From Abditibacterium sp. (GTDB lineage Bacteria; Armatimonadota; Abditibacteriia; Abditibacteriales; Abditibacteriaceae), in the NCBI GenBank assembly GCA_965199495.1, contig CBDASK010000003.1:2752001-2816000 (forward strand): a stretch of DNA of 64,000 nt. The letters are read 5' to 3'. Positions 1 to 64,000 of the stretch are shown here, piece by piece. The notes beneath the pieces were generated by a model that saw only the letters and a program-made list of their open reading frames with translations, was not told where the DNA came from and ran no database searches. Made by a program: the position numbers and the translations under genes. Numbering within the stretch: position 1 is the stretch's first letter; the number at the start of each line of letters is the position of its first letter.

Positions 1-1373
1 GCGGCGTATTCGAGCGCGTGTTCCTTGAATTCGGGCAAACGATGCGTTTCCACGGTTAATCCGCACGCTCCGGCGTGGCCGCCGCCCGAAACAATCAATT
101 CGCGCGATTCTTCGAGCAACGCGTGCAAATCGAAATCGGCGCACGAGCGCCCCGACCCATGCGCGTGGCCGTTCTCGATATTGAGCGCGAACGCCGGGCG
201 ATGATACTTGTCCACCAACTTCGCCGCCAACAATCCAACCACGCCGCGCCGCCAGCCCTGACCCGCCGCGATCAATAAACGGTCGCTCGACAAATTCGCC
301 TCGCGCTCGACTAACTCGTGAGCTTCAATCAGCGCCGAATCGGTATCGGTGCGACGCTGTCCATTCAAAGCCTCGATTTGCGCGGCCAAATCGGCGCATT
401 CGGCTTCATCGTTGGACAATAACAAGCGCAGCGCTAACGTCGGCGAATCCAGACGGCCCGCCGCGTTGAGGCGCGGCGCCAATTTAAACGAGACATCACC
501 GCCGACATAAAACCCTTTGTCGCGAATATGGGCGCTTTCGATGAGCGCGCGCAACCCTTTTTTGCGCGTGCCGTAAAGTTGATGCAAGCCGCGCGCGACC
601 ATGTAACGGTTTTCGTCGTGGAGCGGCACGCAGTCGGCGATGGTCGAAAGCGCCACCAAATCCAAATAGCGCTCGCTAAATGAGTTGAGCGCGGCGGGCT
701 GATAACGCTTCAAAAGCGCGGTCATCACTTTATAAGCCACGCCGCAACCAGACAATCCGGTGAACTCGTATTTGGAGCCTTCGCACTTGGGGTTGACAAC
801 AGCCACGGCGTCGGGCAAGCCCGATTCGTCGGGTTCGTGATGGTCGGTGATAATCAGGTCAATGCCGACTTCGCGCGCGCGCCGCGCGGCGGGCGTGGCT
901 GTGATGCCGCAGTCGGCGGTCACGATTAAAGAAATTTTGCGCGCGACCGCTTCGTCAATCACTTCGACCGTGAGGCCATAACCTTCGTCGCGTTCGGGCA
1001 GGCGAAACGAAACCTGTGCGCCCAACTTTTGCAGACTGCGCACCAAAAGCGCCGTCGAAGTGATGCCGTCCACATCGTAGTCGCCGAAGATTAAAATATG
1101 CTCGCGGTCAACGATGCCTTTCCACAAACGGTCAATGGCTTTCTCGATGTCAGGCAAGTCGGCGGCGTCGCGCAAAAGTCCGGGATGGGGCGCGAAAAAC
1201 GCTTCGATGGCCTGCGCGCTGCTATGACCGCGCGCGCGCAAAATGGCGGCGCTGACGGGCGAAATGTTCATGCGCGCCGCCATGCGACGGTCGCAAGCCT
1301 CGACCTGAGTGAGGGCTTGCCAGCGCGCCGAAGGCGGGGCAACGGGTGGAGCGGGGGAGGGAAAAGCAGCCAT
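1..1373 (-). CDS. recJ: Single-stranded-DNA exonuclease RecJ (3' end runs off the window)
   Basis: My manual translation of the minus strand from ATG 1373 gives DHH-family motifs IFGDYDVDG, TADCG, ITDHH, LSTIAD, APRLNAAGR, GSGRS and GGGH. Not in the supplied ORF track because it is open at the window edge. Confidence 0.93.
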   Translation of the reverse strand, partial: MAAFPSPAPPVAPPSARWQALTQVEACDRRMAARMNISPVSAAILRARGHSSAQAIEAFFAPHPGLLRDAADLPDIEKAIDRLWKGIVDREHILIFGDYDVDGITSTALLVRSLQKLGAQVSFRLPERDEGYGLTVEVIDEAVARKISLIVTADCGITATPAARRAREVGIDLIITDHHEPDESGLPDAVAVVNPKCEGSKYEFTGLSGCGVAYKVMTALLKRYQPAALNSFSERYLDLVALSTIADCVPLHDENRYMVARGLHQLYGTRKKGLRALIESAHIRDKGFYVGGDVSFKLAPRLNAAGRLDSPTLALRLLLSNDEAECADLAAQIEALNGQRRTDTDSALIEAHELVEREANLSSDRLLIAAGQGWRRGVVGLLAAKLVDKYHRPAFALNIENGHAHGSGRSCADFDLHALLEESRELIVSGGGHAGACGLTVETHRLPEFKEHALEYA

Positions 1374-1516
1374 GATGATTTTTAAATTTGTAAGATAAAG
1401 GTTACCAGATGCCGCCCGGTGGCTCCTTTGAACTCGCTCAAAAATCGAGGGAATCCCCCATTTTGTCCCTCATAATTTCGTCGCCAGTCGCAAATCGGGA
1501 AAACTCTCTCGCACCT

Positions 1517-2086
1517 ATGTCGCAATCTTCTTTAGCCGTTTCGCCCGTCATTAAAACCGAATTGGATAAAGGCGAGCGCGTGTTGTGGACGGGCCAACCC
1601 GACGCCGCGCGCCTGATGGAGCGCGCCTTGCCGGGCGCGGCGTTCGGCGTTTTTGGCCTGTCGTTTCTGCTGTTTTGGATGTGGGGCACGACCAACGAAT
1701 TGCGCCAAAAACTGAGCGCGGGCCTCACGCCCGATTTGCTTAATATTTTCTTTGCCGCGCTCGGACTCGTGGGCATCGGCTTGACGCTAATTCTAATTAT
1801 TTGGCCTTTTTTAGAACATAATCGCGCGCCCCACACTTTTTATGCGCTCACCAACCGTCGCGCCCTAATCATCGTCGAAGGCGTGGTTGAGAATCGCGTG
1901 CAAACCGTGAAGCCCGCCGAATTTGCCCTCGAACGCCGCGACAAAACCGATGGACGCGGCGATCTGATTCTTAAACGCGAAGTGAACAGTCAACCCGGCA
2001 GACGCTACGCCGACACCGAAATCGGATTTTTCGGCATCGAGAACGTTGCGCACGTCGAAAATTTGGCGCGCAAAATTAAAGCGTAA
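1517..2086 (+). CDS. Hypothetical membrane protein (two TM helices, bacterial PH-like C-terminus)
   Basis: ELDKGERVLWTGQP N-terminus, two hydrophobic segments, then YALTNRRAL and GDL...GF motifs typical of PH-like membrane proteins. Start set at MSQSS. Confidence 0.6.
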   Translation: MSQSSLAVSPVIKTELDKGERVLWTGQPDAARLMERALPGAAFGVFGLSFLLFWMWGTTNELRQKLSAGLTPDLLNIFFAALGLVGIGLTLILIIWPFLEHNRAPHTFYALTNRRALIIVEGVVENRVQTVKPAEFALERRDKTDGRGDLILKREVNSQPGRRYADTEIGFFGIENVAHVENLARKIKA

Positions 2087-2097
2087 ATTAAGCGATA

Positions 2098-2222
2098 GCT
2101 TGAGATTTTTTTACCACAAAAACACAAAATGTTGGAAGAACAACGCTTAATTTAAAGCAATCTCTTCGCTCTCTTTTGTGCTTTTTGTGAATTCTATGTT
2201 TTGTGGTAAAAAAATCTCAAGC
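2098..2222. repeat. Long intergenic palindrome; degenerate AT-rich relative of the CCACAGAG family
   Basis: GCTTGAGATTTTTTTACCACAAAA ... TTTTGTGGTAAAAAAATCTCAAGC, lying between convergent genes. Confidence 0.75.
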
Positions 2223-2252
2223 ACTCCCTTTGAAAATAGCGCGGCTATAAAT

Positions 2253-3053
2253 TTAGCTCAAGCCCATTTTCGCCAGATAATCGTAACTTGATTTGAGACA
2301 ATCGAAACCGTCGCGATAGCATTTGTCCTGCTCGATGGCAATCCATTCGACGCCCGATTGCAGGCACGCCGGAATCAGGTGCGCCCAGTCCATGTTGCCC
2401 TCGCCAATCGGCGCCATAATCGGCTCTTGACCGTCCATTTCTTTGTCCTTAATGTGAATCACCGGCATTCGGCCTTTGCATCTTTCAACGATGCGCTGCG
2501 GGTTGGCGCCGCCGTGCGCCAGCCAATACAAATCGAGTTCGAGCAGCATATCCGGGTTGCCGCAATCGATAATCAAATCGAGTAGGGTGCGCGGCTGGCC
2601 ATTTTGGTAATCCACGCGTTCCAACTCGAAGGCGTGATTGTGATAGCCAAAGCGCACGCCGCCCGCCTTGAGTTTGGCGATGACCGGCGCGGCATCGTCG
2701 CAAAAACGGCGATAACCATCGGCGCCCGCTTCCTTATATGCTGGCGGAATGCCGCCGATGGCGGTGAAGTCGCAGCCCAACGTTTGGTGAAATTCGATTT
2801 CTTTGTCGGTATCGTCGCGCAACTGCTCCCAACTGCGGTGGGTGGCGATGCACTTCAAGCCGTTATCATCGAGAATTTGTTTGGCCTGATTCGCATCAAG
2901 TTCGGGATTCTCGCCGTTCATGGCGCCGACCGCCGAAAGTTGCACGGCGGTGTAACCCATCTGGGCGATGCGCTCCATGCTAATTGTGAAGTCGGCGGCG
3001 GTCTTGAGGTGATCGCGCAAGGTGTAAAGTTGGACAGCTAAATGATTGGCCAT
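2253..3053 (-). CDS. Sugar phosphate isomerase/epimerase (AP-endonuclease-2 TIM barrel)
   Basis: AVQLYTLRD, GYHNHAFE, ELDLYW, HIKD, IGEGNMDW and IEQD motifs. Start MANHL; the longer predicted N-terminus runs through a palindrome. Confidence 0.85.
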   Translation of the reverse strand: MANHLAVQLYTLRDHLKTAADFTISMERIAQMGYTAVQLSAVGAMNGENPELDANQAKQILDDNGLKCIATHRSWEQLRDDTDKEIEFHQTLGCDFTAIGGIPPAYKEAGADGYRRFCDDAAPVIAKLKAGGVRFGYHNHAFELERVDYQNGQPRTLLDLIIDCGNPDMLLELDLYWLAHGGANPQRIVERCKGRMPVIHIKDKEMDGQEPIMAPIGEGNMDWAHLIPACLQSGVEWIAIEQDKCYRDGFDCLKSSYDYLAKMGLS

Positions 3054-3082
3054 AGAGCCATATATTTTAGCGCGTCTCGATG

Positions 3083-3245
3083 AATAAGCCACAGAGTTCG
3101 CAGAGAACGCACAGAGGGGCACAGAAAAGCCCGAAGAAAATAAAAGAAGCAGAGAAGAGATATTTTGTATTTTTCTTTTACGCTCTATTTTCTTTGGGCT
3201 TTTCTGTGCCCCTCTGTGCGTTCTCTGCGAACTCTGTGGCTTATT
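3083..3245. repeat. REP/MITE-like palindrome, family A (TAGCCACAGAGTTC.CAGAGAAC.CACAGA...)
   Basis: About 55-bp near-perfect inverted arms. Related copies at 43137, 52376 and 53435. Confidence 0.9.
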
Positions 3246-3293
3246 TTTGGAAGTGAAGCCCCATTGCACACGCGATTGTTATGCTATTACGCG

Positions 3294-4292
3294 ATGCACC
3301 AAATCGAGCGTCTTATCGAAATAGATCGTCGCGTCCGCGCCGGACTGAAGCCACGCGCGGACGAGTTGGCCGACGAGTTCGAGGTATCGCGGCGCCAAAT
3401 CTATCTCGACCGCCGCAAACTCATCGAAATGGGCGCACCCCTAACGCGCGATGTTGCCGGTGGCTGGGTGTATAGCGAGCCAAACTGGATTTTGCCGTCG
3501 CAGTTTTTGCGCGAGGGCGAATTGCTGGCGTTCTTTTTGTCGGTCGAAATCGCGCGCAGCCAGGGCAACGCCGGATTGCAAACTCAATTGCAAAACGCCG
3601 CCAGCAAAATCGCTAAAAGTCTGGGCGACATTATTTCGGTGGATTTAAACGCGTTGCGCAATTCGACGAGCTATTCTTTATCGCCCGCCGCCAGCGTTGA
3701 CGCCGAATTGCACGCGCACATCTGTCGCGCCATCGCCGGGCGCCGCAAGCTGCGCATGAGCTATTTCACCGCGTCGAGCGGGCGCCAGAGCGAGCGCATT
3801 ATTCATCCGTATCATCTGTATATGGCGCGCGGCGAGTGGATTTTGATCGCCCACGACCAGAGCAAAACCGCCGATGACGCGCCGATTCGCTGTTTCAACA
3901 TCGCGCGCATTTCGGGTTTGCAAGAACTCGTCGGGCGCGACGCAAACTTCCAAATCGCGCCCGATTTCGACGCCAAAACCTACATCCGCGAGATGTTCAC
4001 CGCCGAGCGCGGCGACGAACTGCACGCCGTCGCCATCTGGTTCGACGCGCCCCAAGCCCGCTATATCCGCGAGCGCGTCTGGCACGAAAACCAGACCATC
4101 GAAGAACATTCCGACGAAAGCCTGACGCTGCATTTTCGCGCGAGCGGCCTGAACGAAGTCGCGCGCTGGACGCTGAGTTATGGCCGTCACGCCCGCGTGG
4201 TTTCGCCGCCGCAACTGCGCGCCATCGTCGCCGATCACGCCCGCGAGTTGGCCGCGATTTACGCCGATGTCACGCCGCAAGAACAGTTATAA
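3294..4292 (+). CDS. WYL-domain transcriptional regulator (HTH-WYL-WCX), CRISPR-associated
   Basis: HTH LADEFEVSRRQIYLD, WYL region RIIHPYHL...WILIAHD...FNIARI, and WCX region RERVWHENQ...WTLSYG. Lies directly upstream of cas6. Confidence 0.92.
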   Translation: MHQIERLIEIDRRVRAGLKPRADELADEFEVSRRQIYLDRRKLIEMGAPLTRDVAGGWVYSEPNWILPSQFLREGELLAFFLSVEIARSQGNAGLQTQLQNAASKIAKSLGDIISVDLNALRNSTSYSLSPAASVDAELHAHICRAIAGRRKLRMSYFTASSGRQSERIIHPYHLYMARGEWILIAHDQSKTADDAPIRCFNIARISGLQELVGRDANFQIAPDFDAKTYIREMFTAERGDELHAVAIWFDAPQARYIRERVWHENQTIEEHSDESLTLHFRASGLNEVARWTLSYGRHARVVSPPQLRAIVADHARELAAIYADVTPQEQL

Positions 4293-4302
4293 TTTTTCAC
4301 CT

Positions 4303-5049
4303 ATGCGACTTCATTTTCAACTTTCGCCCAATCTCCAGTCGGTGGATTTCAACTACCATCATTTTTTGGCGGGCGCCGTCCACCGGTGGCTCGGCCCCGA
4401 CAACGCTTATCACGACGGCCTGAGTTTGTATAGCGTGGGCAACTTGCAGGGCGGTTTCGCCGTTCGCGGCCACGCTACAAGCAGCCACGGCCAAGGTCAC
4501 GGCGGCGCCTTGAGCTTCCGTAGCGGCGCGCGCTGGCACATTTCGGCGCCCGATACCGATGGCGGCACCGAGTTTCTGGCCCAAATCGCCAACGCCGCGC
4601 TGCAAAATCCGAGCGTGTGTTGCGGCATGGAAGTCGTCGAAATTTCGAGCGAGAACACGCCCGAATTCGGCGCCAAACGCGTGTTTCGCGCGCAAAGCCC
4701 GATCTTCATCCGGGGTGACAAAGACGGCGAACTCGACCCGCACATCCTCTTCGACAACCCGCAGGCGAGCGCCTATCTGACCCAAACGCTGCGCCACAAA
4801 CTCGACAAAGCCGGATTAAACCATCTCAGCGAAAGCGTGACTGTGCGCTTCGATTTGAGTTATCCGTCGCCCAAAACGCGCTTAATCCGCATTAAAGAGG
4901 GTTTCGACCAAAACGGCAACCGCAAAGATTTCTGCAAACGCGCCAGCGTGTGCCCGGTAATTATTGAGGGCGACGCGGAAGCCGTGCGTTTCGCCTGGAA
5001 CGTCGGCGCGGGCAATCTCACCGGCATGGGTTTCGGGAGTCTGGTTTAA
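4303..5049 (+). CDS. cas6: CRISPR endoribonuclease Cas6
   Basis: C-terminal G-rich loop AWNVGAGNLTGMGFGSL, plus HRWLG..N..HDGLSLYS motif and cas context. Confidence 0.92.
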   Translation: MRLHFQLSPNLQSVDFNYHHFLAGAVHRWLGPDNAYHDGLSLYSVGNLQGGFAVRGHATSSHGQGHGGALSFRSGARWHISAPDTDGGTEFLAQIANAALQNPSVCCGMEVVEISSENTPEFGAKRVFRAQSPIFIRGDKDGELDPHILFDNPQASAYLTQTLRHKLDKAGLNHLSESVTVRFDLSYPSPKTRLIRIKEGFDQNGNRKDFCKRASVCPVIIEGDAEAVRFAWNVGAGNLTGMGFGSLV

Positions 5050-5073
5050 TGGAACTTCTCAAAGAACGTAAAG

Positions 5074-5170
5074 GTTCCTGCGGCCCGAAGACTCGCGCCA
5101 CGACCTGCCGTATTGAAGAGTTCCTACAGGGACGGTCTTCGCGACTGGATATGGGTAGGGCCGCAGGTCA
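5074..5170 (-). ncRNA. Putative DUF3800-associated structured RNA, unit 2
   Basis: 10-bp closing stem CCTGCGGCCC(5077-5086)/GGGCCGCAGG(5158-5167) and inner GAAGAC/GTCTTC pairing. Flanks are shared with the unit at 5248-5356. Confidence 0.55.
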
Positions 5171-5247
5171 ATTTTTTCCCTTCTTTAGCTCGAAGTCCAG
5201 TCAAGCGGAACTTTCGACGGTTGCGCGGCATCTTAAACAGCGTAATT

Positions 5248-5356
5248 GTTCCTGCGATCCGAATCTCCGCTCCGGCAGTAGCCGGGCTGACGATACGTTG
5301 CCTCTCGGCGTATGCTGCTTGTCAACAGCCTTCAGTCGCGATAGGATCGCAGGTCA
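5248..5356 (-). ncRNA. Putative DUF3800-associated structured RNA, unit 1
   Basis: Closing stem CCTGCGATCC(5251-5260)/GGATCGCAGG(5344-5353), compensatory relative to unit 2. Starts about 20 nt after the DUF3800-like stop on the minus strand. Confidence 0.55.
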
Positions 5357-5375
5357 CCCTCTATTCGCTTCGTTT

Positions 5376-5711
5376 TCAGCGAGTGACGATCAAATTATTT
5401 GTGTCGCTCGCCATCTCCTTCAAAAACTGGCGCAATGCCGAAATTTTGATTTTCCCCATCGTCTGCCTTCGCAACGTGTAGGCCATAATATCGGCCAACT
5501 GAATCATATTACTGGTCTGAGATTCTCTAACTCGCGCATTGAAGCGGCTTCCAGGATGAATTTCTCGGTGACACCGCTTCAATGCGGTTTCAAACGCCTG
5601 TTGCGCGCTCTTGCCTTCATTTTCGGTGTCGCACCACAAATCTCGCACAGGAGCAGGTTCTTGGAGTCTGGTATGAGGAATTACTTTTTTAAGGAACAGA
5701 AGGCGGTTTTT
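5376..5711 (-). pseudogene. 5'-truncated DUF3800-like gene (C-terminal half)
   Basis: VRESQTSNMIQLADIMAYTLRR resembles the DUF3800 C-terminal 'DS...IQLAD' motif. There is an in-frame stop at 5714-5712 upstream and I found no N-terminal DESG motif. Confidence 0.6.
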
Positions 5712-5741
5712 TCATCAACAGGAAAAACAAGCGTTGCGACC

Positions 5742-5787
5742 TTGACAAGCATAACGCGACATCCTAAGATTATCTCCGAAGGAGGAG
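5742..5787 (+). promoter_or_regulatory. Sigma70-type promoter and strong Shine-Dalgarno
   Basis: TTGACA (5742-5747), 17-nt spacer, TAAGAT (5765-5770). GGAGGAG at 5781-5787 lies 8 nt before ATG 5796. Confidence 0.8.
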
Positions 5788-5795
5788 AATATCCA

Positions 5796-5978
5796 ATGAA
5801 TATGCGTTTGGAAATCGAGACGCAAGTTCTGATTTTTGCGCTCTTGGGATTGGTTGCAGTCATCGTTGCGGTTCTGTTTTTTCAGTCCAATGCCACACGG
5901 CTCCAAACAGTAGCCAAAAGTGGTCAGCAACAAATCTCGATAGATGTAGAACGGCCCATAACCAACAATACCAAATGA
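5796..5978 (+). CDS. 60-aa single-pass membrane protein; candidate CRISPR-repressed toxin
   Basis: MNMRLEIETQVLIFALLGLVAVIVAVLFFQSN...; has its own promoter and SD, and its start region matches the adjacent mini-spacer. Confidence 0.7.
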   Translation: MNMRLEIETQVLIFALLGLVAVIVAVLFFQSNATRLQTVAKSGQQQISIDVERPITNNTK

Positions 5979-6020
5979 TCAAAACACTGCATTTTTCTGT
6001 GATTGGGTTGCTTGCAACTC

Positions 6021-6120
6021 GTTTAATCGAACCTTTGAGGTATTGAAATATGAAAATGCGGTTGATGAGAAGATCGGGAAGATATTCGATGTTTTCCCGG
6101 CTTCGATTCTTAATTAAAGC
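6021..6120 (+). CRISPR. Solitary diverged repeat plus spacer (crRNA-like regulatory RNA, CreA/CreR-like)
   Basis: GTTTAATCGAACCTTTGAGGTATTGAAAT (6021-6049) keeps the GTTT(T)AATCG start and ATTGAAAT handle of the array repeat. The spacer from 6050 matches 5796-5810. A hairpin follows at 6075-6099, and 6091-6120 may be a very degenerate second repeat. Confidence 0.8.
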
Positions 6121-6150
6121 CTCTATTTTCAGCAGAGAAATCTTCGTGCT

Positions 6151-7806
6151 ATGAACTCATTTAACCTCACCGGCCATTACATTCTTGATGCCTCACTCGC
6201 GGCCTCTGCCGCGTTGCTTGAAGACTACGACAAACGCAGCATCGAAACTCCGCAGCAAATGAGCGGAGCAGATATTCTGCGCGCGTTAGAGCTGGCGGAG
6301 CAACATTTTTACTCCCGTCAAATCTCGAAAGAAAATGATGGCGATTTGCGACCGCTTTTCTACTTCTTGTTACAAGAAATTTTGCCCGGCTCACCTTGGG
6401 ATCAAGTCAAGAGTGGTGCTGTTTCCGAAGGGATGCAACGTAAATTCGCCGAATACATCGCAGAAGCGAAGAGCGCGTTGCTTCAACCTGCTATCGGCAA
6501 ATGTTACCTTTCAGGCCAAGAAGGGCACTTGCTCGTTTCCAAGTCAAATCTACCGATGTTGGCTTCGTCAGGGGAACGCCCAAACTGCTTTCCCAACTTG
6601 AGCGATGGTTTGACCATCAACGGGTATTTGGCGCTGGCCGTTTTGCTCTCTCCGCTCGGCATCGAAAAGACGCTTAACGACAAAGGAAAGGGCGGGCAGA
6701 ACTTGGTGTATCATGCGACGGATTGGCGCTTTATGGTCTCCATTGCAAAGTCGAATATTGATCGCATTCGCCGCTTGTTGGCTTCCAATTCCATTGAGGC
6801 GTTCCGCGCTCGTCATTATCCGAAGTTTCGGCGTGGCTCGTGGAAGAAAGGGCTGCAAACCCTGATGCACGCGACGCAAAACATTCCTGCTGATGCACGT
6901 CCGCAAGTCGTCATCTGGAGCTTCAACGCGTCCAACCAAACCTGTCGTTACGAGTGCCGCGAAACTTCCGACGCGTTTCTCATCATCGCTGCGCAACGAC
7001 TTTTGCAGCCTGCGCTCTACCGCGAATTACTCGGAGTTTCCGATTATGTCGCCCGGCTCATTTTGCAGAGCCAACCGATCATTGGCGCGAGCTTGATGCG
7101 CGATAAGAAGCATCTCGAAATGCGTCCGGGCTGGCCCTTTCAACGATTCTACGCCGAAAAGGTGCTTTTCATGTCTCCAACTTTACTTAACTCCATCGAA
7201 GATGCGGCGCTGGCACTTAGCGCCGACAAAGAGGCGATTAACTATTGTCTTTACGAAGAGAAGCGCCCCAACGTCCGCGTTTTGGCAGATCGCTACAAAC
7301 TCGCGCCAGAAATTGTAGCGCGCTTTGCCAATGCGCCCTCGCAATGGCCGGATTATCTGCGTGCCGCGTTGCTATGGGCCGACAAAGGTAATGCTTTTGA
7401 GCCACGACAAAAAGTCGTGTTCCAGCCGCAAGAACTCGAAGTTAAGTTCAAGGAAATCGCGCCGCGTCTGGCCCACATCGGGTCTTATAAGCTCGCGGCG
7501 CGATTACTCAATCAATACAATCCGCGCGCCTACCGACAAGCATGGATTCGACTTATCTCGCGCAAAGCCGCGACATGGGACGACTTTTTATTCTTCAACC
7601 CCATAGAAGAAGCGTTTGGCAATGGCGACTACGCCCGCACTTCTACGCTTCGCCACTACCTCGTTGCGTATTTGTTGGCTTGCGTTCACCAACAACCCCC
7701 AAACGCGACGGCTTCCGAACCTAATGAAGCCGAAATCGAACGCGACGTGCAGCAAATCGAACGCGAAATTCCCATCGCATCTGAAAACGAAGAGGAACTC
7801 ACCTAA
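6151..7806 (+). CDS. cas8: Divergent type I-B large subunit (Cas8b1/Cst1-like)
   Basis: Sits before cas7. N-terminal LTGHYILD, KCYLSG and LPMLAS...NCFP pattern, and C-terminal LRHYLVAYL are as in the Cst1/Cas8b1 family. Confidence 0.75.
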   Translation: MNSFNLTGHYILDASLAASAALLEDYDKRSIETPQQMSGADILRALELAEQHFYSRQISKENDGDLRPLFYFLLQEILPGSPWDQVKSGAVSEGMQRKFAEYIAEAKSALLQPAIGKCYLSGQEGHLLVSKSNLPMLASSGERPNCFPNLSDGLTINGYLALAVLLSPLGIEKTLNDKGKGGQNLVYHATDWRFMVSIAKSNIDRIRRLLASNSIEAFRARHYPKFRRGSWKKGLQTLMHATQNIPADARPQVVIWSFNASNQTCRYECRETSDAFLIIAAQRLLQPALYRELLGVSDYVARLILQSQPIIGASLMRDKKHLEMRPGWPFQRFYAEKVLFMSPTLLNSIEDAALALSADKEAINYCLYEEKRPNVRVLADRYKLAPEIVARFANAPSQWPDYLRAALLWADKGNAFEPRQKVVFQPQELEVKFKEIAPRLAHIGSYKLAARLLNQYNPRAYRQAWIRLISRKAATWDDFLFFNPIEEAFGNGDYARTSTLRHYLVAYLLACVHQQPPNATASEPNEAEIERDVQQIEREIPIASENEEELT

Positions 7807-9150
7807 ATGCAAACAAACACTATCCGCCCCTTTGTTTTGGGCATCATGATGACCGACGAATGGGCCGCTTCTCCCAACATGGGTGAGCCAAAAGGCGACG
7901 GCCAAAACCAGCGTGCGGCCATGAAGTCCATCCGCACCGCCGAAGGCACACGCACGCTGATCTCCGGCCAATCTATTGGCTCGTGGCACCGTGCCACGCT
8001 TTACGACCGTTTTGGTTGGGACATTAGCGAACTGCAAGAAACAATTTCAGGGCGCGACACGCGCCAATTCTACACGCAGTGCCAGCCTATCGAATTCGCC
8101 GAGGACGACGGACGCGGCTATCTGGCGGCAGTGACGATTGTCAAAGGTTCGCCCCTCACGACCAAACGCACTTCGCCCTTTATGCTCTCCCAATTTCAGT
8201 CTTTGGCGGCTATCGCGCCCACAACTGAATTTGGCATTTTGGCGCGCGGACTGGAAGAGCTACCCGAAGAATCCAAGGGCAACATGATTTTTCAATCCGA
8301 GTTGGCCGCCGCATCTTACGCCGGAATGTTCGCGCTCAACTGTTCCGAGCTTGGCGTGTTCACCGTTGGTGCGGGCCGCGATTTGTTGCCCTTGGCCGAT
8401 CTCAAAAAAGGTTTGCCAAAGGAAAACTTCACTGCCTTGGCGAAATCCGAAGACAAGCGAACCAAAGAAGACAATACAAAAATTTCAGAGGTTACCAAGG
8501 CTTTGAAGCGTTGCGTCAATCTCGAACGCGGAGCAATGCTCGCTTTACCTGCACCAGTTCGCCAGCAACGCGCGCACGATTTGGTCGCCGCGATGGGCGA
8601 GTTGGAAGGTGGCGCGCTGATGACGCGTAGACTCTATAACGTCGCGCCCGCGTCGGCTTTGATCGCGTTTATGGATGGTGGTAACTGTCTTCCTCCCTAT
8701 GTTTTCCGCGCCGTGCGCGAAAACCCTGATTTGGGCCGCAATTCCCCGATGCGCTATGAAGTGGACATTGAGCGTTTGTGGAAGATTCTCAAAGACAATG
8801 CCACACGATTCTTGGAAATGGGCGAAAACGGGTTCAATTTGTTCTTTGGAACGCTTGGTGCGCCCACAATCGCCAATGAAGCCGCTGTGCGCGACTTGCT
8901 CGAAGGCAAAGACGAGGCTCACCCGTTGCCGCCCGAAATCAAAGCGAAGGTTTGCGATGGCCCGCGCGAAGCGGTTCGTTATGCCGCCGACTCCATCCCG
9001 CAATCTTGGTTCGCCAAGCCAGAAAAAGCTATTGAAGTCACTTCCGATTTGGCCTATGGGGAGCAATTGCTACCCGTTTTAGGAACGGAAGTCCCCGGCG
9101 CCAAAAAGGAGAAGACCAACAATGAACCCACTCTCGATTTGTCGAGTTGA
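7807..9150 (+). CDS. cas7: Cas7 (DevR/Cst2-like) backbone subunit, unusually long
   Basis: ASPNMG, ISGQS, PIEFAEDDGRGYL, TKRTSPF and IFQSE motifs typical of DevR/Cst2. Confidence 0.85.
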   Translation: MQTNTIRPFVLGIMMTDEWAASPNMGEPKGDGQNQRAAMKSIRTAEGTRTLISGQSIGSWHRATLYDRFGWDISELQETISGRDTRQFYTQCQPIEFAEDDGRGYLAAVTIVKGSPLTTKRTSPFMLSQFQSLAAIAPTTEFGILARGLEELPEESKGNMIFQSELAAASYAGMFALNCSELGVFTVGAGRDLLPLADLKKGLPKENFTALAKSEDKRTKEDNTKISEVTKALKRCVNLERGAMLALPAPVRQQRAHDLVAAMGELEGGALMTRRLYNVAPASALIAFMDGGNCLPPYVFRAVRENPDLGRNSPMRYEVDIERLWKILKDNATRFLEMGENGFNLFFGTLGAPTIANEAAVRDLLEGKDEAHPLPPEIKAKVCDGPREAVRYAADSIPQSWFAKPEKAIEVTSDLAYGEQLLPVLGTEVPGAKKEKTNNEPTLDLSS

Positions 9151-9802
9151 AATCGAAGCTCTTAGTGCAGCTTTTTTCGCTCCCGGCTACAACAATGATG
9201 GTTGCAAATCGTTGCCTGTGCCGCCGCCATCGGCCATCCAAGGCTTAATCGCAGCGGCAACTGGCAATCCCGGTGAGAGCGGATTTAGTGCGGCGTGGAG
9301 CTTCAAGTTTTTCGGCGATTACGAAGACTTCGAGAAGATTGTTCCTTCGCGTCGCAAGCCCAACGTTGATGACTTCGAGTCTTTTCGCACTGGTTACCGG
9401 CTCAACCGAACGCCCGTCAAACGGCGTTATCTGATCGAACCGCGTTTGACGCTTTACGTTGAACAGCGTTTAGCGAGTGCGCTTCTCGCGCCATATCACA
9501 CTTTGCGCTTGGGACGTAGCCAAGATTTAGCGTGGGTTTCCAGCGTCGAAAATACGACGCTTGAACCGACCGACGCTGCCGATATTCAGGGTGTTGTCGT
9601 GCCCTTTCCGCCGCCCCCCGGTGCGCTCGCTTCTTTTCTGTGGAATGTGCCGGGCAAAGCCACAGGTTACGACCAAAGACAGTGGAGCCAGCCCAGTCCA
9701 CACGCTTTTCTAACCGCTCGACAATCGGTGCGCGAATTGAAAAGCCGTAACTTCTATCTCGATCCACAAACCCAATTGGCTGTTCCGCTTTACCAATTAT
9801 GA
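9122..9802 (+). CDS. cas5: Cas5
   Basis: SLPVPPPSAIQGLIAAATG and LRLGRSQDLA motifs. Confidence 0.9.
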   Translation: MNPLSICRVEIEALSAAFFAPGYNNDGCKSLPVPPPSAIQGLIAAATGNPGESGFSAAWSFKFFGDYEDFEKIVPSRRKPNVDDFESFRTGYRLNRTPVKRRYLIEPRLTLYVEQRLASALLAPYHTLRLGRSQDLAWVSSVENTTLEPTDAADIQGVVVPFPPPPGALASFLWNVPGKATGYDQRQWSQPSPHAFLTARQSVRELKSRNFYLDPQTQLAVPLYQL

Positions 9803-12126
9803 AAGCTCCCAACACAAGACGACAAATACTCGCTAAATCGAGTGGGATGACGCTGGAACAACATACGCGCGACGTTTGCGATGCCGCACGTATGTTGTTT
9901 CGGCTTCTGCCTTCCGCTCCTAATTTAGCGCGCGCTGCGTGGCTGCACGACTTAGGCAAAGGTGCCCTGTTTTTCCAAAAGGCGATTCGCGGTGAGAAGC
10001 ATAACGGAATGCGTCACGAGCTTTTCTCTTATTTGTGGGCCGCGAGCTTAAGAAGTGAAAACCAGTTCAGCGATGCAGAATTGGCCGCAGTTTTATCCCA
10101 TCACCGGCAACTTTGGGTTACGGAGAAGAACTTGAGAAAAGCAGAAATTGCCGAGTGGTGCAGTGACGGTTCAAATTTGGACGAAGTTGTGAGTGATCTC
10201 AAAACACTGATTTCTCAGCAACTTCGAGAATATCAAGTCGAGATTGAAACTCTCTTTGGGGATTTCCCTGCACTACGCCCAAAATATGCCGCGCAAAAGA
10301 TGCGCGACTTGCATAGTGTGTGCAAAAGCAATTCGGTGTGGACTCCCGAAGGCCGCGAATTGATGCTATACCGTGGCACTTTGGTAGCTTCCGATCACTT
10401 GGCCTCGGCGGAGTTAGGCGTTGCTTTGGCGGGCCGCACCATATTCGCGCGCCGTATGGGAAAAGTCGTAGCGGCACAAATCAAGAGACGCCCGAAAAAG
10501 CCCGGTCATTACGTTCGCCCTTGGCGCGGTTGGAGCTGGATGCAGAAACAGTGCGCGCAAACAACAGGCAATGCGCTTCTCGTGGCGCCAACGGGTGCCG
10601 GAAAGACCGAAGCCGCGTTGTTGTGGGCGTTGAATAATCGCAAAGGTGCCGAGCGCATCTTTTACGTTTTGCCTTATCAAGTTTCTATCAACGCGATGGC
10701 CAAACGACTGAGCAAACTATTTCCAGATGAAATCGGCGAAAGCGAGTTGGGCAAAAACTCCAACGTGGCTGTTGTGCATTCCAATTCGGATTTGGCTTAT
10801 TTACAGGAATCATTACGCGATGATGTCTCGCGCGATGAAGCCGAACGCATCGCCAAGGCCAACAAAGGCGCGGCGCGTCAGCTTTATTCGCCGCTCAAAG
10901 TTACGACGGTTTATCAACTGCTCAATCTGTTCTTTGGCCGCAAGTTCTTTGAAGTTGGATTGCTCGAACTCTCCAATTCGTTAGTGATTTTTGATGAAAT
11001 TCACGCCTACGATGGGCACACGATGGGTTTGATCCAAGTCTTGCTGGAATGTTTGAATCGTCTGGGCGCGCGGGTGTTTATTATGACGGCGACTCTGCCG
11101 GAAACACTCAAAACGCATTTGCGCGAGGCCGCACACATCGAACCGCACCAAGAGATTCGTCTGCCCGATAATGATCCGTTGCAAAGCGAAGCGCGGCGCG
11201 AGATTAACGTCAGCGAAGAAAACATCGAGAGTGAAGCGATTATTGAGGAAATCAAGCGACAACTGAGCGAGAACAAGCGCGTTGCTGTCGTTTGCAACAC
11301 GGTCAAAAAAGCGATTCAGATGTGCCAGCTTTTGCAGAAGCATGAGCCGTATTTGGTTCACTCGCGCTTCACTCTCGGCGACCGCGCGCGACGCGAACAA
11401 AAAGAAATTATAGAAGCGAAAAAGCTCGTTATCGCTACTCAGGTCATCGAAGTCTCGCTCGATGTTTCTTTTGGCGCGATGTTCACCGAACTCGCGCCCG
11501 CCGACGCGCTGTTACAACGTTTCGGACGCGTCAACCGGCATGGCGACGGCGTTCAGTCGGCGCCAGTGTGGATTTGTTGTGGCGAAGATTCCGGCTCGCA
11601 AAAGATTTACGATCCGCAACTTTTACAAGCAACCGCGCAGTGGGCGCGCGACTTCCAGAGTTCAGGGGACAAACTGACATTCGCCGCTTCGCTGCTTTGG
11701 ATGGAAAGCGTTTATCCGCACGGCCTCAGCGCCAATGAAGCAGAGGCGATGGAAAAGGCGCGGGCCGGATTTACCGAAGTCGTGGACAATCTCAAACCGA
11801 TGCTCGATCCGATTATAGACGCGGACTTGGAATTGACTTTGTTTGAGACGATTCAAGTCGTGCCGAGCAAATGCGAACAAAAACTGCAAGAGGTAGTTCA
11901 CGCTAAGAATTATCTCGCCGCCAAAGAGTTGCTCGTCAACGTCAACTTGCGCTCGTGGTTTGGCGCCGAGTGGCAAGCGCGCAAACAAGGATTTGAGCAT
12001 TTGCGCGAACGGCCTGATTTACACCCGACGCGCCCTTATAAAATCGCGCTCTACCGCTACGACGAGAAATTGGGTTTGTTATTGGATGATCCTTGCGACG
12101 AAAGTGATTCCAATTTTTGCATCTAA
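9799..12126 (+). CDS. cas3: Cas3 HD nuclease-helicase
   Basis: HD motifs LEQH, LHDLGK, RHE, HH, SDH; helicase motifs APTGAGKT, DEIH, MTAT, HSRF, QRFGRVNR. Confidence 0.96.
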   Translation: MKAPNTRRQILAKSSGMTLEQHTRDVCDAARMLFRLLPSAPNLARAAWLHDLGKGALFFQKAIRGEKHNGMRHELFSYLWAASLRSENQFSDAELAAVLSHHRQLWVTEKNLRKAEIAEWCSDGSNLDEVVSDLKTLISQQLREYQVEIETLFGDFPALRPKYAAQKMRDLHSVCKSNSVWTPEGRELMLYRGTLVASDHLASAELGVALAGRTIFARRMGKVVAAQIKRRPKKPGHYVRPWRGWSWMQKQCAQTTGNALLVAPTGAGKTEAALLWALNNRKGAERIFYVLPYQVSINAMAKRLSKLFPDEIGESELGKNSNVAVVHSNSDLAYLQESLRDDVSRDEAERIAKANKGAARQLYSPLKVTTVYQLLNLFFGRKFFEVGLLELSNSLVIFDEIHAYDGHTMGLIQVLLECLNRLGARVFIMTATLPETLKTHLREAAHIEPHQEIRLPDNDPLQSEARREINVSEENIESEAIIEEIKRQLSENKRVAVVCNTVKKAIQMCQLLQKHEPYLVHSRFTLGDRARREQKEIIEAKKLVIATQVIEVSLDVSFGAMFTELAPADALLQRFGRVNRHGDGVQSAPVWICCGEDSGSQKIYDPQLLQATAQWARDFQSSGDKLTFAASLLWMESVYPHGLSANEAEAMEKARAGFTEVVDNLKPMLDPIIDADLELTLFETIQVVPSKCEQKLQEVVHAKNYLAAKELLVNVNLRSWFGAEWQARKQGFEHLRERPDLHPTRPYKIALYRYDEKLGLLLDDPCDESDSNFCI

Positions 12127-12136
12127 ATTAATCATC

Positions 12137-12691
12137 ATGTTTCAAATTCCCAATTTAACCGGAACGCATCTCAATTATTGGTTGATTTGTCATCGCAAGT
12201 TATGGCTTTTTGCGCGCGGCATTTCGATGGAACTCGAAAACGAGGACGTGAAGATCGGCAAGCAAATCGGCGCGCAGAGTTATAGGCGCAGCGAGAAAGA
12301 GATCAATCTCAACGATACCGCCGTGCTTGATTTCGTCGAACATCAGAGCGGCGACGATGGCGTTTTGACGGTTCACGAAATCAAAAAATCCAAGGCCATG
12401 AACGAGGCGCACCGTTTACAAATGTTGTTTTATCTCGATTTTCTGGCGGCCAAAGGCGTGACGGCGCGCGGCATTATTGACTATCCCGAAACCAAACAAC
12501 GCGAAAGCGTCGAACTCGACGCGGGCGGCGTGGCTCTGTTGGAGCGCGCCAAAGTCGGCGCCACGCAGGTCATCGAAAGCGAGGTCGCGCCGCCGCGTCT
12601 GGACGCGATTAATCCCAAGAAACTCGCGTTTTGCCAGAAGTGCGCCTACTTCGATTTTTGTTACAGCGACGAACTTTCCAGCCACATCTGA
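12137..12691 (+). CDS. cas4: Cas4
   Basis: TGTHLNYWLICHRKLWLF, HEIKKS, QMLFY and CQKCAYFDFC motifs. Confidence 0.95.
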   Translation: MFQIPNLTGTHLNYWLICHRKLWLFARGISMELENEDVKIGKQIGAQSYRRSEKEINLNDTAVLDFVEHQSGDDGVLTVHEIKKSKAMNEAHRLQMLFYLDFLAAKGVTARGIIDYPETKQRESVELDAGGVALLERAKVGATQVIESEVAPPRLDAINPKKLAFCQKCAYFDFCYSDELSSHI

Positions 12692-12745
12692 TTTGCTCGC
12701 CTGCCACTGCGCCGAAGTGGAGCGAACGCAATTCATTGAGTGAGG

Positions 12746-12820
12746 GAGCGGGGCTGGCGCACCCTTCCAATCCAAAATTTGCCTTCGCGCCAAGATTGGA
12801 AGGGTGCGCCAGCCCCGCTC
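12746..12820. repeat. REP-like palindrome, family C (AGCGGGGCTG...TTCCAATC)
   Basis: 27-bp perfect inverted arms between cas4 and cas1. Related copy at 61777. Confidence 0.85.
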
Positions 12821-12915
12821 TCCTGAAAATTCGGCTCGCTTCAAAATCCCATTTGGGACGGGCGACATAAGCAGCCACGGCGGGGCCGTCGCATTTTAAT
12901 CGGGACACTTTCACC

Positions 12916-14052
12916 ATGAAACGACCCTACTACATTTTTTCGGCGGGCCGCATGCAGCGCCACCAAAACACACTTTATCTGCGGCCTTTTGCCGACGCCG
13001 ACGATCCGCTCGCGGGCGACGACTGGAACGATGCCGCCGCCTTGGGCGGTTGCGCGCTCGAAGATTTGGAGGCCGACGATTTGATGCTCGTGGACTTCGA
13101 CGACAGCGCCTATTCGCCGCGCCCGACGCTGGCCAAACGCCCGATTCCCGTCAACGACATCGAAGCGATTTACCTGTTTGGCGAGTGCGATTTCAATTCG
13201 GCGTTCTTCAATTTTCTCGGCAAAAACCGCGTGCCGCTGCACTTTTTCAACTACTTCGGCTTCTACACCGGCAGCTTCTGGCCGCGCCAAGAAGTCATCT
13301 CCGGGCACACCACGGTTCATCAGGTTTTGCTTTATGCCAACGACCGCAAGCGCGTGGATTTGGCGCGCCTGTTGGTCGAGGGCGCCGCGTTTAACATTCT
13401 CAAAACGCTGCGCTACTACAACGCCGCCAGCCGGGGCCGCGACCTGAGCGCGTGGATTGACACCATCGAATCGAACCGCGCGCTTTTGCCCGCCGCCGCC
13501 GATGTGCCCACGGTGATGGGCATCGAAGGAGCCACGCGCGCCGCCTACTACGAGGCGTGGTCGCAGATTTTTAGTCCGTCGTGGGCCGAGTTTCAAAAGC
13601 GCGTCAAGCGCCCGCCCGATAACCCGGTCAACGCGCTGATCTCGTTCGTCAACAGCCTGTGCTACACGCTGTGCCTGAGCGAGATTTATCGCACCGCGCT
13701 CAACCCGACGATCTCGGTTTTGCATCAGCCCGGCCAGCGCCGCTTCTCACTGGCGCTCGATGTCTCGGAGATTTTCAAACCGGCTTTGGTGGACAGGCTC
13801 ATCTTCAAACTCATCAACAACGGCGAAATCCAGCCCAAACACTTCGATCAGGCGCTCAACTTTTGCCACCTGAATAAAGCGGGGAGGGAAATCGTCGTCA
13901 AAGCGTGGGAAGAACGCCTGCGCGATACCTTCGAGCATCGCGCGCTCAAACGCCGCGTTTCCTATCGCCGCCTGGTGCGCCTCGAATGCTACAAACTGCA
14001 AAAACATATGATCGGCATGGAAACCTACGAACCGTTCAAATGCTGGTGGTAA
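12916..14052 (+). CDS. cas1: Cas1 (type I-B) with an acidic N-terminal insertion
   Basis: FFNYFGFYTGSF, MGIEG, KRPPDNPVNALISF, RFSLALDVSEIFKP..VDR and C-terminal YEPFKCWW. Confidence 0.97.
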   Translation: MKRPYYIFSAGRMQRHQNTLYLRPFADADDPLAGDDWNDAAALGGCALEDLEADDLMLVDFDDSAYSPRPTLAKRPIPVNDIEAIYLFGECDFNSAFFNFLGKNRVPLHFFNYFGFYTGSFWPRQEVISGHTTVHQVLLYANDRKRVDLARLLVEGAAFNILKTLRYYNAASRGRDLSAWIDTIESNRALLPAAADVPTVMGIEGATRAAYYEAWSQIFSPSWAEFQKRVKRPPDNPVNALISFVNSLCYTLCLSEIYRTALNPTISVLHQPGQRRFSLALDVSEIFKPALVDRLIFKLINNGEIQPKHFDQALNFCHLNKAGREIVVKAWEERLRDTFEHRALKRRVSYRRLVRLECYKLQKHMIGMETYEPFKCWW

Positions 14053-14073
14053 TATAATTTTAAGGAGCAAACT

Positions 14074-14337
14074 ATGTATGTCATCGTGGTCTACGACATC
14101 GAAGTCAAACGCGTTCAAAAGGTCAGCAAATGCCTGCGAAAATGGCTGAACTGGGTGCAAAACTCAGTTTTCGAGGGCGAAGTCACGCCCGCCACACTGC
14201 GCCAGATCAAAGGCGAACTCGCCCAAATCATCAACCCGCTCGAAGACAGCGTACTGTTCTACCAAATCCCCGCCGCCACCAAATGGCAGCGCGACGTGAT
14301 GGGCATCGAAAAACTCAGCACGAGCAACTTCCTTTAA
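14074..14337 (+). CDS. cas2: Cas2
   Basis: MYVIVVYDI...WVQNSVFEGE, with SD AAGGAG. Confidence 0.97.
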   Translation: MYVIVVYDIEVKRVQKVSKCLRKWLNWVQNSVFEGEVTPATLRQIKGELAQIINPLEDSVLFYQIPAATKWQRDVMGIEKLSTSNFL

Positions 14338-14475
14338 GGTAAAATACCTCCCAGTCGTCGGCTCCTCGAAGTTTTAACTGCATCCCAACTCGACGCGTGT
14401 CAAGTCAATTTCATGCCAATAATTGCGTAACTTTAAACATGTAAAGCTACACAATTCCGGGCAAGAAGTGAGGGG
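14338..14475 (+). promoter_or_regulatory. CRISPR leader
   Basis: Relatively AT-rich stretch between cas2 and the first repeat. Contains a GTCGTCG...TCGACG inverted motif of the kind common in I-B leaders. Confidence 0.7.
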
Positions 14476-17400
14476 GTTTTAATCGGGTCTTGTGAGATTG
14501 AAATCTACGAGTTCAACGCGGTGAATCCAAGTCGCAGGACGGTTTTAATCGGGTCTTGTGAGATTGAAATCCTTGGTCGAGGGTGGTCAAGGTTTGGCTG
14601 TGGGTTGTTTTAATCGGGTCTTGTGAGATTGAAATTAATTTTATTATAGGCGCTTGTAGCGCCTCGAACGTTTTAATCGGGTCTTGTGAGATTGAAATAA
14701 ATTTCATCCGGCAACTTATATTCATCGGCGATCGTTTTAATCGGGTCTTGTGAGATTGAAATGAACCCATCTTTTCGGTTCCGAAGTTATCCAACAGGTT
14801 TTAATCGGGTCTTGTGAGATTGAAATTCTCGATCTTGGCGCTATGAAAGGTTCGCTTGTCGGGTTTTAATCGGGTCTTGTGAGATTGAAATGGCTTGATG
14901 CTCGTTCGGGATGCCCTTCGGGAAATTGGGTTTTAATCGGGTCTTGTGAGATTGAAATCACGCTCCCCTTCGCAGTAAAGCTCCGGGCGCCGAATGTTTT
15001 AATCGGGTCTTGTGAGATTGAAATTTCTCTTCGCTTCGCCCTTAGATGCCGAAGGCAGGGGTTTTAATCGGGTCTTGTGAGATTGAAATTTAGGGTTTTA
15101 ATCTCCAAAAGGTTAAGCTCCGGGGAAGTTTTAATCGGGTCTTGTGAGATTGAAATTTATATTTAGTCGAAACTTCCCGCCAGCGTTGCGGTTTTAATCG
15201 GGTCTTGTGAGATTGAAATGAGATTCCAAACGCCTTGAATCACGGCGGGAATTCCGTTTTAATCGGGTCTTGTGAGATTGAAATGAGCCTTCCGAAATCG
15301 CTTGGGATTCGCTTCCGTCGGTTTTAATCGGGTCTTGTGAGATTGAAATAATGCCGACGCCGCGCTCATGCCCATTCCAACGCCCAGGTTTTAATCGGGT
15401 CTTGTGAGATTGAAATACGCCCCAAACCTCTTTGGGATATTCGCGGTTCAACGGTTTTAATCGGGTCTTGTGAGATTGAAATACTGGAAAGCCAGAGCTT
15501 CAACAGTCGTGAGTCGGGTTTTAATCGGGTCTTGTGAGATTGAAATACAGATCGAACGCGAACGCGGGCGGCGACGGCACGCCAGTTTTAATCGGGTCTT
15601 GTGAGATTGAAATGAGATTCACAAGTGGGCGCGGCGTCTGCGCTGGGACGTTTTAATCGGGTCTTGTGAGATTGAAATGTCCAAGGGCGACAAAATGACG
15701 TGCCGCGTGCCACCCCGGTTTTAATCGGGTCTTGTGAGATTGAAATACGGTCTTCCAGAACGCGCGGCTGATACTCTTGGCGGTTTTAATCGGGTCTTGT
15801 GAGATTGAAATAAAATCGCAACTTATCGCCGACGAAGAAGCCGCGCAGTTTTAATCGGGTCTTGTGAGATTGAAATCGACATCGAAAGCCTCTTGTTTAG
15901 AAGCAGCAAGGAAGTTTTAATCGGGTCTTGTGAGATTGAAATGATTAAAACAATCGCCACCGACACAGGATTAAGCGAGTTTTAATCGGGTCTTGTGAGA
16001 TTGAAATACGCAACTCACTGATTCAGCATTTTCGTCAGTTTCCGGGTTTTAATCGGGTCTTGTGAGATTGAAATGTCTCAAAATGGACGATGACGAACAC
16101 GAGGCGAAAAGTTTTAATCGGGTCTTGTGAGATTGAAATAAATCTGCGAGCAGTCGGAAGAGTGGGCGCACTCGGTGGTTTTAATCGGGTCTTGTGAGAT
16201 TGAAATATTTTACGACATCCAGAGTCGCAAGGCCGGTTTCGAGGTTTTAATCGGGTCTTGTGAGATTGAAATGTTTTAGATGCCCACGCCGGAATGAACA
16301 CGCCACGAGTTTTAATCGGGTCTTGTGAGATTGAAATCCCAAATTCTCACCAATGCCTCCACAAAATGGTCGTTTTAATCGGGTCTTGTGAGATTGAAAT
16401 TGAGCGAAGATAATAACAAGCGTCCGGTCATACTCGTTTTAATCGGGTCTTGTGAGATTGAAATTTCCCTCAAGGTATGATTGCCAACGGGGACGGCAAG
16501 TTTTAATCGGGTCTTGTGAGATTGAAATTTTGGTGAATCGCTCCAATGAAAAACCAAGGGACGGAGTTTTAATCGGGTCTTGTGAGATTGAAATATGGTT
16601 TGGCCCACGCAACGCTAACAATCAAAAACTAAGTTTTAATCGGGTCTTGTGAGATTGAAATCACCTAAAGCACAAGGAACTGAACTATGGATTTAATGTT
16701 TTAATCGGGTCTTGTGAGATTGAAATCGTTGCCCTGCGTTTGCACGCCCGGCACGCGGGCACGGGTTTTAATCGGGTCTTGTGAGATTGAAATTTCGAGC
16801 GAATCGCCGCCGCCGGGCGCGTTGTTCGGGGTTTTAATCGGGTCTTGTGAGATTGAAATGAACTGATGGCGTAGCCGACATTGAGCGTCATCGAAAGTTT
16901 TAATCGGGTCTTGTGAGATTGAAATCTACAAAATTCGCAGTAGTAGCCCACGAGCCGAGTTTTAATCGGGTCTTGTGAGATTGAAATAAAGCCCCAGTCG
17001 CGGTGTCGCGGCCCCATTAAAACGTTTTAATCGGGTCTTGTGAGATTGAAATTGATAGCCGCTCCGCCAGCGCGCCCACTCTTCCTTCGTTTTAATCGGG
17101 TCTTGTGAGATTGAAATAACTCGATCTCGTCGGGCACGAATCGCTTGCCGTTAGGTTTTAATCGGGTCTTGTGAGATTGAAATCCCTCTGGCAAGTCGCT
17201 CTCGGTTTCGCTCGTCACCGTTTTAATCGGGTCTTGTGAGATTGAAATCAAGAGGCCGGGCCGGGCCACGCGGCGTTGATGGCGAGTTTTAATCGGGTCT
17301 TGTGAGATTGAAATTGCGATAAACCAAGTCGGCACTGTCAAAGCCCGTCGCGTTTTAATCGGGTCTTGTGAGATTGAAATATTCGACCAATGCTGCGCAA

Positions 17401-20400
17401 GCGTGGAGTGTGCGTTTTAATCGGGTCTTGTGAGATTGAAATTCGGTTTCCTTGCGACGCGCGTTTTCTTGGTCGCACGTTTTAATCGGGTCTTGTGAGA
17501 TTGAAATTCTCGTAGAACGCCGAGCCGACGATGACAAACGAGTTTTAATCGGGTCTTGTGAGATTGAAATCCCGCAACAGGCGCGCATTGCGCGACGTAT
17601 CTCGTCGTTTTAATCGGGTCTTGTGAGATTGAAATTTTGCTCGACCTTGGCGCGCCCGGCGTCAATTTGCGGTTTTAATCGGGTCTTGTGAGATTGAAAT
17701 GATTTCTCGCACATGAGACAACACAATCGCTTTGTGTGTTTTAATCGGGTCTTGTGAGATTGAAATACGGTGACGGGGGCACATGGCGGCGAATTGGCGC
17801 TGTGTTTTAATCGGGTCTTGTGAGATTGAAATGGCGGGCACTCGCTTCGCTATCACCGGGGCCGCTTTTTGTTTTAATCGGGTCTTGTGAGATTGAAATC
17901 AAAGTGCGGGCGACACGTTGAAAGCGGCGGGCGTGCGTTTTAATCGGGTCTTGTGAGATTGAAATTGCACATAATCAGAGACATAACCCAACGCCACAAG
18001 CGGTTTTAATCGGGTCTTGTGAGATTGAAATGACTTCACAAGCGAGCGCAAGCGCGCTTCCTCATCCTGGTTTTAATCGGGTCTTGTGAGATTGAAATTG
18101 CGCTGACAGACTGGCAGGAATGAATTTGGTATGAGTTTTAATCGGGTCTTGTGAGATTGAAATAGGCCGACGCGCTGGTGTCGGCGTCTCGTTTTCTCAG
18201 TTTTAATCGGGTCTTGTGAGATTGAAATCGATGCGCGGATTGGCGATGCGGCGCACGATGGGAGCCGTTTTAATCGGGTCTTGTGAGATTGAAATCGATT
18301 TGCAAGAAATACGATCTGGTGTATTACGGTGGTTTTAATCGGGTCTTGTGAGATTGAAATGCTTATAAGGCGACCAGCCGTTTTTGTTCATCAAATGTTT
18401 TAATCGGGTCTTGTGAGATTGAAATTCATGGAACACGAGCGGCCAATTTCGGAGCGCTATTGTTTTAATCGGGTCTTGTGAGATTGAAATTGGAAGTCGC
18501 CGTAGAAACGCGCAAATACGAATATCGTTTTAATCGGGTCTTGTGAGATTGAAATACAACAGCGACATTAATCGCATCGAAGTCGGCAAAGGTTTTAATC
18601 GGGTCTTGTGAGATTGAAATAAAACAGCATATCCGCTTCAACGGAAACAATAGTTGTTTTAATCGGGTCTTGTGAGATTGAAATCAAACGCCGCCGCACT
18701 CCGACATCCGCGAGATTCAGTTTTAATCGGGTCTTGTGAGATTGAAATTAGCGTTTTCGCGTTTTGTCCACTTCTGCGGCGGCGCGTTTTAATCGGGTCT
18801 TGTGAGATTGAAATCGCTCGCCTTCGTTCCAGTTCCTGCGCCTCGGCTTCGAGTTTTAATCGGGTCTTGTGAGATTGAAATATTCTGCGCGGTCGGCGTC
18901 CTGCGCCAGTTGAAACGGTTTTAATCGGGTCTTGTGAGATTGAAATCGTTTTTGCGCAATGTTTTCGCGAATTTGTGGACGGCGGTTTTAATCGGGTCTT
19001 GTGAGATTGAAATACGGCACGGTTCGCGGCGCCCCGGTGCGCCGAAACGTGTTTTAATCGGGTCTTGTGAGATTGAAATACTGTTCCAACTTGTCTTCGT
19101 AAACTTGCGAATTGAGTTTTAATCGGGTCTTGTGAGATTGAAATTCATCAATTTGAACAAGGCGGCGTTTTCCTTTCATGGGGGTTTTAATCGGGTCTTG
19201 TGAGATTGAAATACCTCACCTGATATTCAAAGACGTGGCTCCTAAAGAGTTTTAATCGGGTCTTGTGAGATTGAAATTCATGCAACTCGAATGCGACGAG
19301 GCGGACGCGCTCGGTTTTAATCGGGTCTTGTGAGATTGAAATAATGCCACGCTATCAAGGAGGGCGGGCGCCAATGCGTGTTTTAATCGGGTCTTGTGAG
19401 ATTGAAATCTTATAGAGAACGCGCGTGACGCGCGCAGTAATCAAGGTTTTAATCGGGTCTTGTGAGATTGAAATGATGGAAGAGATGGTTTTTCGCGAAG
19501 GTTACGAAGCGGGTTTTAATCGGGTCTTGTGAGATTGAAATGTTTCCCCCACTATTCCCGGCTTTACGCCGGATGAGTTTTAATCGGGTCTTGTGAGATT
19601 GAAATCCCACTGCGCCACCGTGACAAGGCCCGCATCGCTCCACGGTTTTAATCGGGTCTTGTGAGATTGAAATCTGCTACATCGTCGCGCGAAGGCAATC
19701 GCTCGATGAAGTTTTAATCGGGTCTTGTGAGATTGAAATGTTCGTCGGTCGAGACGCGCGCGCATAAAATACAACGTTTTAATCGGGTCTTGTGAGATTG
19801 AAATCCTGGGCCTTGACAGTGCCTTCGGGCAAAGGGAAGGGGTTTTAATCGGGTCTTGTGAGATTGAAATCTGGGCGCACGCAATCGCGCCCGGCGCGAT
19901 GTCGTAGTTTTAATCGGGTCTTGTGAGATTGAAATTTTTCATCACGGGCGGCAACTCGCGCAAACGCGCGAGTTTTAATCGGGTCTTGTGAGATTGAAAT
20001 AACAGATTCTCGAAGCCGGTCGCCGATGGGATTTACGTTTTAATCGGGTCTTGTGAGATTGAAATAGACAACCTGCCGCTTGCGCCCGTTTGCACGCGCC
20101 AAGGTTTTAATCGGGTCTTGTGAGATTGAAATGCTCGGTGTCCCCGACCTGCCCGCTATCGAGGTAGTAAGTTTTAATCGGGTCTTGTGAGATTGAAATC
20201 TGTCGCTGTCGAGTTCGGTGTGCAACACGGCGTCGGTTTTAATCGGGTCTTGTGAGATTGAAATCGCGCGTAAAACGTGCGAAAGCCACCGAACTTATTG
20301 GTTTTAATCGGGTCTTGTGAGATTGAAATGCGCGCCGTTCCAGTCGGTCGCCTCGCAACTCGTTAGTTTTAATCGGGTCTTGTGAGATTGAAATATTTAT

Positions 20401-23027
20401 GCGAACGCATCGCGGCGTATCTGGTTTTGGGGTTTTAATCGGGTCTTGTGAGATTGAAATTTGGATGGCGCGACGAGCGCACGACTCAGGGCGAAGTTTT
20501 AATCGGGTCTTGTGAGATTGAAATTTTGAATGGGATTGATCGAGAGAGAAAAGCGGGCAACGTTTTAATCGGGTCTTGTGAGATTGAAATGAGCAACTCG
20601 TCAAGCTCAAGCTGTCGCGCAAGTTGCGTTTTAATCGGGTCTTGTGAGATTGAAATAACTGCACCGCGACAAAGACGGCAACCCGAATTTGAAGTTTTAA
20701 TCGGGTCTTGTGAGATTGAAATTCATAGTAATAATCGCCTTGTCGGTCGTCCGATGTTGGTTTTAATCGGGTCTTGTGAGATTGAAATAAGTGTCGGACA
20801 TGACGACCGCGCGGCGTTTGGCGCGCGGTTTTAATCGGGTCTTGTGAGATTGAAATTGCCGCCCGCATCATTCACTTGAACCGATTCCAGGGCGTTTTAA
20901 TCGGGTCTTGTGAGATTGAAATTCACCTTTACGAGCGCGCGCTACTGCGCAAGGCGATGTTTTAATCGGGTCTTGTGAGATTGAAATAACGTCGCCGTTG
21001 TCCCAGCGCTGGGACGAAAGCGGGTTTTAATCGGGTCTTGTGAGATTGAAATCTTATGAATATCCTCAAGCCCGTCGTCTGTCTGGCGCGTTTTAATCGG
21101 GTCTTGTGAGATTGAAATAGAGCTGTGTCATCGGCGCGTTTCGCAAATATCTCCGCGTTTTAATCGGGTCTTGTGAGATTGAAATATTTGTCGGTGGCCA
21201 CCAACCTGACGGTCGAGCAAGGCGTTTTAATCGGGTCTTGTGAGATTGAAATGCTTCTTTTCGTCGTCAATAACGTCGCCGAGAGCTGTTTTAATCGGGT
21301 CTTGTGAGATTGAAATGACGTTCGAGCGGGCGACATTATAACCGGAGACGGGCGGTTTTAATCGGGTCTTGTGAGATTGAAATATTTGCCGGGGCTTCCG
21401 GCGCCGATTCGCGCGGCGGGTTTTAATCGGGTCTTGTGAGATTGAAATGAGATTCCAAACGCCTTGAATCACGGCGGGAATTCCGCGTTTTAATCGGGTC
21501 TTGTGAGATTGAAATTATTGATAGGCGCGCGACTTCTGCAACTGGAAGCGTTGTTTTAATCGGGTCTTGTGAGATTGAAATAAATCAACGCTCCATATCC
21601 GCGTCCATCGCTTCGGGAGTTTTAATCGGGTCTTGTGAGATTGAAATTTTAATCGCGCGACTTATCGCCGGGTGATTATGTCCGTTTTAATCGGGTCTTG
21701 TGAGATTGAAATGTTTTCTCGACGCCCGCCACGATGCCCGAAAACTGGGTTTTAATCGGGTCTTGTGAGATTGAAATGCTTTGCACGGCACGCGGCACCC
21801 TGCGCCAGTGCGGGTTTTAATCGGGTCTTGTGAGATTGAAATTTTTAACAACATTATTGTAACAATGTCCCGGTTTTTTGTTTTAATCGGGTCTTGTGAG
21901 ATTGAAATGGAAGGTTGAAATGGAGGAGGCTGCATCCGCCCTAAAAGTTTTAATCGGGTCTTGTGAGATTGAAATTAACTTGCGTCGTCGTAGGAGATGT
22001 TTTGGCCGCGATGTTTTAATCGGGTCTTGTGAGATTGAAATCTCGACAAAGGTCGCCTTTGCGTCGTAGGGCAAACCGGGTTTTAATCGGGTCTTGTGAG
22101 ATTGAAATATGGAACCGGAGTCGAGACTAAAACTCGCTACTTCAGTTTTAATCGGGTCTTGTGAGATTGAAATTGATGTCCACTCAGGAGCGAGTGGCGA
22201 TTTTTGGCAGGTTTTAATCGGGTCTTGTGAGATTGAAATACCAATAGACAAAGGGCAATCCTTGGCCACGAGTATTGGTTTTAATCGGGTCTTGTGAGAT
22301 TGAAATGATTCACGCACGTTGGCGGTCTTATCGCCGCTTTGAGTTTTAATCGGGTCTTGTGAGATTGAAATGCCTCTTTGTCACTCTTGCAATTCTTTCA
22401 AAGGCGGTTTTAATCGGGTCTTGTGAGATTGAAATTGCGTAACGTAGCCAGTCGCGCCGGGGTCGTCGGCCGTTTTAATCGGGTCTTGTGAGATTGAAAT
22501 CACGCTCGATGCCCTGCGCAGCGTCAACCTCAATTCGAGTTTTAATCGGGTCTTGTGAGATTGAAATACGTTTTGGGTTCGGCGAAAGACATAGCCGAAG
22601 CAAGTTTTAATCGGGTCTTGTGAGATTGAAATAATGAACGCGGGGTTTGGAAGCGACGGGCTTAACCGGTGTTTTAATCGGGTCTTGTGAGATTGAAATT
22701 TGGCGAAAGTCGGCGGCGTCTAATAACCATTTGTGGGTTTTAATCGGGTCTTGTGAGATTGAAATGACAGTTGGACGCCGACCCGATGTTGGCCGTTGGC
22801 GAGTTTTAATCGGGTCTTGTGAGATTGAAATTGACAAATCGCCAAACTCTTTTCGATCCATTCCCGAAGTTTTAATCGGGTCTTGTGAGATTGAAATGCT
22901 GAACGGCACCGGGCACGCGGCGCAATACGCGCATGTTTTAATCGGGTCTTGTGAGATTGAAATCATTAGCCGCTGCCGGTCATTCGACGCTGCTCGTTGT
23001 TTTAATCGGGTCTTGTGAGATTGAAAT
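14476..23027 (+). CRISPR. CRISPR array; repeat GTTTTAATCGGGTCTTGTGAGATTGAAAT (29 nt); about 130 units
   Basis: First repeat 14476-14504, last 22999-23027. Spacers are about 34-39 nt. The unit count is estimated from a period of about 65 nt. The ATTGAAAT 3' end and leader position give + orientation. Confidence 0.99.
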
Positions 23028-23092
23028 GCTTCATTGCGCCTTATTTGAAAGTTTTCTGTTGCTTCGATATTTGCAACGAGACTTTTGCAATT

Positions 23093-25174
23093 ATGCTTAT
23101 TCAAGCTACTCCTTATCCTTCTACTGCTCAAGTTGATGCGACTTTCGATTACTTTGGCACTCAGGTTCGCGATCCCTATAACTGGTTGGAAGATGATAGA
23201 GCCACGGCGACAGAAGATTGGGTCGAGGCCGAGAACAAAGTGACTTTTGGTTACCTCAATCAAATTCCGTTTCGTGCAGATTTGCGCAAGCGACTGGGCG
23301 AAATCTACGATTATCCCAAATATTCGGCGCCCTTCAAAAAACGCGATCTGACCTTTTTTAGCAAGAATGAAGGTTTGCAAAATCAGTCGGTTTTGTGGGC
23401 GCAAAAAGGCGCCGATGCTCCTGCCGAAATCTTGATTGATCCGAACACTTTATCGGAAGACGGCACAACTCGGTTAGGCGCTTTCGTGCCCTCGAAAGAC
23501 GCGCATTACGCGGCTTATATGCTTTCGCAGGCGGGCAGTGACTGGCAGCAGATCAAAGTGATGGATTTGCAAACCCGGCAAAATTTGGCGGACGACATAG
23601 AGTGGGTGAAGATTAGCGGAATATCATGGGCCGGACGTGGCTTCTACTATTCGCGCTATGACGAACCTCAAAATGCCGACAAAGCCTATTCCGACAAGAA
23701 CGAATACCACAAAGTTTTCTTTCATCAAGTCGGCACCGCGCAATCCGAAGATCAACTTATTTATCAGGATGAAAATCCAGCAAACGCTCAGCGCTTTCAT
23801 GTCGCCGGAACGACCGATGACGAGCGGTTTTTGATTCTCAATGTGTCGGATCGGGGCAAGGGCAAAGACGGCAATCAGGTCTGGGTGCGCGACACCAAAA
23901 GCGATAACCCCAAATTCGTTTTAATCAGCGATGATTCGTTCACTTACCAATATAGTGTTATCGGTAACATCGATGACAAATTGTTGGTGCAAACCAATAA
24001 AGATGCGCCCAACGAAAAAGTTGTTTTAGTCGATCCAAACGATACCAAAGAAGAAAATTGGCAAACCATTTTGTCGGAACAAGAAGAACCCTTGGTCAGC
24101 GTTTCGCAGGTCGGCGGCAAGCTCATCGCCAAAACCATGAAAGACGTGACGCACCGCGTGCGCGTCTACGACGAAAACGGGCAGTTCGAGAACGAAATCG
24201 AGTTGCCCGCGCTGGGAACCGTCGGCGGTTTTGGCGGCGAGGAAGACGACAAAGAAACGTTTTATACTTTCACCTCTTACGCCTATCCGCCGACGATTTA
24301 TCGTTATGACATCGCCAGCCAAACTTCGACAGTTTTCCGGCGCCCGGAAATCCAAATCAACCCGGCGGATTACGACGCCAAACAGGTGTTTTATCCGTCG
24401 AAAGATGGGACGCAAATCCCGATGTTTATTGTTTCTAAAAAGGGCATCCAATTAGATGGTAATAATCCGACGATTTTGTATGCTTACGGCGGTTTCAATA
24501 TTTCTTTGAATCCCGGATTCAATCCGCTCAACCTGGTGTGGCTGGAGCAGGGCGGCGTTTATGCTGTGGCCAATCTGCGCGGCGGCAGCGAATATGGCGA
24601 AGATTGGCATCAGGCCGGAATGAAGCTCAAAAAGCAGAACGTCTTCGACGATTTTATCGCGGCGGCGCAGTATCTCAAAACCAGCAAATATACTTCGACC
24701 GAAAAACTGGCGATTCAGGGCGGCTCCAATGGCGGTCTGCTCGTCGGCGCCGTGATGACGCAACGTCCCGATTTGTGCAAAGTCGCGCTTCCGGCGGTCG
24801 GCGTGATGGATATGCTGCGCTATCACAAGTTCACCATCGGCTACAACTGGGCCGCCGAATATGGTTCCGCCGACGAAGACGTGGAGACGTTTCGTAATCT
24901 CTATGCTTATTCACCGTTGCACAACTTGAAACCCGGCGTGGCTTATCCAGCGACATTGGTGACGACTGCCGATCACGATGACCGCGTCGTGCCCGCGCAT
25001 TCGTTCAAGTTCGCGGCGACTTTGCAAGAAATGAACGCTGGCCCCAATCCGGTTTTGATTCGCGTCGAAACCCAGTCCGGTCACGGTTCGAGTAACACCT
25101 CGAAAGCGCTCGATGCGACCGTCGATGTGATGGCGTTTACCATGTGTAATTTGGGCATGGATCCGAAGTTTTAG
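23093..25174 (+). CDS. Prolyl oligopeptidase (S9A)
   Basis: DPYNWLED, YGGFN, GGSNGGLL (catalytic Ser), DHDDRV and GHG motifs. Confidence 0.95.
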   Translation: MLIQATPYPSTAQVDATFDYFGTQVRDPYNWLEDDRATATEDWVEAENKVTFGYLNQIPFRADLRKRLGEIYDYPKYSAPFKKRDLTFFSKNEGLQNQSVLWAQKGADAPAEILIDPNTLSEDGTTRLGAFVPSKDAHYAAYMLSQAGSDWQQIKVMDLQTRQNLADDIEWVKISGISWAGRGFYYSRYDEPQNADKAYSDKNEYHKVFFHQVGTAQSEDQLIYQDENPANAQRFHVAGTTDDERFLILNVSDRGKGKDGNQVWVRDTKSDNPKFVLISDDSFTYQYSVIGNIDDKLLVQTNKDAPNEKVVLVDPNDTKEENWQTILSEQEEPLVSVSQVGGKLIAKTMKDVTHRVRVYDENGQFENEIELPALGTVGGFGGEEDDKETFYTFTSYAYPPTIYRYDIASQTSTVFRRPEIQINPADYDAKQVFYPSKDGTQIPMFIVSKKGIQLDGNNPTILYAYGGFNISLNPGFNPLNLVWLEQGGVYAVANLRGGSEYGEDWHQAGMKLKKQNVFDDFIAAAQYLKTSKYTSTEKLAIQGGSNGGLLVGAVMTQRPDLCKVALPAVGVMDMLRYHKFTIGYNWAAEYGSADEDVETFRNLYAYSPLHNLKPGVAYPATLVTTADHDDRVVPAHSFKFAATLQEMNAGPNPVLIRVETQSGHGSSNTSKALDATVDVMAFTMCNLGMDPKF

Positions 25175-25189
25175 GTTGTGGGCAAAAGC

Positions 25190-25229
25190 AAAAAAGGTTC
25201 GCGCAATGAGAATTGCGCGAACCTTTTTT
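25190..25229. terminator. Bidirectional intrinsic terminator
   Basis: AAAAAAGGTTCGCGCAAT-GAGA-ATTGCGCGAACCTTTTTT between convergent genes. Confidence 0.85.
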
Positions 25230-25247
25230 ATGAATACATCAATCCTG

Positions 25248-25384
25248 TCCTGTCATTCTGAGCGGCGTGAGGCACGAACGAAGTCGAAGAATCCACAGGT
25301 TGCGCGTTGACTTCGCTTTCACTTGGTTCAGAGTCGTGGATTCTTCGACTTCGTTCGTGCCTCACGCCGCTCAGAATGACAGGA
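25248..25384. repeat. REP-like palindrome, family B (GTCATTCTGAG...GTGAGGCACGAAC...GAAGAATC)
   Basis: About 49-bp perfect arms. Related to 59838-59981. Confidence 0.88.
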
Positions 25385-25397
25385 TAAGGTTTGACAA

Positions 25398-26522
25398 TTA
25401 CTTCATCAAAATATCGGCCATCTCCAACGCTTCGGGCGTCGCGTCACGCGTGATGGATTTGCCGTCGTCGTCGGTCAAATCTTCGAGCGGGAACGGCACG
25501 ATGTCCTGACCTTTCAAAGCCGCCATCACGCCAAAGTTGCCCGCCGCGACGTAATCCGCCGCCGCGATGCCCATACGCGCGCCCAAAATGCGATCAACCA
25601 AAGTCGGTTCGCCGCCGCGCATCAGGTGCGCCATCACAGCCACGCGCGTGTCCCAGCCCAACGCTTTCTTGATTTCGTAGGCGCACCAATCGCCAACGCG
25701 GCGCTCTTTGAGAATCGGATGGCCAAACGAATCAATTTCGACCGCCGATTCGCCCAGTTTGGTGCCCTGCAAACCTTCGGCGATTTCCTTGGCCCATTCG
25801 TCCAAATCGGGATGGTCGGCGCCTTCAGCCACGACGACCAGAGCGTAGTTGCGGCGCTTTTTGACTTCGCGCAATTTGGCGAACATTCCCTGCAAATCCG
25901 CCGGGTTGCGTTCGGGCAACAGCACGTAATCGGCGTCGGCGGCGATGGCGGTATAAAGCGCCGTCCAACCGGCTTTGCGACCGAAAACTTCTAAAACAAT
26001 CACGCGATTGTGGCTATCGGCGGTGTCGCGCAAACGCTGTAACGCCTCGACGGCGAGGGTCACCGATGTGTCGAAACCGAAACATTGGTCGGTGCCATTG
26101 ACATCGTTATCCATTGTTTTGGGCACGCCGACGCACGGAACGGGTTTGTCCAGATTATCGCCTTTAGTCAAACGCGACGCGACCGACAAAGTGTCGTCGC
26201 CACCAATCGCGACGATGGCGTCCAAGCCCAGCTTTTCGACGTTTTTCAATAAGTTCGGCAACGCTTCGGGCGTTTTGGGGTTATAGGCGTTGGTGCGCGA
26301 GGTGTGCAAAATCGTGCCGCCCTGTTTGATAATCGGGCGCACATCGTCAACGCTCAATGGTTTGGCGTTCGGCTCGTCTTTGGTGAGCGAGGCCCAGCCG
26401 TTTTGCAGCGCGACACATTCGATGCCATGATCGGCGGCGCGCGTCACGATGCCTTTGATCGCGGGGTTGAGGCCGGGGCAATCGCCGCCGCCCGTCAGAA
26501 TTCCAATTTTTTTAACTGCCAT
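25398..26522 (-). CDS. pfkA: 6-phosphofructokinase
   Basis: ILTGGGDCPGLN, GGTILHTSR, IGGDDT, PKTMDND and EVFGR motifs. Confidence 0.92.
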   Translation of the reverse strand: MAVKKIGILTGGGDCPGLNPAIKGIVTRAADHGIECVALQNGWASLTKDEPNAKPLSVDDVRPIIKQGGTILHTSRTNAYNPKTPEALPNLLKNVEKLGLDAIVAIGGDDTLSVASRLTKGDNLDKPVPCVGVPKTMDNDVNGTDQCFGFDTSVTLAVEALQRLRDTADSHNRVIVLEVFGRKAGWTALYTAIAADADYVLLPERNPADLQGMFAKLREVKKRRNYALVVVAEGADHPDLDEWAKEIAEGLQGTKLGESAVEIDSFGHPILKERRVGDWCAYEIKKALGWDTRVAVMAHLMRGGEPTLVDRILGARMGIAAADYVAAGNFGVMAALKGQDIVPFPLEDLTDDDGKSITRDATPEALEMADILMK

Positions 26523-26587
26523 GATGTTTGATTTTCTCCAGAAATGGGGACGAGGAAAGGTTATCAAACTTCGCTTAAACTTGGCCC

Positions 26588-28456
26588 ATGAAACGGTTCT
26601 CGCTGTTTTTTCTCGCTCTCATGCTCTCATCCGCCGCGCGCGCGCAAACTTTCGATGTCGACTTCGCGCGCGCCTCGGACGAGCCGCCGCTCGTTAAAAC
26701 CAAGTTCGGCGTTTATCAGACGCCTTTGGTAACATTGCCGCGTTTGCTCGATTCGATTCCGCTTTTGCGCGAAGCGGGCGTGCGCGATTTGCGTTACGAA
26801 ACCGGTTGGGGCAAACCCGACGTTACAGCGTTCGATCAAATCGATGGCACGCCCGCCCATTTAACTACTGATTTCTCGATGCTCGACGCGTTTATCGGAG
26901 CTTTGCAGCGCGCGAACGTGCGGCCTTTGCTGGCGCTAACTTATAATCCAACGCCGCTTCAAACGCGCACCGAGTGGGCGCGCTGGAAAGATATGCCGTC
27001 CGATTTGAACGCGTGGCGCGAAATCAATCGCGCCTATGCCGCGCATCTCCAAACTCTGGGCGCGCACGCGAGTTACGAAGTTTGGAACGAGCCGGATATG
27101 CCCGAACCGAATGGCAAAATGTTCTTCACGGGCGACGCCGATGATTACGCGCGTTTATATTCGCAATCGGTCGCGGGCGTGCAAAGCGGTGACGCCGATG
27201 CCCTCGTTGGCGGCCCGGCGGCGGCTTACGATTTGAATTATCTCAAACCGTTGCTCAATCAGCCGCTCGATTTCGCCTCGATCCACGGCTATGACAATTA
27301 CGCTGGTCAAATTGCCAATATACGCGGCGCCCTCAAAGAGCGGCCTGACGTGCCGATTTGGCTGACCGAATATGCGTCGTTCTCCGATTTGCCCGCCAAC
27401 GGCCCGCAGTCTCGGCACGCGGGCGCGATGCGATTTTTCCGCGACGCCAAAGGTTTGCTCGCTTTGACCGACGTAACGCGCGTTTACTGGGCGCAGTGGC
27501 TGGATGCGGGCGACGCGCCCGGCATGGGTTTGATCACGTTCGACGGCCATCGCAAAGCGATTTATAACGCCTTCAAAATTTATGCGATGATGCCGGTTGA
27601 CCGCAATTTCGTCGGCGCCGACAACGCGCAGGGTTTGGACGCGATGGCTTCGTCGGACGCGCACCGCGCGAGCGTCGCAGTCTGGAACACCAGCGACCAA
27701 GTCCAAACCGCGACCGTCAATTTGAGCGGTTTGCCATTCCGAAATGGCGTCTTGCAAACTTTCCGCATTGACGCCGATCACGCGAGCTATGGGGATAATC
27801 CGGCGTCGGAAACGCTGACGCCGACTCAGACGACGCCGTTTCGTGGCGTGCAGAGTCAGATATGGCGCGGCGAAGTGCCCGCCCAAAGCGTGGTTTATCT
27901 TCAAGCTTCCGATGCAGCCACGCCGCCCGTGGCTGCATCGCACACTGCGGCGAAAATCGGCGATTGGGTGCGCACTTACCATTGGTTTCCCGACCGAGCG
28001 ACGGGCAGTTTCGCCGATTTCGATGCGCAAAGTGGCATCGTTCGTTTGGGGTCAGGCGAGGCCAACGAATTGCAAATCGGCGTGCTGATAGACAATCCGG
28101 CGCGCCAACTCAAAATTCGCGTCGAACAATCGAAGGAGCAACAATCGCATATTTCAAACGCCGGGGCTTTGTGTGGATTACGACTCGATTTTGCGGCGCG
28201 CGACGGGAGTTACAGCCGCAGCGTTTTCGTTCACAATCAAAACGATGCGGCGGCGCGCAGGGCCACTTTACCGTGGGGCAAAGGTGGGAAATCCGACGCG
28301 TTGGTCGCGCAACCGGACATCAATAAAGGGCGAGAGTTTACGCTCAATTTAACGAGTTTGGCCCCGCCGGATTGGAACGAACGCCGCGTGATGCTGAGCT
28401 TCGTTTTGCGTGGCGCTGGGCGAAATGCGCGCGCCAAATGGATGATTGAGCGTTAA
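26588..28456 (+). CDS. Secreted glycoside hydrolase, GH39-like
   Basis: Signal peptide; YEVWNEPD acid/base motif, VGGPA, SIHGY, and WLTEY nucleophile motif. Confidence 0.8.
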   Translation: MKRFSLFFLALMLSSAARAQTFDVDFARASDEPPLVKTKFGVYQTPLVTLPRLLDSIPLLREAGVRDLRYETGWGKPDVTAFDQIDGTPAHLTTDFSMLDAFIGALQRANVRPLLALTYNPTPLQTRTEWARWKDMPSDLNAWREINRAYAAHLQTLGAHASYEVWNEPDMPEPNGKMFFTGDADDYARLYSQSVAGVQSGDADALVGGPAAAYDLNYLKPLLNQPLDFASIHGYDNYAGQIANIRGALKERPDVPIWLTEYASFSDLPANGPQSRHAGAMRFFRDAKGLLALTDVTRVYWAQWLDAGDAPGMGLITFDGHRKAIYNAFKIYAMMPVDRNFVGADNAQGLDAMASSDAHRASVAVWNTSDQVQTATVNLSGLPFRNGVLQTFRIDADHASYGDNPASETLTPTQTTPFRGVQSQIWRGEVPAQSVVYLQASDAATPPVAASHTAAKIGDWVRTYHWFPDRATGSFADFDAQSGIVRLGSGEANELQIGVLIDNPARQLKIRVEQSKEQQSHISNAGALCGLRLDFAARDGSYSRSVFVHNQNDAAARRATLPWGKGGKSDALVAQPDINKGREFTLNLTSLAPPDWNERRVMLSFVLRGAGRNARAKWMIER

Positions 28457-28534
28457 TAAAGCGTTTCAAACCGTTACACATTCTTACGATTTAGTAGAAC
28501 CATCGGGCTTAATTCTCGCTCTAACCAAGTTACC

Positions 28535-29266
28535 ATGAAAATCTCACTTTCTCTTGTGGCGGCCAGCGCCGCCTTATTGGTTCCGCTTGTCGCCCACGCA
28601 CAGCCACGCCCGCCCGCACAGCTCAATCCCGGCGTGGCCAATGCGGCGGCGCAACGTTCGCAGCAAAACGATATTTTGTATTGGTATAACCTGTTGCCAC
28701 CGCAAATCTTTGGCGCGATGGGCAACGCCGACCGGCTCGAATTGCTTCAAAGCAAAGACGCGATTTACGATAAGAATCGCGGTTTCATCGAAGTGATGGC
28801 GCCCGGCGACCCCAACCAAAACGATGTCGAAAAGCTGCAGGTCAAGCTCTATCGTGGCAATCAGGGTTTGATGATCGCCGTCAGTCAGATCGTGTGGAAT
28901 CAGCCGCGCGTCAAGGGCGCATTGGCCTTCTTCGCGCTGGACAGTACCGGCCAGTTGATGGATGTCACCAAGCAGGTTTTTCCCTACGATTTGATGGCAG
29001 AGCAGGGCACGCCACAGAGTCAACCCAACGCTCCCGATGCTAACGCGCCCGACGGTAACGCGCCCGCCACGGATGGCCAAAACCAGAACAGTGCGCCGCC
29101 GATCAACGCTTATCTTTCGGCCAGAGGAACCACAATTGAGACGGGCGTTCCCGAAACGAAAAATAGTGGCGCGCAGTATGTTTGGGATAACCAAACCTTC
29201 GTCAAACGCGAAGCCAATGGCGATAACGCGCGCAACGATGCGCCCGCAGACGACGAGCAACCATAA
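28535..29266 (+). CDS. Hypothetical secreted protein
   Basis: Signal peptide ending AHA, a low-complexity N/P/A linker, and a downstream terminator. Confidence 0.65.
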   Translation: MKISLSLVAASAALLVPLVAHAQPRPPAQLNPGVANAAAQRSQQNDILYWYNLLPPQIFGAMGNADRLELLQSKDAIYDKNRGFIEVMAPGDPNQNDVEKLQVKLYRGNQGLMIAVSQIVWNQPRVKGALAFFALDSTGQLMDVTKQVFPYDLMAEQGTPQSQPNAPDANAPDGNAPATDGQNQNSAPPINAYLSARGTTIETGVPETKNSGAQYVWDNQTFVKREANGDNARNDAPADDEQP

Positions 29267-29281
29267 GTTTCTCTGCGCCAG

Positions 29282-29324
29282 ACAAAACGACGCCCGCACA
29301 ATTTCCGCGCGGGCGTCGTTTTGT
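29282..29324 (+). terminator. Intrinsic terminator
   Basis: ACAAAACGACGCCCGC...GCGGGCGTCGTTTTGT. Confidence 0.7.
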
Positions 29325-29353
29325 TGTAGGCGGCGGTTTGTTACAATTGTCCC

Positions 29354-29848
29354 ATGAAACCGATTCTCGCTCTCACCCTCGTTGTCTTGGCCGGTGGCTG
29401 CATTTCCGTCCAAGACAGCGGTGGTGGCTCCCGTTTCGTTTCGTCGCTGAGTCCGACAGCCAAAGGCGAGGCGATTTTTACCAAAGAAGTCGGCCCGCAA
29501 GATAGCGCCGTAAACTTTGAAGTGATCGATTCCAAAATCGGCGCCAAGCCGATAAACGTCGGCTTCGTCGGCGATGACAAATGGAAGGGCAAGATGCCGC
29601 ACGCCGCCGTTTGGTCAAAAGATGGCACTGTCATCGCGGTGCAGGGCGCGGACTTCAAAAGTTGGTCGCACGCCTACGATTTCAAGCGCAGCGATTTCTC
29701 GCTGGGCGATGTGTATCCGCTCGATAAACGCGCCAAAGACATCGAGAAATTGCTGAAATCGCGCGGCGGCATCGGCCCAAAAGTGCTGGACGATTGGGCA
29801 AAGTTCGACGAGGCCGCGCGTCCGGTTGAAAATCAGAGCAGAAATTGA
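29354..29848 (+). CDS. Hypothetical lipoprotein
   Basis: MKPILALTLVVLAGGC lipobox. Confidence 0.7.
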   Translation: MKPILALTLVVLAGGCISVQDSGGGSRFVSSLSPTAKGEAIFTKEVGPQDSAVNFEVIDSKIGAKPINVGFVGDDKWKGKMPHAAVWSKDGTVIAVQGADFKSWSHAYDFKRSDFSLGDVYPLDKRAKDIEKLLKSRGGIGPKVLDDWAKFDEAARPVENQSRN

Positions 29849-30108
29849 AACGAAACTCGAAATTGGTTTCTGCTTTCATAGGAGTTACGCAGTTCGTTTT
29901 CGTGTCCGCGAAGGCGGACAGTTGCGCGCGGAGCGCGATCCAAGGCCCACATTTCAATGTGGGTTTACGGAGAAAAGCTGCGCTCCTACTTCATCAATCC
30001 ATTTTGTTTTTAATTCGATAAAATAATTTGGGATGAGATTGAAAAATTATCAATTCGCCGTTGCCATAGCGAGCTAATCAGAACCCCCTTTGCGCTTTAG
30101 ACATTGTC

Positions 30109-30738
30109 ATGTTTCGCTTTTACTTGCGCTCTCACCGCGCATCGCGCGCCGCATTTACTTTGACAGAATTGCTCGTCGTGGTCGCGATTATCGCCATCTT
30201 GGCGGCGATTCTGTTTCCGGTTTTTGCGCGCGCCCGCGAAAGGGCGCGTCAGACGAGTTGCGTTTCCAATCTCAAGCAAATTGGTCTGGGGCTAAAGCAA
30301 TATGCGCAGGATTACGATGGGAGTTATCCAGAGAAATCCACGGTGTTGGGCAATTCTTTTTTGCGCGCTGCGGACGACCCCCAATCTCTGCCCCATGTTT
30401 TGGAGCCTTACATTAAGGGCCACCAAATTTGGGTTTGTCCCAGTGGCTGGGAAGATTTGCAAAAGGCGGGCAATACCTACGCTTATTATCTGAGTAGCAT
30501 CGCTTCCAATAACCCCGATGCCAACGAAGGAAATGGCAATCAATTTGATGCTTCGGTCGTCACCGATGCTTATTTGTATAAGTCCGTTTCGACTTTGGGT
30601 GTCATCGGAAACCCGATAGCCCAGGCCAAATCTAACCGTTACTGTCCGCATTTTGATCGTTATAACCAGCTTTATTTCGACGGCCACGTCAAGTTGCGCG
30701 ACGCCAAAACCGCCGCAACGGGTTGTCCCGCTTCATAA
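30109..30738 (+). CDS. Prepilin-type N-terminal cleavage / DUF1559 H-X9-DG protein
   Basis: [36 protein letters not shown] and [15 protein letters not shown]. Confidence 0.9.
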
Positions 30739-30759
30739 TATAATTTTTCGACTCACTTT

Positions 30760-31359
30760 ATGCCGTATTCCCGTCGTCGTGCTGGCTTTACCCTCGTGGA
30801 AATCCTCGTCCTCGTCCTCGTTATCGCGATTCTGGCGGCGATTGCGTTTCCCATCGTCAGTTCGGCGCGCGCCAATGCGCGCGAATCCAGTTGTCAGTCG
30901 AACCTAAAACAGATTTATGCGGGCTACCGCTTGTATGCGCAGGATTACAACAAAAAATATCCCGCCAAAGTGAAGTGTTTGGGAGCTTCGAGTTTCCGCG
31001 CGGTCAAAGACCCACGTTCGCTGGTGGCACTGCTACGGCCCTACACCAAAAACGCGCCAATCTGGGTTTGTCCGAGTGCGCCGCCAGAACACCAGAAAAT
31101 CGGCGTTTCCTATATGTGGACGATTGCCAAATATGGCACCGAGAACGCGGCGCAAGAAAAGCCCGGCCCCGCCAGTGCGAATAAAGCTCTGGCGTGGGAC
31201 AACTACATTTATCGCGAGCCAACTCCCATCGGCGCCAAAGGCAATCCGACTTCGCATTCCAATAAATTCAGTCCGCTACGCTACCCACACCGCGACGGGC
31301 AGGGTTTGAATTGGCTTTACGCCGATGGTCACGTTAAATATAAAACAAAAGCCAGGTGA
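30760..31359 (+). CDS. Prepilin-type / DUF1559 H-X9-DG-like protein
   Basis: GFTLVEIL..., CQSNLKQ and NWLYADGHVK. Confidence 0.88.
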   Translation: MPYSRRRAGFTLVEILVLVLVIAILAAIAFPIVSSARANARESSCQSNLKQIYAGYRLYAQDYNKKYPAKVKCLGASSFRAVKDPRSLVALLRPYTKNAPIWVCPSAPPEHQKIGVSYMWTIAKYGTENAAQEKPGPASANKALAWDNYIYREPTPIGAKGNPTSHSNKFSPLRYPHRDGQGLNWLYADGHVKYKTKAR

Positions 31360-31639
31360 AAATTTCCGTCTTAGCGCCGCTCGCCATTGGCGCTCTGAGC
31401 CTGAGTTGGGCTTTGTCTCAACCGCAATTGCACGCCCAGCCCGCACCAGCCCACGCCGCCCGACAACTCAGTCAGCGCCGTGGCTGCTGTTGCAGAACAA
31501 AGCAAGCCGTTCGCGTCATCGCGTCAAAAATCTGGGAATTTGGAGCGAACGCTCAATTCACTTAATTTTAATTCTGAGTAATTAAATCGGAAATAACCCT
31601 TGGCAACCGTCTCAATTCGGTTTAAATTCTCTGTGTTCG

Positions 31640-31667
31640 CTAATCCGACTAAATTAGTCGGGATTAG
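31640..31667. promoter_or_regulatory. Rrf2-family (IscR/CymR-like) operator
   Basis: Palindrome CTAATCCGACTAAATTAGTCGGGATTAG containing the GACTAWWTAGTC-type core of IscR type-1 sites. Confidence 0.6.
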
Positions 31668-31780
31668 AATAAATGAAAAAATCGGCCCGCCGTTGCAGCG
31701 GCGAGCCGATTCGAGAATCCAGCCGCGATTGCGACCGAACCCGCAATTTCAAAGTGTAATCGCGCGCTGGAAACATTGTT

Positions 31781-32608
31781 ATGTTTCCCCAAATTTCGCG
31801 CGCCTGCGCGCCGCGCACACACGCCTTCCGTTCTGGCTTCACACTTGTGGAGCTTCTCGTTGTTATCGCCATCATTTCGATTCTGGCGGCGATATTGTTT
31901 CCCGTCTTCGCTCGCGCGAGAGAAAATGCGCGCCGCAGTTCGTGCCAGTCCAATCTGAAGCAAATGGGTTTGGCATGGATGCAATACACGCAAGATTACG
32001 ATGAAGCGGCGGTGCCCGCTTCGTGGTCTGAACCCGATTACACCTATCATCTGTGGAACGGCACCGGCAAATACGCGGGCACCTTCGATTACACCGCGTC
32101 GCCGATGTGGCCTTACATGAAGAACGCCCAGTTCACCGGATGCGCTTCGGCCCGCAGTGATGAGGCCGCCGATTGGGGCATGACCGATTATGGTTACAAC
32201 CAGCTTTACGTCGGCGGTTATGGGCCGGGCACGGGCGGCCCGCGCGTGGCAGCCAGCCCCAACAAAGATCGCATGACGCAAACGCCCGCCAAACTCGCGC
32301 AACTTGCGGCGCCTTCGCAAACGTTGCTTTTCGCCGATTCGATTTGGTCAACTCCAACGGGATCGCAGTCGCGCTGGCCGTGGCTGTATCCGCCGAGTTC
32401 GGGCGCGGCGAATGGATTTTTGCAGGCGCGCCATTTGGAAACCTGCAACATCGCTTTTGTTGACGGCCACGTCAAAGCGATGAAACTCAACGTGATGGTG
32501 CCCGATGGCAACGCGAGTGGCCAAACGCCTCGTAGCGCGATGCGCGGCAACATTTCTCCCAATGGAACCTTGACCGACGAATATTGGAGCGGCGACGGAC
32601 AGCCGTAA
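31781..32608 (+). CDS. Prepilin-type / DUF1559 H-X9-DG protein
   Basis: [43 protein letters not shown] and [16 protein letters not shown]. Confidence 0.92.
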
Positions 32609-32614
32609 ATTTCG

Positions 32615-33832
32615 ATGAAATTACCGCGCAAATTCTCGCAGGGCGCCCGTAAAACCTGTTTTGTGATTCATCTGTGGACGGGCCTAATTCTTGGACTTTG
32701 GTTCGTAATGATCGGGCTGACTGGCAGCTTTTTGGCGTGGCGTTCCGAGTTCACCAGTTGGGAAGCCAGAACGCGCGTGGGCGCGCCCAAACCGCGCGCG
32801 GGAGAAAAAATCATTCCGGTTTCGCGCGCGATAGCGGCGCTCAAAGCCGCCGATCCCAAACTCAAGCCGGAGCGCGGACTTTACATTCCGCCGGGCGAAT
32901 ACGCTTATTATGTGCTGAGCGCGCGCGGCGAACGCAACGTCCAACCCGCGACGTTGCTTTATCTGGTCAATCCGGTGACGGCGCGGGTTTATCCGCCGGT
33001 TGACCGCAGCACGTTGTGGGTCGAGTTCTTCGAGCATCTGCACGCCAATTTGCTGTTGGCTGGCAAAGGCAACTTCGCCAACGGAATTTTGTCGTTTATC
33101 GCGCTGTTTTTGTTGGCGACGGGCGCGTGGCTGTGGTGGCCATCCAACTGGAAACAACTCAAGCAACGCATCTCGATAAAGCGCGGCACCACTTTGCGCC
33201 GCACGCTTTACGATTGGCACAACGTTTTGGGCGTTTATCTTTTTGGATTGCTCTTTCTGCTGACTCTGACGGGCGTGGCTCTGGTCTGGAACGAACAAAC
33301 CGATAAAAGCCTGACCAAACTGATTGACAATTGGACGGGCGCGCGAAAGTCAGTCGTGCAGGGCAGCGCGACCGTGAGCGGCGGGCAAATGCCCGACATC
33401 ACGCCGCGCGGAAAAATGTTAGGCGTTGACGAACTGGTCGCCCGCGCCCAAGCCGCCGTGCCGGGCGGAACGCTGGTTTTCATCAGTTTGCCGCGCCGCG
33501 CCGGACAACCGTTTCAAACCGCCTTCGATCCGATTGGATTTAACAACGGTCTGGTGCTTTTCGATCCTTATACCGGCGAACGTCTGGCAGCCAATGGCAG
33601 CACCTTTTCGACCGGCGAAATGACGATGAAAGTCGCGGGCGATCTGCATTACGGTTGGTTTGGCGGCGTGTGGTCGAAATTCTTTTACGGCCTGAGCGGA
33701 TTGTTACCGCTCGGCCTTTACCTCACCGGTTTGGGGTTGTGGTGGAAGCGCTTGCAAGCCAAAAAACAAGCGCAACAACGCCGCGCCCAAAATGCGCCTT
33801 CCGCGTCTGCCTCCATTACCGCCGAAGTTTGA
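32615..33832 (+). CDS. PepSY-associated TM-helix protein (iron-regulated membrane protein family)
   Basis: IHLWTGL...TGS, HLHANLL, DWHNVLG and DLHYG conserved His helices. Confidence 0.88.
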   Translation: MKLPRKFSQGARKTCFVIHLWTGLILGLWFVMIGLTGSFLAWRSEFTSWEARTRVGAPKPRAGEKIIPVSRAIAALKAADPKLKPERGLYIPPGEYAYYVLSARGERNVQPATLLYLVNPVTARVYPPVDRSTLWVEFFEHLHANLLLAGKGNFANGILSFIALFLLATGAWLWWPSNWKQLKQRISIKRGTTLRRTLYDWHNVLGVYLFGLLFLLTLTGVALVWNEQTDKSLTKLIDNWTGARKSVVQGSATVSGGQMPDITPRGKMLGVDELVARAQAAVPGGTLVFISLPRRAGQPFQTAFDPIGFNNGLVLFDPYTGERLAANGSTFSTGEMTMKVAGDLHYGWFGGVWSKFFYGLSGLLPLGLYLTGLGLWWKRLQAKKQAQQRRAQNAPSASASITAEV

Positions 33833-33850
33833 TGCGGTTAACCTTAAATT

Positions 33851-34348
33851 ATGGAACTTTTCCAAGCCATTCACGCGCGCCGCACCGTCAAAGATTTCAA
33901 ACCCGATGCGGTGCCCGACGAACTTTTGATGCGCGCGCTCGAAGCCGGATTGTGGGCGCAAAACCATCGCATGACGCAGCCGTGGCGATTCGCCCTCGTC
34001 GGCCCGCAAACGCGCGCGGCGTTGACGCGATTCTTTCCCAAAGCGCCATCAAAACCGGCGATTGTCGCGGTTTCGTGTTTTAAAAGCGACGGCGGCGAAC
34101 AGGAACGCGAAGATTACGCGGCGGTCGCGTGCGCGATTCAAAACATTCAACTCGCGGCGTGGGATTTGGGCTTGGGAATGCAATGGAGTTCGGGTAAAGC
34201 CGCAACGGGGCCGGAGAATTACGCGATTCTGGGCATTAATGCCGAGCGGGAAACTTTGGTCGGATTGCTGTTGTTTGGCTTTCCCGAAACCGTGCCCGCA
34301 GCGCAGATGCGCCAGCCGCTCGACGAAGTTTTGCGGCGTTTGGATTGA
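33851..34348 (+). CDS. Nitroreductase family protein
   Basis: RRTVKDF, WAQNHRMTQPWRF and AIQNIQLAAWDLGLG. Confidence 0.88.
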   Translation: MELFQAIHARRTVKDFKPDAVPDELLMRALEAGLWAQNHRMTQPWRFALVGPQTRAALTRFFPKAPSKPAIVAVSCFKSDGGEQEREDYAAVACAIQNIQLAAWDLGLGMQWSSGKAATGPENYAILGINAERETLVGLLLFGFPETVPAAQMRQPLDEVLRRLD

Positions 34349-34363
34349 ACGCAAACTTCGGTT

Positions 34364-34446
34364 GCGAACCGCGAGCGTCAGCGACCGGCCAAAGTTTGAT
34401 TTCCTTGCGTTTTAACCTTGGCCAGTCGCTGACGCTCGCGGTTCGC
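34364..34446. repeat. REP-like palindrome (GCGAACCGCGAGCGTCAGCGAC...)
   Basis: About 28-bp near-perfect arms in an intergenic gap. Confidence 0.8.
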
Positions 34447-34527
34447 CATATCGCGGGGTTCCGCGCGCTCGCAAAACGCACTTTTCACTCGAACGTTACA
34501 GGCACATAGAAAGGCGCCTGTTAAACT

Positions 34528-35871
34528 TTGACTCAACTTATGACCAATCGCAGTGCAATGTCTCGCATGGAAGATTTCTTCTATCGCGAGCTGATGAAAT
34601 ATCTCTACCTCGCCGAAGAAAAGCGGCGCTGGAACCAATTCAAAGACGTGCCGTGGGATCAGGCCAACCCGAACTCGCACGAAACGCTCGCCATGTGCGT
34701 CGAGACGTTTTGTGCCGTCGAGATGTATCTGCCCGATTTCACCTCGAAATTATTAACCATGATTCGCCGCAGTCGCGGGCGCGCGTGGTTTCATATCAAC
34801 TGGGGTTACGAAGAATCGAAGCATTCTTTAACTTTGGAAGGTTGGCTGTTGGCGTCGGGCCATCGCACCGAAGAGCAACGCGAGGAAGTCGAGAAAGCGC
34901 TCGCCAATCAGGAGTGGGAACTGCCGTTCGATCATCCGCGCCAGATGGTTTGCTACACGATGGTGCAGGAATTGGCGACGTTCTGGAACTATCGTAACCT
35001 CGAAAAAATGGCGGGCAAGCAGCACGATATTGCCCTCGTCACGGCGCTGCGTTTAATTTCTGTGGACGAACGCGTTCACTATAACTTCTTCCGTAACATG
35101 GTCAAGGAGTGGATGAAGTGGGACGAAGCAGGCACGATTGCCGATTTGAAATACGTCTTCGATAACTTCACCATGCCGGGCAACTCGCAGATTCCCGGCT
35201 ATGACGCCGCCGCCAAAGTTCTGGCCAAAACCGGTATTTACGGCCCGCGCGAATATATCAAGTTGGTGAAAAACCCGATTTTGGAAGATTTGCGCATTGA
35301 CAAAGATTTCAAGAAAATCGAGGACGCCGAAGCCAAAGAGAACCGCGAAAAAGCGATTAAACAGCAGGAAGAAGACTCGCGCGAAAAAATCGCTCTCGGA
35401 GGCAGCCACGCCGTGGCTAAGGCCGACGCGCGCGCCGACGCCAAACATCCGTTTAACTCGAACGCTTTGAATAAAGTGTTGGAAAACAATAAACCGAACA
35501 ATCCGGGACGCGGCAAATGGGATTCGCGTCACGCGATTCCAACTTACGCCGACGGCAGCAAGCGTAGCGCGTTCTTGGATATGGTCGGCATCGAACCCGC
35601 CGAGCGCGTCGAAACCAGCACTTCGCTCATTTTGCTGGCGCAGGAATTCGAGAAATTGCCCGGTTCGCGCGGCATGGATAAATTGAACAATCCGCTCGAC
35701 CAAAAGCTGCTCGAAATCGGCGACGAACTCTCCAATAACGCGGGCGAATTGCGCAGCGAACGCGCGAAGATTAAAGAAGAACGCGAAATTACGCGCGCGA
35801 GCCGCAATAAAAACGACCGGTTGATGCAGAAGTATCAGGAAGGCGAAGAGAAACCGAACGAAGAAAAGTAA
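34528..35871 (+). CDS. Acyl-ACP desaturase-like diiron protein with charged C-terminal extension
   Basis: VEMYLP, WGYEESKH, QELAT and DERVH (two ExxH motifs), FTMPG. Confidence 0.8.
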   Translation: MTQLMTNRSAMSRMEDFFYRELMKYLYLAEEKRRWNQFKDVPWDQANPNSHETLAMCVETFCAVEMYLPDFTSKLLTMIRRSRGRAWFHINWGYEESKHSLTLEGWLLASGHRTEEQREEVEKALANQEWELPFDHPRQMVCYTMVQELATFWNYRNLEKMAGKQHDIALVTALRLISVDERVHYNFFRNMVKEWMKWDEAGTIADLKYVFDNFTMPGNSQIPGYDAAAKVLAKTGIYGPREYIKLVKNPILEDLRIDKDFKKIEDAEAKENREKAIKQQEEDSREKIALGGSHAVAKADARADAKHPFNSNALNKVLENNKPNNPGRGKWDSRHAIPTYADGSKRSAFLDMVGIEPAERVETSTSLILLAQEFEKLPGSRGMDKLNNPLDQKLLEIGDELSNNAGELRSERAKIKEEREITRASRNKNDRLMQKYQEGEEKPNEEK

Positions 35872-35875
35872 AAGC

Positions 35876-35909
35876 AAAAAACCGCGCTCTGATTAGAGCG
35901 CGGTTTTTT
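35876..35909. terminator. Bidirectional terminator
   Basis: AAAAAACCGCGCTCT-GATT-AGAGCGCGGTTTTTT. Confidence 0.85.
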
Positions 35910-35928
35910 GTTCCGATTTTGCAAATTT

Positions 35929-36471
35929 CTAACGGTTAGTTTTTTCGATATTTATGGGAATAAAACTACTGTTGGAAGTCAAAAGTATCTGATCCACTCG
36001 GATTCCCATTTCCAAATCGGTGAGCTTCATTACATTGATACCTTTATCACAATGAAAGCGGCCTCGACAATATTGCCAACTCCAAATGCCATAACTGGCT
36101 TGGTCTCCAAGAATTCTGGGACGACTCTCGTTAATAGAAACTTTGAAACTATTACTAAAGTTATTGATATATTTGATGCGCGTCCATAAATAGTAAGTGC
36201 CGGGCGTCTCGACGCGAAATTTATAGGTCGCTGAACCATCGTCGTGGTTGGCCACCCAAGGCATTTGTAAATATCCGTGCGACGGATTTTGCCATGGCTC
36301 TGCGATATTCTTTTTGGAAGAAATTTCAACTCTTTTCAGCGGCTTTTTTATCTGAGCCGCATTTTCTGCTTCCCAGCATATAACGATATTTGGAGCGGCA
36401 TAAACTTGCTTCGCGCAAGCAAATGAAATCAACAGCAATGGCGTTGCAACGTTTATTTTGTTCATCGTCAA
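35929..36471 (-). CDS. Secreted protein, carbohydrate-binding-module-like (low GC)
   Basis: Signal peptide; WEAE, YKF.V...GTYYLWTR, NSF and G.RVDQILLT jelly-roll pattern. Confidence 0.55.
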   Translation of the reverse strand: MTMNKINVATPLLLISFACAKQVYAAPNIVICWEAENAAQIKKPLKRVEISSKKNIAEPWQNPSHGYLQMPWVANHDDGSATYKFRVETPGTYYLWTRIKYINNFSNSFKVSINESRPRILGDQASYGIWSWQYCRGRFHCDKGINVMKLTDLEMGIRVDQILLTSNSSFIPINIEKTNR

Positions 36472-36527
36472 AAATCTGACAATTTAATTGTGAGAAGGTT
36501 CGGCTTTTGCTGCGATAGAAGAGGTTA

Positions 36528-37472
36528 TTATTGTTCAATATCGTTCGTTCGATAAATCGCCGCGCACAATTTCGCGTTGGTGAAATCCATCACAACGATA
36601 CCGAAATCACCGCGCGCGTTCGTTGCGAAAAATTGCGCTAAACGCGGATTAATCGCGCTCGCAACCGACGGAACATTGGGAATACCAAATAATCCCGCTT
36701 TGACGCCGCTCGCGAAATTCAGCGTGAGCGGCGGATTTACACCGGCTTGCGTTTGCTTTAGCAATTGCTCGATGGAATTCCATTTATCGTCGGTGTCAGT
36801 CACTTTATAAATATCTTGGACGCGCAAGTTTTCACGAACAAAAGTTTGATTATCCGGCCAGTTCGAGGCGTCAATACCCGTCGCCGTGGCTGCATTGAAG
36901 CGGCGCAACAATACGATTTTGCCGCGCGCTTGATTGAGCGTTGGAACTGTCGAACTCAGCAGCCACGGCGACGGATTGCGCGCGATATAATTATCGACAG
37001 TCGCAGCGAACGAGCGCATGTTGTTACGCGCTTCGTATTCTTCTTTGACGCTTAGAATTATGGTTTCGGAGGGATGAGCGCGCAGGAAATCGGTGGCGCT
37101 TTTGATAACGTCGGCGAAGTTTTGGTGTTGGTCAATCGGGCCGTGATAAATCGTGAAGGCGTTGTTTTGGTGACGGCAACGAATATCGAGAAAGCGAACG
37201 CCCGCGTCGAGTTGTTGGGCAATCGTCAGGTTTTGGCATTTGGCGGTGCCGCGAATCGGCTCGTAAAGCGCGGCGCTGTTGTGCGTGCCGGGGATAGAAA
37301 TTTGTGAAATCGGGATTTTGCCATTGAGCGATTTCATCCAGTCCGTGCCGGTGGCTGCACTGGCCACTGCGGGGATTCCGAAAACGGTCGGCGAAACGAT
37401 GACGCACAAACCAACAATTCCGCTTGCCAGCAACAACGCGCCAACTTTGACGAGCTTGTGTTTGGTTCTCAT
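36528..37472 (-). CDS. Phosphatidylinositol-specific phospholipase C
   Basis: SIPGTHNS, QLDAGVRFLDIR, YHG, ARGKIVLLRRF and VQD motifs. Confidence 0.9.
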   Translation of the reverse strand: MRTKHKLVKVGALLLASGIVGLCVIVSPTVFGIPAVASAATGTDWMKSLNGKIPISQISIPGTHNSAALYEPIRGTAKCQNLTIAQQLDAGVRFLDIRCRHQNNAFTIYHGPIDQHQNFADVIKSATDFLRAHPSETIILSVKEEYEARNNMRSFAATVDNYIARNPSPWLLSSTVPTLNQARGKIVLLRRFNAATATGIDASNWPDNQTFVRENLRVQDIYKVTDTDDKWNSIEQLLKQTQAGVNPPLTLNFASGVKAGLFGIPNVPSVASAINPRLAQFFATNARGDFGIVVMDFTNAKLCAAIYRTNDIEQ

Positions 37473-37487
37473 CGCGATGAAAAACAC

Positions 37488-37515
37488 AAAACCGCGCTTC
37501 ATTAGGCGCGGTTTT
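37488..37515. terminator. Intrinsic terminator
   Basis: AAAACCGCGCTT-CATT-AGGCGCGGTTTT downstream of the receiver gene. Confidence 0.7.
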
Positions 37516-37520
37516 CAGGT

Positions 37521-37925
37521 TTAGGCGGCGTGCATTTCGCTGGCTAAATTTTCGATCATTTCAAATAATTGATCAAATTCGATTGGTTTGGCTAAATGCG
37601 CATCATAACCGGCGCGTTTGGCACGGTCGCCGTCGAGGTTCATGTCGTAGCCGGTCAGGGCGATGGAACGAAACGGGCCGAATTGGGGTTGCTCGCGCAT
37701 CGTCTGCATCATTTCGTAGCCGTCCATTTCGGGCATGCCGATGTCGGAAACGATGACGTGGGGCGCAAATTCGGTCGCGGTTTGCAGGGCTTCGCCCGCG
37801 CTCTGGCAGGTGCGAACTTCGTATTGGCGTCGTTGCATCATCAAGTCGAGCATCGACAGCAAATCGGGTTGATCGTCAACGAGTAACACTCGCAGTGAGG
37901 CGCTGGAATCGAAATGGCTTTGCAT
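37521..37925 (-). CDS. Single-domain response regulator
   Basis: LLVDD, SDIGMPEMDG, ALTG and HLAKP. Confidence 0.92.
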   Translation of the reverse strand: MQSHFDSSASLRVLLVDDQPDLLSMLDLMMQRRQYEVRTCQSAGEALQTATEFAPHVIVSDIGMPEMDGYEMMQTMREQPQFGPFRSIALTGYDMNLDGDRAKRAGYDAHLAKPIEFDQLFEMIENLASEMHAA

Positions 37926-38097
37926 GAGAATACTCGCTGTTTAACCCCAAAAGTTTACCGCAACACCCTGCGCTCCTAACACAAGGAATAACCCTTAAAA
38001 CTGGTAAATTTAACCTGCCACACCTCATGAAATAACGATGCGTGACAGGAAAACTTGTGCTAAGCGGTTTTTCGTTGTTTCCCTTTGGGCTTTCTCT

Positions 38098-39108
38098 TCA
38101 CGCCGCGACGGGCGCGAGTTTTTCGACCAACTCCTCGATCAAATCGTCGGATTCGACGCCCTCGGCCTGACCTTCAAAGTTGAGCAAAATGCGATGGCGT
38201 AAAGCCGGACGCGCCACGAAGTCAATGTCTTCGTAAGAAACGTGAAAGCGTCCTTCAAACAGCGCCCGCACTTTGGCCGCCAACACCAACGCCTGCGCAC
38301 CACGCGGCGAAGCGCCATAGCGCACGAATCGTTTCACCGCGTCGGTGGCGTATTCGCTGTCGGGATGGCTGGCCAAAACCAACTGCACCGCGTGTTCCTG
38401 AACGTGCGAGGCAATCGGCACTTCGCGCACTAATTTGCGCAACATCAAAATCTCTTGCGAAGACAAAACCGGTTCGGGCATTTCGTTGTAACCCGTTGTG
38501 GTGCGATTGAGGATTTCCATCAACTCATCGGAGGTGGGAAAGAAAACTTTCAACTTGAATAGGAAACGATCTAACTGGGCTTCTGGCAAGGGGTAAGTTC
38601 CCTCTTGTTCCACAGGGTTTTGCGTCGCCAGCACGATATAAGGCTCTTCGAGCTTGTAAGTCGTGCCCGCGACAGTCACGCTGCGTTCCTGCATCGCTTC
38701 CAAAAGCGCCGATTGCGTTTTGGGCGTGGCGCGGTTGATTTCGTCGGCCAGCAGAACGTTGGTGAAAACCGGGCCGCGCTGAAACTGAAATTGGCGCGAA
38801 CCATCGGGCAAATCGGCGATGATGTTGGTGCCGGTCACGTCGGCGGGCATCAGGTCGGGCGTAAACTGGATGCGCGAGAAATCCAGCCCCAGACTTCCAG
38901 CCAGCGCGCGCACCATCAGAGTTTTGCCCAGTCCGGGCACGCCTTCAAGCAGGACGTGGCCGCCCGCCATCAGGCACATCAAAACGCCTTCGACGATCAT
39001 ATCTTGTCCGACCAGAGTGCGCGCCATCTGCGCTTTGACATCGTCGAGGCGCTCTTGAAAGTGAGCCACGGCCTGTTGCGGCGAAAGTTGAGTAGGGGAT
39101 TCGGTCAT
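38098..39108 (-). CDS. MoxR-family AAA+ ATPase
   Basis: HVLLEGVPGLGKT, RIQFTPDLMPAD, DEINRATPKTQSALLEAM and YPLPEAQLDRF. Confidence 0.95.
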   Translation of the reverse strand: MTESPTQLSPQQAVAHFQERLDDVKAQMARTLVGQDMIVEGVLMCLMAGGHVLLEGVPGLGKTLMVRALAGSLGLDFSRIQFTPDLMPADVTGTNIIADLPDGSRQFQFQRGPVFTNVLLADEINRATPKTQSALLEAMQERSVTVAGTTYKLEEPYIVLATQNPVEQEGTYPLPEAQLDRFLFKLKVFFPTSDELMEILNRTTTGYNEMPEPVLSSQEILMLRKLVREVPIASHVQEHAVQLVLASHPDSEYATDAVKRFVRYGASPRGAQALVLAAKVRALFEGRFHVSYEDIDFVARPALRHRILLNFEGQAEGVESDDLIEELVEKLAPVAA

Positions 39109-39140
39109 TTATTGTCGTTAAGTTTAGCGCGCACAGATAT

Positions 39141-39554
39141 TTAGCGAATGAAAAGCGCTTTGACCAGAGCGGCGTCGTGAAGCGGAGTAATCTCGTGTTT
39201 GTCGGCGGTGACAAATTCGGCATTCAGGCGGCGCGCCAGAGCCACGCCGAGCGCGTCGCCCAGCGGCAACGACGCGCCCGCGATGCGGCGCGCGGCGATG
39301 AGCGCACCGGCGTCGCGCCAGAATTCGCCATCCATGTCGGAGCGTTCGATGACGCCCGCATCTAACAGTTTATCTATGGAGATTTGAGCTTGAGTTTCGC
39401 CGTCTCTGCGCCACATAATGTGAAATACTTCGCAAAGATTGGCCGAATGGATATACAAAGGAATGCTCGTATCGGCGAATAGGTCTGCGACAACAGTAGC
39501 TCCCGGTTCATCTTTTAGAAAAGCGACTACGGCTGACGAATCGAGAACGCTCAC
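39141..39554 (-). CDS. PIN-domain (VapC-like) toxin
   Basis: VLDSSAVVAFLKDEPG, NLCEV, LPLGDA and VTAD. Confidence 0.88.
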   Translation of the reverse strand: MSVLDSSAVVAFLKDEPGATVVADLFADTSIPLYIHSANLCEVFHIMWRRDGETQAQISIDKLLDAGVIERSDMDGEFWRDAGALIAARRIAGASLPLGDALGVALARRLNAEFVTADKHEITPLHDAALVKALFIR

Positions 39555-39856
39555 TGGTCTGCTCCCGCACGCAACTGCGTAAATCTTTGTTCATCCCGCA
39601 GCATTTCCTGACGTGCTTCTTCGCTGCGTTCGCGCAGAAATTCGTCCACTGTCGGGCTACCACTCGAAGCGCTTCCACGCAGTTCAAGCGCGAGGCGCCG
39701 TCTTGTTGCGTTTTGCGTTTCTTGTTCCGTTGCTGCGGGCACATCTTCAACCAGATGCCATGCGGCTTCCAGTAATAGCGTGCGGGCATCCGTGCCGCGC
39801 TCGCGCGCCGCGCGTTCGAGTTGTGCTTCCAGTTCGGTCGGGATTTCTAAAGTCAT
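39551..39856 (-). CDS. Putative antitoxin of the PIN toxin
   Basis: Overlaps the toxin start (GTGA). N-terminal LEIPTELEAQLERAARERG and C-terminal LRGS...VDEFLRER. Confidence 0.75.
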   Translation of the reverse strand: MTLEIPTELEAQLERAARERGTDARTLLLEAAWHLVEDVPAATEQETQNATRRRLALELRGSASSGSPTVDEFLRERSEEARQEMLRDEQRFTQLRAGADQ

Positions 39857-39866
39857 AACGGTTCTC

Positions 39867-41984
39867 CTATTCCTTGAATGTATCGAAATAATCCTTCACC
39901 GGCTGCTTATACGCGGGCGGCACGGAATCGCGCGAAACGGCGTCTTCGGCGTCCTTTTTATAACTTTGTCCGACATCATAAAGCGGCGTGCTGCTCTGGC
40001 CGCCTTTGCCTTCGCCTTTGGTCGGCAGTTGCTCGACTTCGCCGCTGCCGCCCCATTTGCCTTTGATTTTCGACAATTTCTTCTGCGTCGCCGTCAGTTG
40101 ATTCGTCCACGCATCTTCGTAGCGCCGTTTGTCGCCAGTGCGCGCGCTCTTCGATTTCGAGACGCCGCCGCCACTTTGCACGCCCTGCGCATGGTTGCGT
40201 GGCCCCAGTCCGGCGCCGCCGTCGCTAAACCCGTAAGGATCGGTCGCTTTCAAGTCTTTGCCGGGCGTGACCATGTTGCCCATTTCGCTTTTGCTACCGA
40301 AAGTTCGTCCGCCCGCACTGTTGCCACCGTTCATATTGCCGTTGCCGTTGGCGCCGTTTTCGGCTTGTCGCAGTTTGTCGAGCATCTCTTTCATGTTGCC
40401 CGAACCGCCGCCCCGGCCCTGACGCAGACCGTTGGCCATATCGCGCATCGCGCCCGATGCGCCACTTTGACCCTGTTGCCCTTGTTGTCCCTGTTGCGAT
40501 TGCCCGCCACTGCCTTGCTCGCCCTGTTTGCCCTGACCCTGCGGACTTTGGCCTTTCTGTCCCTGCTGCGATTGTCCCTGTTTGCCATTTTGCTGCGTGC
40601 CCTGCTGACCCTGTTGCGATTGGCCTTGCTTGCCGTCTTTTTGCTGTCCACCCTGCTGCCCGTTTTGTTGTTGCTGGCCCTCTTTACCGTCCTGTTTTTG
40701 CTGGCCGTTTTGGCCCTGTTGCCCCTGCTGACCATCTTTCTTCTGACCTTCCGGCGTCTGCTTCTGGCCGTCTTGCCCACTATTTTGCTCGCCCGGTTTT
40801 TGGCCCTGTTGTTCCTGACGCAATTGGTTAGCGGCGTCTTTCAATTGTTGCGCCGCGTCTTTATTAGCCTGACCGCCGCGCGATTCCAAATCTTTGGCGA
40901 CTTTATCCAAATCCGAGGCGATGTCTTTTTTCTCCTGTTGCCCGACCTGGCCTTTATCCAAACGATCCGCCAATTTGTCCAACTCTTTGGCGGCTTCATC
41001 GTATTTATTGTCCTGCAAATCTTGCTGGACTTTGCGCCCGACTTCCGATTGCAACGGCGTCTGTTTCAGCGCTTCTGGAATTTGCGGCATCGAGCCGCTT
41101 TTGCCCTGATTGCCGGGTTTGGACGAATCTTCCAGTTTCTTCTTGAGTTCGCCGATTTCGGTCAGCGCCGCGCGTTTGGTCATGCGCCCGCGCGCCATCT
41201 TTTTGCCCAATTTATCTAATTTGGCGTTGAGCGCCTTGGCTTCCTCTTCTTTGGGTTTTTCGTCTTTGCGAATTTCCTTGGAAACCGCGACCAATTTTTC
41301 GCCCTCTTTCATAATCGCGACGCGCTCTTTCTTTTGCGCCGCCGTCATCAAAATCGGGTTGTCGGGCAAAAACAGCGCGCCGACAAACGCGAGCGAAAGC
41401 GCCGTCAAAATCTGCGCGCGGCGGTCGAAGCGAAACGGATAAACCCGGCGCGGATCGAGCGATGCCGCGCGCGTGGTTGCATCGCCGACCAAGGCCGGAA
41501 CCAGATTCGTCGCGGGCATCGCGTGTCCGCTCGTGGTGACTGTCTGCGGCAACAACGCGCTTTTGACGCGCCCCAATCGCGAATTACCGGCTTGGACGCG
41601 TTGCGTTTGCCGAATCTCTTCGGGCGCCACAAACGAAAGCGCCGACGACAAACGGTCGTCGAGTTTCAAGGTGTTATCGGCATCTCGCGCGGCGGCGAAG
41701 TTGCCGCGCCGCGCCAAAAAGCCGTTGCGCGCGCCCCACAACAGACAAACGCCGATCATCGCGGCGGGCGCCCAAACCGGGCCATCGGGAATAATATGAA
41801 ACTTATAAAGCGCCACCGACGCAGCAGCCACGGCGACGCCGGGGATGGCGGCACCCACCAAAGCGCGCGTCATTTGTTGCGCGTTGCGGCGGCGCGCCAG
41901 AGCGCTCAGTTTGCTTTGCAAAACCGGCGCGTTTTGCGCGGGCGTTGCGTTTACGGAATCGCGGGGAATATCAGCGGTGGCCAT
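39867..41984 (-). CDS. Membrane-anchored coiled-coil, Q/G-rich protein (DUF4175-like, MoxR-associated)
   Basis: N-terminal TMs, LDDRLSSAL, Q/G low-complexity tract and C-terminal VPPAYKQPVKDYF. Confidence 0.75.
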   Translation of the reverse strand: MATADIPRDSVNATPAQNAPVLQSKLSALARRRNAQQMTRALVGAAIPGVAVAAASVALYKFHIIPDGPVWAPAAMIGVCLLWGARNGFLARRGNFAAARDADNTLKLDDRLSSALSFVAPEEIRQTQRVQAGNSRLGRVKSALLPQTVTTSGHAMPATNLVPALVGDATTRAASLDPRRVYPFRFDRRAQILTALSLAFVGALFLPDNPILMTAAQKKERVAIMKEGEKLVAVSKEIRKDEKPKEEEAKALNAKLDKLGKKMARGRMTKRAALTEIGELKKKLEDSSKPGNQGKSGSMPQIPEALKQTPLQSEVGRKVQQDLQDNKYDEAAKELDKLADRLDKGQVGQQEKKDIASDLDKVAKDLESRGGQANKDAAQQLKDAANQLRQEQQGQKPGEQNSGQDGQKQTPEGQKKDGQQGQQGQNGQQKQDGKEGQQQQNGQQGGQQKDGKQGQSQQGQQGTQQNGKQGQSQQGQKGQSPQGQGKQGEQGSGGQSQQGQQGQQGQSGASGAMRDMANGLRQGRGGGSGNMKEMLDKLRQAENGANGNGNMNGGNSAGGRTFGSKSEMGNMVTPGKDLKATDPYGFSDGGAGLGPRNHAQGVQSGGGVSKSKSARTGDKRRYEDAWTNQLTATQKKLSKIKGKWGGSGEVEQLPTKGEGKGGQSSTPLYDVGQSYKKDAEDAVSRDSVPPAYKQPVKDYFDTFKE

Positions 41985-42187
41985 GAGGAAAGAATGAAGG
42001 CTGAAGGATAAGGGATGAAAATTAAAATTCGCTTTATCTTCCAGCGATTCGCGCTCAAATGTGTGTTCTAAGGTTACTCTGTAAACGCGCGCGACACAGA
42101 AAATTTGTTAATCTAAACGGACGATTCGAGCGCCCGATTTGTTCCCGCAGCCGCGTTTAAGCGCATTTAATTGGCGCGCAAATCTTA

Positions 42188-42332
42188 ATTTTATGCAAGC
42201 GACTGAAGTCGCGGCAACATAGGGCAAAGTCCGCCTGCGCGGACTGAGAGCAAACCCTTCAACGTAATAATTTCAGTCCGCGCAGGCGGACTTTGCCCTA
42301 TGTTGCCGCGACTTCAGTCGCTTGCATAAAAT
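42188..42332. repeat. REP-like palindrome with nested hairpins (GCGACTGAAGTCGC...AGTCCGCCTGCGCGGACT)
   Basis: About 60-bp perfect arms with internal GCGACT/AGTCGC and AGTCCGC/GCGGACT hairpins. Confidence 0.88.
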
Positions 42333-42349
42333 ACCGAACCTCTTGCTCA

Positions 42350-43135
42350 ATGCGTTATCTTCGACTTTACCGCGCTTTCGCGCTCAACTGTTTGGCGCGC
42401 ACGATGGAATTTCGCGCGCAGTTTTTCGCGGGCATCATCGGTTACGCGATTTGGACGGGCGTTTCCTTAGTTTTTATCGGCGTCGTCTTCGGCCAAGTCG
42501 GCGCCGTCAAAGGTTGGACGCGCGACCAAATGTGGGTGCTTTACGGCACTTACGTGGTTCTCGAATCGGCCTGTTACGGCGTTTTGGGGCCAAATATGTT
42601 TCGCTTTTCCGGCCTGATTCAAGATGGCGGTTTGGATTTAATTTTGATTAAACCGGTCAACGTCCAATTCTTCGTTTCGACGCGCTATCTCGATCTCAAC
42701 GGCTGCCTCAATTCGGTGATGGGATTCGCCCTCATCGGCATCGGATTAAACCGTCTGGGCGAATTGCCCAATCCGCTCGCGTGGGCGGCGTGGCTGCTGT
42801 TGCTGGTGTGCGGATTTTGCATGGCCTACGCGTTTTGGTTTTGCTGCGTCACTGTCGCGATTTGGGCGGTCAAACTCGAAGGCATCGCCGTGATTTTTGA
42901 CCCGATGATGCAAATGGCGCGCTTTCCCATCCAAATTTATCCGGGCCGCATTCTGACCTTTCTCACCATCGGCTTGCCCGTCGCGTTTCTGACGACGTTT
43001 CCGACGCAAGCGTTATTGGGCCAAATCGGTTGGGAAACCTTGGTCGCCGCCGTCGCGATGGCGGCGACGTTGTTGACGATTTCGCGTTTGTTTTTCAATT
43101 TCGCGTTGCGCAGTTATGGCTCGGCCAGTTCTTGA
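42350..43135 (+). CDS. ABC-2 type permease (DUF990-like)
   Basis: MEFRAQF, GWT, GGLDLILIKP, ARFPIQIY, FLTTFP and ALRSYGSASS. Confidence 0.85.
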   Translation: MRYLRLYRAFALNCLARTMEFRAQFFAGIIGYAIWTGVSLVFIGVVFGQVGAVKGWTRDQMWVLYGTYVVLESACYGVLGPNMFRFSGLIQDGGLDLILIKPVNVQFFVSTRYLDLNGCLNSVMGFALIGIGLNRLGELPNPLAWAAWLLLLVCGFCMAYAFWFCCVTVAIWAVKLEGIAVIFDPMMQMARFPIQIYPGRILTFLTIGLPVAFLTTFPTQALLGQIGWETLVAAVAMAATLLTISRLFFNFALRSYGSASS

Positions 43136-43136
43136 G

Positions 43137-43290
43137 TAGATTAGCCACAGAGTTCACAGAGAACGCACAGAAAGGCACAGAAAAGCGCGAAGAAATTAAA
43201 AATCAGAAGAAAGCATTTTTCTGATTTTTAATTTCTTCGCGCTTTTCTGTGCCTTTCTGTGCGTTCTCTGTGAACTCTGTGGCTAATCTA
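43137..43290. repeat. Family A palindrome
   Basis: About 72-bp perfect arms TAGATTAGCCACAGAG...CTCTGTGGCTAATCTA. Provides the actP stop codon. Confidence 0.92.
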
Positions 43291-44856
43291 TTTTTCCGCG
43301 CCCAGATACGAACGCACTTGCTGTTCCTCGAACGCGGCATAAGCCTCGTCATCGCGCGTGACGAAGGAGACGATGATTCCGACGGCAAAGGCCAGCGACA
43401 TCGAGATAATCGTCGGATTCTTCAGCGAAACCGGTGGTGCGCTCGTCATATGAAACACATCTTTCCACACCGTCGGCGATAAAACGATCAAAACGACGGC
43501 GCTGACCAAACCGGTGATCATGCTGGCGACGGCGCCTTGCGTGGTGAGTTTGCGCCACAAAACCGACATCAACAGCGCCGGGAAATTGGCCGAGGCCGCG
43601 ACGGCAAACGCCAATCCGACCATGAACGCGACGTTGACGCTCTTGAACAAAAAGCCCATCACGACGGCGATGAGACCCAACCCCACGGTCGCGATTTTGG
43701 CGACTTTGACTTCGGTTTTTTCGTCCGATTGACCGTTGCGCACGACGCCCGCATACAAATCGTGCGAAATTGCCGACGCGCCCGCCAATGTCAAACCGGC
43801 CACAACCGCCAAAATTGTGGCGAACGCGACGGCGGTTAAAAATCCCAGAAACGGCCCGCCGCCCAGAATCTCGGCCAACAAAGGCGCCGCCATGTTGCTG
43901 CTGAATCCACCTTCGGCTTCCTTTTTGAGCAAGTTCGCACCGACCAGAGCCGCCGCGCCGTAACCGATGGTGAACGTCAAAATGTAAAAATAACCGATGA
44001 AACCGGTGGCGACAAACACCGATTTGCGCGCCTCGCGCGCGTCGGGCACGGTGTAAAAGCGCATCAAAATATGCGGCAATCCAGCGGTGCCAAACATCAA
44101 ACCGAGCGATAGTGAAATCAAGTCAATCGGCGACGTGGCTACGGCCTCGGTCGCGCCCGGTTTTAAGAGTGCCTCACCGTTGGGAAGAGCAGCCACGGCG
44201 CTAAACAGGTTGCCGTAACTCCAATTGAAATGGTTCAAAACTAAGGCAGTTAAAAGCGTTGCACCCGCGATGAGCAGAATCGCTTTGATGATTTGAACCC
44301 ATGTCGTCGCCAGCATGCCGCCGAACAGAACGTAGGCGATCATCAGAAAACCGACGGCGATGAGCGCGGTCTCGTAGGATAAGCCGAACATCAATTTGAT
44401 GAGCGAACCGGCGCCAACCATCTGCGCGGTCAGATAGAAAATCACTGTGACAATTGAGCCAATCGCCGCCATCGTTTTAATCGGCTTCTGTTGCAGACGA
44501 TAGGCGACCACATCAGCGAAGGTATATTTGCCCAGATTGCGCAACGGCTCGGCAATCAAAAACATCACGACCGGCCAGCCGACCAGATAACCGACGCTAT
44601 AAATTAATCCGTTATAACCGCCCGTCGCGACGAGGCCAGCGATGCCTAAAAACGAGGCGGCGCTCATGAAATCGCCCGCCAGCGCGAGTCCGTTTTGGAA
44701 ACCGGAAATGCCGCCGCCCGCCGCGTAAAATTCGGCAGCCGTCTTGGTTTTGCGCGCGGCCCAGTAGGTGATGCCGAGCGTAATGGCGATGAAAAAAAGA
44801 AAAAATGCGATGGCAACCGGTGAAAGTTGGCCAAGCTCCGTTTTAGTTTGAGGCAT
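43288..44856 (-). CDS. actP: Cation/acetate symporter ActP
   Basis: [29 protein letters not shown] and [12 protein letters not shown]; adjacent DUF485 gene. Confidence 0.93.
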
Positions 44857-44882
44857 AATTAAAGAAAGTTGATTGGGTATTT

Positions 44883-44991
44883 ATGCGATATAAAATCGCA
44901 GCCAAGGAAGTCGTCGGCCTTCGCCGACAGGTGGAACTTGCTTTTGTCGGCGAAGGCCGACGACTTCCTTGGCTGCGATTTTATATCGCAT
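44883..44991. repeat. REP-like palindrome inside the DUF485-actP operon
   Basis: About 47-bp perfect arms ATGCGATATAAAATCGCAGCCAAGGAAGTCGTCGGCCTTCGCCGACA. Confidence 0.88.
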
Positions 44992-45293
44992 TATCTTTTG
45001 CGCACGCGCGCGATCATCGAGTCGTAGGCGCCGTTGGCCCAGCGCACATAAACGCCCGTCAAAATCCACGCGAAGATAATGATGCCGATGCCAACGGGAA
45101 TGCCCAGCGTCGTCGCGCCCACGCGCGCCGCCAAAACTTCGGGCGCAAACGCCATCAGGAAAATAAAGCCGAAGTAAACGAGGAAAACCAGCGCAGTCAG
45201 CGTCAGCGACAACGAACTTTTGCGGCGCACCAGATCGCGAAATTGCGGGTCGTCCAAACGCGATTTCGATGAAGGTTGAGATTCTTGATTCAT
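44991..45293 (-). CDS. DUF485 (YjcH-like) inner membrane protein
   Basis: PQFRDLVRR...YFGFIFLMAF...LTGVYVRWAN..YD, upstream of actP. Confidence 0.9.
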   Translation of the reverse strand: MNQESQPSSKSRLDDPQFRDLVRRKSSLSLTLTALVFLVYFGFIFLMAFAPEVLAARVGATTLGIPVGIGIIIFAWILTGVYVRWANGAYDSMIARVRKR

Positions 45294-45343
45294 AATGAAA
45301 TTGGGTTGCAGAAAATATAACAGAATTCACAAGTGTCGGGTGC

Positions 45344-45390
45344 AAAAGCAAAAAAGCCAGCGAACTGATTTCGCTGGCTTTTTTGCTTTT
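45344..45390. terminator. Intrinsic terminator
   Basis: AAAAGCAAAAAAGCCAGCGAA...TTCGCTGGCTTTTTTGCTTTT. Confidence 0.85.
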
Positions 45391-45396
45391 TGACGT

Positions 45397-46431
45397 TTAT
45401 TTGATCGGCAAAGCCGCGACGCCTTCTTTGGTCATCTTGATTGGCAAAATGTTACCATCTTTGTCGAAAAACATTTCGTCAATGCAGGTCACGCGCGTGT
45501 TGCCATCGTTTTCGCCCAATGGTCGGCGATGATAAACCATGAAATATCTGTCGGTTGCGGGCGTCTTGCCCGGCACATGAATCACCGAGTTATGCCCGGC
45601 GCCGAACGCGATTTGTGGGTCGGGTTGCAAAACTGTCGCGACGCGTTTGAATGGGCCAAATGGTGAATCGGCGACGGCGTAAGCCACATGATAATCCGGG
45701 CCAGTCCAACCGCCCTCGCTCCACATGAAATAATATTTGCCGTCGCGAATGAACATAAACGGCCCCTCGACATAGCCTTCGGGCGTAATTTCTTTGAATT
45801 TTTCGCCGCCTTCCATCGGCACGATAGATTTGAAATCGTCGCTCAATTTGGCGATATTACAATGCCCGTGACCCCCGTAAATTAGATAATATTGGCCGTC
45901 TTTGTCGTGGAACACGAACTGGTCAATCGGCTGGGCGCCGTTGTAAAAGCGGTCAATCAACGGTTTGCCGATGTGATCTTTATACGGGCCTTCGGGCTTA
46001 TCAGCCACGGCGACGCCGATGCCACCCATCTGGTCGCTGTTTTGGATGTCGTTGGCACCAAAAAAGAAGAAGTATTGGCCGTCTTTGCGAATAATCGAAG
46101 GCGCCCACATCGCGCGCTTGGCCCAACCGATGTCGTTCGCCGTCAGAATATTCGGATGCTTCGTCCACGTTACCATATCGGGCGAGGAAAACGCGTCGAA
46201 GTGCGTTTGCTGGTCGTAGCCCGCCGAATAGGTCGGATAAACCCAGTAAGTTTTGTCGAACAAAATGCCTTCGGGGTCGGCATAATTGCCGGGGAAAATC
46301 GGGTTGCCGCCGTCTTTATTGACGACGATGGCGTTAGTCGGCGCCGCGACTTCGGGCGCGGCCATCGCGTTGGTGGCGGTGGCCAAAATCGTGACGCTTA
46401 AAATGGGTTTCAAAAGTTTGGAGATTTTCAT
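45397..46431 (-). CDS. Secreted glycoside hydrolase family 43
   Basis: YADP, MWAPS, QPIDQFVF, YVEGPF and GHNS motifs. Confidence 0.92.
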   Translation of the reverse strand: MKISKLLKPILSVTILATATNAMAAPEVAAPTNAIVVNKDGGNPIFPGNYADPEGILFDKTYWVYPTYSAGYDQQTHFDAFSSPDMVTWTKHPNILTANDIGWAKRAMWAPSIIRKDGQYFFFFGANDIQNSDQMGGIGVAVADKPEGPYKDHIGKPLIDRFYNGAQPIDQFVFHDKDGQYYLIYGGHGHCNIAKLSDDFKSIVPMEGGEKFKEITPEGYVEGPFMFIRDGKYYFMWSEGGWTGPDYHVAYAVADSPFGPFKRVATVLQPDPQIAFGAGHNSVIHVPGKTPATDRYFMVYHRRPLGENDGNTRVTCIDEMFFDKDGNILPIKMTKEGVAALPIK

Positions 46432-46492
46432 AGCGTTGTGTTTAATCGAAAGTTAGAAGCGGCAAAACTTGGTTTGGTGTCACTTCAAACGG

Positions 46493-46530
46493 AAAACGGC
46501 GCGCGAAATCTGATTTCGCGCACCGTTTTT
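46493..46530. terminator. Intrinsic terminator
   Basis: AAAACGGCGCGCGAAAT-CTG-ATTTCGCGCACCGTTTT. Confidence 0.75.
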
Positions 46531-46542
46531 GCGAACTCACGC

Positions 46543-48090
46543 CTAACCTTCGGGCACATCGCCCGGATCGTAATCTATGCCGTTGGCTTGATAAGCGCCA
46601 AGCAAATCAATTTTCGCCACCGATTTGACGTAGCCCTCGTGCGGATCAACGCGGCCCGAAAGAACGTGTTTGAGAATCGAATCGTTCATCGGCACCATGC
46701 CCAGACTTTTGCCGATCTGAATTTGTGAGGGCAACTGGAAAGTTTTGCCTTCGCGAATCAGGTTGGCGACCGATGACGGACAGAGCAAAATTTCGTGCGC
46801 CGCGACGCGTTTGCCGTCCTTAGTGCGCAATAGGTTCTGCGCGATAACGCCTTTTAAACTTTCCGACAGCATCACGCGAATCTGCGATTGTTGGTCGGCG
46901 GGGAACTGGTCAATGATGCGATCCACCGTAGACGGCGCTGTGGTTGTATGGAGCGTGCCGAAAACTAAGTGGCCTGTTTCGGCGGTCTCAATAGCAATCG
47001 CGATAGTTTCCAAATCGCGCATTTCGCCGACCAAAACGATGTCAGGGTCTTCGCGTAGCGCCGCACGAAGCGCGCGTTTGAAGCTCTCGGTATGAACGTG
47101 AACTTCGCGTTGGTTGACCAGACATTTGATGTTCTTGTGAACGAACTCAACCGGGTCTTCGATGGTGATAATGTGGTCGTTACGATTTTTGTTGATGTAA
47201 TCAATCAGCGCCGCCAGCGTGGTAGATTTGCCACTTCCCGTCGGGCCGGTGACGACGACCAAGCCTTTGGACAGTTGACACAAATCGAGCATTGCTTTGG
47301 GCAAATCGAGCTGTTTGACGGTCAAAACGTCCGAGGGAATCAAACGAAAAACCGCGCCCATGCCCATTCTATCCATGAAAAAGTTGCAGCGAAAACGCGC
47401 GACATCGGCGATTTCATAGGCGAAGTCGGTGTCGCCGTCGTCCTCGAACTGCTCGCGATTGCGAAGCGGCGCGATTTCGTAAAGCACCTTTTTCAGCATA
47501 TCGTGGTCGTGAACCGCGTATTCGTCAATGTTCACCATGTTGCCATGAACACGTAACATCGGCGTTTGGTTGCTCGACAGATGCAGATCGGACGCCTCGA
47601 CCTCTTTCATGTGACGAAACAGTTCGTCTATGTGGCCGATTGTTCTGGTTCCCGTCGGGCCTTTGGGTTGCGCGGGCGCTTGGCTCATCGCCACTTGTGG
47701 TGCCGGTGGCTGCTCTTGGGCGGCGTAGTACGCGGTGTTGTTGGCCGCGCCATTTGTCGGTTCGGGCGCGGGCGGTCGGGCGCCGTTTCCATTGGCGCCA
47801 TCGGGAATAATGACGACTTGCAGTTGGCCCGCGCCGCGCATCACGCGGATTTCGACGGCTCCGTGGGGCGATTGGTAAGGAAACTCGAAATGGCCATCCT
47901 GTCCCATTTTGGGGCGCATATCGGGCGGCGTGATTTCCTGCACGAGGGATTGCAATTGCGCGCCCGGAATGGATTGCCCGCTCTTTTGCTGACCGTCAAT
48001 GGTGAAACTGAACGGTTTGTCGTTGACAAGCATCGCGCGATCCGCGTGCTGCTTCGTCATCATACCGATGAGGTTATCGATTTGTGCCAT
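46543..48090 (-). CDS. pilT: Type IV pilus retraction ATPase PilT with extra N-terminal domain
   Basis: ASDLHL, GPTGSGKSTT, TIEDPVE, ALREDPD and TGHLVFGTLHT. Confidence 0.9.
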   Translation of the reverse strand: MAQIDNLIGMMTKQHADRAMLVNDKPFSFTIDGQQKSGQSIPGAQLQSLVQEITPPDMRPKMGQDGHFEFPYQSPHGAVEIRVMRGAGQLQVVIIPDGANGNGARPPAPEPTNGAANNTAYYAAQEQPPAPQVAMSQAPAQPKGPTGTRTIGHIDELFRHMKEVEASDLHLSSNQTPMLRVHGNMVNIDEYAVHDHDMLKKVLYEIAPLRNREQFEDDGDTDFAYEIADVARFRCNFFMDRMGMGAVFRLIPSDVLTVKQLDLPKAMLDLCQLSKGLVVVTGPTGSGKSTTLAALIDYINKNRNDHIITIEDPVEFVHKNIKCLVNQREVHVHTESFKRALRAALREDPDIVLVGEMRDLETIAIAIETAETGHLVFGTLHTTTAPSTVDRIIDQFPADQQSQIRVMLSESLKGVIAQNLLRTKDGKRVAAHEILLCPSSVANLIREGKTFQLPSQIQIGKSLGMVPMNDSILKHVLSGRVDPHEGYVKSVAKIDLLGAYQANGIDYDPGDVPEG

Positions 48091-48150
48091 GAGATTGAAT
48101 CGGGGAAATAACTGCAATCTCAGTTTAAGCGAAAAGGCTGGCGGGTGAAT

Positions 48151-48209
48151 GATAAAAAAATAAGCAGCAAGCTCTAAAACTTAGTAGAGCTTGCTGCTTA
48201 TTTTTTATC
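48151..48209. terminator. Intrinsic terminator / hairpin
   Basis: GATAAAAAAATAAGCAGCAAGCTCTA...TAGAGCTTGCTGCTTATTTTTTATC. Confidence 0.75.
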
Positions 48210-48215
48210 TTTGTC

Positions 48216-48464
48216 CTATTCTTCTTTTTGCCCCGTGGCTTCTTCCGCCGCTTGAAAGCCGATTTTGGTATGCGTGCCGTCGCAAAATGGCTGCGTGGAC
48301 GAAGCGCCACAACGACAGAGCGCGAACATTTTCGGGTTGGGCGGCGTGACGGTTTCGCCATCGCTCCACTCGATTTGCAGTTCGCCGTTGGGATCAGCCA
48401 CGCGGAGCGGCCCTTTGCGTGTGACCGTGAGTTTAACTTTGGATTCGGATTGATTTTGTGACAT
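48216..48464 (-). CDS. CDGSH iron-sulfur domain protein
   Basis: ALCRCGASSTQPFCDGTH. Confidence 0.92.
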   Translation of the reverse strand: MSQNQSESKVKLTVTRKGPLRVADPNGELQIEWSDGETVTPPNPKMFALCRCGASSTQPFCDGTHTKIGFQAAEEATGQKEE

Positions 48465-48497
48465 AACGGCGCGCGTAAAGAGCGATATTTGGGCCGC

Positions 48498-50633
48498 TCA
48501 CTTCCCCTCCATTTTGCTGCCGGTTTCGTCCCACCATTTCTTCCATTCGGTGCGATTTTTGAAGGTCAGCCCCGTGGTTTTTTCCAGCGCGCTTTGCACC
48601 TCTTCAAACGGAAGCGACGACAACGCGTTCTCGTTTTCGGCCTTAAAAATCACGGGCAACGCGCTTTTCTGCCCGCCGAGCAACAGGCCAGTGGCTGCAC
48701 CGAGCGCGACCTGTTTGTTGTCGGATTGGAGCGCGCTTTCCAGATGCGGGCGCGCGAAGTCTGCGTCGCCATAACCCAGCGCCACGGCGGCGGCAAAGGC
48801 GACATCGTTTTCGACATAAATGCCCTCGCGCAGATTGCGATTGAGCGCGCCATAAACCAATCCCAGCAGAAAATTGCCCGCCGCGATTTTTTGCGGCCCG
48901 TCGATTTGCGCGACGGCTTGGAGGACGGGCGCGTTTTTAGGCGCCCGCGAACTCTCGCCCGTTCCCCATTGCAGCGCGCGCAAAACGTCAACGCGCGCGG
49001 CGGGCGCGATATTTTGGAAGAATTTCCAATCTTCGTCTTCGGGTTTAGGATAGATTTTGCTGCCCAGCGTTTGCAGATTTTTTACGATGTCGAAAAACTG
49101 CGGGCCGACCTGAAAATTATCGAACATCGCGGCGCGCGCAACTTTGATTTCAGCGTCCAAATCAGCGGCGGTGCGGCTTTTCAAATTGGCGGGTTTAACG
49201 TATTCGGGCGCCGTTTTCCACGCTTGCAAAACCTCTTTTTCCTCTTCGGGCGTGGCGACTTTCTCTCCGCTTAAATGCGTGTTACTCTGGTTTTCGGCCA
49301 ACAAATTCAACAGATACGGCGCGTTGATGCCGTTATCCGTGGCGTGTCCGGCTTCGATGCGCGCGGCCAGCAAATCGCCCAAATCACGGTTGCCCTCGCG
49401 CGCTTTGAAAATCGCGTATTCGGCGTTGAGCGATTTTTGTGTGTCGCTCAGAAATCCTTTTTCGATGGCCTCGTTTTCGACCGCCATAACCGCCAACGCC
49501 GCTAACCCGGCGCCGGGCGCCTGATTTTTGTAGATTTTTTCCAGTGTGCTGTTGCGCACGCGCGGATCGGCATCGAAAACCAAGGCGCGCAGTTGCGGCC
49601 CAAAGGCCGTCGCGTCGCGCGCCAGAGCGTTGGCGGCAGCCAAACGCAACGCGCTCCACGGATGAGTCGCCAGCGCGCGCATGGCGGGGATTTCGCTGGC
49701 GCCCTGAAGTTGTGATAACGTCGTCGCCGCCGCCAATGCCTCGCTCCAATTGGGCGAACTCAATCGTCCAATCAACGCTTTTTGCTCGTCGGGCGAGGGC
49801 GGTTTAATTTCGACGCTGATCGAATCTTGCGCTTTGAACAGCGCGACGCCTGTGGCTCGCTCGCGCTCGGCGCGATCTTTGGCGCTACGCGGGTCGGAAC
49901 CCAGAAAATTATCGCTTGAATCGAGCGTCATTTTGATCGTCACTTCGCCTTGAGGAAACGGCCCGCGAATGGTGCGCGTATCGCTCCAAACCTCGCCCGG
50001 TGCGAGCGTGACATAATCGGATTCGGTGCGATTTTGCGAGCCGCCCGTGCCGCCGCCCCGGCCCGTCCCACCATAAATCGCGGTGCTTTGAAGCGCGTAT
50101 TGTCCGGTATAAATGCGCTGCGGTTGGGGCGAAGTGTTGCGCGCTTGCCACTTCAAAATTATCGGATCGTCGGGGCCGTAACTGGGTTTGTCGGTCGAAA
50201 AAGTGACGGTGATTTTCTGGTTTTCGCGCGCCAATTTTTTGACGCGTTCGATCCGTTCGGGCGTGGCATCAAGGCTCGCCAGCAAGACCGGTTGTTGGCG
50301 AATCGGGTCGGTTTTGGCGAACAGAATCGCTATTTTGGAATTAGCGCCAGTGCCGATAGTTTCGCCGGTCGGCACCACCAAACCGCGCCCAATGTCGGAG
50401 AGATCGCCGCGAATGGATTCAAATCCGGTCATGCCCGGTCGCGCGATGCCGGGTGCGCGTCGGTCGGGCGAAAGCCGGCCCACGAAAATCACGTCGGCCT
50501 CGCGCACGAAATCGGGCGTCAGCACCTGCGCTTCATCCGCCATAAAAGTGGCGGGAACAGGCAAAGGTTGCGCGCGCACCAAAGTCGGACAGAGCGTCGC
50601 ACCCAACAGGGCCAGATAAAGCGAGATTTTCAT
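48498..50633 (-). CDS. Secreted hypothetical protein with Ig-like and HEAT-repeat regions
   Basis: Signal peptide; TDKPSY and TLAPGE Ig-like motifs; HEAT-like LRLAAANAL and DADPRVR; ends WKKWW. Confidence 0.65.
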   Translation of the reverse strand: MKISLYLALLGATLCPTLVRAQPLPVPATFMADEAQVLTPDFVREADVIFVGRLSPDRRAPGIARPGMTGFESIRGDLSDIGRGLVVPTGETIGTGANSKIAILFAKTDPIRQQPVLLASLDATPERIERVKKLARENQKITVTFSTDKPSYGPDDPIILKWQARNTSPQPQRIYTGQYALQSTAIYGGTGRGGGTGGSQNRTESDYVTLAPGEVWSDTRTIRGPFPQGEVTIKMTLDSSDNFLGSDPRSAKDRAERERATGVALFKAQDSISVEIKPPSPDEQKALIGRLSSPNWSEALAAATTLSQLQGASEIPAMRALATHPWSALRLAAANALARDATAFGPQLRALVFDADPRVRNSTLEKIYKNQAPGAGLAALAVMAVENEAIEKGFLSDTQKSLNAEYAIFKAREGNRDLGDLLAARIEAGHATDNGINAPYLLNLLAENQSNTHLSGEKVATPEEEKEVLQAWKTAPEYVKPANLKSRTAADLDAEIKVARAAMFDNFQVGPQFFDIVKNLQTLGSKIYPKPEDEDWKFFQNIAPAARVDVLRALQWGTGESSRAPKNAPVLQAVAQIDGPQKIAAGNFLLGLVYGALNRNLREGIYVENDVAFAAAVALGYGDADFARPHLESALQSDNKQVALGAATGLLLGGQKSALPVIFKAENENALSSLPFEEVQSALEKTTGLTFKNRTEWKKWWDETGSKMEGK

Positions 50634-50649
50634 CACGCCCAAGTATGCT

Positions 50650-51735
50650 CTAAAATTCGCCTTCCAACTTCACTTTCGCCACATGAGGCCGCAGCAAATC
50701 CGCGCGCAACGTATCGCGTTCGACGCCGCTCACGGCGCGACCGTGCAAGACCTGCAAATAGGCCGGGCGCGCCCACACCAAAAGTTCGTTGAAGCGTTGG
50801 CGCGTCATGCCTTTCATCCAACCTAACTCGTGCGCCAAACGTAAATACGACAGACAGTCGGTCGCTTCGCGGCACGAAATGGTGCGCGCGTAACGCAGAA
50901 CGCCATAAGCGCGCCCGCAACGGTCGAGCGTTTGGATTTTAAATTCGCCCGCCAATTCTTCGCGCGCGGCGCGCTCCATTTCGACAAGCTCCGCCGTGGC
51001 TGCTGCGGTTTCGAGCAGAATTTCGGCTTCGTCAATTCCCATGCTGGTTTGATTCGACAGTTGGTGCAGATGTCCCCAAATTTTCGAGCCTTCGCCAAAA
51101 GTGCCGCGCAGTTCAAAGCCGCGCGTCTGCGCCCAGCGCCGCGCTTTGTCGCCGCGCCCAGCGATTTCCAAACCCGGCAAATGCAGCATCGCCGACGCCC
51201 GCAAACCAGTTCCGGCGTTGGTCGGGCACGCGGTCAGATAGCCGAACTGTTCATCGAAAGCGACCGAACTTCCTTCCTCAAATTCGGCTTCGAGTGCGTC
51301 ATCGAGTTTGTTGGCGAGCGTGAACGCCGCGTCTAACTGCAAGCCGGGCAAAAGCGTTTGCACGCGCCAGTGGTCTTCTTCGTTGATAATCAGCGCCAGC
51401 GACAGGTCGGGCGTAGCAGCCACGGCGCGACCCAACTCGTGGCGAACGTGTTCGCGCGACGACAAATGGCGATCAATCAAACTCTGGCGCTCCCACGGCG
51501 TGTAATTCTCGAAAGGCACCAACAGCAGCGCGTCGGGCGTTGGTGCATCGGCTTTTGCCAGAGCCTCGAACACGCGTTTGCGGACGGCCAAAAGTTCCTG
51601 CGCGCCCGCGTGATGCGGAAACTGAAAGCGCCGAAAGTTGCGCGCCAAGCGCACGCGCGAAGACAACACGATGTCGCCATCGTGCCCGCCGCGCCGCATC
51701 CAGCGCGCGGTTTTCTCGAAGTTAGTTAGGAGCAT
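50650..51735 (-). CDS. mcsB: Protein-arginine kinase McsB-like
   Basis: SSRVRLARN, INEEDH, GYLTACPTNAGTGLRAS and QLSNQ. Confidence 0.9.
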   Translation of the reverse strand: MLLTNFEKTARWMRRGGHDGDIVLSSRVRLARNFRRFQFPHHAGAQELLAVRKRVFEALAKADAPTPDALLLVPFENYTPWERQSLIDRHLSSREHVRHELGRAVAATPDLSLALIINEEDHWRVQTLLPGLQLDAAFTLANKLDDALEAEFEEGSSVAFDEQFGYLTACPTNAGTGLRASAMLHLPGLEIAGRGDKARRWAQTRGFELRGTFGEGSKIWGHLHQLSNQTSMGIDEAEILLETAAATAELVEMERAAREELAGEFKIQTLDRCGRAYGVLRYARTISCREATDCLSYLRLAHELGWMKGMTRQRFNELLVWARPAYLQVLHGRAVSGVERDTLRADLLRPHVAKVKLEGEF

Positions 51736-51753
51736 GGGGAGACGAAAAACGCA

Positions 51754-52365
51754 TTACCCGCTAACGATAGTCGAAGTCACGATTTTGATTTTGTCGCGCA
51801 AACGCGCGGCTTCTTCGTATTTCTCGGTTTGAATCGCGTGTTGCAAGCGCGCCTGCAACACGACCAATTGGTTATCGCGCCGCTTGCGCAAATGTTGCAA
51901 GCGATGATGACGTTTTTCAAGGGTGCGCGGCGTTTTGCCGGTGTGATTTTCGCCGCGCTGCACGCGCGCCATTACGCCGCCGAGTTGCTCGCGAAATTCC
52001 AGATAACAGGCCGCGCATCCGGTGCGACCGTCCTGCCGAATTTTGTCCCAGGTCGTGCCGCAACCCGGACAACGCGCGTTGCCGCCGGGCGCGATGTCGA
52101 GCGGAATCTCGAACGGATCGTCGTCATCGAACGGGTCGCCATCGAGCGAACTTTGCGCGAAATCGTCGTCGCCAGTCGGTTCGTCCTCATCCAAATCGGC
52201 CAGAGTCTCGCCATTGTCGCCCCGTGGCTCATCGAAAGCGGCGAACGGCAACGGCAGTTCGCTGTCCTCGAATGGATCGTCGCCTTCCCATTCGCCCGCG
52301 CTCTCGAACGGGTTTTCGTCATCGTCGTTGTTGTCGTCAAAGGGACGATTGGTTTCGTGGCTCAT
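51754..52365 (-). CDS. mcsA: McsA-like UVR-domain protein with acidic N-terminus
   Basis: CPGCG...GRTGCAACY, HTGKTP and UVR motif EKYEEAARLRDKIK; upstream of mcsB. Confidence 0.8.
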   Translation of the reverse strand: MSHETNRPFDDNNDDDENPFESAGEWEGDDPFEDSELPLPFAAFDEPRGDNGETLADLDEDEPTGDDDFAQSSLDGDPFDDDDPFEIPLDIAPGGNARCPGCGTTWDKIRQDGRTGCAACYLEFREQLGGVMARVQRGENHTGKTPRTLEKRHHRLQHLRKRRDNQLVVLQARLQHAIQTEKYEEAARLRDKIKIVTSTIVSG

Positions 52366-52375
52366 AATTGAATCT

Positions 52376-52507
52376 TTTTTAGCCACAGAGTTCACGGAGA
52401 ACACCCAGAAAAACACAGAAGGAATGAAGAAAATGTCATTCGGTTTTAAGTGTCTTCGTTCTCTCTGTGTTTTTCTGGGTGTTCTCTGTGAACTCTGTGG
52501 CTAAAAA
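52376..52507. repeat. Family A palindrome
   Basis: TTTTTAGCCACAGAGTTCAC...GTGAACTCTGTGGCTAAAAA. Confidence 0.9.
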
Positions 52508-53404
52508 TTAAAAGACCGGATCGCCTTCGCTGTTGGTGATTTCCTTATAAGCTGCCATCAACTGCGTGGTAATCGGGCCGGGTTTGCCGTCGCCGATTTC
52601 GCGCATATCGAGTTTGGTGACGGGCACGACTTCGGCGGCGGTGCCGGTCAAAAACGCTTCGTCGGCGGCGTAAATATCGAACAAAGCCAAATCTTTTTCG
52701 ACGACACGAATGCCCAGTTTTTCGCCCAATTGCATCACGGCGTCGCGCGTGATGCCTTCCAAAACGCCCGCCGAAATCGGCGGCGTGCGCAGTTCGCCGC
52801 GCCCGTTGAAATCTTTGATGTAAACGAAAATGTTATCCGCCGAACACTCGGCGACCAAACCGCGCGAGTTGAGCATGATACATTCGGGCACGCCCGCACG
52901 AATGCTCTCGATTTTCGCCAGAATATTGTTCAAATAATTGAGCGATTTAATCGCCGGATTCAGCACGTCGGGTTGCGAGCGGCGCGTGGCCACAGTGATA
53001 CATTCCATACCATTTTCATAAATTTCGGGCGGATACAATTTAATGGTGTCGGCGATAATGACCGTCGTCGGCTTGGGACATTTGCGCGGATCGAGACCTA
53101 AATCGCCCGGCCCGCGACTGAAAATCGCGCGAATGTAACCGTTTTCGAGTTGGTTAGCGGCCACGGTTTCTTCGATGGCCGATTTCATTTCGGCGACCGA
53201 GTAAGGCGGCGTCAGCCAAATCGCTTTGGCGCTGCGATAAAGCCGCGTCAAGTGCGCGTCCAAACGAAAAATGCGGCGATTATAAATGCGAATGCCCTCG
53301 AAGACGCCGTCGCCATACAAAAAGCCGTGATCGTAAACCGACACTTTCGCTTCCGAGGCGGGCACCAACTGGCCGTCGAGATGAATTTGAATTTCCGAGT
53401 TCAT
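52508..53404 (-). CDS. ilvE: Branched-chain amino acid aminotransferase
   Basis: DHGFLYGDGVFEGIR, KSLNYLNN, LEGITR and FLTGTAAE. Confidence 0.95.
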   Translation of the reverse strand: MNSEIQIHLDGQLVPASEAKVSVYDHGFLYGDGVFEGIRIYNRRIFRLDAHLTRLYRSAKAIWLTPPYSVAEMKSAIEETVAANQLENGYIRAIFSRGPGDLGLDPRKCPKPTTVIIADTIKLYPPEIYENGMECITVATRRSQPDVLNPAIKSLNYLNNILAKIESIRAGVPECIMLNSRGLVAECSADNIFVYIKDFNGRGELRTPPISAGVLEGITRDAVMQLGEKLGIRVVEKDLALFDIYAADEAFLTGTAAEVVPVTKLDMREIGDGKPGPITTQLMAAYKEITNSEGDPVF

Positions 53405-53434
53405 GCGGGGGCAAGTCTAAATGGAAAAGTGGGA

Positions 53435-53594
53435 ATTAGCCACAGAGTTCGCAGAGAACACACAGAAGGGCACAGAGCAGGACAAGGAAATTTAAAAGGA
53501 AAAGAACTATTTTTAATAGTTTTACCTCTACGGATTAATTTCTTCGTCCTGCTCTGTGCCCTTCTGTGTGTTCTCTGCGAACTCTGTGGCTAAT
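53435..53594. repeat. Family A palindrome
   Basis: ATTAGCCACAGAGTTCGCAGAGAAC...GTTCTCTGCGAACTCTGTGGCTAAT; overlaps the DUF4230 stop. Confidence 0.9.
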
Positions 53595-54213
53595 CGAATT
53601 GTAAATCTTTGACGCCCGCGCTTTCCAGCTGTTTGCGCACGGCGTCTTTGGCGTTTTCGTCGGCGCGCTCCAAAATGCCGCCTTGCAATGCGGCTTCGCG
53701 CAAACGGTCTTCGGCGGTGACGCGCGCTTGCGTTTCTAAATCAATATCGGGTTTGGAAAAGAAACCGGTCTGGCGCTCGGCGACTTCGCTGGTTTTGTTG
53801 TCCAATCGCGTGTGAAACAGTTCGGCCTTGGGCAAATGGACGTGAACTTTATCGCCGTCAACGCGCACATCGCCGTCTTTCATCTTGGCTAAGTCAACAC
53901 CAGCCACGACCTCGCCGTGCGCCACGAAGAGCAGCGAATCGCCCGCAATCGAGACCGGCAAAACGCCCTTGGTTTCGCTTTTAACAATCGCCTGTTCGTT
54001 GAACCTTGCGGTTTCGAGGCGCGCCAACTTCTGCATTTGCAGCAAAACGACCGGGCCGGACGGCGTGGCTGTGGAATTGAAGCCCAAGGGATTGCTCAAA
54101 AAGTCGCGCACATTCTGGCCGCGCGAGAAAATGCCCGCCAGCAATAGGGCGAAACACAAAACGGTGACGCCCGAAAACAGCCTGCCAATATCACGAAATT
54201 TGAACTTTAACAT
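53590..54213 (-). CDS. DUF4230-like protein
   Basis: N-terminal TM, LARLET, GEVVAGVDL, LP.AE and GILERADENA. Confidence 0.8.
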   Translation of the reverse strand: MLKFKFRDIGRLFSGVTVLCFALLLAGIFSRGQNVRDFLSNPLGFNSTATPSGPVVLLQMQKLARLETARFNEQAIVKSETKGVLPVSIAGDSLLFVAHGEVVAGVDLAKMKDGDVRVDGDKVHVHLPKAELFHTRLDNKTSEVAERQTGFFSKPDIDLETQARVTAEDRLREAALQGGILERADENAKDAVRKQLESAGVKDLQFD

Positions 54214-54315
54214 AGATGCGCGCAGAGACGATTGAAAACACGCATCGTTCCGGCGGCGCGACCCAAAGCGTGAAGTGTTGGTATTTGGCCGACTGCTTTA
54301 AACTTGAGCGCGTTC

Positions 54316-55251
54316 ATGCCAGTTCCTTCGTCTTCCGCTTTTGCCCGCGCCGCCGTGGCCACGTTCGTGCCGTTTGGCGGCCCCACTCTCGTCACGCACG
54401 TTCGCAACCATCGCGCGCTCGACCGAAAATTGCCCGCGTTGGCGCAATTAACCAAAGACGACCGAATTTTGGTGATCGCGCCGCATCCCGACGACGAAAT
54501 TTTGTGTTGCGCTGGCTTGCTCAAACGCGCGTCAGAGCGCGGCATCGCGGCTAAAGTCGCGTTCGTCACCAACGGCGATGGTTCGCGCACCGGCCAGATT
54601 TTCAAGGCCGCGCGCCATCCGTGGGCGCGCGATAACGATTTGTTTTCCATCGCGCAACTGCGCCAAATCGAAGCCCTCGAAGCCATCAGCCACGTCGGCA
54701 TCGGCGAAGACGACGCGCACTTTTTCGGTTTTCCCGACGGCGGCCTAACCGCCATTACGCAAATGCGCGACGACGAGATTTATTGGGCGCCCACGACGCG
54801 GCGCAATCACGTCGCCTATCCGCGCGCCTACCAGCGCGGCGCGCGCTATCAACGCGAAGTTTTGCTCGATTTGGCGACGCAACTCATTCGCGAATTCGCG
54901 CCGACTTTAATTGTGACCGGCCATCATTTGGACACGCATCCCGATCACGCCGCGACCTATCCGCTCGCCGTGGCTGCTATCGAGGACGCGAAATTAAAAT
55001 CGCCGCCGCGCGTCGGGCAAACTCTGGTGCATTACGGAATTTGGCCCGTTCCCAACGGTTTGCACGCCGATAAAAACATCGCGCCGCCCGCCGCGCTTGC
55101 CAAACGCGATTGGCACACTTTGGCGCTCGCTGATGACGAAATCGCCGCCAAAGGAGCGGCGCTCGAATGTTACCAATCGCAGTTGGTTTCCCTCCCGCGC
55201 TATCTGCGCGCGTTCGTGCGTCGCAACGAAATTTTTGAAATGAGTTCCTAA
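54316..55251 (+). CDS. PIG-L family deacetylase
   Basis: APHPDDE, TNGD, GFPDG, HPDH and YQSQL. Confidence 0.88.
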   Translation: MPVPSSSAFARAAVATFVPFGGPTLVTHVRNHRALDRKLPALAQLTKDDRILVIAPHPDDEILCCAGLLKRASERGIAAKVAFVTNGDGSRTGQIFKAARHPWARDNDLFSIAQLRQIEALEAISHVGIGEDDAHFFGFPDGGLTAITQMRDDEIYWAPTTRRNHVAYPRAYQRGARYQREVLLDLATQLIREFAPTLIVTGHHLDTHPDHAATYPLAVAAIEDAKLKSPPRVGQTLVHYGIWPVPNGLHADKNIAPPAALAKRDWHTLALADDEIAAKGAALECYQSQLVSLPRYLRAFVRRNEIFEMSS

Positions 55252-55271
55252 TTCGGGCTGTTTCCTCACTT

Positions 55272-56315
55272 ATGAAATTCTTTTCCGTCGTTTTGCTCGC
55301 GCCCGCGCTACTTTTGTCGCCCGCTTTCGCTCATGACCAAACCGCGCCTTTACCGAAAACTCACGTCGCCGAAGATGCGTTTGTCTGGCGATTCGCGCCG
55401 CCGGTCGGTTCGCGCTGGCAGATGCGTTGGTTCAGACGAACCGTCGCCGTTGTCGAAACGCCTTCGGTTCAAGTCGAGTTCGATAGCGCGGCTCGGAAGT
55501 CTCAGCGCAAGCCGGGCAAGCCATTCGTCACCAAATCTACGCATATCCAGCGTTTCACCGCCGACTACGATGTGCTGGATCGCGATGCTCTGGGCGCCAC
55601 CACGATTCGCCTGACTTATCGTTCTATGGCCGACGATGTGAAGTCCGCAACCGAGGGCATGGGCCAAACGCCAGATTCGAGTCGGGGCGCGAACTCCAGG
55701 CCGATTGACGGCGCGACTCTCACTTTCAAACAGGCGCCCGATGGCACGATTTGGAGCGTTTTGGGCGCGCGCGCTTTTCAGCGCCGCATGCTGGAATGGG
55801 GCGGCAATTTGAACAAAACCGTGATCGATAATTTGTTGAAAGTTGACGACGCCATTTTGAACGCCGAATCGATGAAATTGGTTAATTCCTTATTGGTCAG
55901 GTTGCCTGCGTCCCCGGTGCGCGTGGGCGAGAGTTGGGCTGCTACAATGGATTTATCCGATGCTTTGCCACGCCCAATTACGCTGATCGGGACGCGCACG
56001 CTCAAGTCGCTTTCGTCCGATGTTGCTCTTGTCGCCGACAGCGCGATTGTTGATGTGGACAAATTGCAGGGGCAAATTCCTGTTGTGCCGGGCAAAGGCC
56101 AAATGCAATTCGGTTACAACGATATCTCAGGCTCAATCTCTGGCACCGCGCGCGTTGCGCGTGCGAGCGGTTTGCCGCTCGAAAGGCAACTCGATCAGCA
56201 GTTCAAAGGCTTCATTTCGACGCCGCTTAGCGATGGCGCGGGCAAGATCATTTACGTCTCCACCGTGCGCGCCGATGTTCAGACTTCAACGCGCATCGTG
56301 CTGGCGCCACGATAA
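55272..56315 (+). CDS. Hypothetical secreted protein
   Basis: Signal peptide ending AFA; LP..PVRVGESW motif (DUF6263-like, tentative). Confidence 0.6.
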   Translation: MKFFSVVLLAPALLLSPAFAHDQTAPLPKTHVAEDAFVWRFAPPVGSRWQMRWFRRTVAVVETPSVQVEFDSAARKSQRKPGKPFVTKSTHIQRFTADYDVLDRDALGATTIRLTYRSMADDVKSATEGMGQTPDSSRGANSRPIDGATLTFKQAPDGTIWSVLGARAFQRRMLEWGGNLNKTVIDNLLKVDDAILNAESMKLVNSLLVRLPASPVRVGESWAATMDLSDALPRPITLIGTRTLKSLSSDVALVADSAIVDVDKLQGQIPVVPGKGQMQFGYNDISGSISGTARVARASGLPLERQLDQQFKGFISTPLSDGAGKIIYVSTVRADVQTSTRIVLAPR

Positions 56316-56479
56316 ATTTTGCGCGTCCCGGATTTCTTGAAATGGGAATCGTTGCACACTTCGGCACCGAAACGTATTGCCACTCGCGAAAACCACACTA
56401 TCATTTTTGCTCGCGCCCACGCTTCAGCCGATGCCTGGTAAGCCTAAAAGCGCATGATACGATGTTTTTCCGTAAGTTT

Positions 56480-57184
56480 TTACTTCAAACCCGCGACGAA
56501 CTCACGAATCAAACGCGCGATTTCTTCCGGTTTTTCCTGCGGCATCAAATGCCCGGCGCCCGCGATTTCTTCCAATCGCGCCCCCGCAATCTTTTCGACA
56601 AGCGCGCTGCGCAGAAAGCTGGCCGACATCCCTTCATCGCGCTCGCCCGCGATAATTAAGAGCGGCACTTGAACATCGGGAATGCGCGCCGAAATATCTT
56701 CGCGCGTGCCGATTTCGATCCAATTCGTCCAATCGCGCTCCGCATAGGCCAGATTGGCGGCGATGGCGATGTCCCACATTGCGCTCGATAATTCGCTGCC
56801 CGCCGCGCCGTTGACGATGCGCTCGGCGGCTTCGCGCGTGCCGTGGCCGTCCAACATATTGGAGCGGTCTTCGTCACTCATCGGTTCGGGCGAGGGCGGC
56901 GACGGCGCGATGAGAACGCAGCCGCGCAAATTACGTGGCGCGCGCGCCGCGATTTCAAACGCGATTTTGCCGCCCATCGAATGACCAACCAAAACGAACG
57001 GTTCGCTTTGTTCGCCGACGATTTGCAAAACATCGGTCGCCGCCTGTTCCACGCTGTAACCATCGGGCAAGCGCCCGACTGCGCGCAAATCGGGCGCTTG
57101 CATTGCATAACCGTCGAGTCGAGCAGCCACGGCGTCCCACGAGCGCGGGCCGCCGCCGAAATAATGCAGAAAAATAAGGTTCAT
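56480..57184 (-). CDS. Alpha/beta hydrolase
   Basis: FLHYFGG, GHSMGG, GERD and GAGHL. Confidence 0.9.
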   Translation of the reverse strand: MNLIFLHYFGGGPRSWDAVAARLDGYAMQAPDLRAVGRLPDGYSVEQAATDVLQIVGEQSEPFVLVGHSMGGKIAFEIAARAPRNLRGCVLIAPSPPSPEPMSDEDRSNMLDGHGTREAAERIVNGAAGSELSSAMWDIAIAANLAYAERDWTNWIEIGTREDISARIPDVQVPLLIIAGERDEGMSASFLRSALVEKIAGARLEEIAGAGHLMPQEKPEEIARLIREFVAGLK

Positions 57185-57225
57185 CGCGAGTTAAGGATAG
57201 GCGAATTCTTTTATCCTTTGTCTGG

Positions 57226-58371
57226 TCAATTACCCCTCAGACAAGCTGAGGGGCTTGTCCCTAAACCCATCGGGTCTGAGACACTAGGCCAATTGACTGT
57301 GGCCCTTTGGTTTTCGCTTTTAGAAGCGATATTTTTTGATGCGTTGGCGTCGGCATTGTCCGAGTGCCCGCAAACGAGACACCTAAAATGCTTTTGACTT
57401 TTCCGATTCGCCTTTTCGCAATGCCCACATTCGGCGCACGTTCGGCTCGTATTGCGTGGGTCAATCACAACTATTTCAACGCCTTCTTTGCAAGCCTTGT
57501 AAGTGACAAATCCACGTAATTGAGCGAACGCCCAATTACCCATCTGCCAACGCATCTCTTTGTTAAAACCGTTCCCTCGCTCTCTGATACCTTTAAGGTT
57601 TTCAAGTCCGAGTGCCTTCTGAGATGCTTTAGCGTCTTTAACCAATTCCTTGCTAATGCAATGATTACGGTCACGCACAAAACGCTCTTGGCGCTTTGCC
57701 GCTTTCTTCAAGCGCCGCTTGGCGCTTTTCGTCCCGCACTTTTGCAAGCGCCGCCGATGTTCGCGCAACTTCCGACGAAGGTTTTTGACCGATTCGCCAG
57801 AATAGCTTTTGCCTTCACTGGTTACGCAGATTTCAACGATTCCGAAGTCGCAACCGATAACGCCGCCTTTAGAATCCGTTGGCGGTTCTTCTACGTTACA
57901 CGTTGCCAGCAAAAACCATTTGCCTTTGATAAGACACAAATCGCTTTCACCCTGACGGGTTTGAAGCAACGCCTTTTGAGGCTCACCGCAAACAAACGGG
58001 ATTTTGACACGCCCGCTTTTTTCTCCCAAAAGCCAGATATTGACTTCGCCTTTTTCAAGAGAGTAAGTCAAAATTCTGTCGTCATAGGAGATAGCGCCGT
58101 GAGGCTTAAACGTGCGTTGCTTTTTCCTGTCAAGTTTGTAGGCGTCAACCACCTTGGCGATGCACCGCACCGTAACTTGAGCCGAAAGTTCAAAGCGCTC
58201 TTTTACTTCTGCATAGACCAAATGATGCAAATTGAACTGCCCAAAAACTTGCCGCTCCCATGCCACTTGCGAAATATAATCGCAAGCAGAATTGGCGCGT
58301 TCCAACGTCGCCAACAGCGCCGCTTTTTGGAGCGGCGTCGGCTTGAGTTGAATCTGGGCAATCAATTTCAC
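57226..58371 (-). CDS. tnpB: TnpB RNA-guided endonuclease
   Basis: RuvC-I GCDFG, RuvC-II LENLKGI, Zn ribbon CAECG/CLVCG and RuvC-III NADANASKNI. Confidence 0.95.
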   Translation of the reverse strand: MKLIAQIQLKPTPLQKAALLATLERANSACDYISQVAWERQVFGQFNLHHLVYAEVKERFELSAQVTVRCIAKVVDAYKLDRKKQRTFKPHGAISYDDRILTYSLEKGEVNIWLLGEKSGRVKIPFVCGEPQKALLQTRQGESDLCLIKGKWFLLATCNVEEPPTDSKGGVIGCDFGIVEICVTSEGKSYSGESVKNLRRKLREHRRRLQKCGTKSAKRRLKKAAKRQERFVRDRNHCISKELVKDAKASQKALGLENLKGIRERGNGFNKEMRWQMGNWAFAQLRGFVTYKACKEGVEIVVIDPRNTSRTCAECGHCEKANRKSQKHFRCLVCGHSDNADANASKNIASKSENQRATVNWPSVSDPMGLGTSPSACLRGN

Positions 58372-58413
58372 GCTTTCTATTATAGAATATCTGATAAACT
58401 GTTGTCAACCCCA

Positions 58414-58828
58414 ATGACTACAAAGCGCACAAATCACTCGGTTTACAACCTCAACTATCACCTTGTTTTTGTAACCAAATACCGCAACGAGGTTTTGAAG
58501 GGCAATATCGAAACTTACGTTAAAGAACGCGTGAGACAGCTTTGCATCGAATATGGTTTTGAGCTTTTAGAGGTTGAGGTCATGCCCGACCATTTGCATT
58601 TGTTTGTTTCTGCGCCGCCAAAAGTCGTTGGATGCGAATCGCTCAAATCCTGAAAAGCAAACTGGCAATCGGGTGCCCTTTGGGCGGATGTTCCGCACTT
58701 TTCCTATGTTGAAAAAGCGGCGTTTTTGGGGAAGCGGCTTATGGTCTCGTGGCTGCTATTATGGCTCTGCTGGCACCGTGAGCGCCGAAACCATTCAACG
58801 TTACATCCAAGAACAAAAACTATGCTAA
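58414..58828 (+). pseudogene. tnpA: Frameshifted Y1 transposase TnpA
   Basis: YHLVFVTKYR and PDHLHL (HUH) are in one frame with a stop at 58651-58653. LWSRG.Y.GSAG...IQRYIQEQ is in another frame. Confidence 0.88.
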
Positions 58829-58913
58829 AAACTATTACGCACAAGTCGTCCTACGGACGACGCCGCAATTCCTCCCACAAGACGAGCTTGTGGGTTTCCT
58901 TGGGGCTTTCTTT

Positions 58914-59798
58914 ATGAATTATTCTCGTGCCCTCATCGTGGGCGGGCAGGGCGCACTGGCCGGAGCTTTGAACCGCGCCGCGCCCGCGTCGGTTTTGTGC
59001 CAGAGCGCCAGTCGCGCCGAACTGGATATTTGCGATGGCGCCGCCGTGCGTGCATTTTTGAAAACGAGCAAACCCAATGTCGTATTGAACGGCGCGGCTT
59101 ATAACGCCGTTGACCGCGCGCAGGGCGAAGGCGCCGCCGATGCCATCGCGATTAACGCGACCGGCGTGGCGAATCTGGCCCTTGCGTGTCGCGATTTGCA
59201 AATTCCGCTCGTCCATTTTTCGTCGGATTTTGTCTTCGATGGACGCAAAACTACGCCTTATCTCGAAACCGACGCGACCGGGCCGTTGAGCATTTATGGC
59301 GCATCGAAATTGTGCGGCGAAAACATCGCCTTGACGACTGCGCCGCGCAATTTAGCGATTCGCGTGTGCCGGTTGTTCGGGCCGACAATCGAAGACGGTT
59401 CTGGTTCGGCGCGCAAACCGGGCGGCAATTTTCCCTTATTAATGCTGCGTCTGGCGCGCGAACGCGGAAGCGTCAAAATCGTGGACGATCAAATCGGTTC
59501 GCCTTCCTATACGCCCGACGTGGCTGCTGGCGTGTGGCAACTTTTGGAACAAGGCGCGACGGGATTATTTCAATTATCCAACGCGGGCGAAGTTTCGTTC
59601 GCTGATTACGCCTCCGAGATTTTCCAAATCGCGGGCGTCCCTTGTTCCATCGAACGCGTTTCGAGCGCCGATTATGGCGCGCCCGCCGCGCGCCCGCTTT
59701 ATTCGACCTTGAGCAACGACAAAGCCACGGCGGCGGGCGCCGCGCCGCTTCGTCATTGGCGCGACGCGTTGGAAGAATTTTTGGCGGATGTCAGATAG
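58914..59798 (+). CDS. rfbD: dTDP-4-dehydrorhamnose reductase
   Basis: AAYNAVD, SSDFVFDG, YGASK, DDQIGSP and ARPLYS. Confidence 0.9.
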   Translation: MNYSRALIVGGQGALAGALNRAAPASVLCQSASRAELDICDGAAVRAFLKTSKPNVVLNGAAYNAVDRAQGEGAADAIAINATGVANLALACRDLQIPLVHFSSDFVFDGRKTTPYLETDATGPLSIYGASKLCGENIALTTAPRNLAIRVCRLFGPTIEDGSGSARKPGGNFPLLMLRLARERGSVKIVDDQIGSPSYTPDVAAGVWQLLEQGATGLFQLSNAGEVSFADYASEIFQIAGVPCSIERVSSADYGAPAARPLYSTLSNDKATAAGAAPLRHWRDALEEFLADVR

Positions 59799-59837
59799 CG
59801 GATTTCGGGTTTCAGATTTCAGATATTGGCGCGCGGT

Positions 59838-59981
59838 GTCATTTCGAGTGAGGCACGAACCGAGAAATCTTATGGCCCCGCGCCAGCGGAACTGATGCGC
59901 AAGCCTGAAAGCAAAAGTCGCTCGGACTTGCGTTGCCACGCGGGCGCAAGATTTCTCGGTTCGTGCCTCACTCGAAATGAC
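59838..59981. repeat. Family B palindrome
   Basis: 34-bp perfect arms GTCATTTCGAGTGAGGCACGAACCGAGAAATCTT. Confidence 0.88.
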
Positions 59982-60002
59982 CTGACGCGCTCCTATCCGT
60001 AA

Positions 60003-60785
60003 TTAATCCATCTTCCAACCTTGGCTGCGGTTGGTCGGGTCAATACCGCGCAGCATCATGCTCTGGCCTCGCGAATTGTGCGTGTTAATCGAAGGCGTGT
60101 CTTCGGGGTCGCGCATTTGGATTAATAGTGTGGTGCGCTCTTCATCGCTTTCGTTGATGCCCGAACCGTGAATCGTCAGATACGAGAAAAACAGCGCATC
60201 ACCCGCCTGCGCCGGACACGGCATGGCGGCTTCGAGCGGATACTCATCGAGCGGCAAATGGTGGCCGCCAGTCGGATCGTGTTCCAGCAAACCGCGTTTG
60301 TGCGAGCCGGGCACGACGCGCACGCAACCTTTTTCGAGCGGCGCATCGTCGAAATGAATAATAGCGGCGATCATCGAATGGTTGTCGTGGGGAAAGTAGG
60401 GCGTGTCCTGGTGCATCGGAAACGGCGCGCCGTTTTCGGGCGGCTTGACGAACATTTTGGTGTGGTGCAATTGCACATTGGGCGTGCCCATGACCTGCGA
60501 CGCGGCTTCGGTCAATCGGTCGTTGACGATGAGTTGGGTGAACTTGGCGTCGTAGAACTGCACGTCGTGGCAATGCTGCAACTGCGTCGCTTTTTCGGAC
60601 AACGTTTTGCCACTGCCCCAGCCATCGCCGCCGCGACTTTCGCCATAAATGCGCGCCATCAGTTCGTGTCCGGCCTGACGATAGCACGCGGCTTCCTCGC
60701 GCGAAAACAGACCTTTTACCAGCAAATAACCGTTTTCCTGAAAGAACTCAACCTGTTCGGGAGTTAAAATGGGTTGCGTTGACAT
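60003..60785 (-). CDS. Phytanoyl-CoA dioxygenase family protein
   Basis: FQENGYL, KPP, HQD, VVPGSHK and HGSG.N.S...R. Confidence 0.9.
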   Translation of the reverse strand: MSTQPILTPEQVEFFQENGYLLVKGLFSREEAACYRQAGHELMARIYGESRGGDGWGSGKTLSEKATQLQHCHDVQFYDAKFTQLIVNDRLTEAASQVMGTPNVQLHHTKMFVKPPENGAPFPMHQDTPYFPHDNHSMIAAIIHFDDAPLEKGCVRVVPGSHKRGLLEHDPTGGHHLPLDEYPLEAAMPCPAQAGDALFFSYLTIHGSGINESDEERTTLLIQMRDPEDTPSINTHNSRGQSMMLRGIDPTNRSQGWKMD

Positions 60786-60841
60786 GATGTTTTTCCTTAA
60801 TTGGAATAAGTTAAGATTGCCAAACCGCCGAGTTTGGCGCA

Positions 60842-61735
60842 TTAGACGAGCGCGCCTTCTTTGTGGATAATTCGGACATTGCTCTCTTTCGCTTGGCGAA
60901 ACGCGGCGGGCGCCGCGCCGCAGCATTTGCCGAAAACGCGGGTGAAATGGTGAACGTCGGGCAAACCAACGGCGGCGGCGATGCTTTTGATCGGTTCGTC
61001 GGTTGAGCGCAGCAGATGGCGCGCGCGGTCAATGCGCGCGGTTTCAATGTAGGTCGAAGGCGAAACTCCGGCGAACTCGGCGAAGACGCGTTGAAAATGG
61101 CGCGGCGACAGATTTAGATGCGCCGCGATTTCGGCGACGGTGAGTTTGCGCGTCAAATTATCGTGAATATAGCGCGCGCCCAAACGCGCGAGGGCGTGCG
61201 GCGCGGGCGCGGGTAACGGCGCATCGGGCGCGTTTTCGCCCGCGCCCAACGCGGCGATTTGCAACAGCAACGCGTTTTGCAGCGCGAGCAACTGCGCATC
61301 TTTGCCCGCGTGCTGCTCGCTACCAGCCACGGCGCGCAGCGTTTTCCATAAATCGGTTAATAGGCCATCATCGCGCGCGACGATGACGGTGGAATTCGCC
61401 AACGCGCGAAACAATTCGCGCTGTTTCTGGGCAAATTTTTGTTGAACATCGCTCCAATCGAACGAAACCCAGAACAGTTCCATGCGGCTTTTTTCGCTGT
61501 TTTGAATGCGATGAACCACGCCGGGCCGCGCGATAAATAGGTCGCCGCTCGCGATTGGAAATGGTTGGTTCTCGACCGTAAAAACGCCGTGACCGTATGC
61601 GCCAACCAGACAAATCTCGAAGTGCGTGTGACGGTGCGCGACGTTATCAGCGAGAAATGGCTCGTAACTCCAGTTATAAACCTCGACGCCATTTTCGGAT
61701 AAAGGCGTTGCGTTGAGGCGAGAAATCCAGTCCAT
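60842..61735 (-). CDS. AraC-family regulator with cupin domain
   Basis: HRHTHFE cupin and double HTH LNLSPRHFQRVF...HFTRVF. Confidence 0.9.
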   Translation of the reverse strand: MDWISRLNATPLSENGVEVYNWSYEPFLADNVAHRHTHFEICLVGAYGHGVFTVENQPFPIASGDLFIARPGVVHRIQNSEKSRMELFWVSFDWSDVQQKFAQKQRELFRALANSTVIVARDDGLLTDLWKTLRAVAGSEQHAGKDAQLLALQNALLLQIAALGAGENAPDAPLPAPAPHALARLGARYIHDNLTRKLTVAEIAAHLNLSPRHFQRVFAEFAGVSPSTYIETARIDRARHLLRSTDEPIKSIAAAVGLPDVHHFTRVFGKCCGAAPAAFRQAKESNVRIIHKEGALV

Positions 61736-61776
61736 GATGCAAGAGTTTGAAGCCACAACGTTGAACCATGATTACA

Positions 61777-61854
61777 CAGCGGGGCTGACTCCTTCTTCCA
61801 ATCGGCGCAGTTCCTCTAAAGCGCGCCGATTGGAAGGAGGAGTCAGCCCCGCTG
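61777..61854. repeat. Family C palindrome
   Basis: CAGCGGGGCTGACTCCTTCTTCCAATCGGCGC...GCGCCGATTGGAAGGAGGAGTCAGCCCCGCTG. Confidence 0.85.
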
Positions 61855-61891
61855 GCTTGTGTAGCCTTTCAAGTAGACAGGTAAAACAAGC

Positions 61892-61919
61892 AAGGCCGCT
61901 CTTGCGAGCGGCCTTTTTT
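61892..61919. terminator. Intrinsic terminator
   Basis: AAGGCCGCTC-TTGC-GAGCGGCCTTTTTT next to the PBP stop. Confidence 0.7.
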
Positions 61920-61921
61920 CA

Positions 61922-64000
61922 TTAACGTTGACTACGCACCGGCGTATTTTCGTTGGACTGATCGGACGGTTGCGGTGAACCATCGTCTACATTCACGCTG
62001 CTATCGCCTTCGTAGGCGGGCGGTTGGGGCGCCGAGCGGTCTACCGTACTCATTGGCGGCGCGTCCGAGGCGGGCGGAAATCCGTCGCCAGAGGGCGCGT
62101 TTGAACCGCCGTTTTGGTCACGCACCGGATCGTAGCCCAAATCGCCGGCGCGCGGCGGCGCGGCGCCGTCGTCGAGCGAACGGGGCTGCGTAGATTCGCG
62201 CGTGTGAACGTCGCAGAACTTCGTCGGCGCACCGCCCGCCGCCGAGAACTGGCGCATTTCGGTATCGGGGCAATATTTGGTCGCCAGCAGTCCAGTTTCC
62301 TTGCAAATTCGCACGCGCACGTATTGCTTGTATTGTGCGGCTTGATACCGTTGCTGCTCGGTCGCGCGCTTGTCTTCGACCAGCTTTTGCATTGATTTAT
62401 CGGGACGATTCTTCCAGATTGGCACCGCCTGACGCATAAAGCTGGCGAAGACCGGGCCGCTCCAGGTGCCGCCAAAGCTGTCGTTGCCCAGTGTTTTTTC
62501 CATATCGTAACCCATCCAAACTCCCGTTACCAGTTCGGGCGAGGCGCCGATAAACCACACATCTTTGTTGTTGCTGGTGGTGCCGGTTTTGCCGATAATT
62601 TCCATGTCGGGCAACATTCGATTGACGGGGCGGCCCGTGCCATCGGTGATGACATTGCGCAACATTCCATACATTTCGTTGGCCGCGTTTTGCGATAAAA
62701 CGCGCGAGGCGCGCACTGGATTGGGCTGTTCGAGCAACACGTCGCCATTATAATTTTCGACGCGCACAACCGGCGTTGGCTCGGCGCGCAGACCTTTAGT
62801 CGCGAACACGCCATAACCCGAAACGTGTTCCAGCAGCGAGACTCCCGAAGTGCCCAGAGCCAGCGACGGAACGGGATCGAGCGAAGAACGAATTCCCATC
62901 AAATGCGCCTTTTGAACCGCCGTCTGAATGCCGACTTTGAGCAGCAATTTGGTGGCAATGACGTTATTCGATTGTGCCAAACCGAACTCCAATGATTGTA
63001 ATCCATCATGCCTGCGATTATCGTTTCTAACCTCATGACCACCGCGCCGCTTGGAACGTTTGTTCGGCGGACATTCGCCCGTCCCGCACACCCACAACTG
63101 CGAATCATTCACCATTGATGACGGTGTCAGGCCCGCTTCCATCGCCGCCGCGTAGATGTAGGGTTTCATCGTCGAGCCGGGCTGGCGTTTGGCCTGCACG
63201 GCGCGGTTGAAGGTGCCATTACCGGGGTTGGGATCGCGCCCGCCGACCATCGCCACGATTTGGCCCGTCCAAGGATCAATCGAAACCAGCGCGCCCTGTA
63301 ACTTGCTGCCATGCTCAGCCACGCCATTCGAGAGCGCGTTTTCGGCGATTTTCTGGAGTTTCGGATCGAGCGTGGTATAAACCTTGAGGCCCGGTTCGTC
63401 CAAGTCGTAGCCGTAATTCTTGCGCAGATATTCCCGCACGTAGCTCACGAAATAGGGCGACTTCCACGGCGTCGGATTCGCGCGTTTTTCACTGATGATT
63501 TTGGCTTGCTTCTCGATGAGCTTTTTGGTCTCTGTGTCTTTGAGCGCCTCTTGATACTGGCCCCAGTTGATGTGTTTTTTCTCCCACATCTCGTGCAAAA
63601 CCAGCTTTTGGCGCGCCGCCGCGCGGTCGTAATATTTGAACGGGTTGAGCGACGACGGCGCTTGCGGCAAACCGGCCAGAAGCGCGGCTTCGGCGATGCT
63701 TAAATCTTTGGCGTGCTTGCCAAAATACGTTTCGGCGCCCGCCTCGCAACCGTAGGCGCGATTGCCGTAAGGAATCTCGTTGAGGTAGGCTTCGAGGATT
63801 TCGTCTTTGGAGAGCTTGCGCTCCAATTGCAGCGCCATCAAAGTCGAAGTCAAACGGCGCGACACGCTGCGTTTGTTGGTTTGGTAGACGTTTTTCACCA
63901 ACTGCTCGGTGATCGTCGAGCCGCCCTGCGTGACTTTGCCCGCCTCGTAGTTGGCCAGCATCGCGCCGATGATGCGCTTGGCGTCGGTGCCGGGATGGTT
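61922..64000 (-). CDS. Class A penicillin-binding protein (PBP1A family), 5' end outside window
   Basis: Transglycosylase motifs QGGSTITEQLVKN and SKDEILEAYLN; transpeptidase motifs STMK, SNN and KTG; C-terminal Cys/His cluster. Confidence 0.93.
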   Translation of the reverse strand, partial: NHPGTDAKRIIGAMLANYEAGKVTQGGSTITEQLVKNVYQTNKRSVSRRLTSTLMALQLERKLSKDEILEAYLNEIPYGNRAYGCEAGAETYFGKHAKDLSIAEAALLAGLPQAPSSLNPFKYYDRAAARQKLVLHEMWEKKHINWGQYQEALKDTETKKLIEKQAKIISEKRANPTPWKSPYFVSYVREYLRKNYGYDLDEPGLKVYTTLDPKLQKIAENALSNGVAEHGSKLQGALVSIDPWTGQIVAMVGGRDPNPGNGTFNRAVQAKRQPGSTMKPYIYAAAMEAGLTPSSMVNDSQLWVCGTGECPPNKRSKRRGGHEVRNDNRRHDGLQSLEFGLAQSNNVIATKLLLKVGIQTAVQKAHLMGIRSSLDPVPSLALGTSGVSLLEHVSGYGVFATKGLRAEPTPVVRVENYNGDVLLEQPNPVRASRVLSQNAANEMYGMLRNVITDGTGRPVNRMLPDMEIIGKTGTTSNNKDVWFIGASPELVTGVWMGYDMEKTLGNDSFGGTWSGPVFASFMRQAVPIWKNRPDKSMQKLVEDKRATEQQRYQAAQYKQYVRVRICKETGLLATKYCPDTEMRQFSAAGGAPTKFCDVHTRESTQPRSLDDGAAPPRAGDLGYDPVRDQNGGSNAPSGDGFPPASDAPPMSTVDRSAPQPPAYEGDSSVNVDDGSPQPSDQSNENTPVRSQR

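Follow-up and report, generated by a model that had tools for sequence, protein, structure and literature searches.

The gap between cas6 and cas8 in a type I-B CRISPR–Cas locus of Abditibacterium sp. holds a single degenerate repeat outside the array, a guide-like stretch behind it and, upstream, a partial match to that guide, which covers the first codons of a 60-aa open reading frame (ORF) and follows the candidate PAM CCA. From this arrangement and its conservation we think it probable that Cascade, directed by a crRNA-like RNA of the CreA/CreR type, represses this transcription unit, which itself probably extends into cas8. The locus lies in the window, by which we mean the whole 64,000-nt stretch of DNA that was analysed (Table 1). 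A first-pass annotation, made from the sequence by itself, had pointed to a promoter, a Shine-Dalgarno sequence, a 60-aa single-transmembrane ORF, a lone repeat retaining the ATTGAAAT handle, and CCA, and all of these were recovered base for base. Its alignment of the guide (6050 onward) with 5796–5810 was likewise reproduced: 13 of 15 bases match, the mismatches lie at positions 6 and 12, and none of positions 16–18 matches.

The locus and the putative transcription unit in the cas6–cas8 gap

The presence of cas6b, cas8b, cas7b, cas5b, cas3, cas4, cas1 and cas2 in one operon, together with an array repeat that ends in an ATTGAAA-type handle, assigns the system to type I-B. PADLOC recognized Cas7b (1.6e-23) and Cas5b (4.5e-26), and Cas8b weakly (0.0096); Cas3, Cas4, Cas1 and Cas2 were identified by Pfam. 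Because matches to Cas6b (PADLOC; tblastn to relatives) begin at residue 38–42, and because the listed start overlaps the WYL gene, the true start of cas6b is probably near 4303 and not at 4180. A repeat-like 12-mer also occurs before cas1. Two related loci bear on what follows, that of a congener (genome G004; Cas8 86–87% identical) and that of genome G008 (Cas8 83%). The minus-strand DUF3800 remnant, absent from G004 and represented in G008 by homologous DNA in which inspection by eye suggests a longer gene on the minus strand, seemingly intact, is filler of the gap and stands outside the circuit.

Table 1. Positions of the features discussed, numbered from the first base of the window
Feature	Position	Strand	Description
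WYL/WCX-domain regulator gene	3165–4292	+	Upstream of cas6; Pfam WCX 4.2e-20, WYL 2.6e-14; PADLOC CRISPR-associated WYL 5.2e-34
cas6b	4180–5049	+	Pfam Cas_Cas6_C 1.3e-08; PADLOC Cas6b 1.9e-61 over residues 42–288
DUF3800 gene remnant	5376–5648	−	C-terminal piece; Pfam DUF3800 7.2e-04, profile positions 112–148 of 149
Sigma-70-like promoter, TTGACA-17 nt-TAAGAT	5742–5770	+	TTGACA 5742–5747, TAAGAT 5765–5770; 10/12 in scan
Shine-Dalgarno GGAGGAG	5781–5787	+	8 nt ahead of ATG; AGGAGG at the same place in G004
CCA, candidate PAM	5793–5795	+	3/3 conserved in G004; preceding 5 nt 1/5
Target (protospacer-like) stretch	5796–5810	+	Matches guide bases 1–15; overlaps codons 1–5 of the 60-aa ORF
60-aa ORF	5796–5978	+	Short N-terminus, one hydrophobic helix (residues 11–29), polar C-terminus ending SIDVERPITNxTK
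Lone degenerate repeat (psi-R1)	6021–6049	+	Ends in 8-nt 5' handle ATTGAAAT, identical to the last 8 nt of the array repeat
Guide-like stretch (psi-S)	6050–6068	+	Part predicted single-stranded; bases 1–15 match the target
Hairpin closing the guide	6069–6104	+	Occupies the expected place of a second repeat
cas8b-cas7b-cas5b-cas3-cas4-cas1-cas2	6151–14337	+	Pfam and PADLOC assignments
CRISPR array	14476–23027	+	131 identical 29-nt repeats, 130 spacers of 33–39 nt

The sigma-70-like promoter is the best of three promoter-like sites that a scan found in 4900–6400, with the proviso that promoter rules for this phylum are not established. Its counterpart in G004 (TTGACA-17-TAAAAT, 11/12) is the sole promoter-like site in 900 nt, and between the two species the −35 hexamer is conserved at 6/6 positions and the −10 hexamer at 5/6, compared with 6/17 for the 17-nt spacer between them. 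As the first-pass annotation had observed, the target overlaps the start codon and not the core promoter; it is set 23 bp beyond the −10 hexamer of the one strong promoter-like site. In the interval from the ORF to cas8 (5979–6150) the scan returned neither a promoter-like nor a plus-strand terminator-like site, and the same holds for this interval in G004, which makes read-through into cas8 likely; the promoter at 5742–5770 thus probably also feeds cas8b-cas2. To this extent the earlier idea that the element tunes cas8-cas3 transcription by feedback stands as structurally likely. A separate promoter for the guide RNA was found neither by the scan nor by eye.

The 60-aa ORF is, judging from its pattern of substitution, a real gene under purifying selection. 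Its orthologue in G004 is also 60 aa long and 62% identical, and the comparison gives pN 0.225 against pS 0.78 (pN/pS ~0.29), with differences at the three codon positions of 19/11/34; the gene evolves faster than that for Cas7 (pN 0.059). Upstream, the frame continues without a stop as far as an ATG at 5049, and ORF finders and one public gene call accordingly report a 309-aa protein. We rejected this longer reading, whose upstream part is not credible plus-strand coding sequence and overlies the opposite-strand DUF3800 remnant; both the ribosome-binding site and the congener speak for the start at 5796. The single hydrophobic stretch comprises 19 residues with a Kyte-Doolittle mean of 3.3. 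Consistent with the earlier remark that its family was unrecognised, the protein has no match in Pfam, PHROGs, NCBIfam or PADLOC: a Pfam search to E 10 gave only a chance-level match to a viral envelope protein (0.089), and no PHROG fell below 0.004. Apart from the proteins of the window and G004, a search of 1.84 billion protein representatives yielded a single, odd repeat protein, so that the 60-aa protein counts as an orphan, and a word-based protein search gave no match. Among 401 genomes of the phylum, credible matches were confined to the window and G004; the other 49 genomes matched did so at E >0.001, in the hydrophobic stretch of longer frames. Language-model look-alikes, which are leads only, were unnamed small archaeal proteins at 0.90, a chance-prone level, and class III signal peptide proteins at 0.77.

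The lone repeat, its guide and their conservation

The lone repeat agrees with the array repeat in 24 of 31 aligned columns, and the repeat-likeness of the cas6–cas8 gap beats that of 300/300 shuffles. Rfam model CRISPR-DR2 matches exactly 6021–6049, though its score of 24.2 bits (E 0.11) falls short of the gathering threshold, 37. Of the 29 repeat positions 25 are conserved in G004, including all 18 of the 3' 18 nt. A 64-nt RNA running from the handle to the end of the hairpin (6042–6105) is predicted to fold at −18.8 kcal/mol (z −2.75; 1/200 shuffles as good), the hairpin being the sole predicted structure. The 59-nt counterpart in G004 gives −18.8 kcal/mol as well (z −2.95), so the hairpins that follow the two guides are equal in predicted stability and differ in sequence, just 18 of 36 bases of the hairpin DNA being identical. 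A second repeat suggested by eye at 6091–6119 (14/29) was rejected, as it overlaps the hairpin and has no counterpart in G004.

On both strands of the 4.8-Mb genome, three sites match all 13 pairing positions of the guide, namely the target, the guide itself (behind AAT) and one other (behind TGG); the target is the only one that joins such a match with CCN. Past base 15, the resemblance of guide and target does not reach significance (57 and 687 of 1000 shuffles), and descent of the guide from the target is unsupported there. The first-pass annotation had proposed inferring the PAM from array protospacers as a check on CCA. Non-self protospacers of the window and G004 arrays carry CCN in 4/4 cases (CCT, CCC, CCC and CCG), the four credible protospacers behind this call being imperfect, with 32/37, 32/35, 32/36 and 33/36 matches. 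Two self matches of array spacers are flanked by AGC and CGT. One of them, that of spacer 37, is perfect (37/37) and tolerated, which fits its AGC flank, yet could mean that the system is weak or silent. A match of G004 spacer 101 to genome G029 (29/37), with CAC upstream and the PAM-proximal 11 bases mostly unmatched, was left uncounted. The array spacers had no match in 50,697 phage records, and the second half of the G004 array, compared with genomes, gave mostly flanking-gene and repeat matches and no usable protospacer locus.

The earlier suggestion that homologous loci be searched for guide–target covariation bore fruit in the congener. G004 keeps the same module, with a guide–target match of 17/18 and a mismatch at position 12 only. 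Between the two species the target is conserved at 14/15 positions and guide bases 1–15 at 13/15, differing only at positions 6 and 12, compared with 6/12 for guide 16–26 and ~50% identity in the flanks. Type I Cascade, as established for types I-E and I-F, flips out the crRNA bases at positions 6 and 12. The positions at which the guides differ are thus exactly those that Cascade would leave unpaired, which favours the reading of this stretch as a Cascade guide. Indeed, the variation between species at 6 and 12 only illustrates the every-sixth-base rule cleanly in nature. In G004 the reading frame on the guide side meets a stop at codon 7, and the guide is therefore not kept as coding sequence. 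Together with the CCN PAM, conservation in G004 supports the earlier proposal that a crRNA-like RNA from the lone repeat could guide Cascade to the CCA-flanked partial target.

The module was found in two genomes that are kin, and the conservation argument is accordingly one comparison. An alignment of Cas8 over genome contigs returned two relatives only, and of these related loci of the same Cas8 family one of two carries the module: G008 lacks both the 60-aa ORF and this guide, and the module is therefore dispensable. G008 has another lone repeat-like stretch, overlapping minus-strand promoter-like sites of its DUF3800 gene; for this stretch no target was found in the locus or the genome, the best candidate being 8 seed bases without CCN, with 3 one-mismatch matches against 4 for the control. 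In five more Abditibacteriaceae stretches upstream of arrays, a scan found a lone repeat in none, and the 3 with detectable cas genes have other effector genes. Over metagenome contigs, Cas8 alignment revealed no carrier (357 pattern stretches were all rejected), and an exact 23-nt repeat-plus-guide pattern had no match. Among the contigs of two runs, nothing matched beyond the source-like assembly and short pieces of cas8 from relatives whose upstream DNA differs.

Proposed circuit and rival readings

From these features we infer that the unit is transcribed, with read-through into cas8, that Cas6 processes the RNA, and that Cascade binds and represses, as follows. The promoter, with a start near 5777, would give an RNA that contains the 60-aa ORF, the lone repeat, the guide and the hairpin, and that probably runs on into cas8. 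Cas6 would cleave the lone repeat 8 nt before its end, freeing an RNA that starts AUUGAAAU (6042), has ~19 free guide bases and ends in the hairpin. In type I-B Cascade the guide would pair with the template strand at 5796–5810 next to the CCA PAM, ~17–35 bp downstream of the presumed start site. As pairing ends after 15 bases (18 in G004), a full R-loop would not form and Cas3 would not be recruited, so that Cascade would stay on the target and block RNA polymerase. The outcome would be negative feedback on the small ORF, on the guide itself and, via read-through, on cas8-cas2, and the unit would be de-repressed when Cascade is lost or inhibited. How the guide RNA obtains its 3' end, and how it is supplied, are conjectural, since neither a separate promoter nor a second repeat was found. 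Against this reading of the circuit, the target lies downstream of the presumed start site, unlike the core-promoter targets of most published cases.

The lone repeat and spacer might instead be the decaying, functionless remains of a former array end or self-targeting spacer, common to the two genomes by descent. That there are two carriers only, and these kin, would suit such a relic, as would the lack of a second repeat and of a promoter of its own, the lone repeat-like stretch of G008 for which no target was found, and the 12-mer before cas1, an indication that such scraps occur. We nevertheless regard this as unlikely. Neutral decay should not spare just the handle, guide bases 1–15, the PAM and the target amid neighbours that are ~50% identical; at flank-like divergence, two or fewer differences in 15 bases would have a probability of ~0.004, and both falling at 6 and 12 is a 1 in 105 event. 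Nor does decay account for a hairpin whose stability is kept while its sequence is not. Far less probable still, in our view, is that the look-alike 15-mers are the starts of two related mini-ORFs (M-N/K-M-R-L) held by coding or translation-initiation constraint, with the mismatches being third codon positions. Positions 6 and 12 are indeed such positions, a 34-codon frame opens at 6050 in the window, and the genome contains one further copy of ATG-AAx-ATG-CGx-TTG that follows a non-PAM, near matches being mostly gene-start-like. However, the second frame ends after 6 codons in G004, leaving no conserved protein, 6050 has no ribosome-binding site, the preceding bases being the repeat handle, and third positions 3, 9 and 15 never vary; the conserved CCA, the repeat and the hairpin would all go unexplained.

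Within Cascade-guided repression as the preferred reading, the first-pass annotation had cast the 60-aa protein as a candidate membrane toxin, freed when Cascade is lost or inhibited by an anti-CRISPR, with addiction or abortive infection as the result. In such a guard, which would resemble CrePA, the freed toxin would stop growth and the addiction would be to the cas genes. We hold this to be possible, while leaning against it. In its favour, the protein is a fast-evolving orphan of small size whose one helix is very hydrophobic; its gene has a near-consensus promoter and a strong ribosome-binding site, and occupies the place of CreTA in I-B, the cas6–cas8 gap. There is also the precedent of a protein toxin under CreA control (CrePA), and that of Haloarcula, in which toxin and cas8 promoters are co-repressed. 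Set against this, the protein resembles no toxin, holin or defence family, its nearest language-model look-alikes (0.90, chance-prone) are unnamed small archaeal proteins, harmless small membrane proteins are many, and the related G008 locus manages without the ORF. Moreover, if its promoter is shared with cas8, the ORF would be expressed each time Cascade is produced, and this speaks against a potent toxin. Alternatively, the small membrane protein may be harmless cargo. More tentative than the toxin reading, and in our judgement rather unlikely, is a complete guard circuit on one transcript, in which the mRNA for a membrane toxin would arise from a single Cascade-repressed promoter and would bear, in its 3' untranslated region, a Cascade guide of its own, freed by Cas6 and closed by the hairpin in place of a second repeat; this transcript would continue into cas8-cas2, so that toxin, antitoxin guide and effectors would form one self-limiting unit.

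Relation to known CRISPR-guided and toxin–antitoxin systems

The concept is already established in haloarchaea, Acinetobacter, Salmonella and others: CreTA in the I-B cas6–cas8 gap, CreR autoregulation and a CreA-controlled protein toxin (CrePA) have been described, and there is no new principle here. If the circuit works as read, it would extend CRISPR-guided self-regulation and the guarding of cas loci to a little-studied bacterial lineage, and would add a new architecture, with one degenerate repeat and a hairpin, a start-codon target downstream of the promoter, and a guide drawn from the repressed transcript. Should the small membrane protein be toxic, it would represent a second, unrelated protein-toxin class among CRISPR-repressed toxins. 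We found no report of a CRISPR-repressed membrane toxin in the available parts of the literature searched, and the one-transcript guard, if true, would be the first such circuit in Abditibacteriota, with the first CRISPR-repressed membrane-protein toxin and the first such protein toxin in type I-B.

Type I toxin–antitoxin systems (Hok, TisB, Fst) encode small membrane toxins and use as antitoxin an antisense RNA complementary to the mRNA of the toxin. The candidate toxin is like theirs in having at most 60 aa, a single helix and a polar tail, and unlike them in lacking sequence similarity to such families. Here, by contrast, guide and mRNA bases are identical and not complementary; having the same sense as the mRNA, the guide cannot act as an antisense RNA and can only pair with DNA.

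The remaining comparisons are with published systems as set out in the available parts of the reports. CreR/CreA-guided autorepression of cas genes is known in type I-B Haloarcula hispanica, in I-E Salmonella and in type V-A (bioRxiv 10.1101/2023.03.10.532045; PMC12737573). Four features ally the element described here with that kind: an out-of-array, degenerate repeat with a conserved 5' handle in the cas locus, here in the I-B cas6–cas8 gap; a partial guide match at the PAM-proximal end, which in Salmonella runs over 15 consecutive bases; a target that lies next to the system's PAM, as judged from a small sample, and beside a promoter that feeds effector genes; and a guide–target match conserved in G004. 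It departs from the two-repeat mini-array of CreR/CreA in having one repeat and a hairpin, creA genes with one repeat being already known. It also departs in the place of its target (~17–35 bp downstream of the presumed start and over the start codon, as opposed to in or beside the core promoter) and in the conserved protein gene between promoter and guide. The guide, moreover, seems to be made from the transcript that it would repress.

With CreTA (I-B and I-F) the locus shares the cas6–cas8 gap, the logic of repression by Cascade plus guide, and the strength of the promoter and ribosome-binding site that serve the repressed gene; in Haloarcula I-B, CreA from this gap represses both the toxin and the cas8 promoters (bioRxiv 10.1101/2023.03.10.532045). 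CreT toxins, however, are small RNAs in which a rare-codon mini-ORF traps tRNA (PMC12737573; bioRxiv 10.1101/2023.03.10.532045), whereas in this locus selection acts at the protein level on a full frame of 60 codons, whose length is the same in both species, and the rare codons AGA ATA occur at codons 6–7 in G004 only, not in the window.

The system of Acinetobacter baylyi, CrePA, differs in subtype (I-F, as against I-B here) and in its toxin, CreP being a 103-aa KilAC-domain protein that blocks cell division, whereas the 60-aa single-helix membrane protein belongs to no family and shows no KilAC domain in Pfam or PHROGs. The CreA target of CrePA is upstream of the −35 element, and its creA gene is transcribed from a promoter of its own; here the target is downstream of the promoter, and the scan showed no separate promoter for the guide. 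In other respects CrePA is a close parallel, with a protein gene that has its own promoter and ribosome-binding site and lies between cas genes under a CreA-type guide. There, all of the first 19 guide bases save the 12th pair up with a target flanked by CC, and the mature guide RNA consists of the 8-nt handle and 25 nt (bioRxiv 10.1101/2024.01.05.574328). The Abditibacterium element is similar: taken over both systems, the match extends through the first 18–19 guide bases (18 in G004), the 12th excluded, and lies behind a CC PAM, and the mature guide is predicted to be short (an 8-nt handle plus ~25 nt).

Layout of the locus and of the cas6–cas8 gap

The source genome (4.8 Mb, three contigs) encodes a WYL-domain regulator, followed by cas6b, a 1.1-kb gap, cas8b-cas7b-cas5b-cas3-cas4-cas1-cas2 and, downstream of cas2, an array in which 131 identical repeats of 29 nt alternate with 130 spacers of 33-39 nt. 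The array repeat terminates in ATTGAAAT, and array and cas genes are therefore read on the + strand. The annotated cas6 frame begins 113 nt before the WYL gene ends, and its homology is confined to residue 38-42 onward; the ATG near 4303 is probably the real start.

From the sequence, the first-pass annotation had proposed that Cascade, carrying an RNA from a lone repeat in the gap, silences a small membrane ORF. Every element it listed is present where it had been placed: promoter, GGAGGAG, CCA, a 60-codon frame encoding a single strongly hydrophobic helix, a degenerate 29-nt repeat that retains ATTGAAAT, and a guide that agrees with the ORF at 13 of their first 15 bases, with mismatches only at 6 and 12 (bases 16-18 are all mismatched). 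The repeat-likeness is not due to chance: shuffling the gap 300 times never produced so high a score. The Rfam model CRISPR-DR2 selects the same 29 bases, though below threshold (24.2 bits, E 0.11; gathering score 37). Across the whole genome only three sites agree with the guide at all 13 pairing positions, namely the target (preceded by CCA), the DNA of the guide itself (preceded by AAT from the handle) and an unrelated site preceded by TGG. The module is a real observation, well beyond chance.

Features of the locus, with bases identical between the window and the related genome G004
Feature	Position	Strand	Identical in G004
Whole locus, WYL gene to array	3165-23027		
Annotated cas6 frame overlapping WYL gene	4180-4302		
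Open frame including 60-codon ORF	5049-5978	+	
33-nt direct repeats past cas6	5057-5089; 5231-5263		
DUF3800 C-terminal remnant, inside the gap	5376-5648	-	
Conserved block upstream of -35	5706-5731		
-35 hexamer TTGACA	5742-5747	+	6/6
Promoter spacer, 17 nt		+	6/17
-10 hexamer TAAGAT	5765-5770	+	5/6
GGAGGAG	5781-5787	+	
5 nt preceding PAM			1/5
PAM, CCA	5793-5795	+	3/3
60-codon ORF	5796-5978	+	
Target bases 1-15			14/15
ORF remainder			97/150
Palindrome-like block	6008-6017		
Lone repeat	6021-6049	+	25/29 (last 18 nt all identical)
RNA from handle onward, 64 nt	6042-6105		
Guide bases 1-15			13/15
Guide bases 16-26			6/12
Remainder up to cas8			26/52
Inverted repeat between cas4 and cas1	about 12746-12820		
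12-nt copy of repeat's 5' end	12893-12904		
Spacer 37	16860-16896		
Spacer 69	18947-18984		

A point missed in the first pass is that the ORF's frame is unbroken upstream to an ATG at 5049, so that ORF finders and one public gene call report a 309-aa protein. The upstream two thirds of this call resemble non-coding sequence and lie opposite the DUF3800 remnant; it is likely a mis-annotation that fuses the small gene to non-coding sequence. The equivalent DNA of a second related genome, G008 (its locus L009, about 2190-2815, minus strand), holds a longer DUF3800 gene, seemingly intact as judged by eye, and the gap of G004 has none, its module directly following cas6, which indicates that gap content changes fast between congeners.

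Elsewhere in the locus, the two direct repeats past cas6 are 79% alike and 174 nt apart, and a similar stretch follows cas6 in G008 (L009 about 2075-2115). The cas4-cas1 interval holds an inverted repeat, perfect over arms of about 27 bp, which may be a terminator or processing site dividing effector from adaptation genes; just ahead of the cas1 start, 12 nt (ATTTTAATCGGG) duplicate the 5' end of the array repeat.

Conservation of the guide, its target and the small protein

A Cas8 search of 61 related genomes returned two close loci, in G004 (Cas8 86-87% identical) and G008 (83%). The module is carried by the window and G004, which are akin to each other, and is missing from G008. In G004, 17 of the first 18 guide bases agree with the ORF start, the sole mismatch being position 12, again with CCA in front, and the guides of the two genomes differ at exactly positions 6 and 12. 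We computed a probability of about 0.004 for two or fewer changes per 15 bases at flank-like divergence, and a chance of 1 in 105 that both fall on positions 6 and 12. Type I effector complexes leave every sixth base of the guide flipped out and unpaired, as established in type I-E and I-F structures, and the variation in the guide is the pattern that selection for Cascade pairing would be expected to leave. The module, with only two, related, carriers, could instead be a functionless relic, which we consider unlikely given this pattern. That guide and ORF merely share a coding or start signal is less probable still: in G004 the frame beginning at the guide stops after six codons, so the guide is not conserved as coding sequence.

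G008 has a different repeat-like stretch (L009 about 2907-2931) ending in GTTGAAAT, 70 nt ahead of cas8 and overlapping minus-strand promoter-like sites of the DUF3800 gene; no target for it was detected in its locus or genome. Of five more Abditibacteriaceae sequences lying ahead of similar arrays, three have cas genes, including a homologous Cas6, with effector genes of no detectable similarity, and two have no cas gene match at all; the lone repeat is absent from all five. Conservation with G004 extends to two more blocks, TTTTTCAT..CAA..GGAAAAA ahead of the -35 hexamer and the palindrome-like TTGCTTGCAA directly before the lone repeat; these may be binding sites, for example for the adjacent WYL regulator.

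The 60-aa orthologues are 62% identical. Their codon-position differences (19/11/34 at positions 1/2/3), the changed fractions (0.225 of non-synonymous versus 0.78 of synonymous sites) and a C-terminal SIDVERPITNxTK retained despite seven synonymous changes together indicate that the ORF is a real gene under purifying selection, evolving about four times faster than Cas7 (0.059). The protein has no family match in Pfam, PHROGs, NCBIfam or PADLOC, and when 1.84 billion representatives were searched exhaustively with a profile, the two orthologues and a repetitive 347-aa protein (E 7e-06) were the only hits. The latter, P0003, is of low complexity and bears three copies of ATR.R..A.VGR..GSI.VERP, resembling the small protein's C-terminal part; no counterpart of it was found in the window's genome. 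That the small protein is a toxin is a tentative proposal, which we hold to be somewhat doubtful.

PAM, guide RNA and the proposed circuit

Related genomes and the genome of the window itself were searched for matches to spacers from the window's array and from that of G004 (236 repeats, with 3 of 29 repeat positions different). CCN precedes all four credible non-self protospacers: window spacers 44 (G009, 32/37, CCT) and 65 (G003, 32/35, CCC), and G004 spacers 86 (32/36, CCC) and 100 (33/36, CCG), both located on C2, a contig of the window's genome. Within this small sample of four, the target's CCA, assumed at the outset to be a compatible PAM, fits the system's own. G004 spacer 101 was left uncounted (29/37, PAM-proximal part unmatched, CAC upstream). 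The G004 spacer sites on C2 (64.5 kb) lie at about 18320-18355 and 61215-61249, and this contig probably represents a plasmid or phage-like element encountered by G004's lineage. The G004 array is interrupted by a 1-kb element (L041 179-1183), probably an insertion sequence, with at least five other identical copies in that genome. Spacer 37 of the window's array matches its own genome perfectly (C3:593119-593155, 37/37) within a DUF347 membrane-protein gene, at a site that reads 32/37 in G004, and is either a tolerated self match or an additional regulatory guide; window spacer 69 matches C3:4220111-4220148 at 34/38. These sites have AGC and CGT in front, respectively, instead of CCN, which agrees with tolerance of both.

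Folded from the handle onward, the RNA of both species is predicted to be an unpaired guide followed by a strong hairpin, the sole structure in each, which 1 of 200 shuffles equals. It begins at guide base 20 in the window (-18.8 kcal/mol, z -2.75) and at base 26 in G004 (59 nt, -18.8 kcal/mol, z -2.95), in DNA identical at only 18 of 36 positions. Neither a second repeat nor a U-tract terminator follows the hairpin. A scan of both species found no promoter-like site from ORF to lone repeat or from guide to cas8, and the conserved promoter is the only promoter-like + strand site near cas8, in a phylum whose promoter rules are not established. The simplest reading is a single transcript of ORF, lone repeat, guide and hairpin, which probably runs on into cas8 and beyond.

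Independent comparative and PAM evidence supports regulation by Cascade with the lone-repeat RNA, and we consider a working repression module probable. Cas6 would cut the transcript 8 nt ahead of the guide. Because guide and mRNA are of the same sense, the guide cannot work as an antisense RNA, and only the template DNA strand is left for it to pair with. Given the PAM, the perfect seed and a stop to pairing after 15-18 bases, Cascade would bind without a full Cas3-recruiting R-loop, a limit that the hairpin would enforce physically, and block RNA polymerase about 17-35 bp past the inferred start site. Since one promoter apparently drives both guide and cas8 operon, Cascade itself would be under negative feedback, with the small ORF a co-repressed passenger.

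Comparison with published systems

The proposed circuit closely resembles systems already described. In Haloarcula hispanica, a I-B CreA in the cas6-cas8 gap represses toxin and cas8 promoters, and Salmonella CreR has 15 consecutive bases in common with a PAM-flanked site upstream of casA (both bioRxiv 10.1101/2023.03.10.532045). In Acinetobacter baylyi, the guide agrees with a CC-flanked site over bases 1-19 apart from base 12, the mature RNA consists of an 8-nt handle and 25 more nt, and the gene under repression codes for a protein toxin (bioRxiv 10.1101/2024.01.05.574328). Single-repeat creA genes and an enrichment of repeat-like sequences around cas6 in I-B loci have likewise been described. 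Full-text literature searches turned up no membrane toxin repressed by CRISPR, though supplements of the bioRxiv preprints may list more analogues. Cascade-guided repression is already known. Unlike the published systems, the module would have one repeat and a hairpin in place of a mini-array, a target downstream of the inferred start site and over the start codon, a guide apparently derived from the transcript it represses and, as the repressed gene, a small membrane protein rather than a KilAC protein or RNA toxin.
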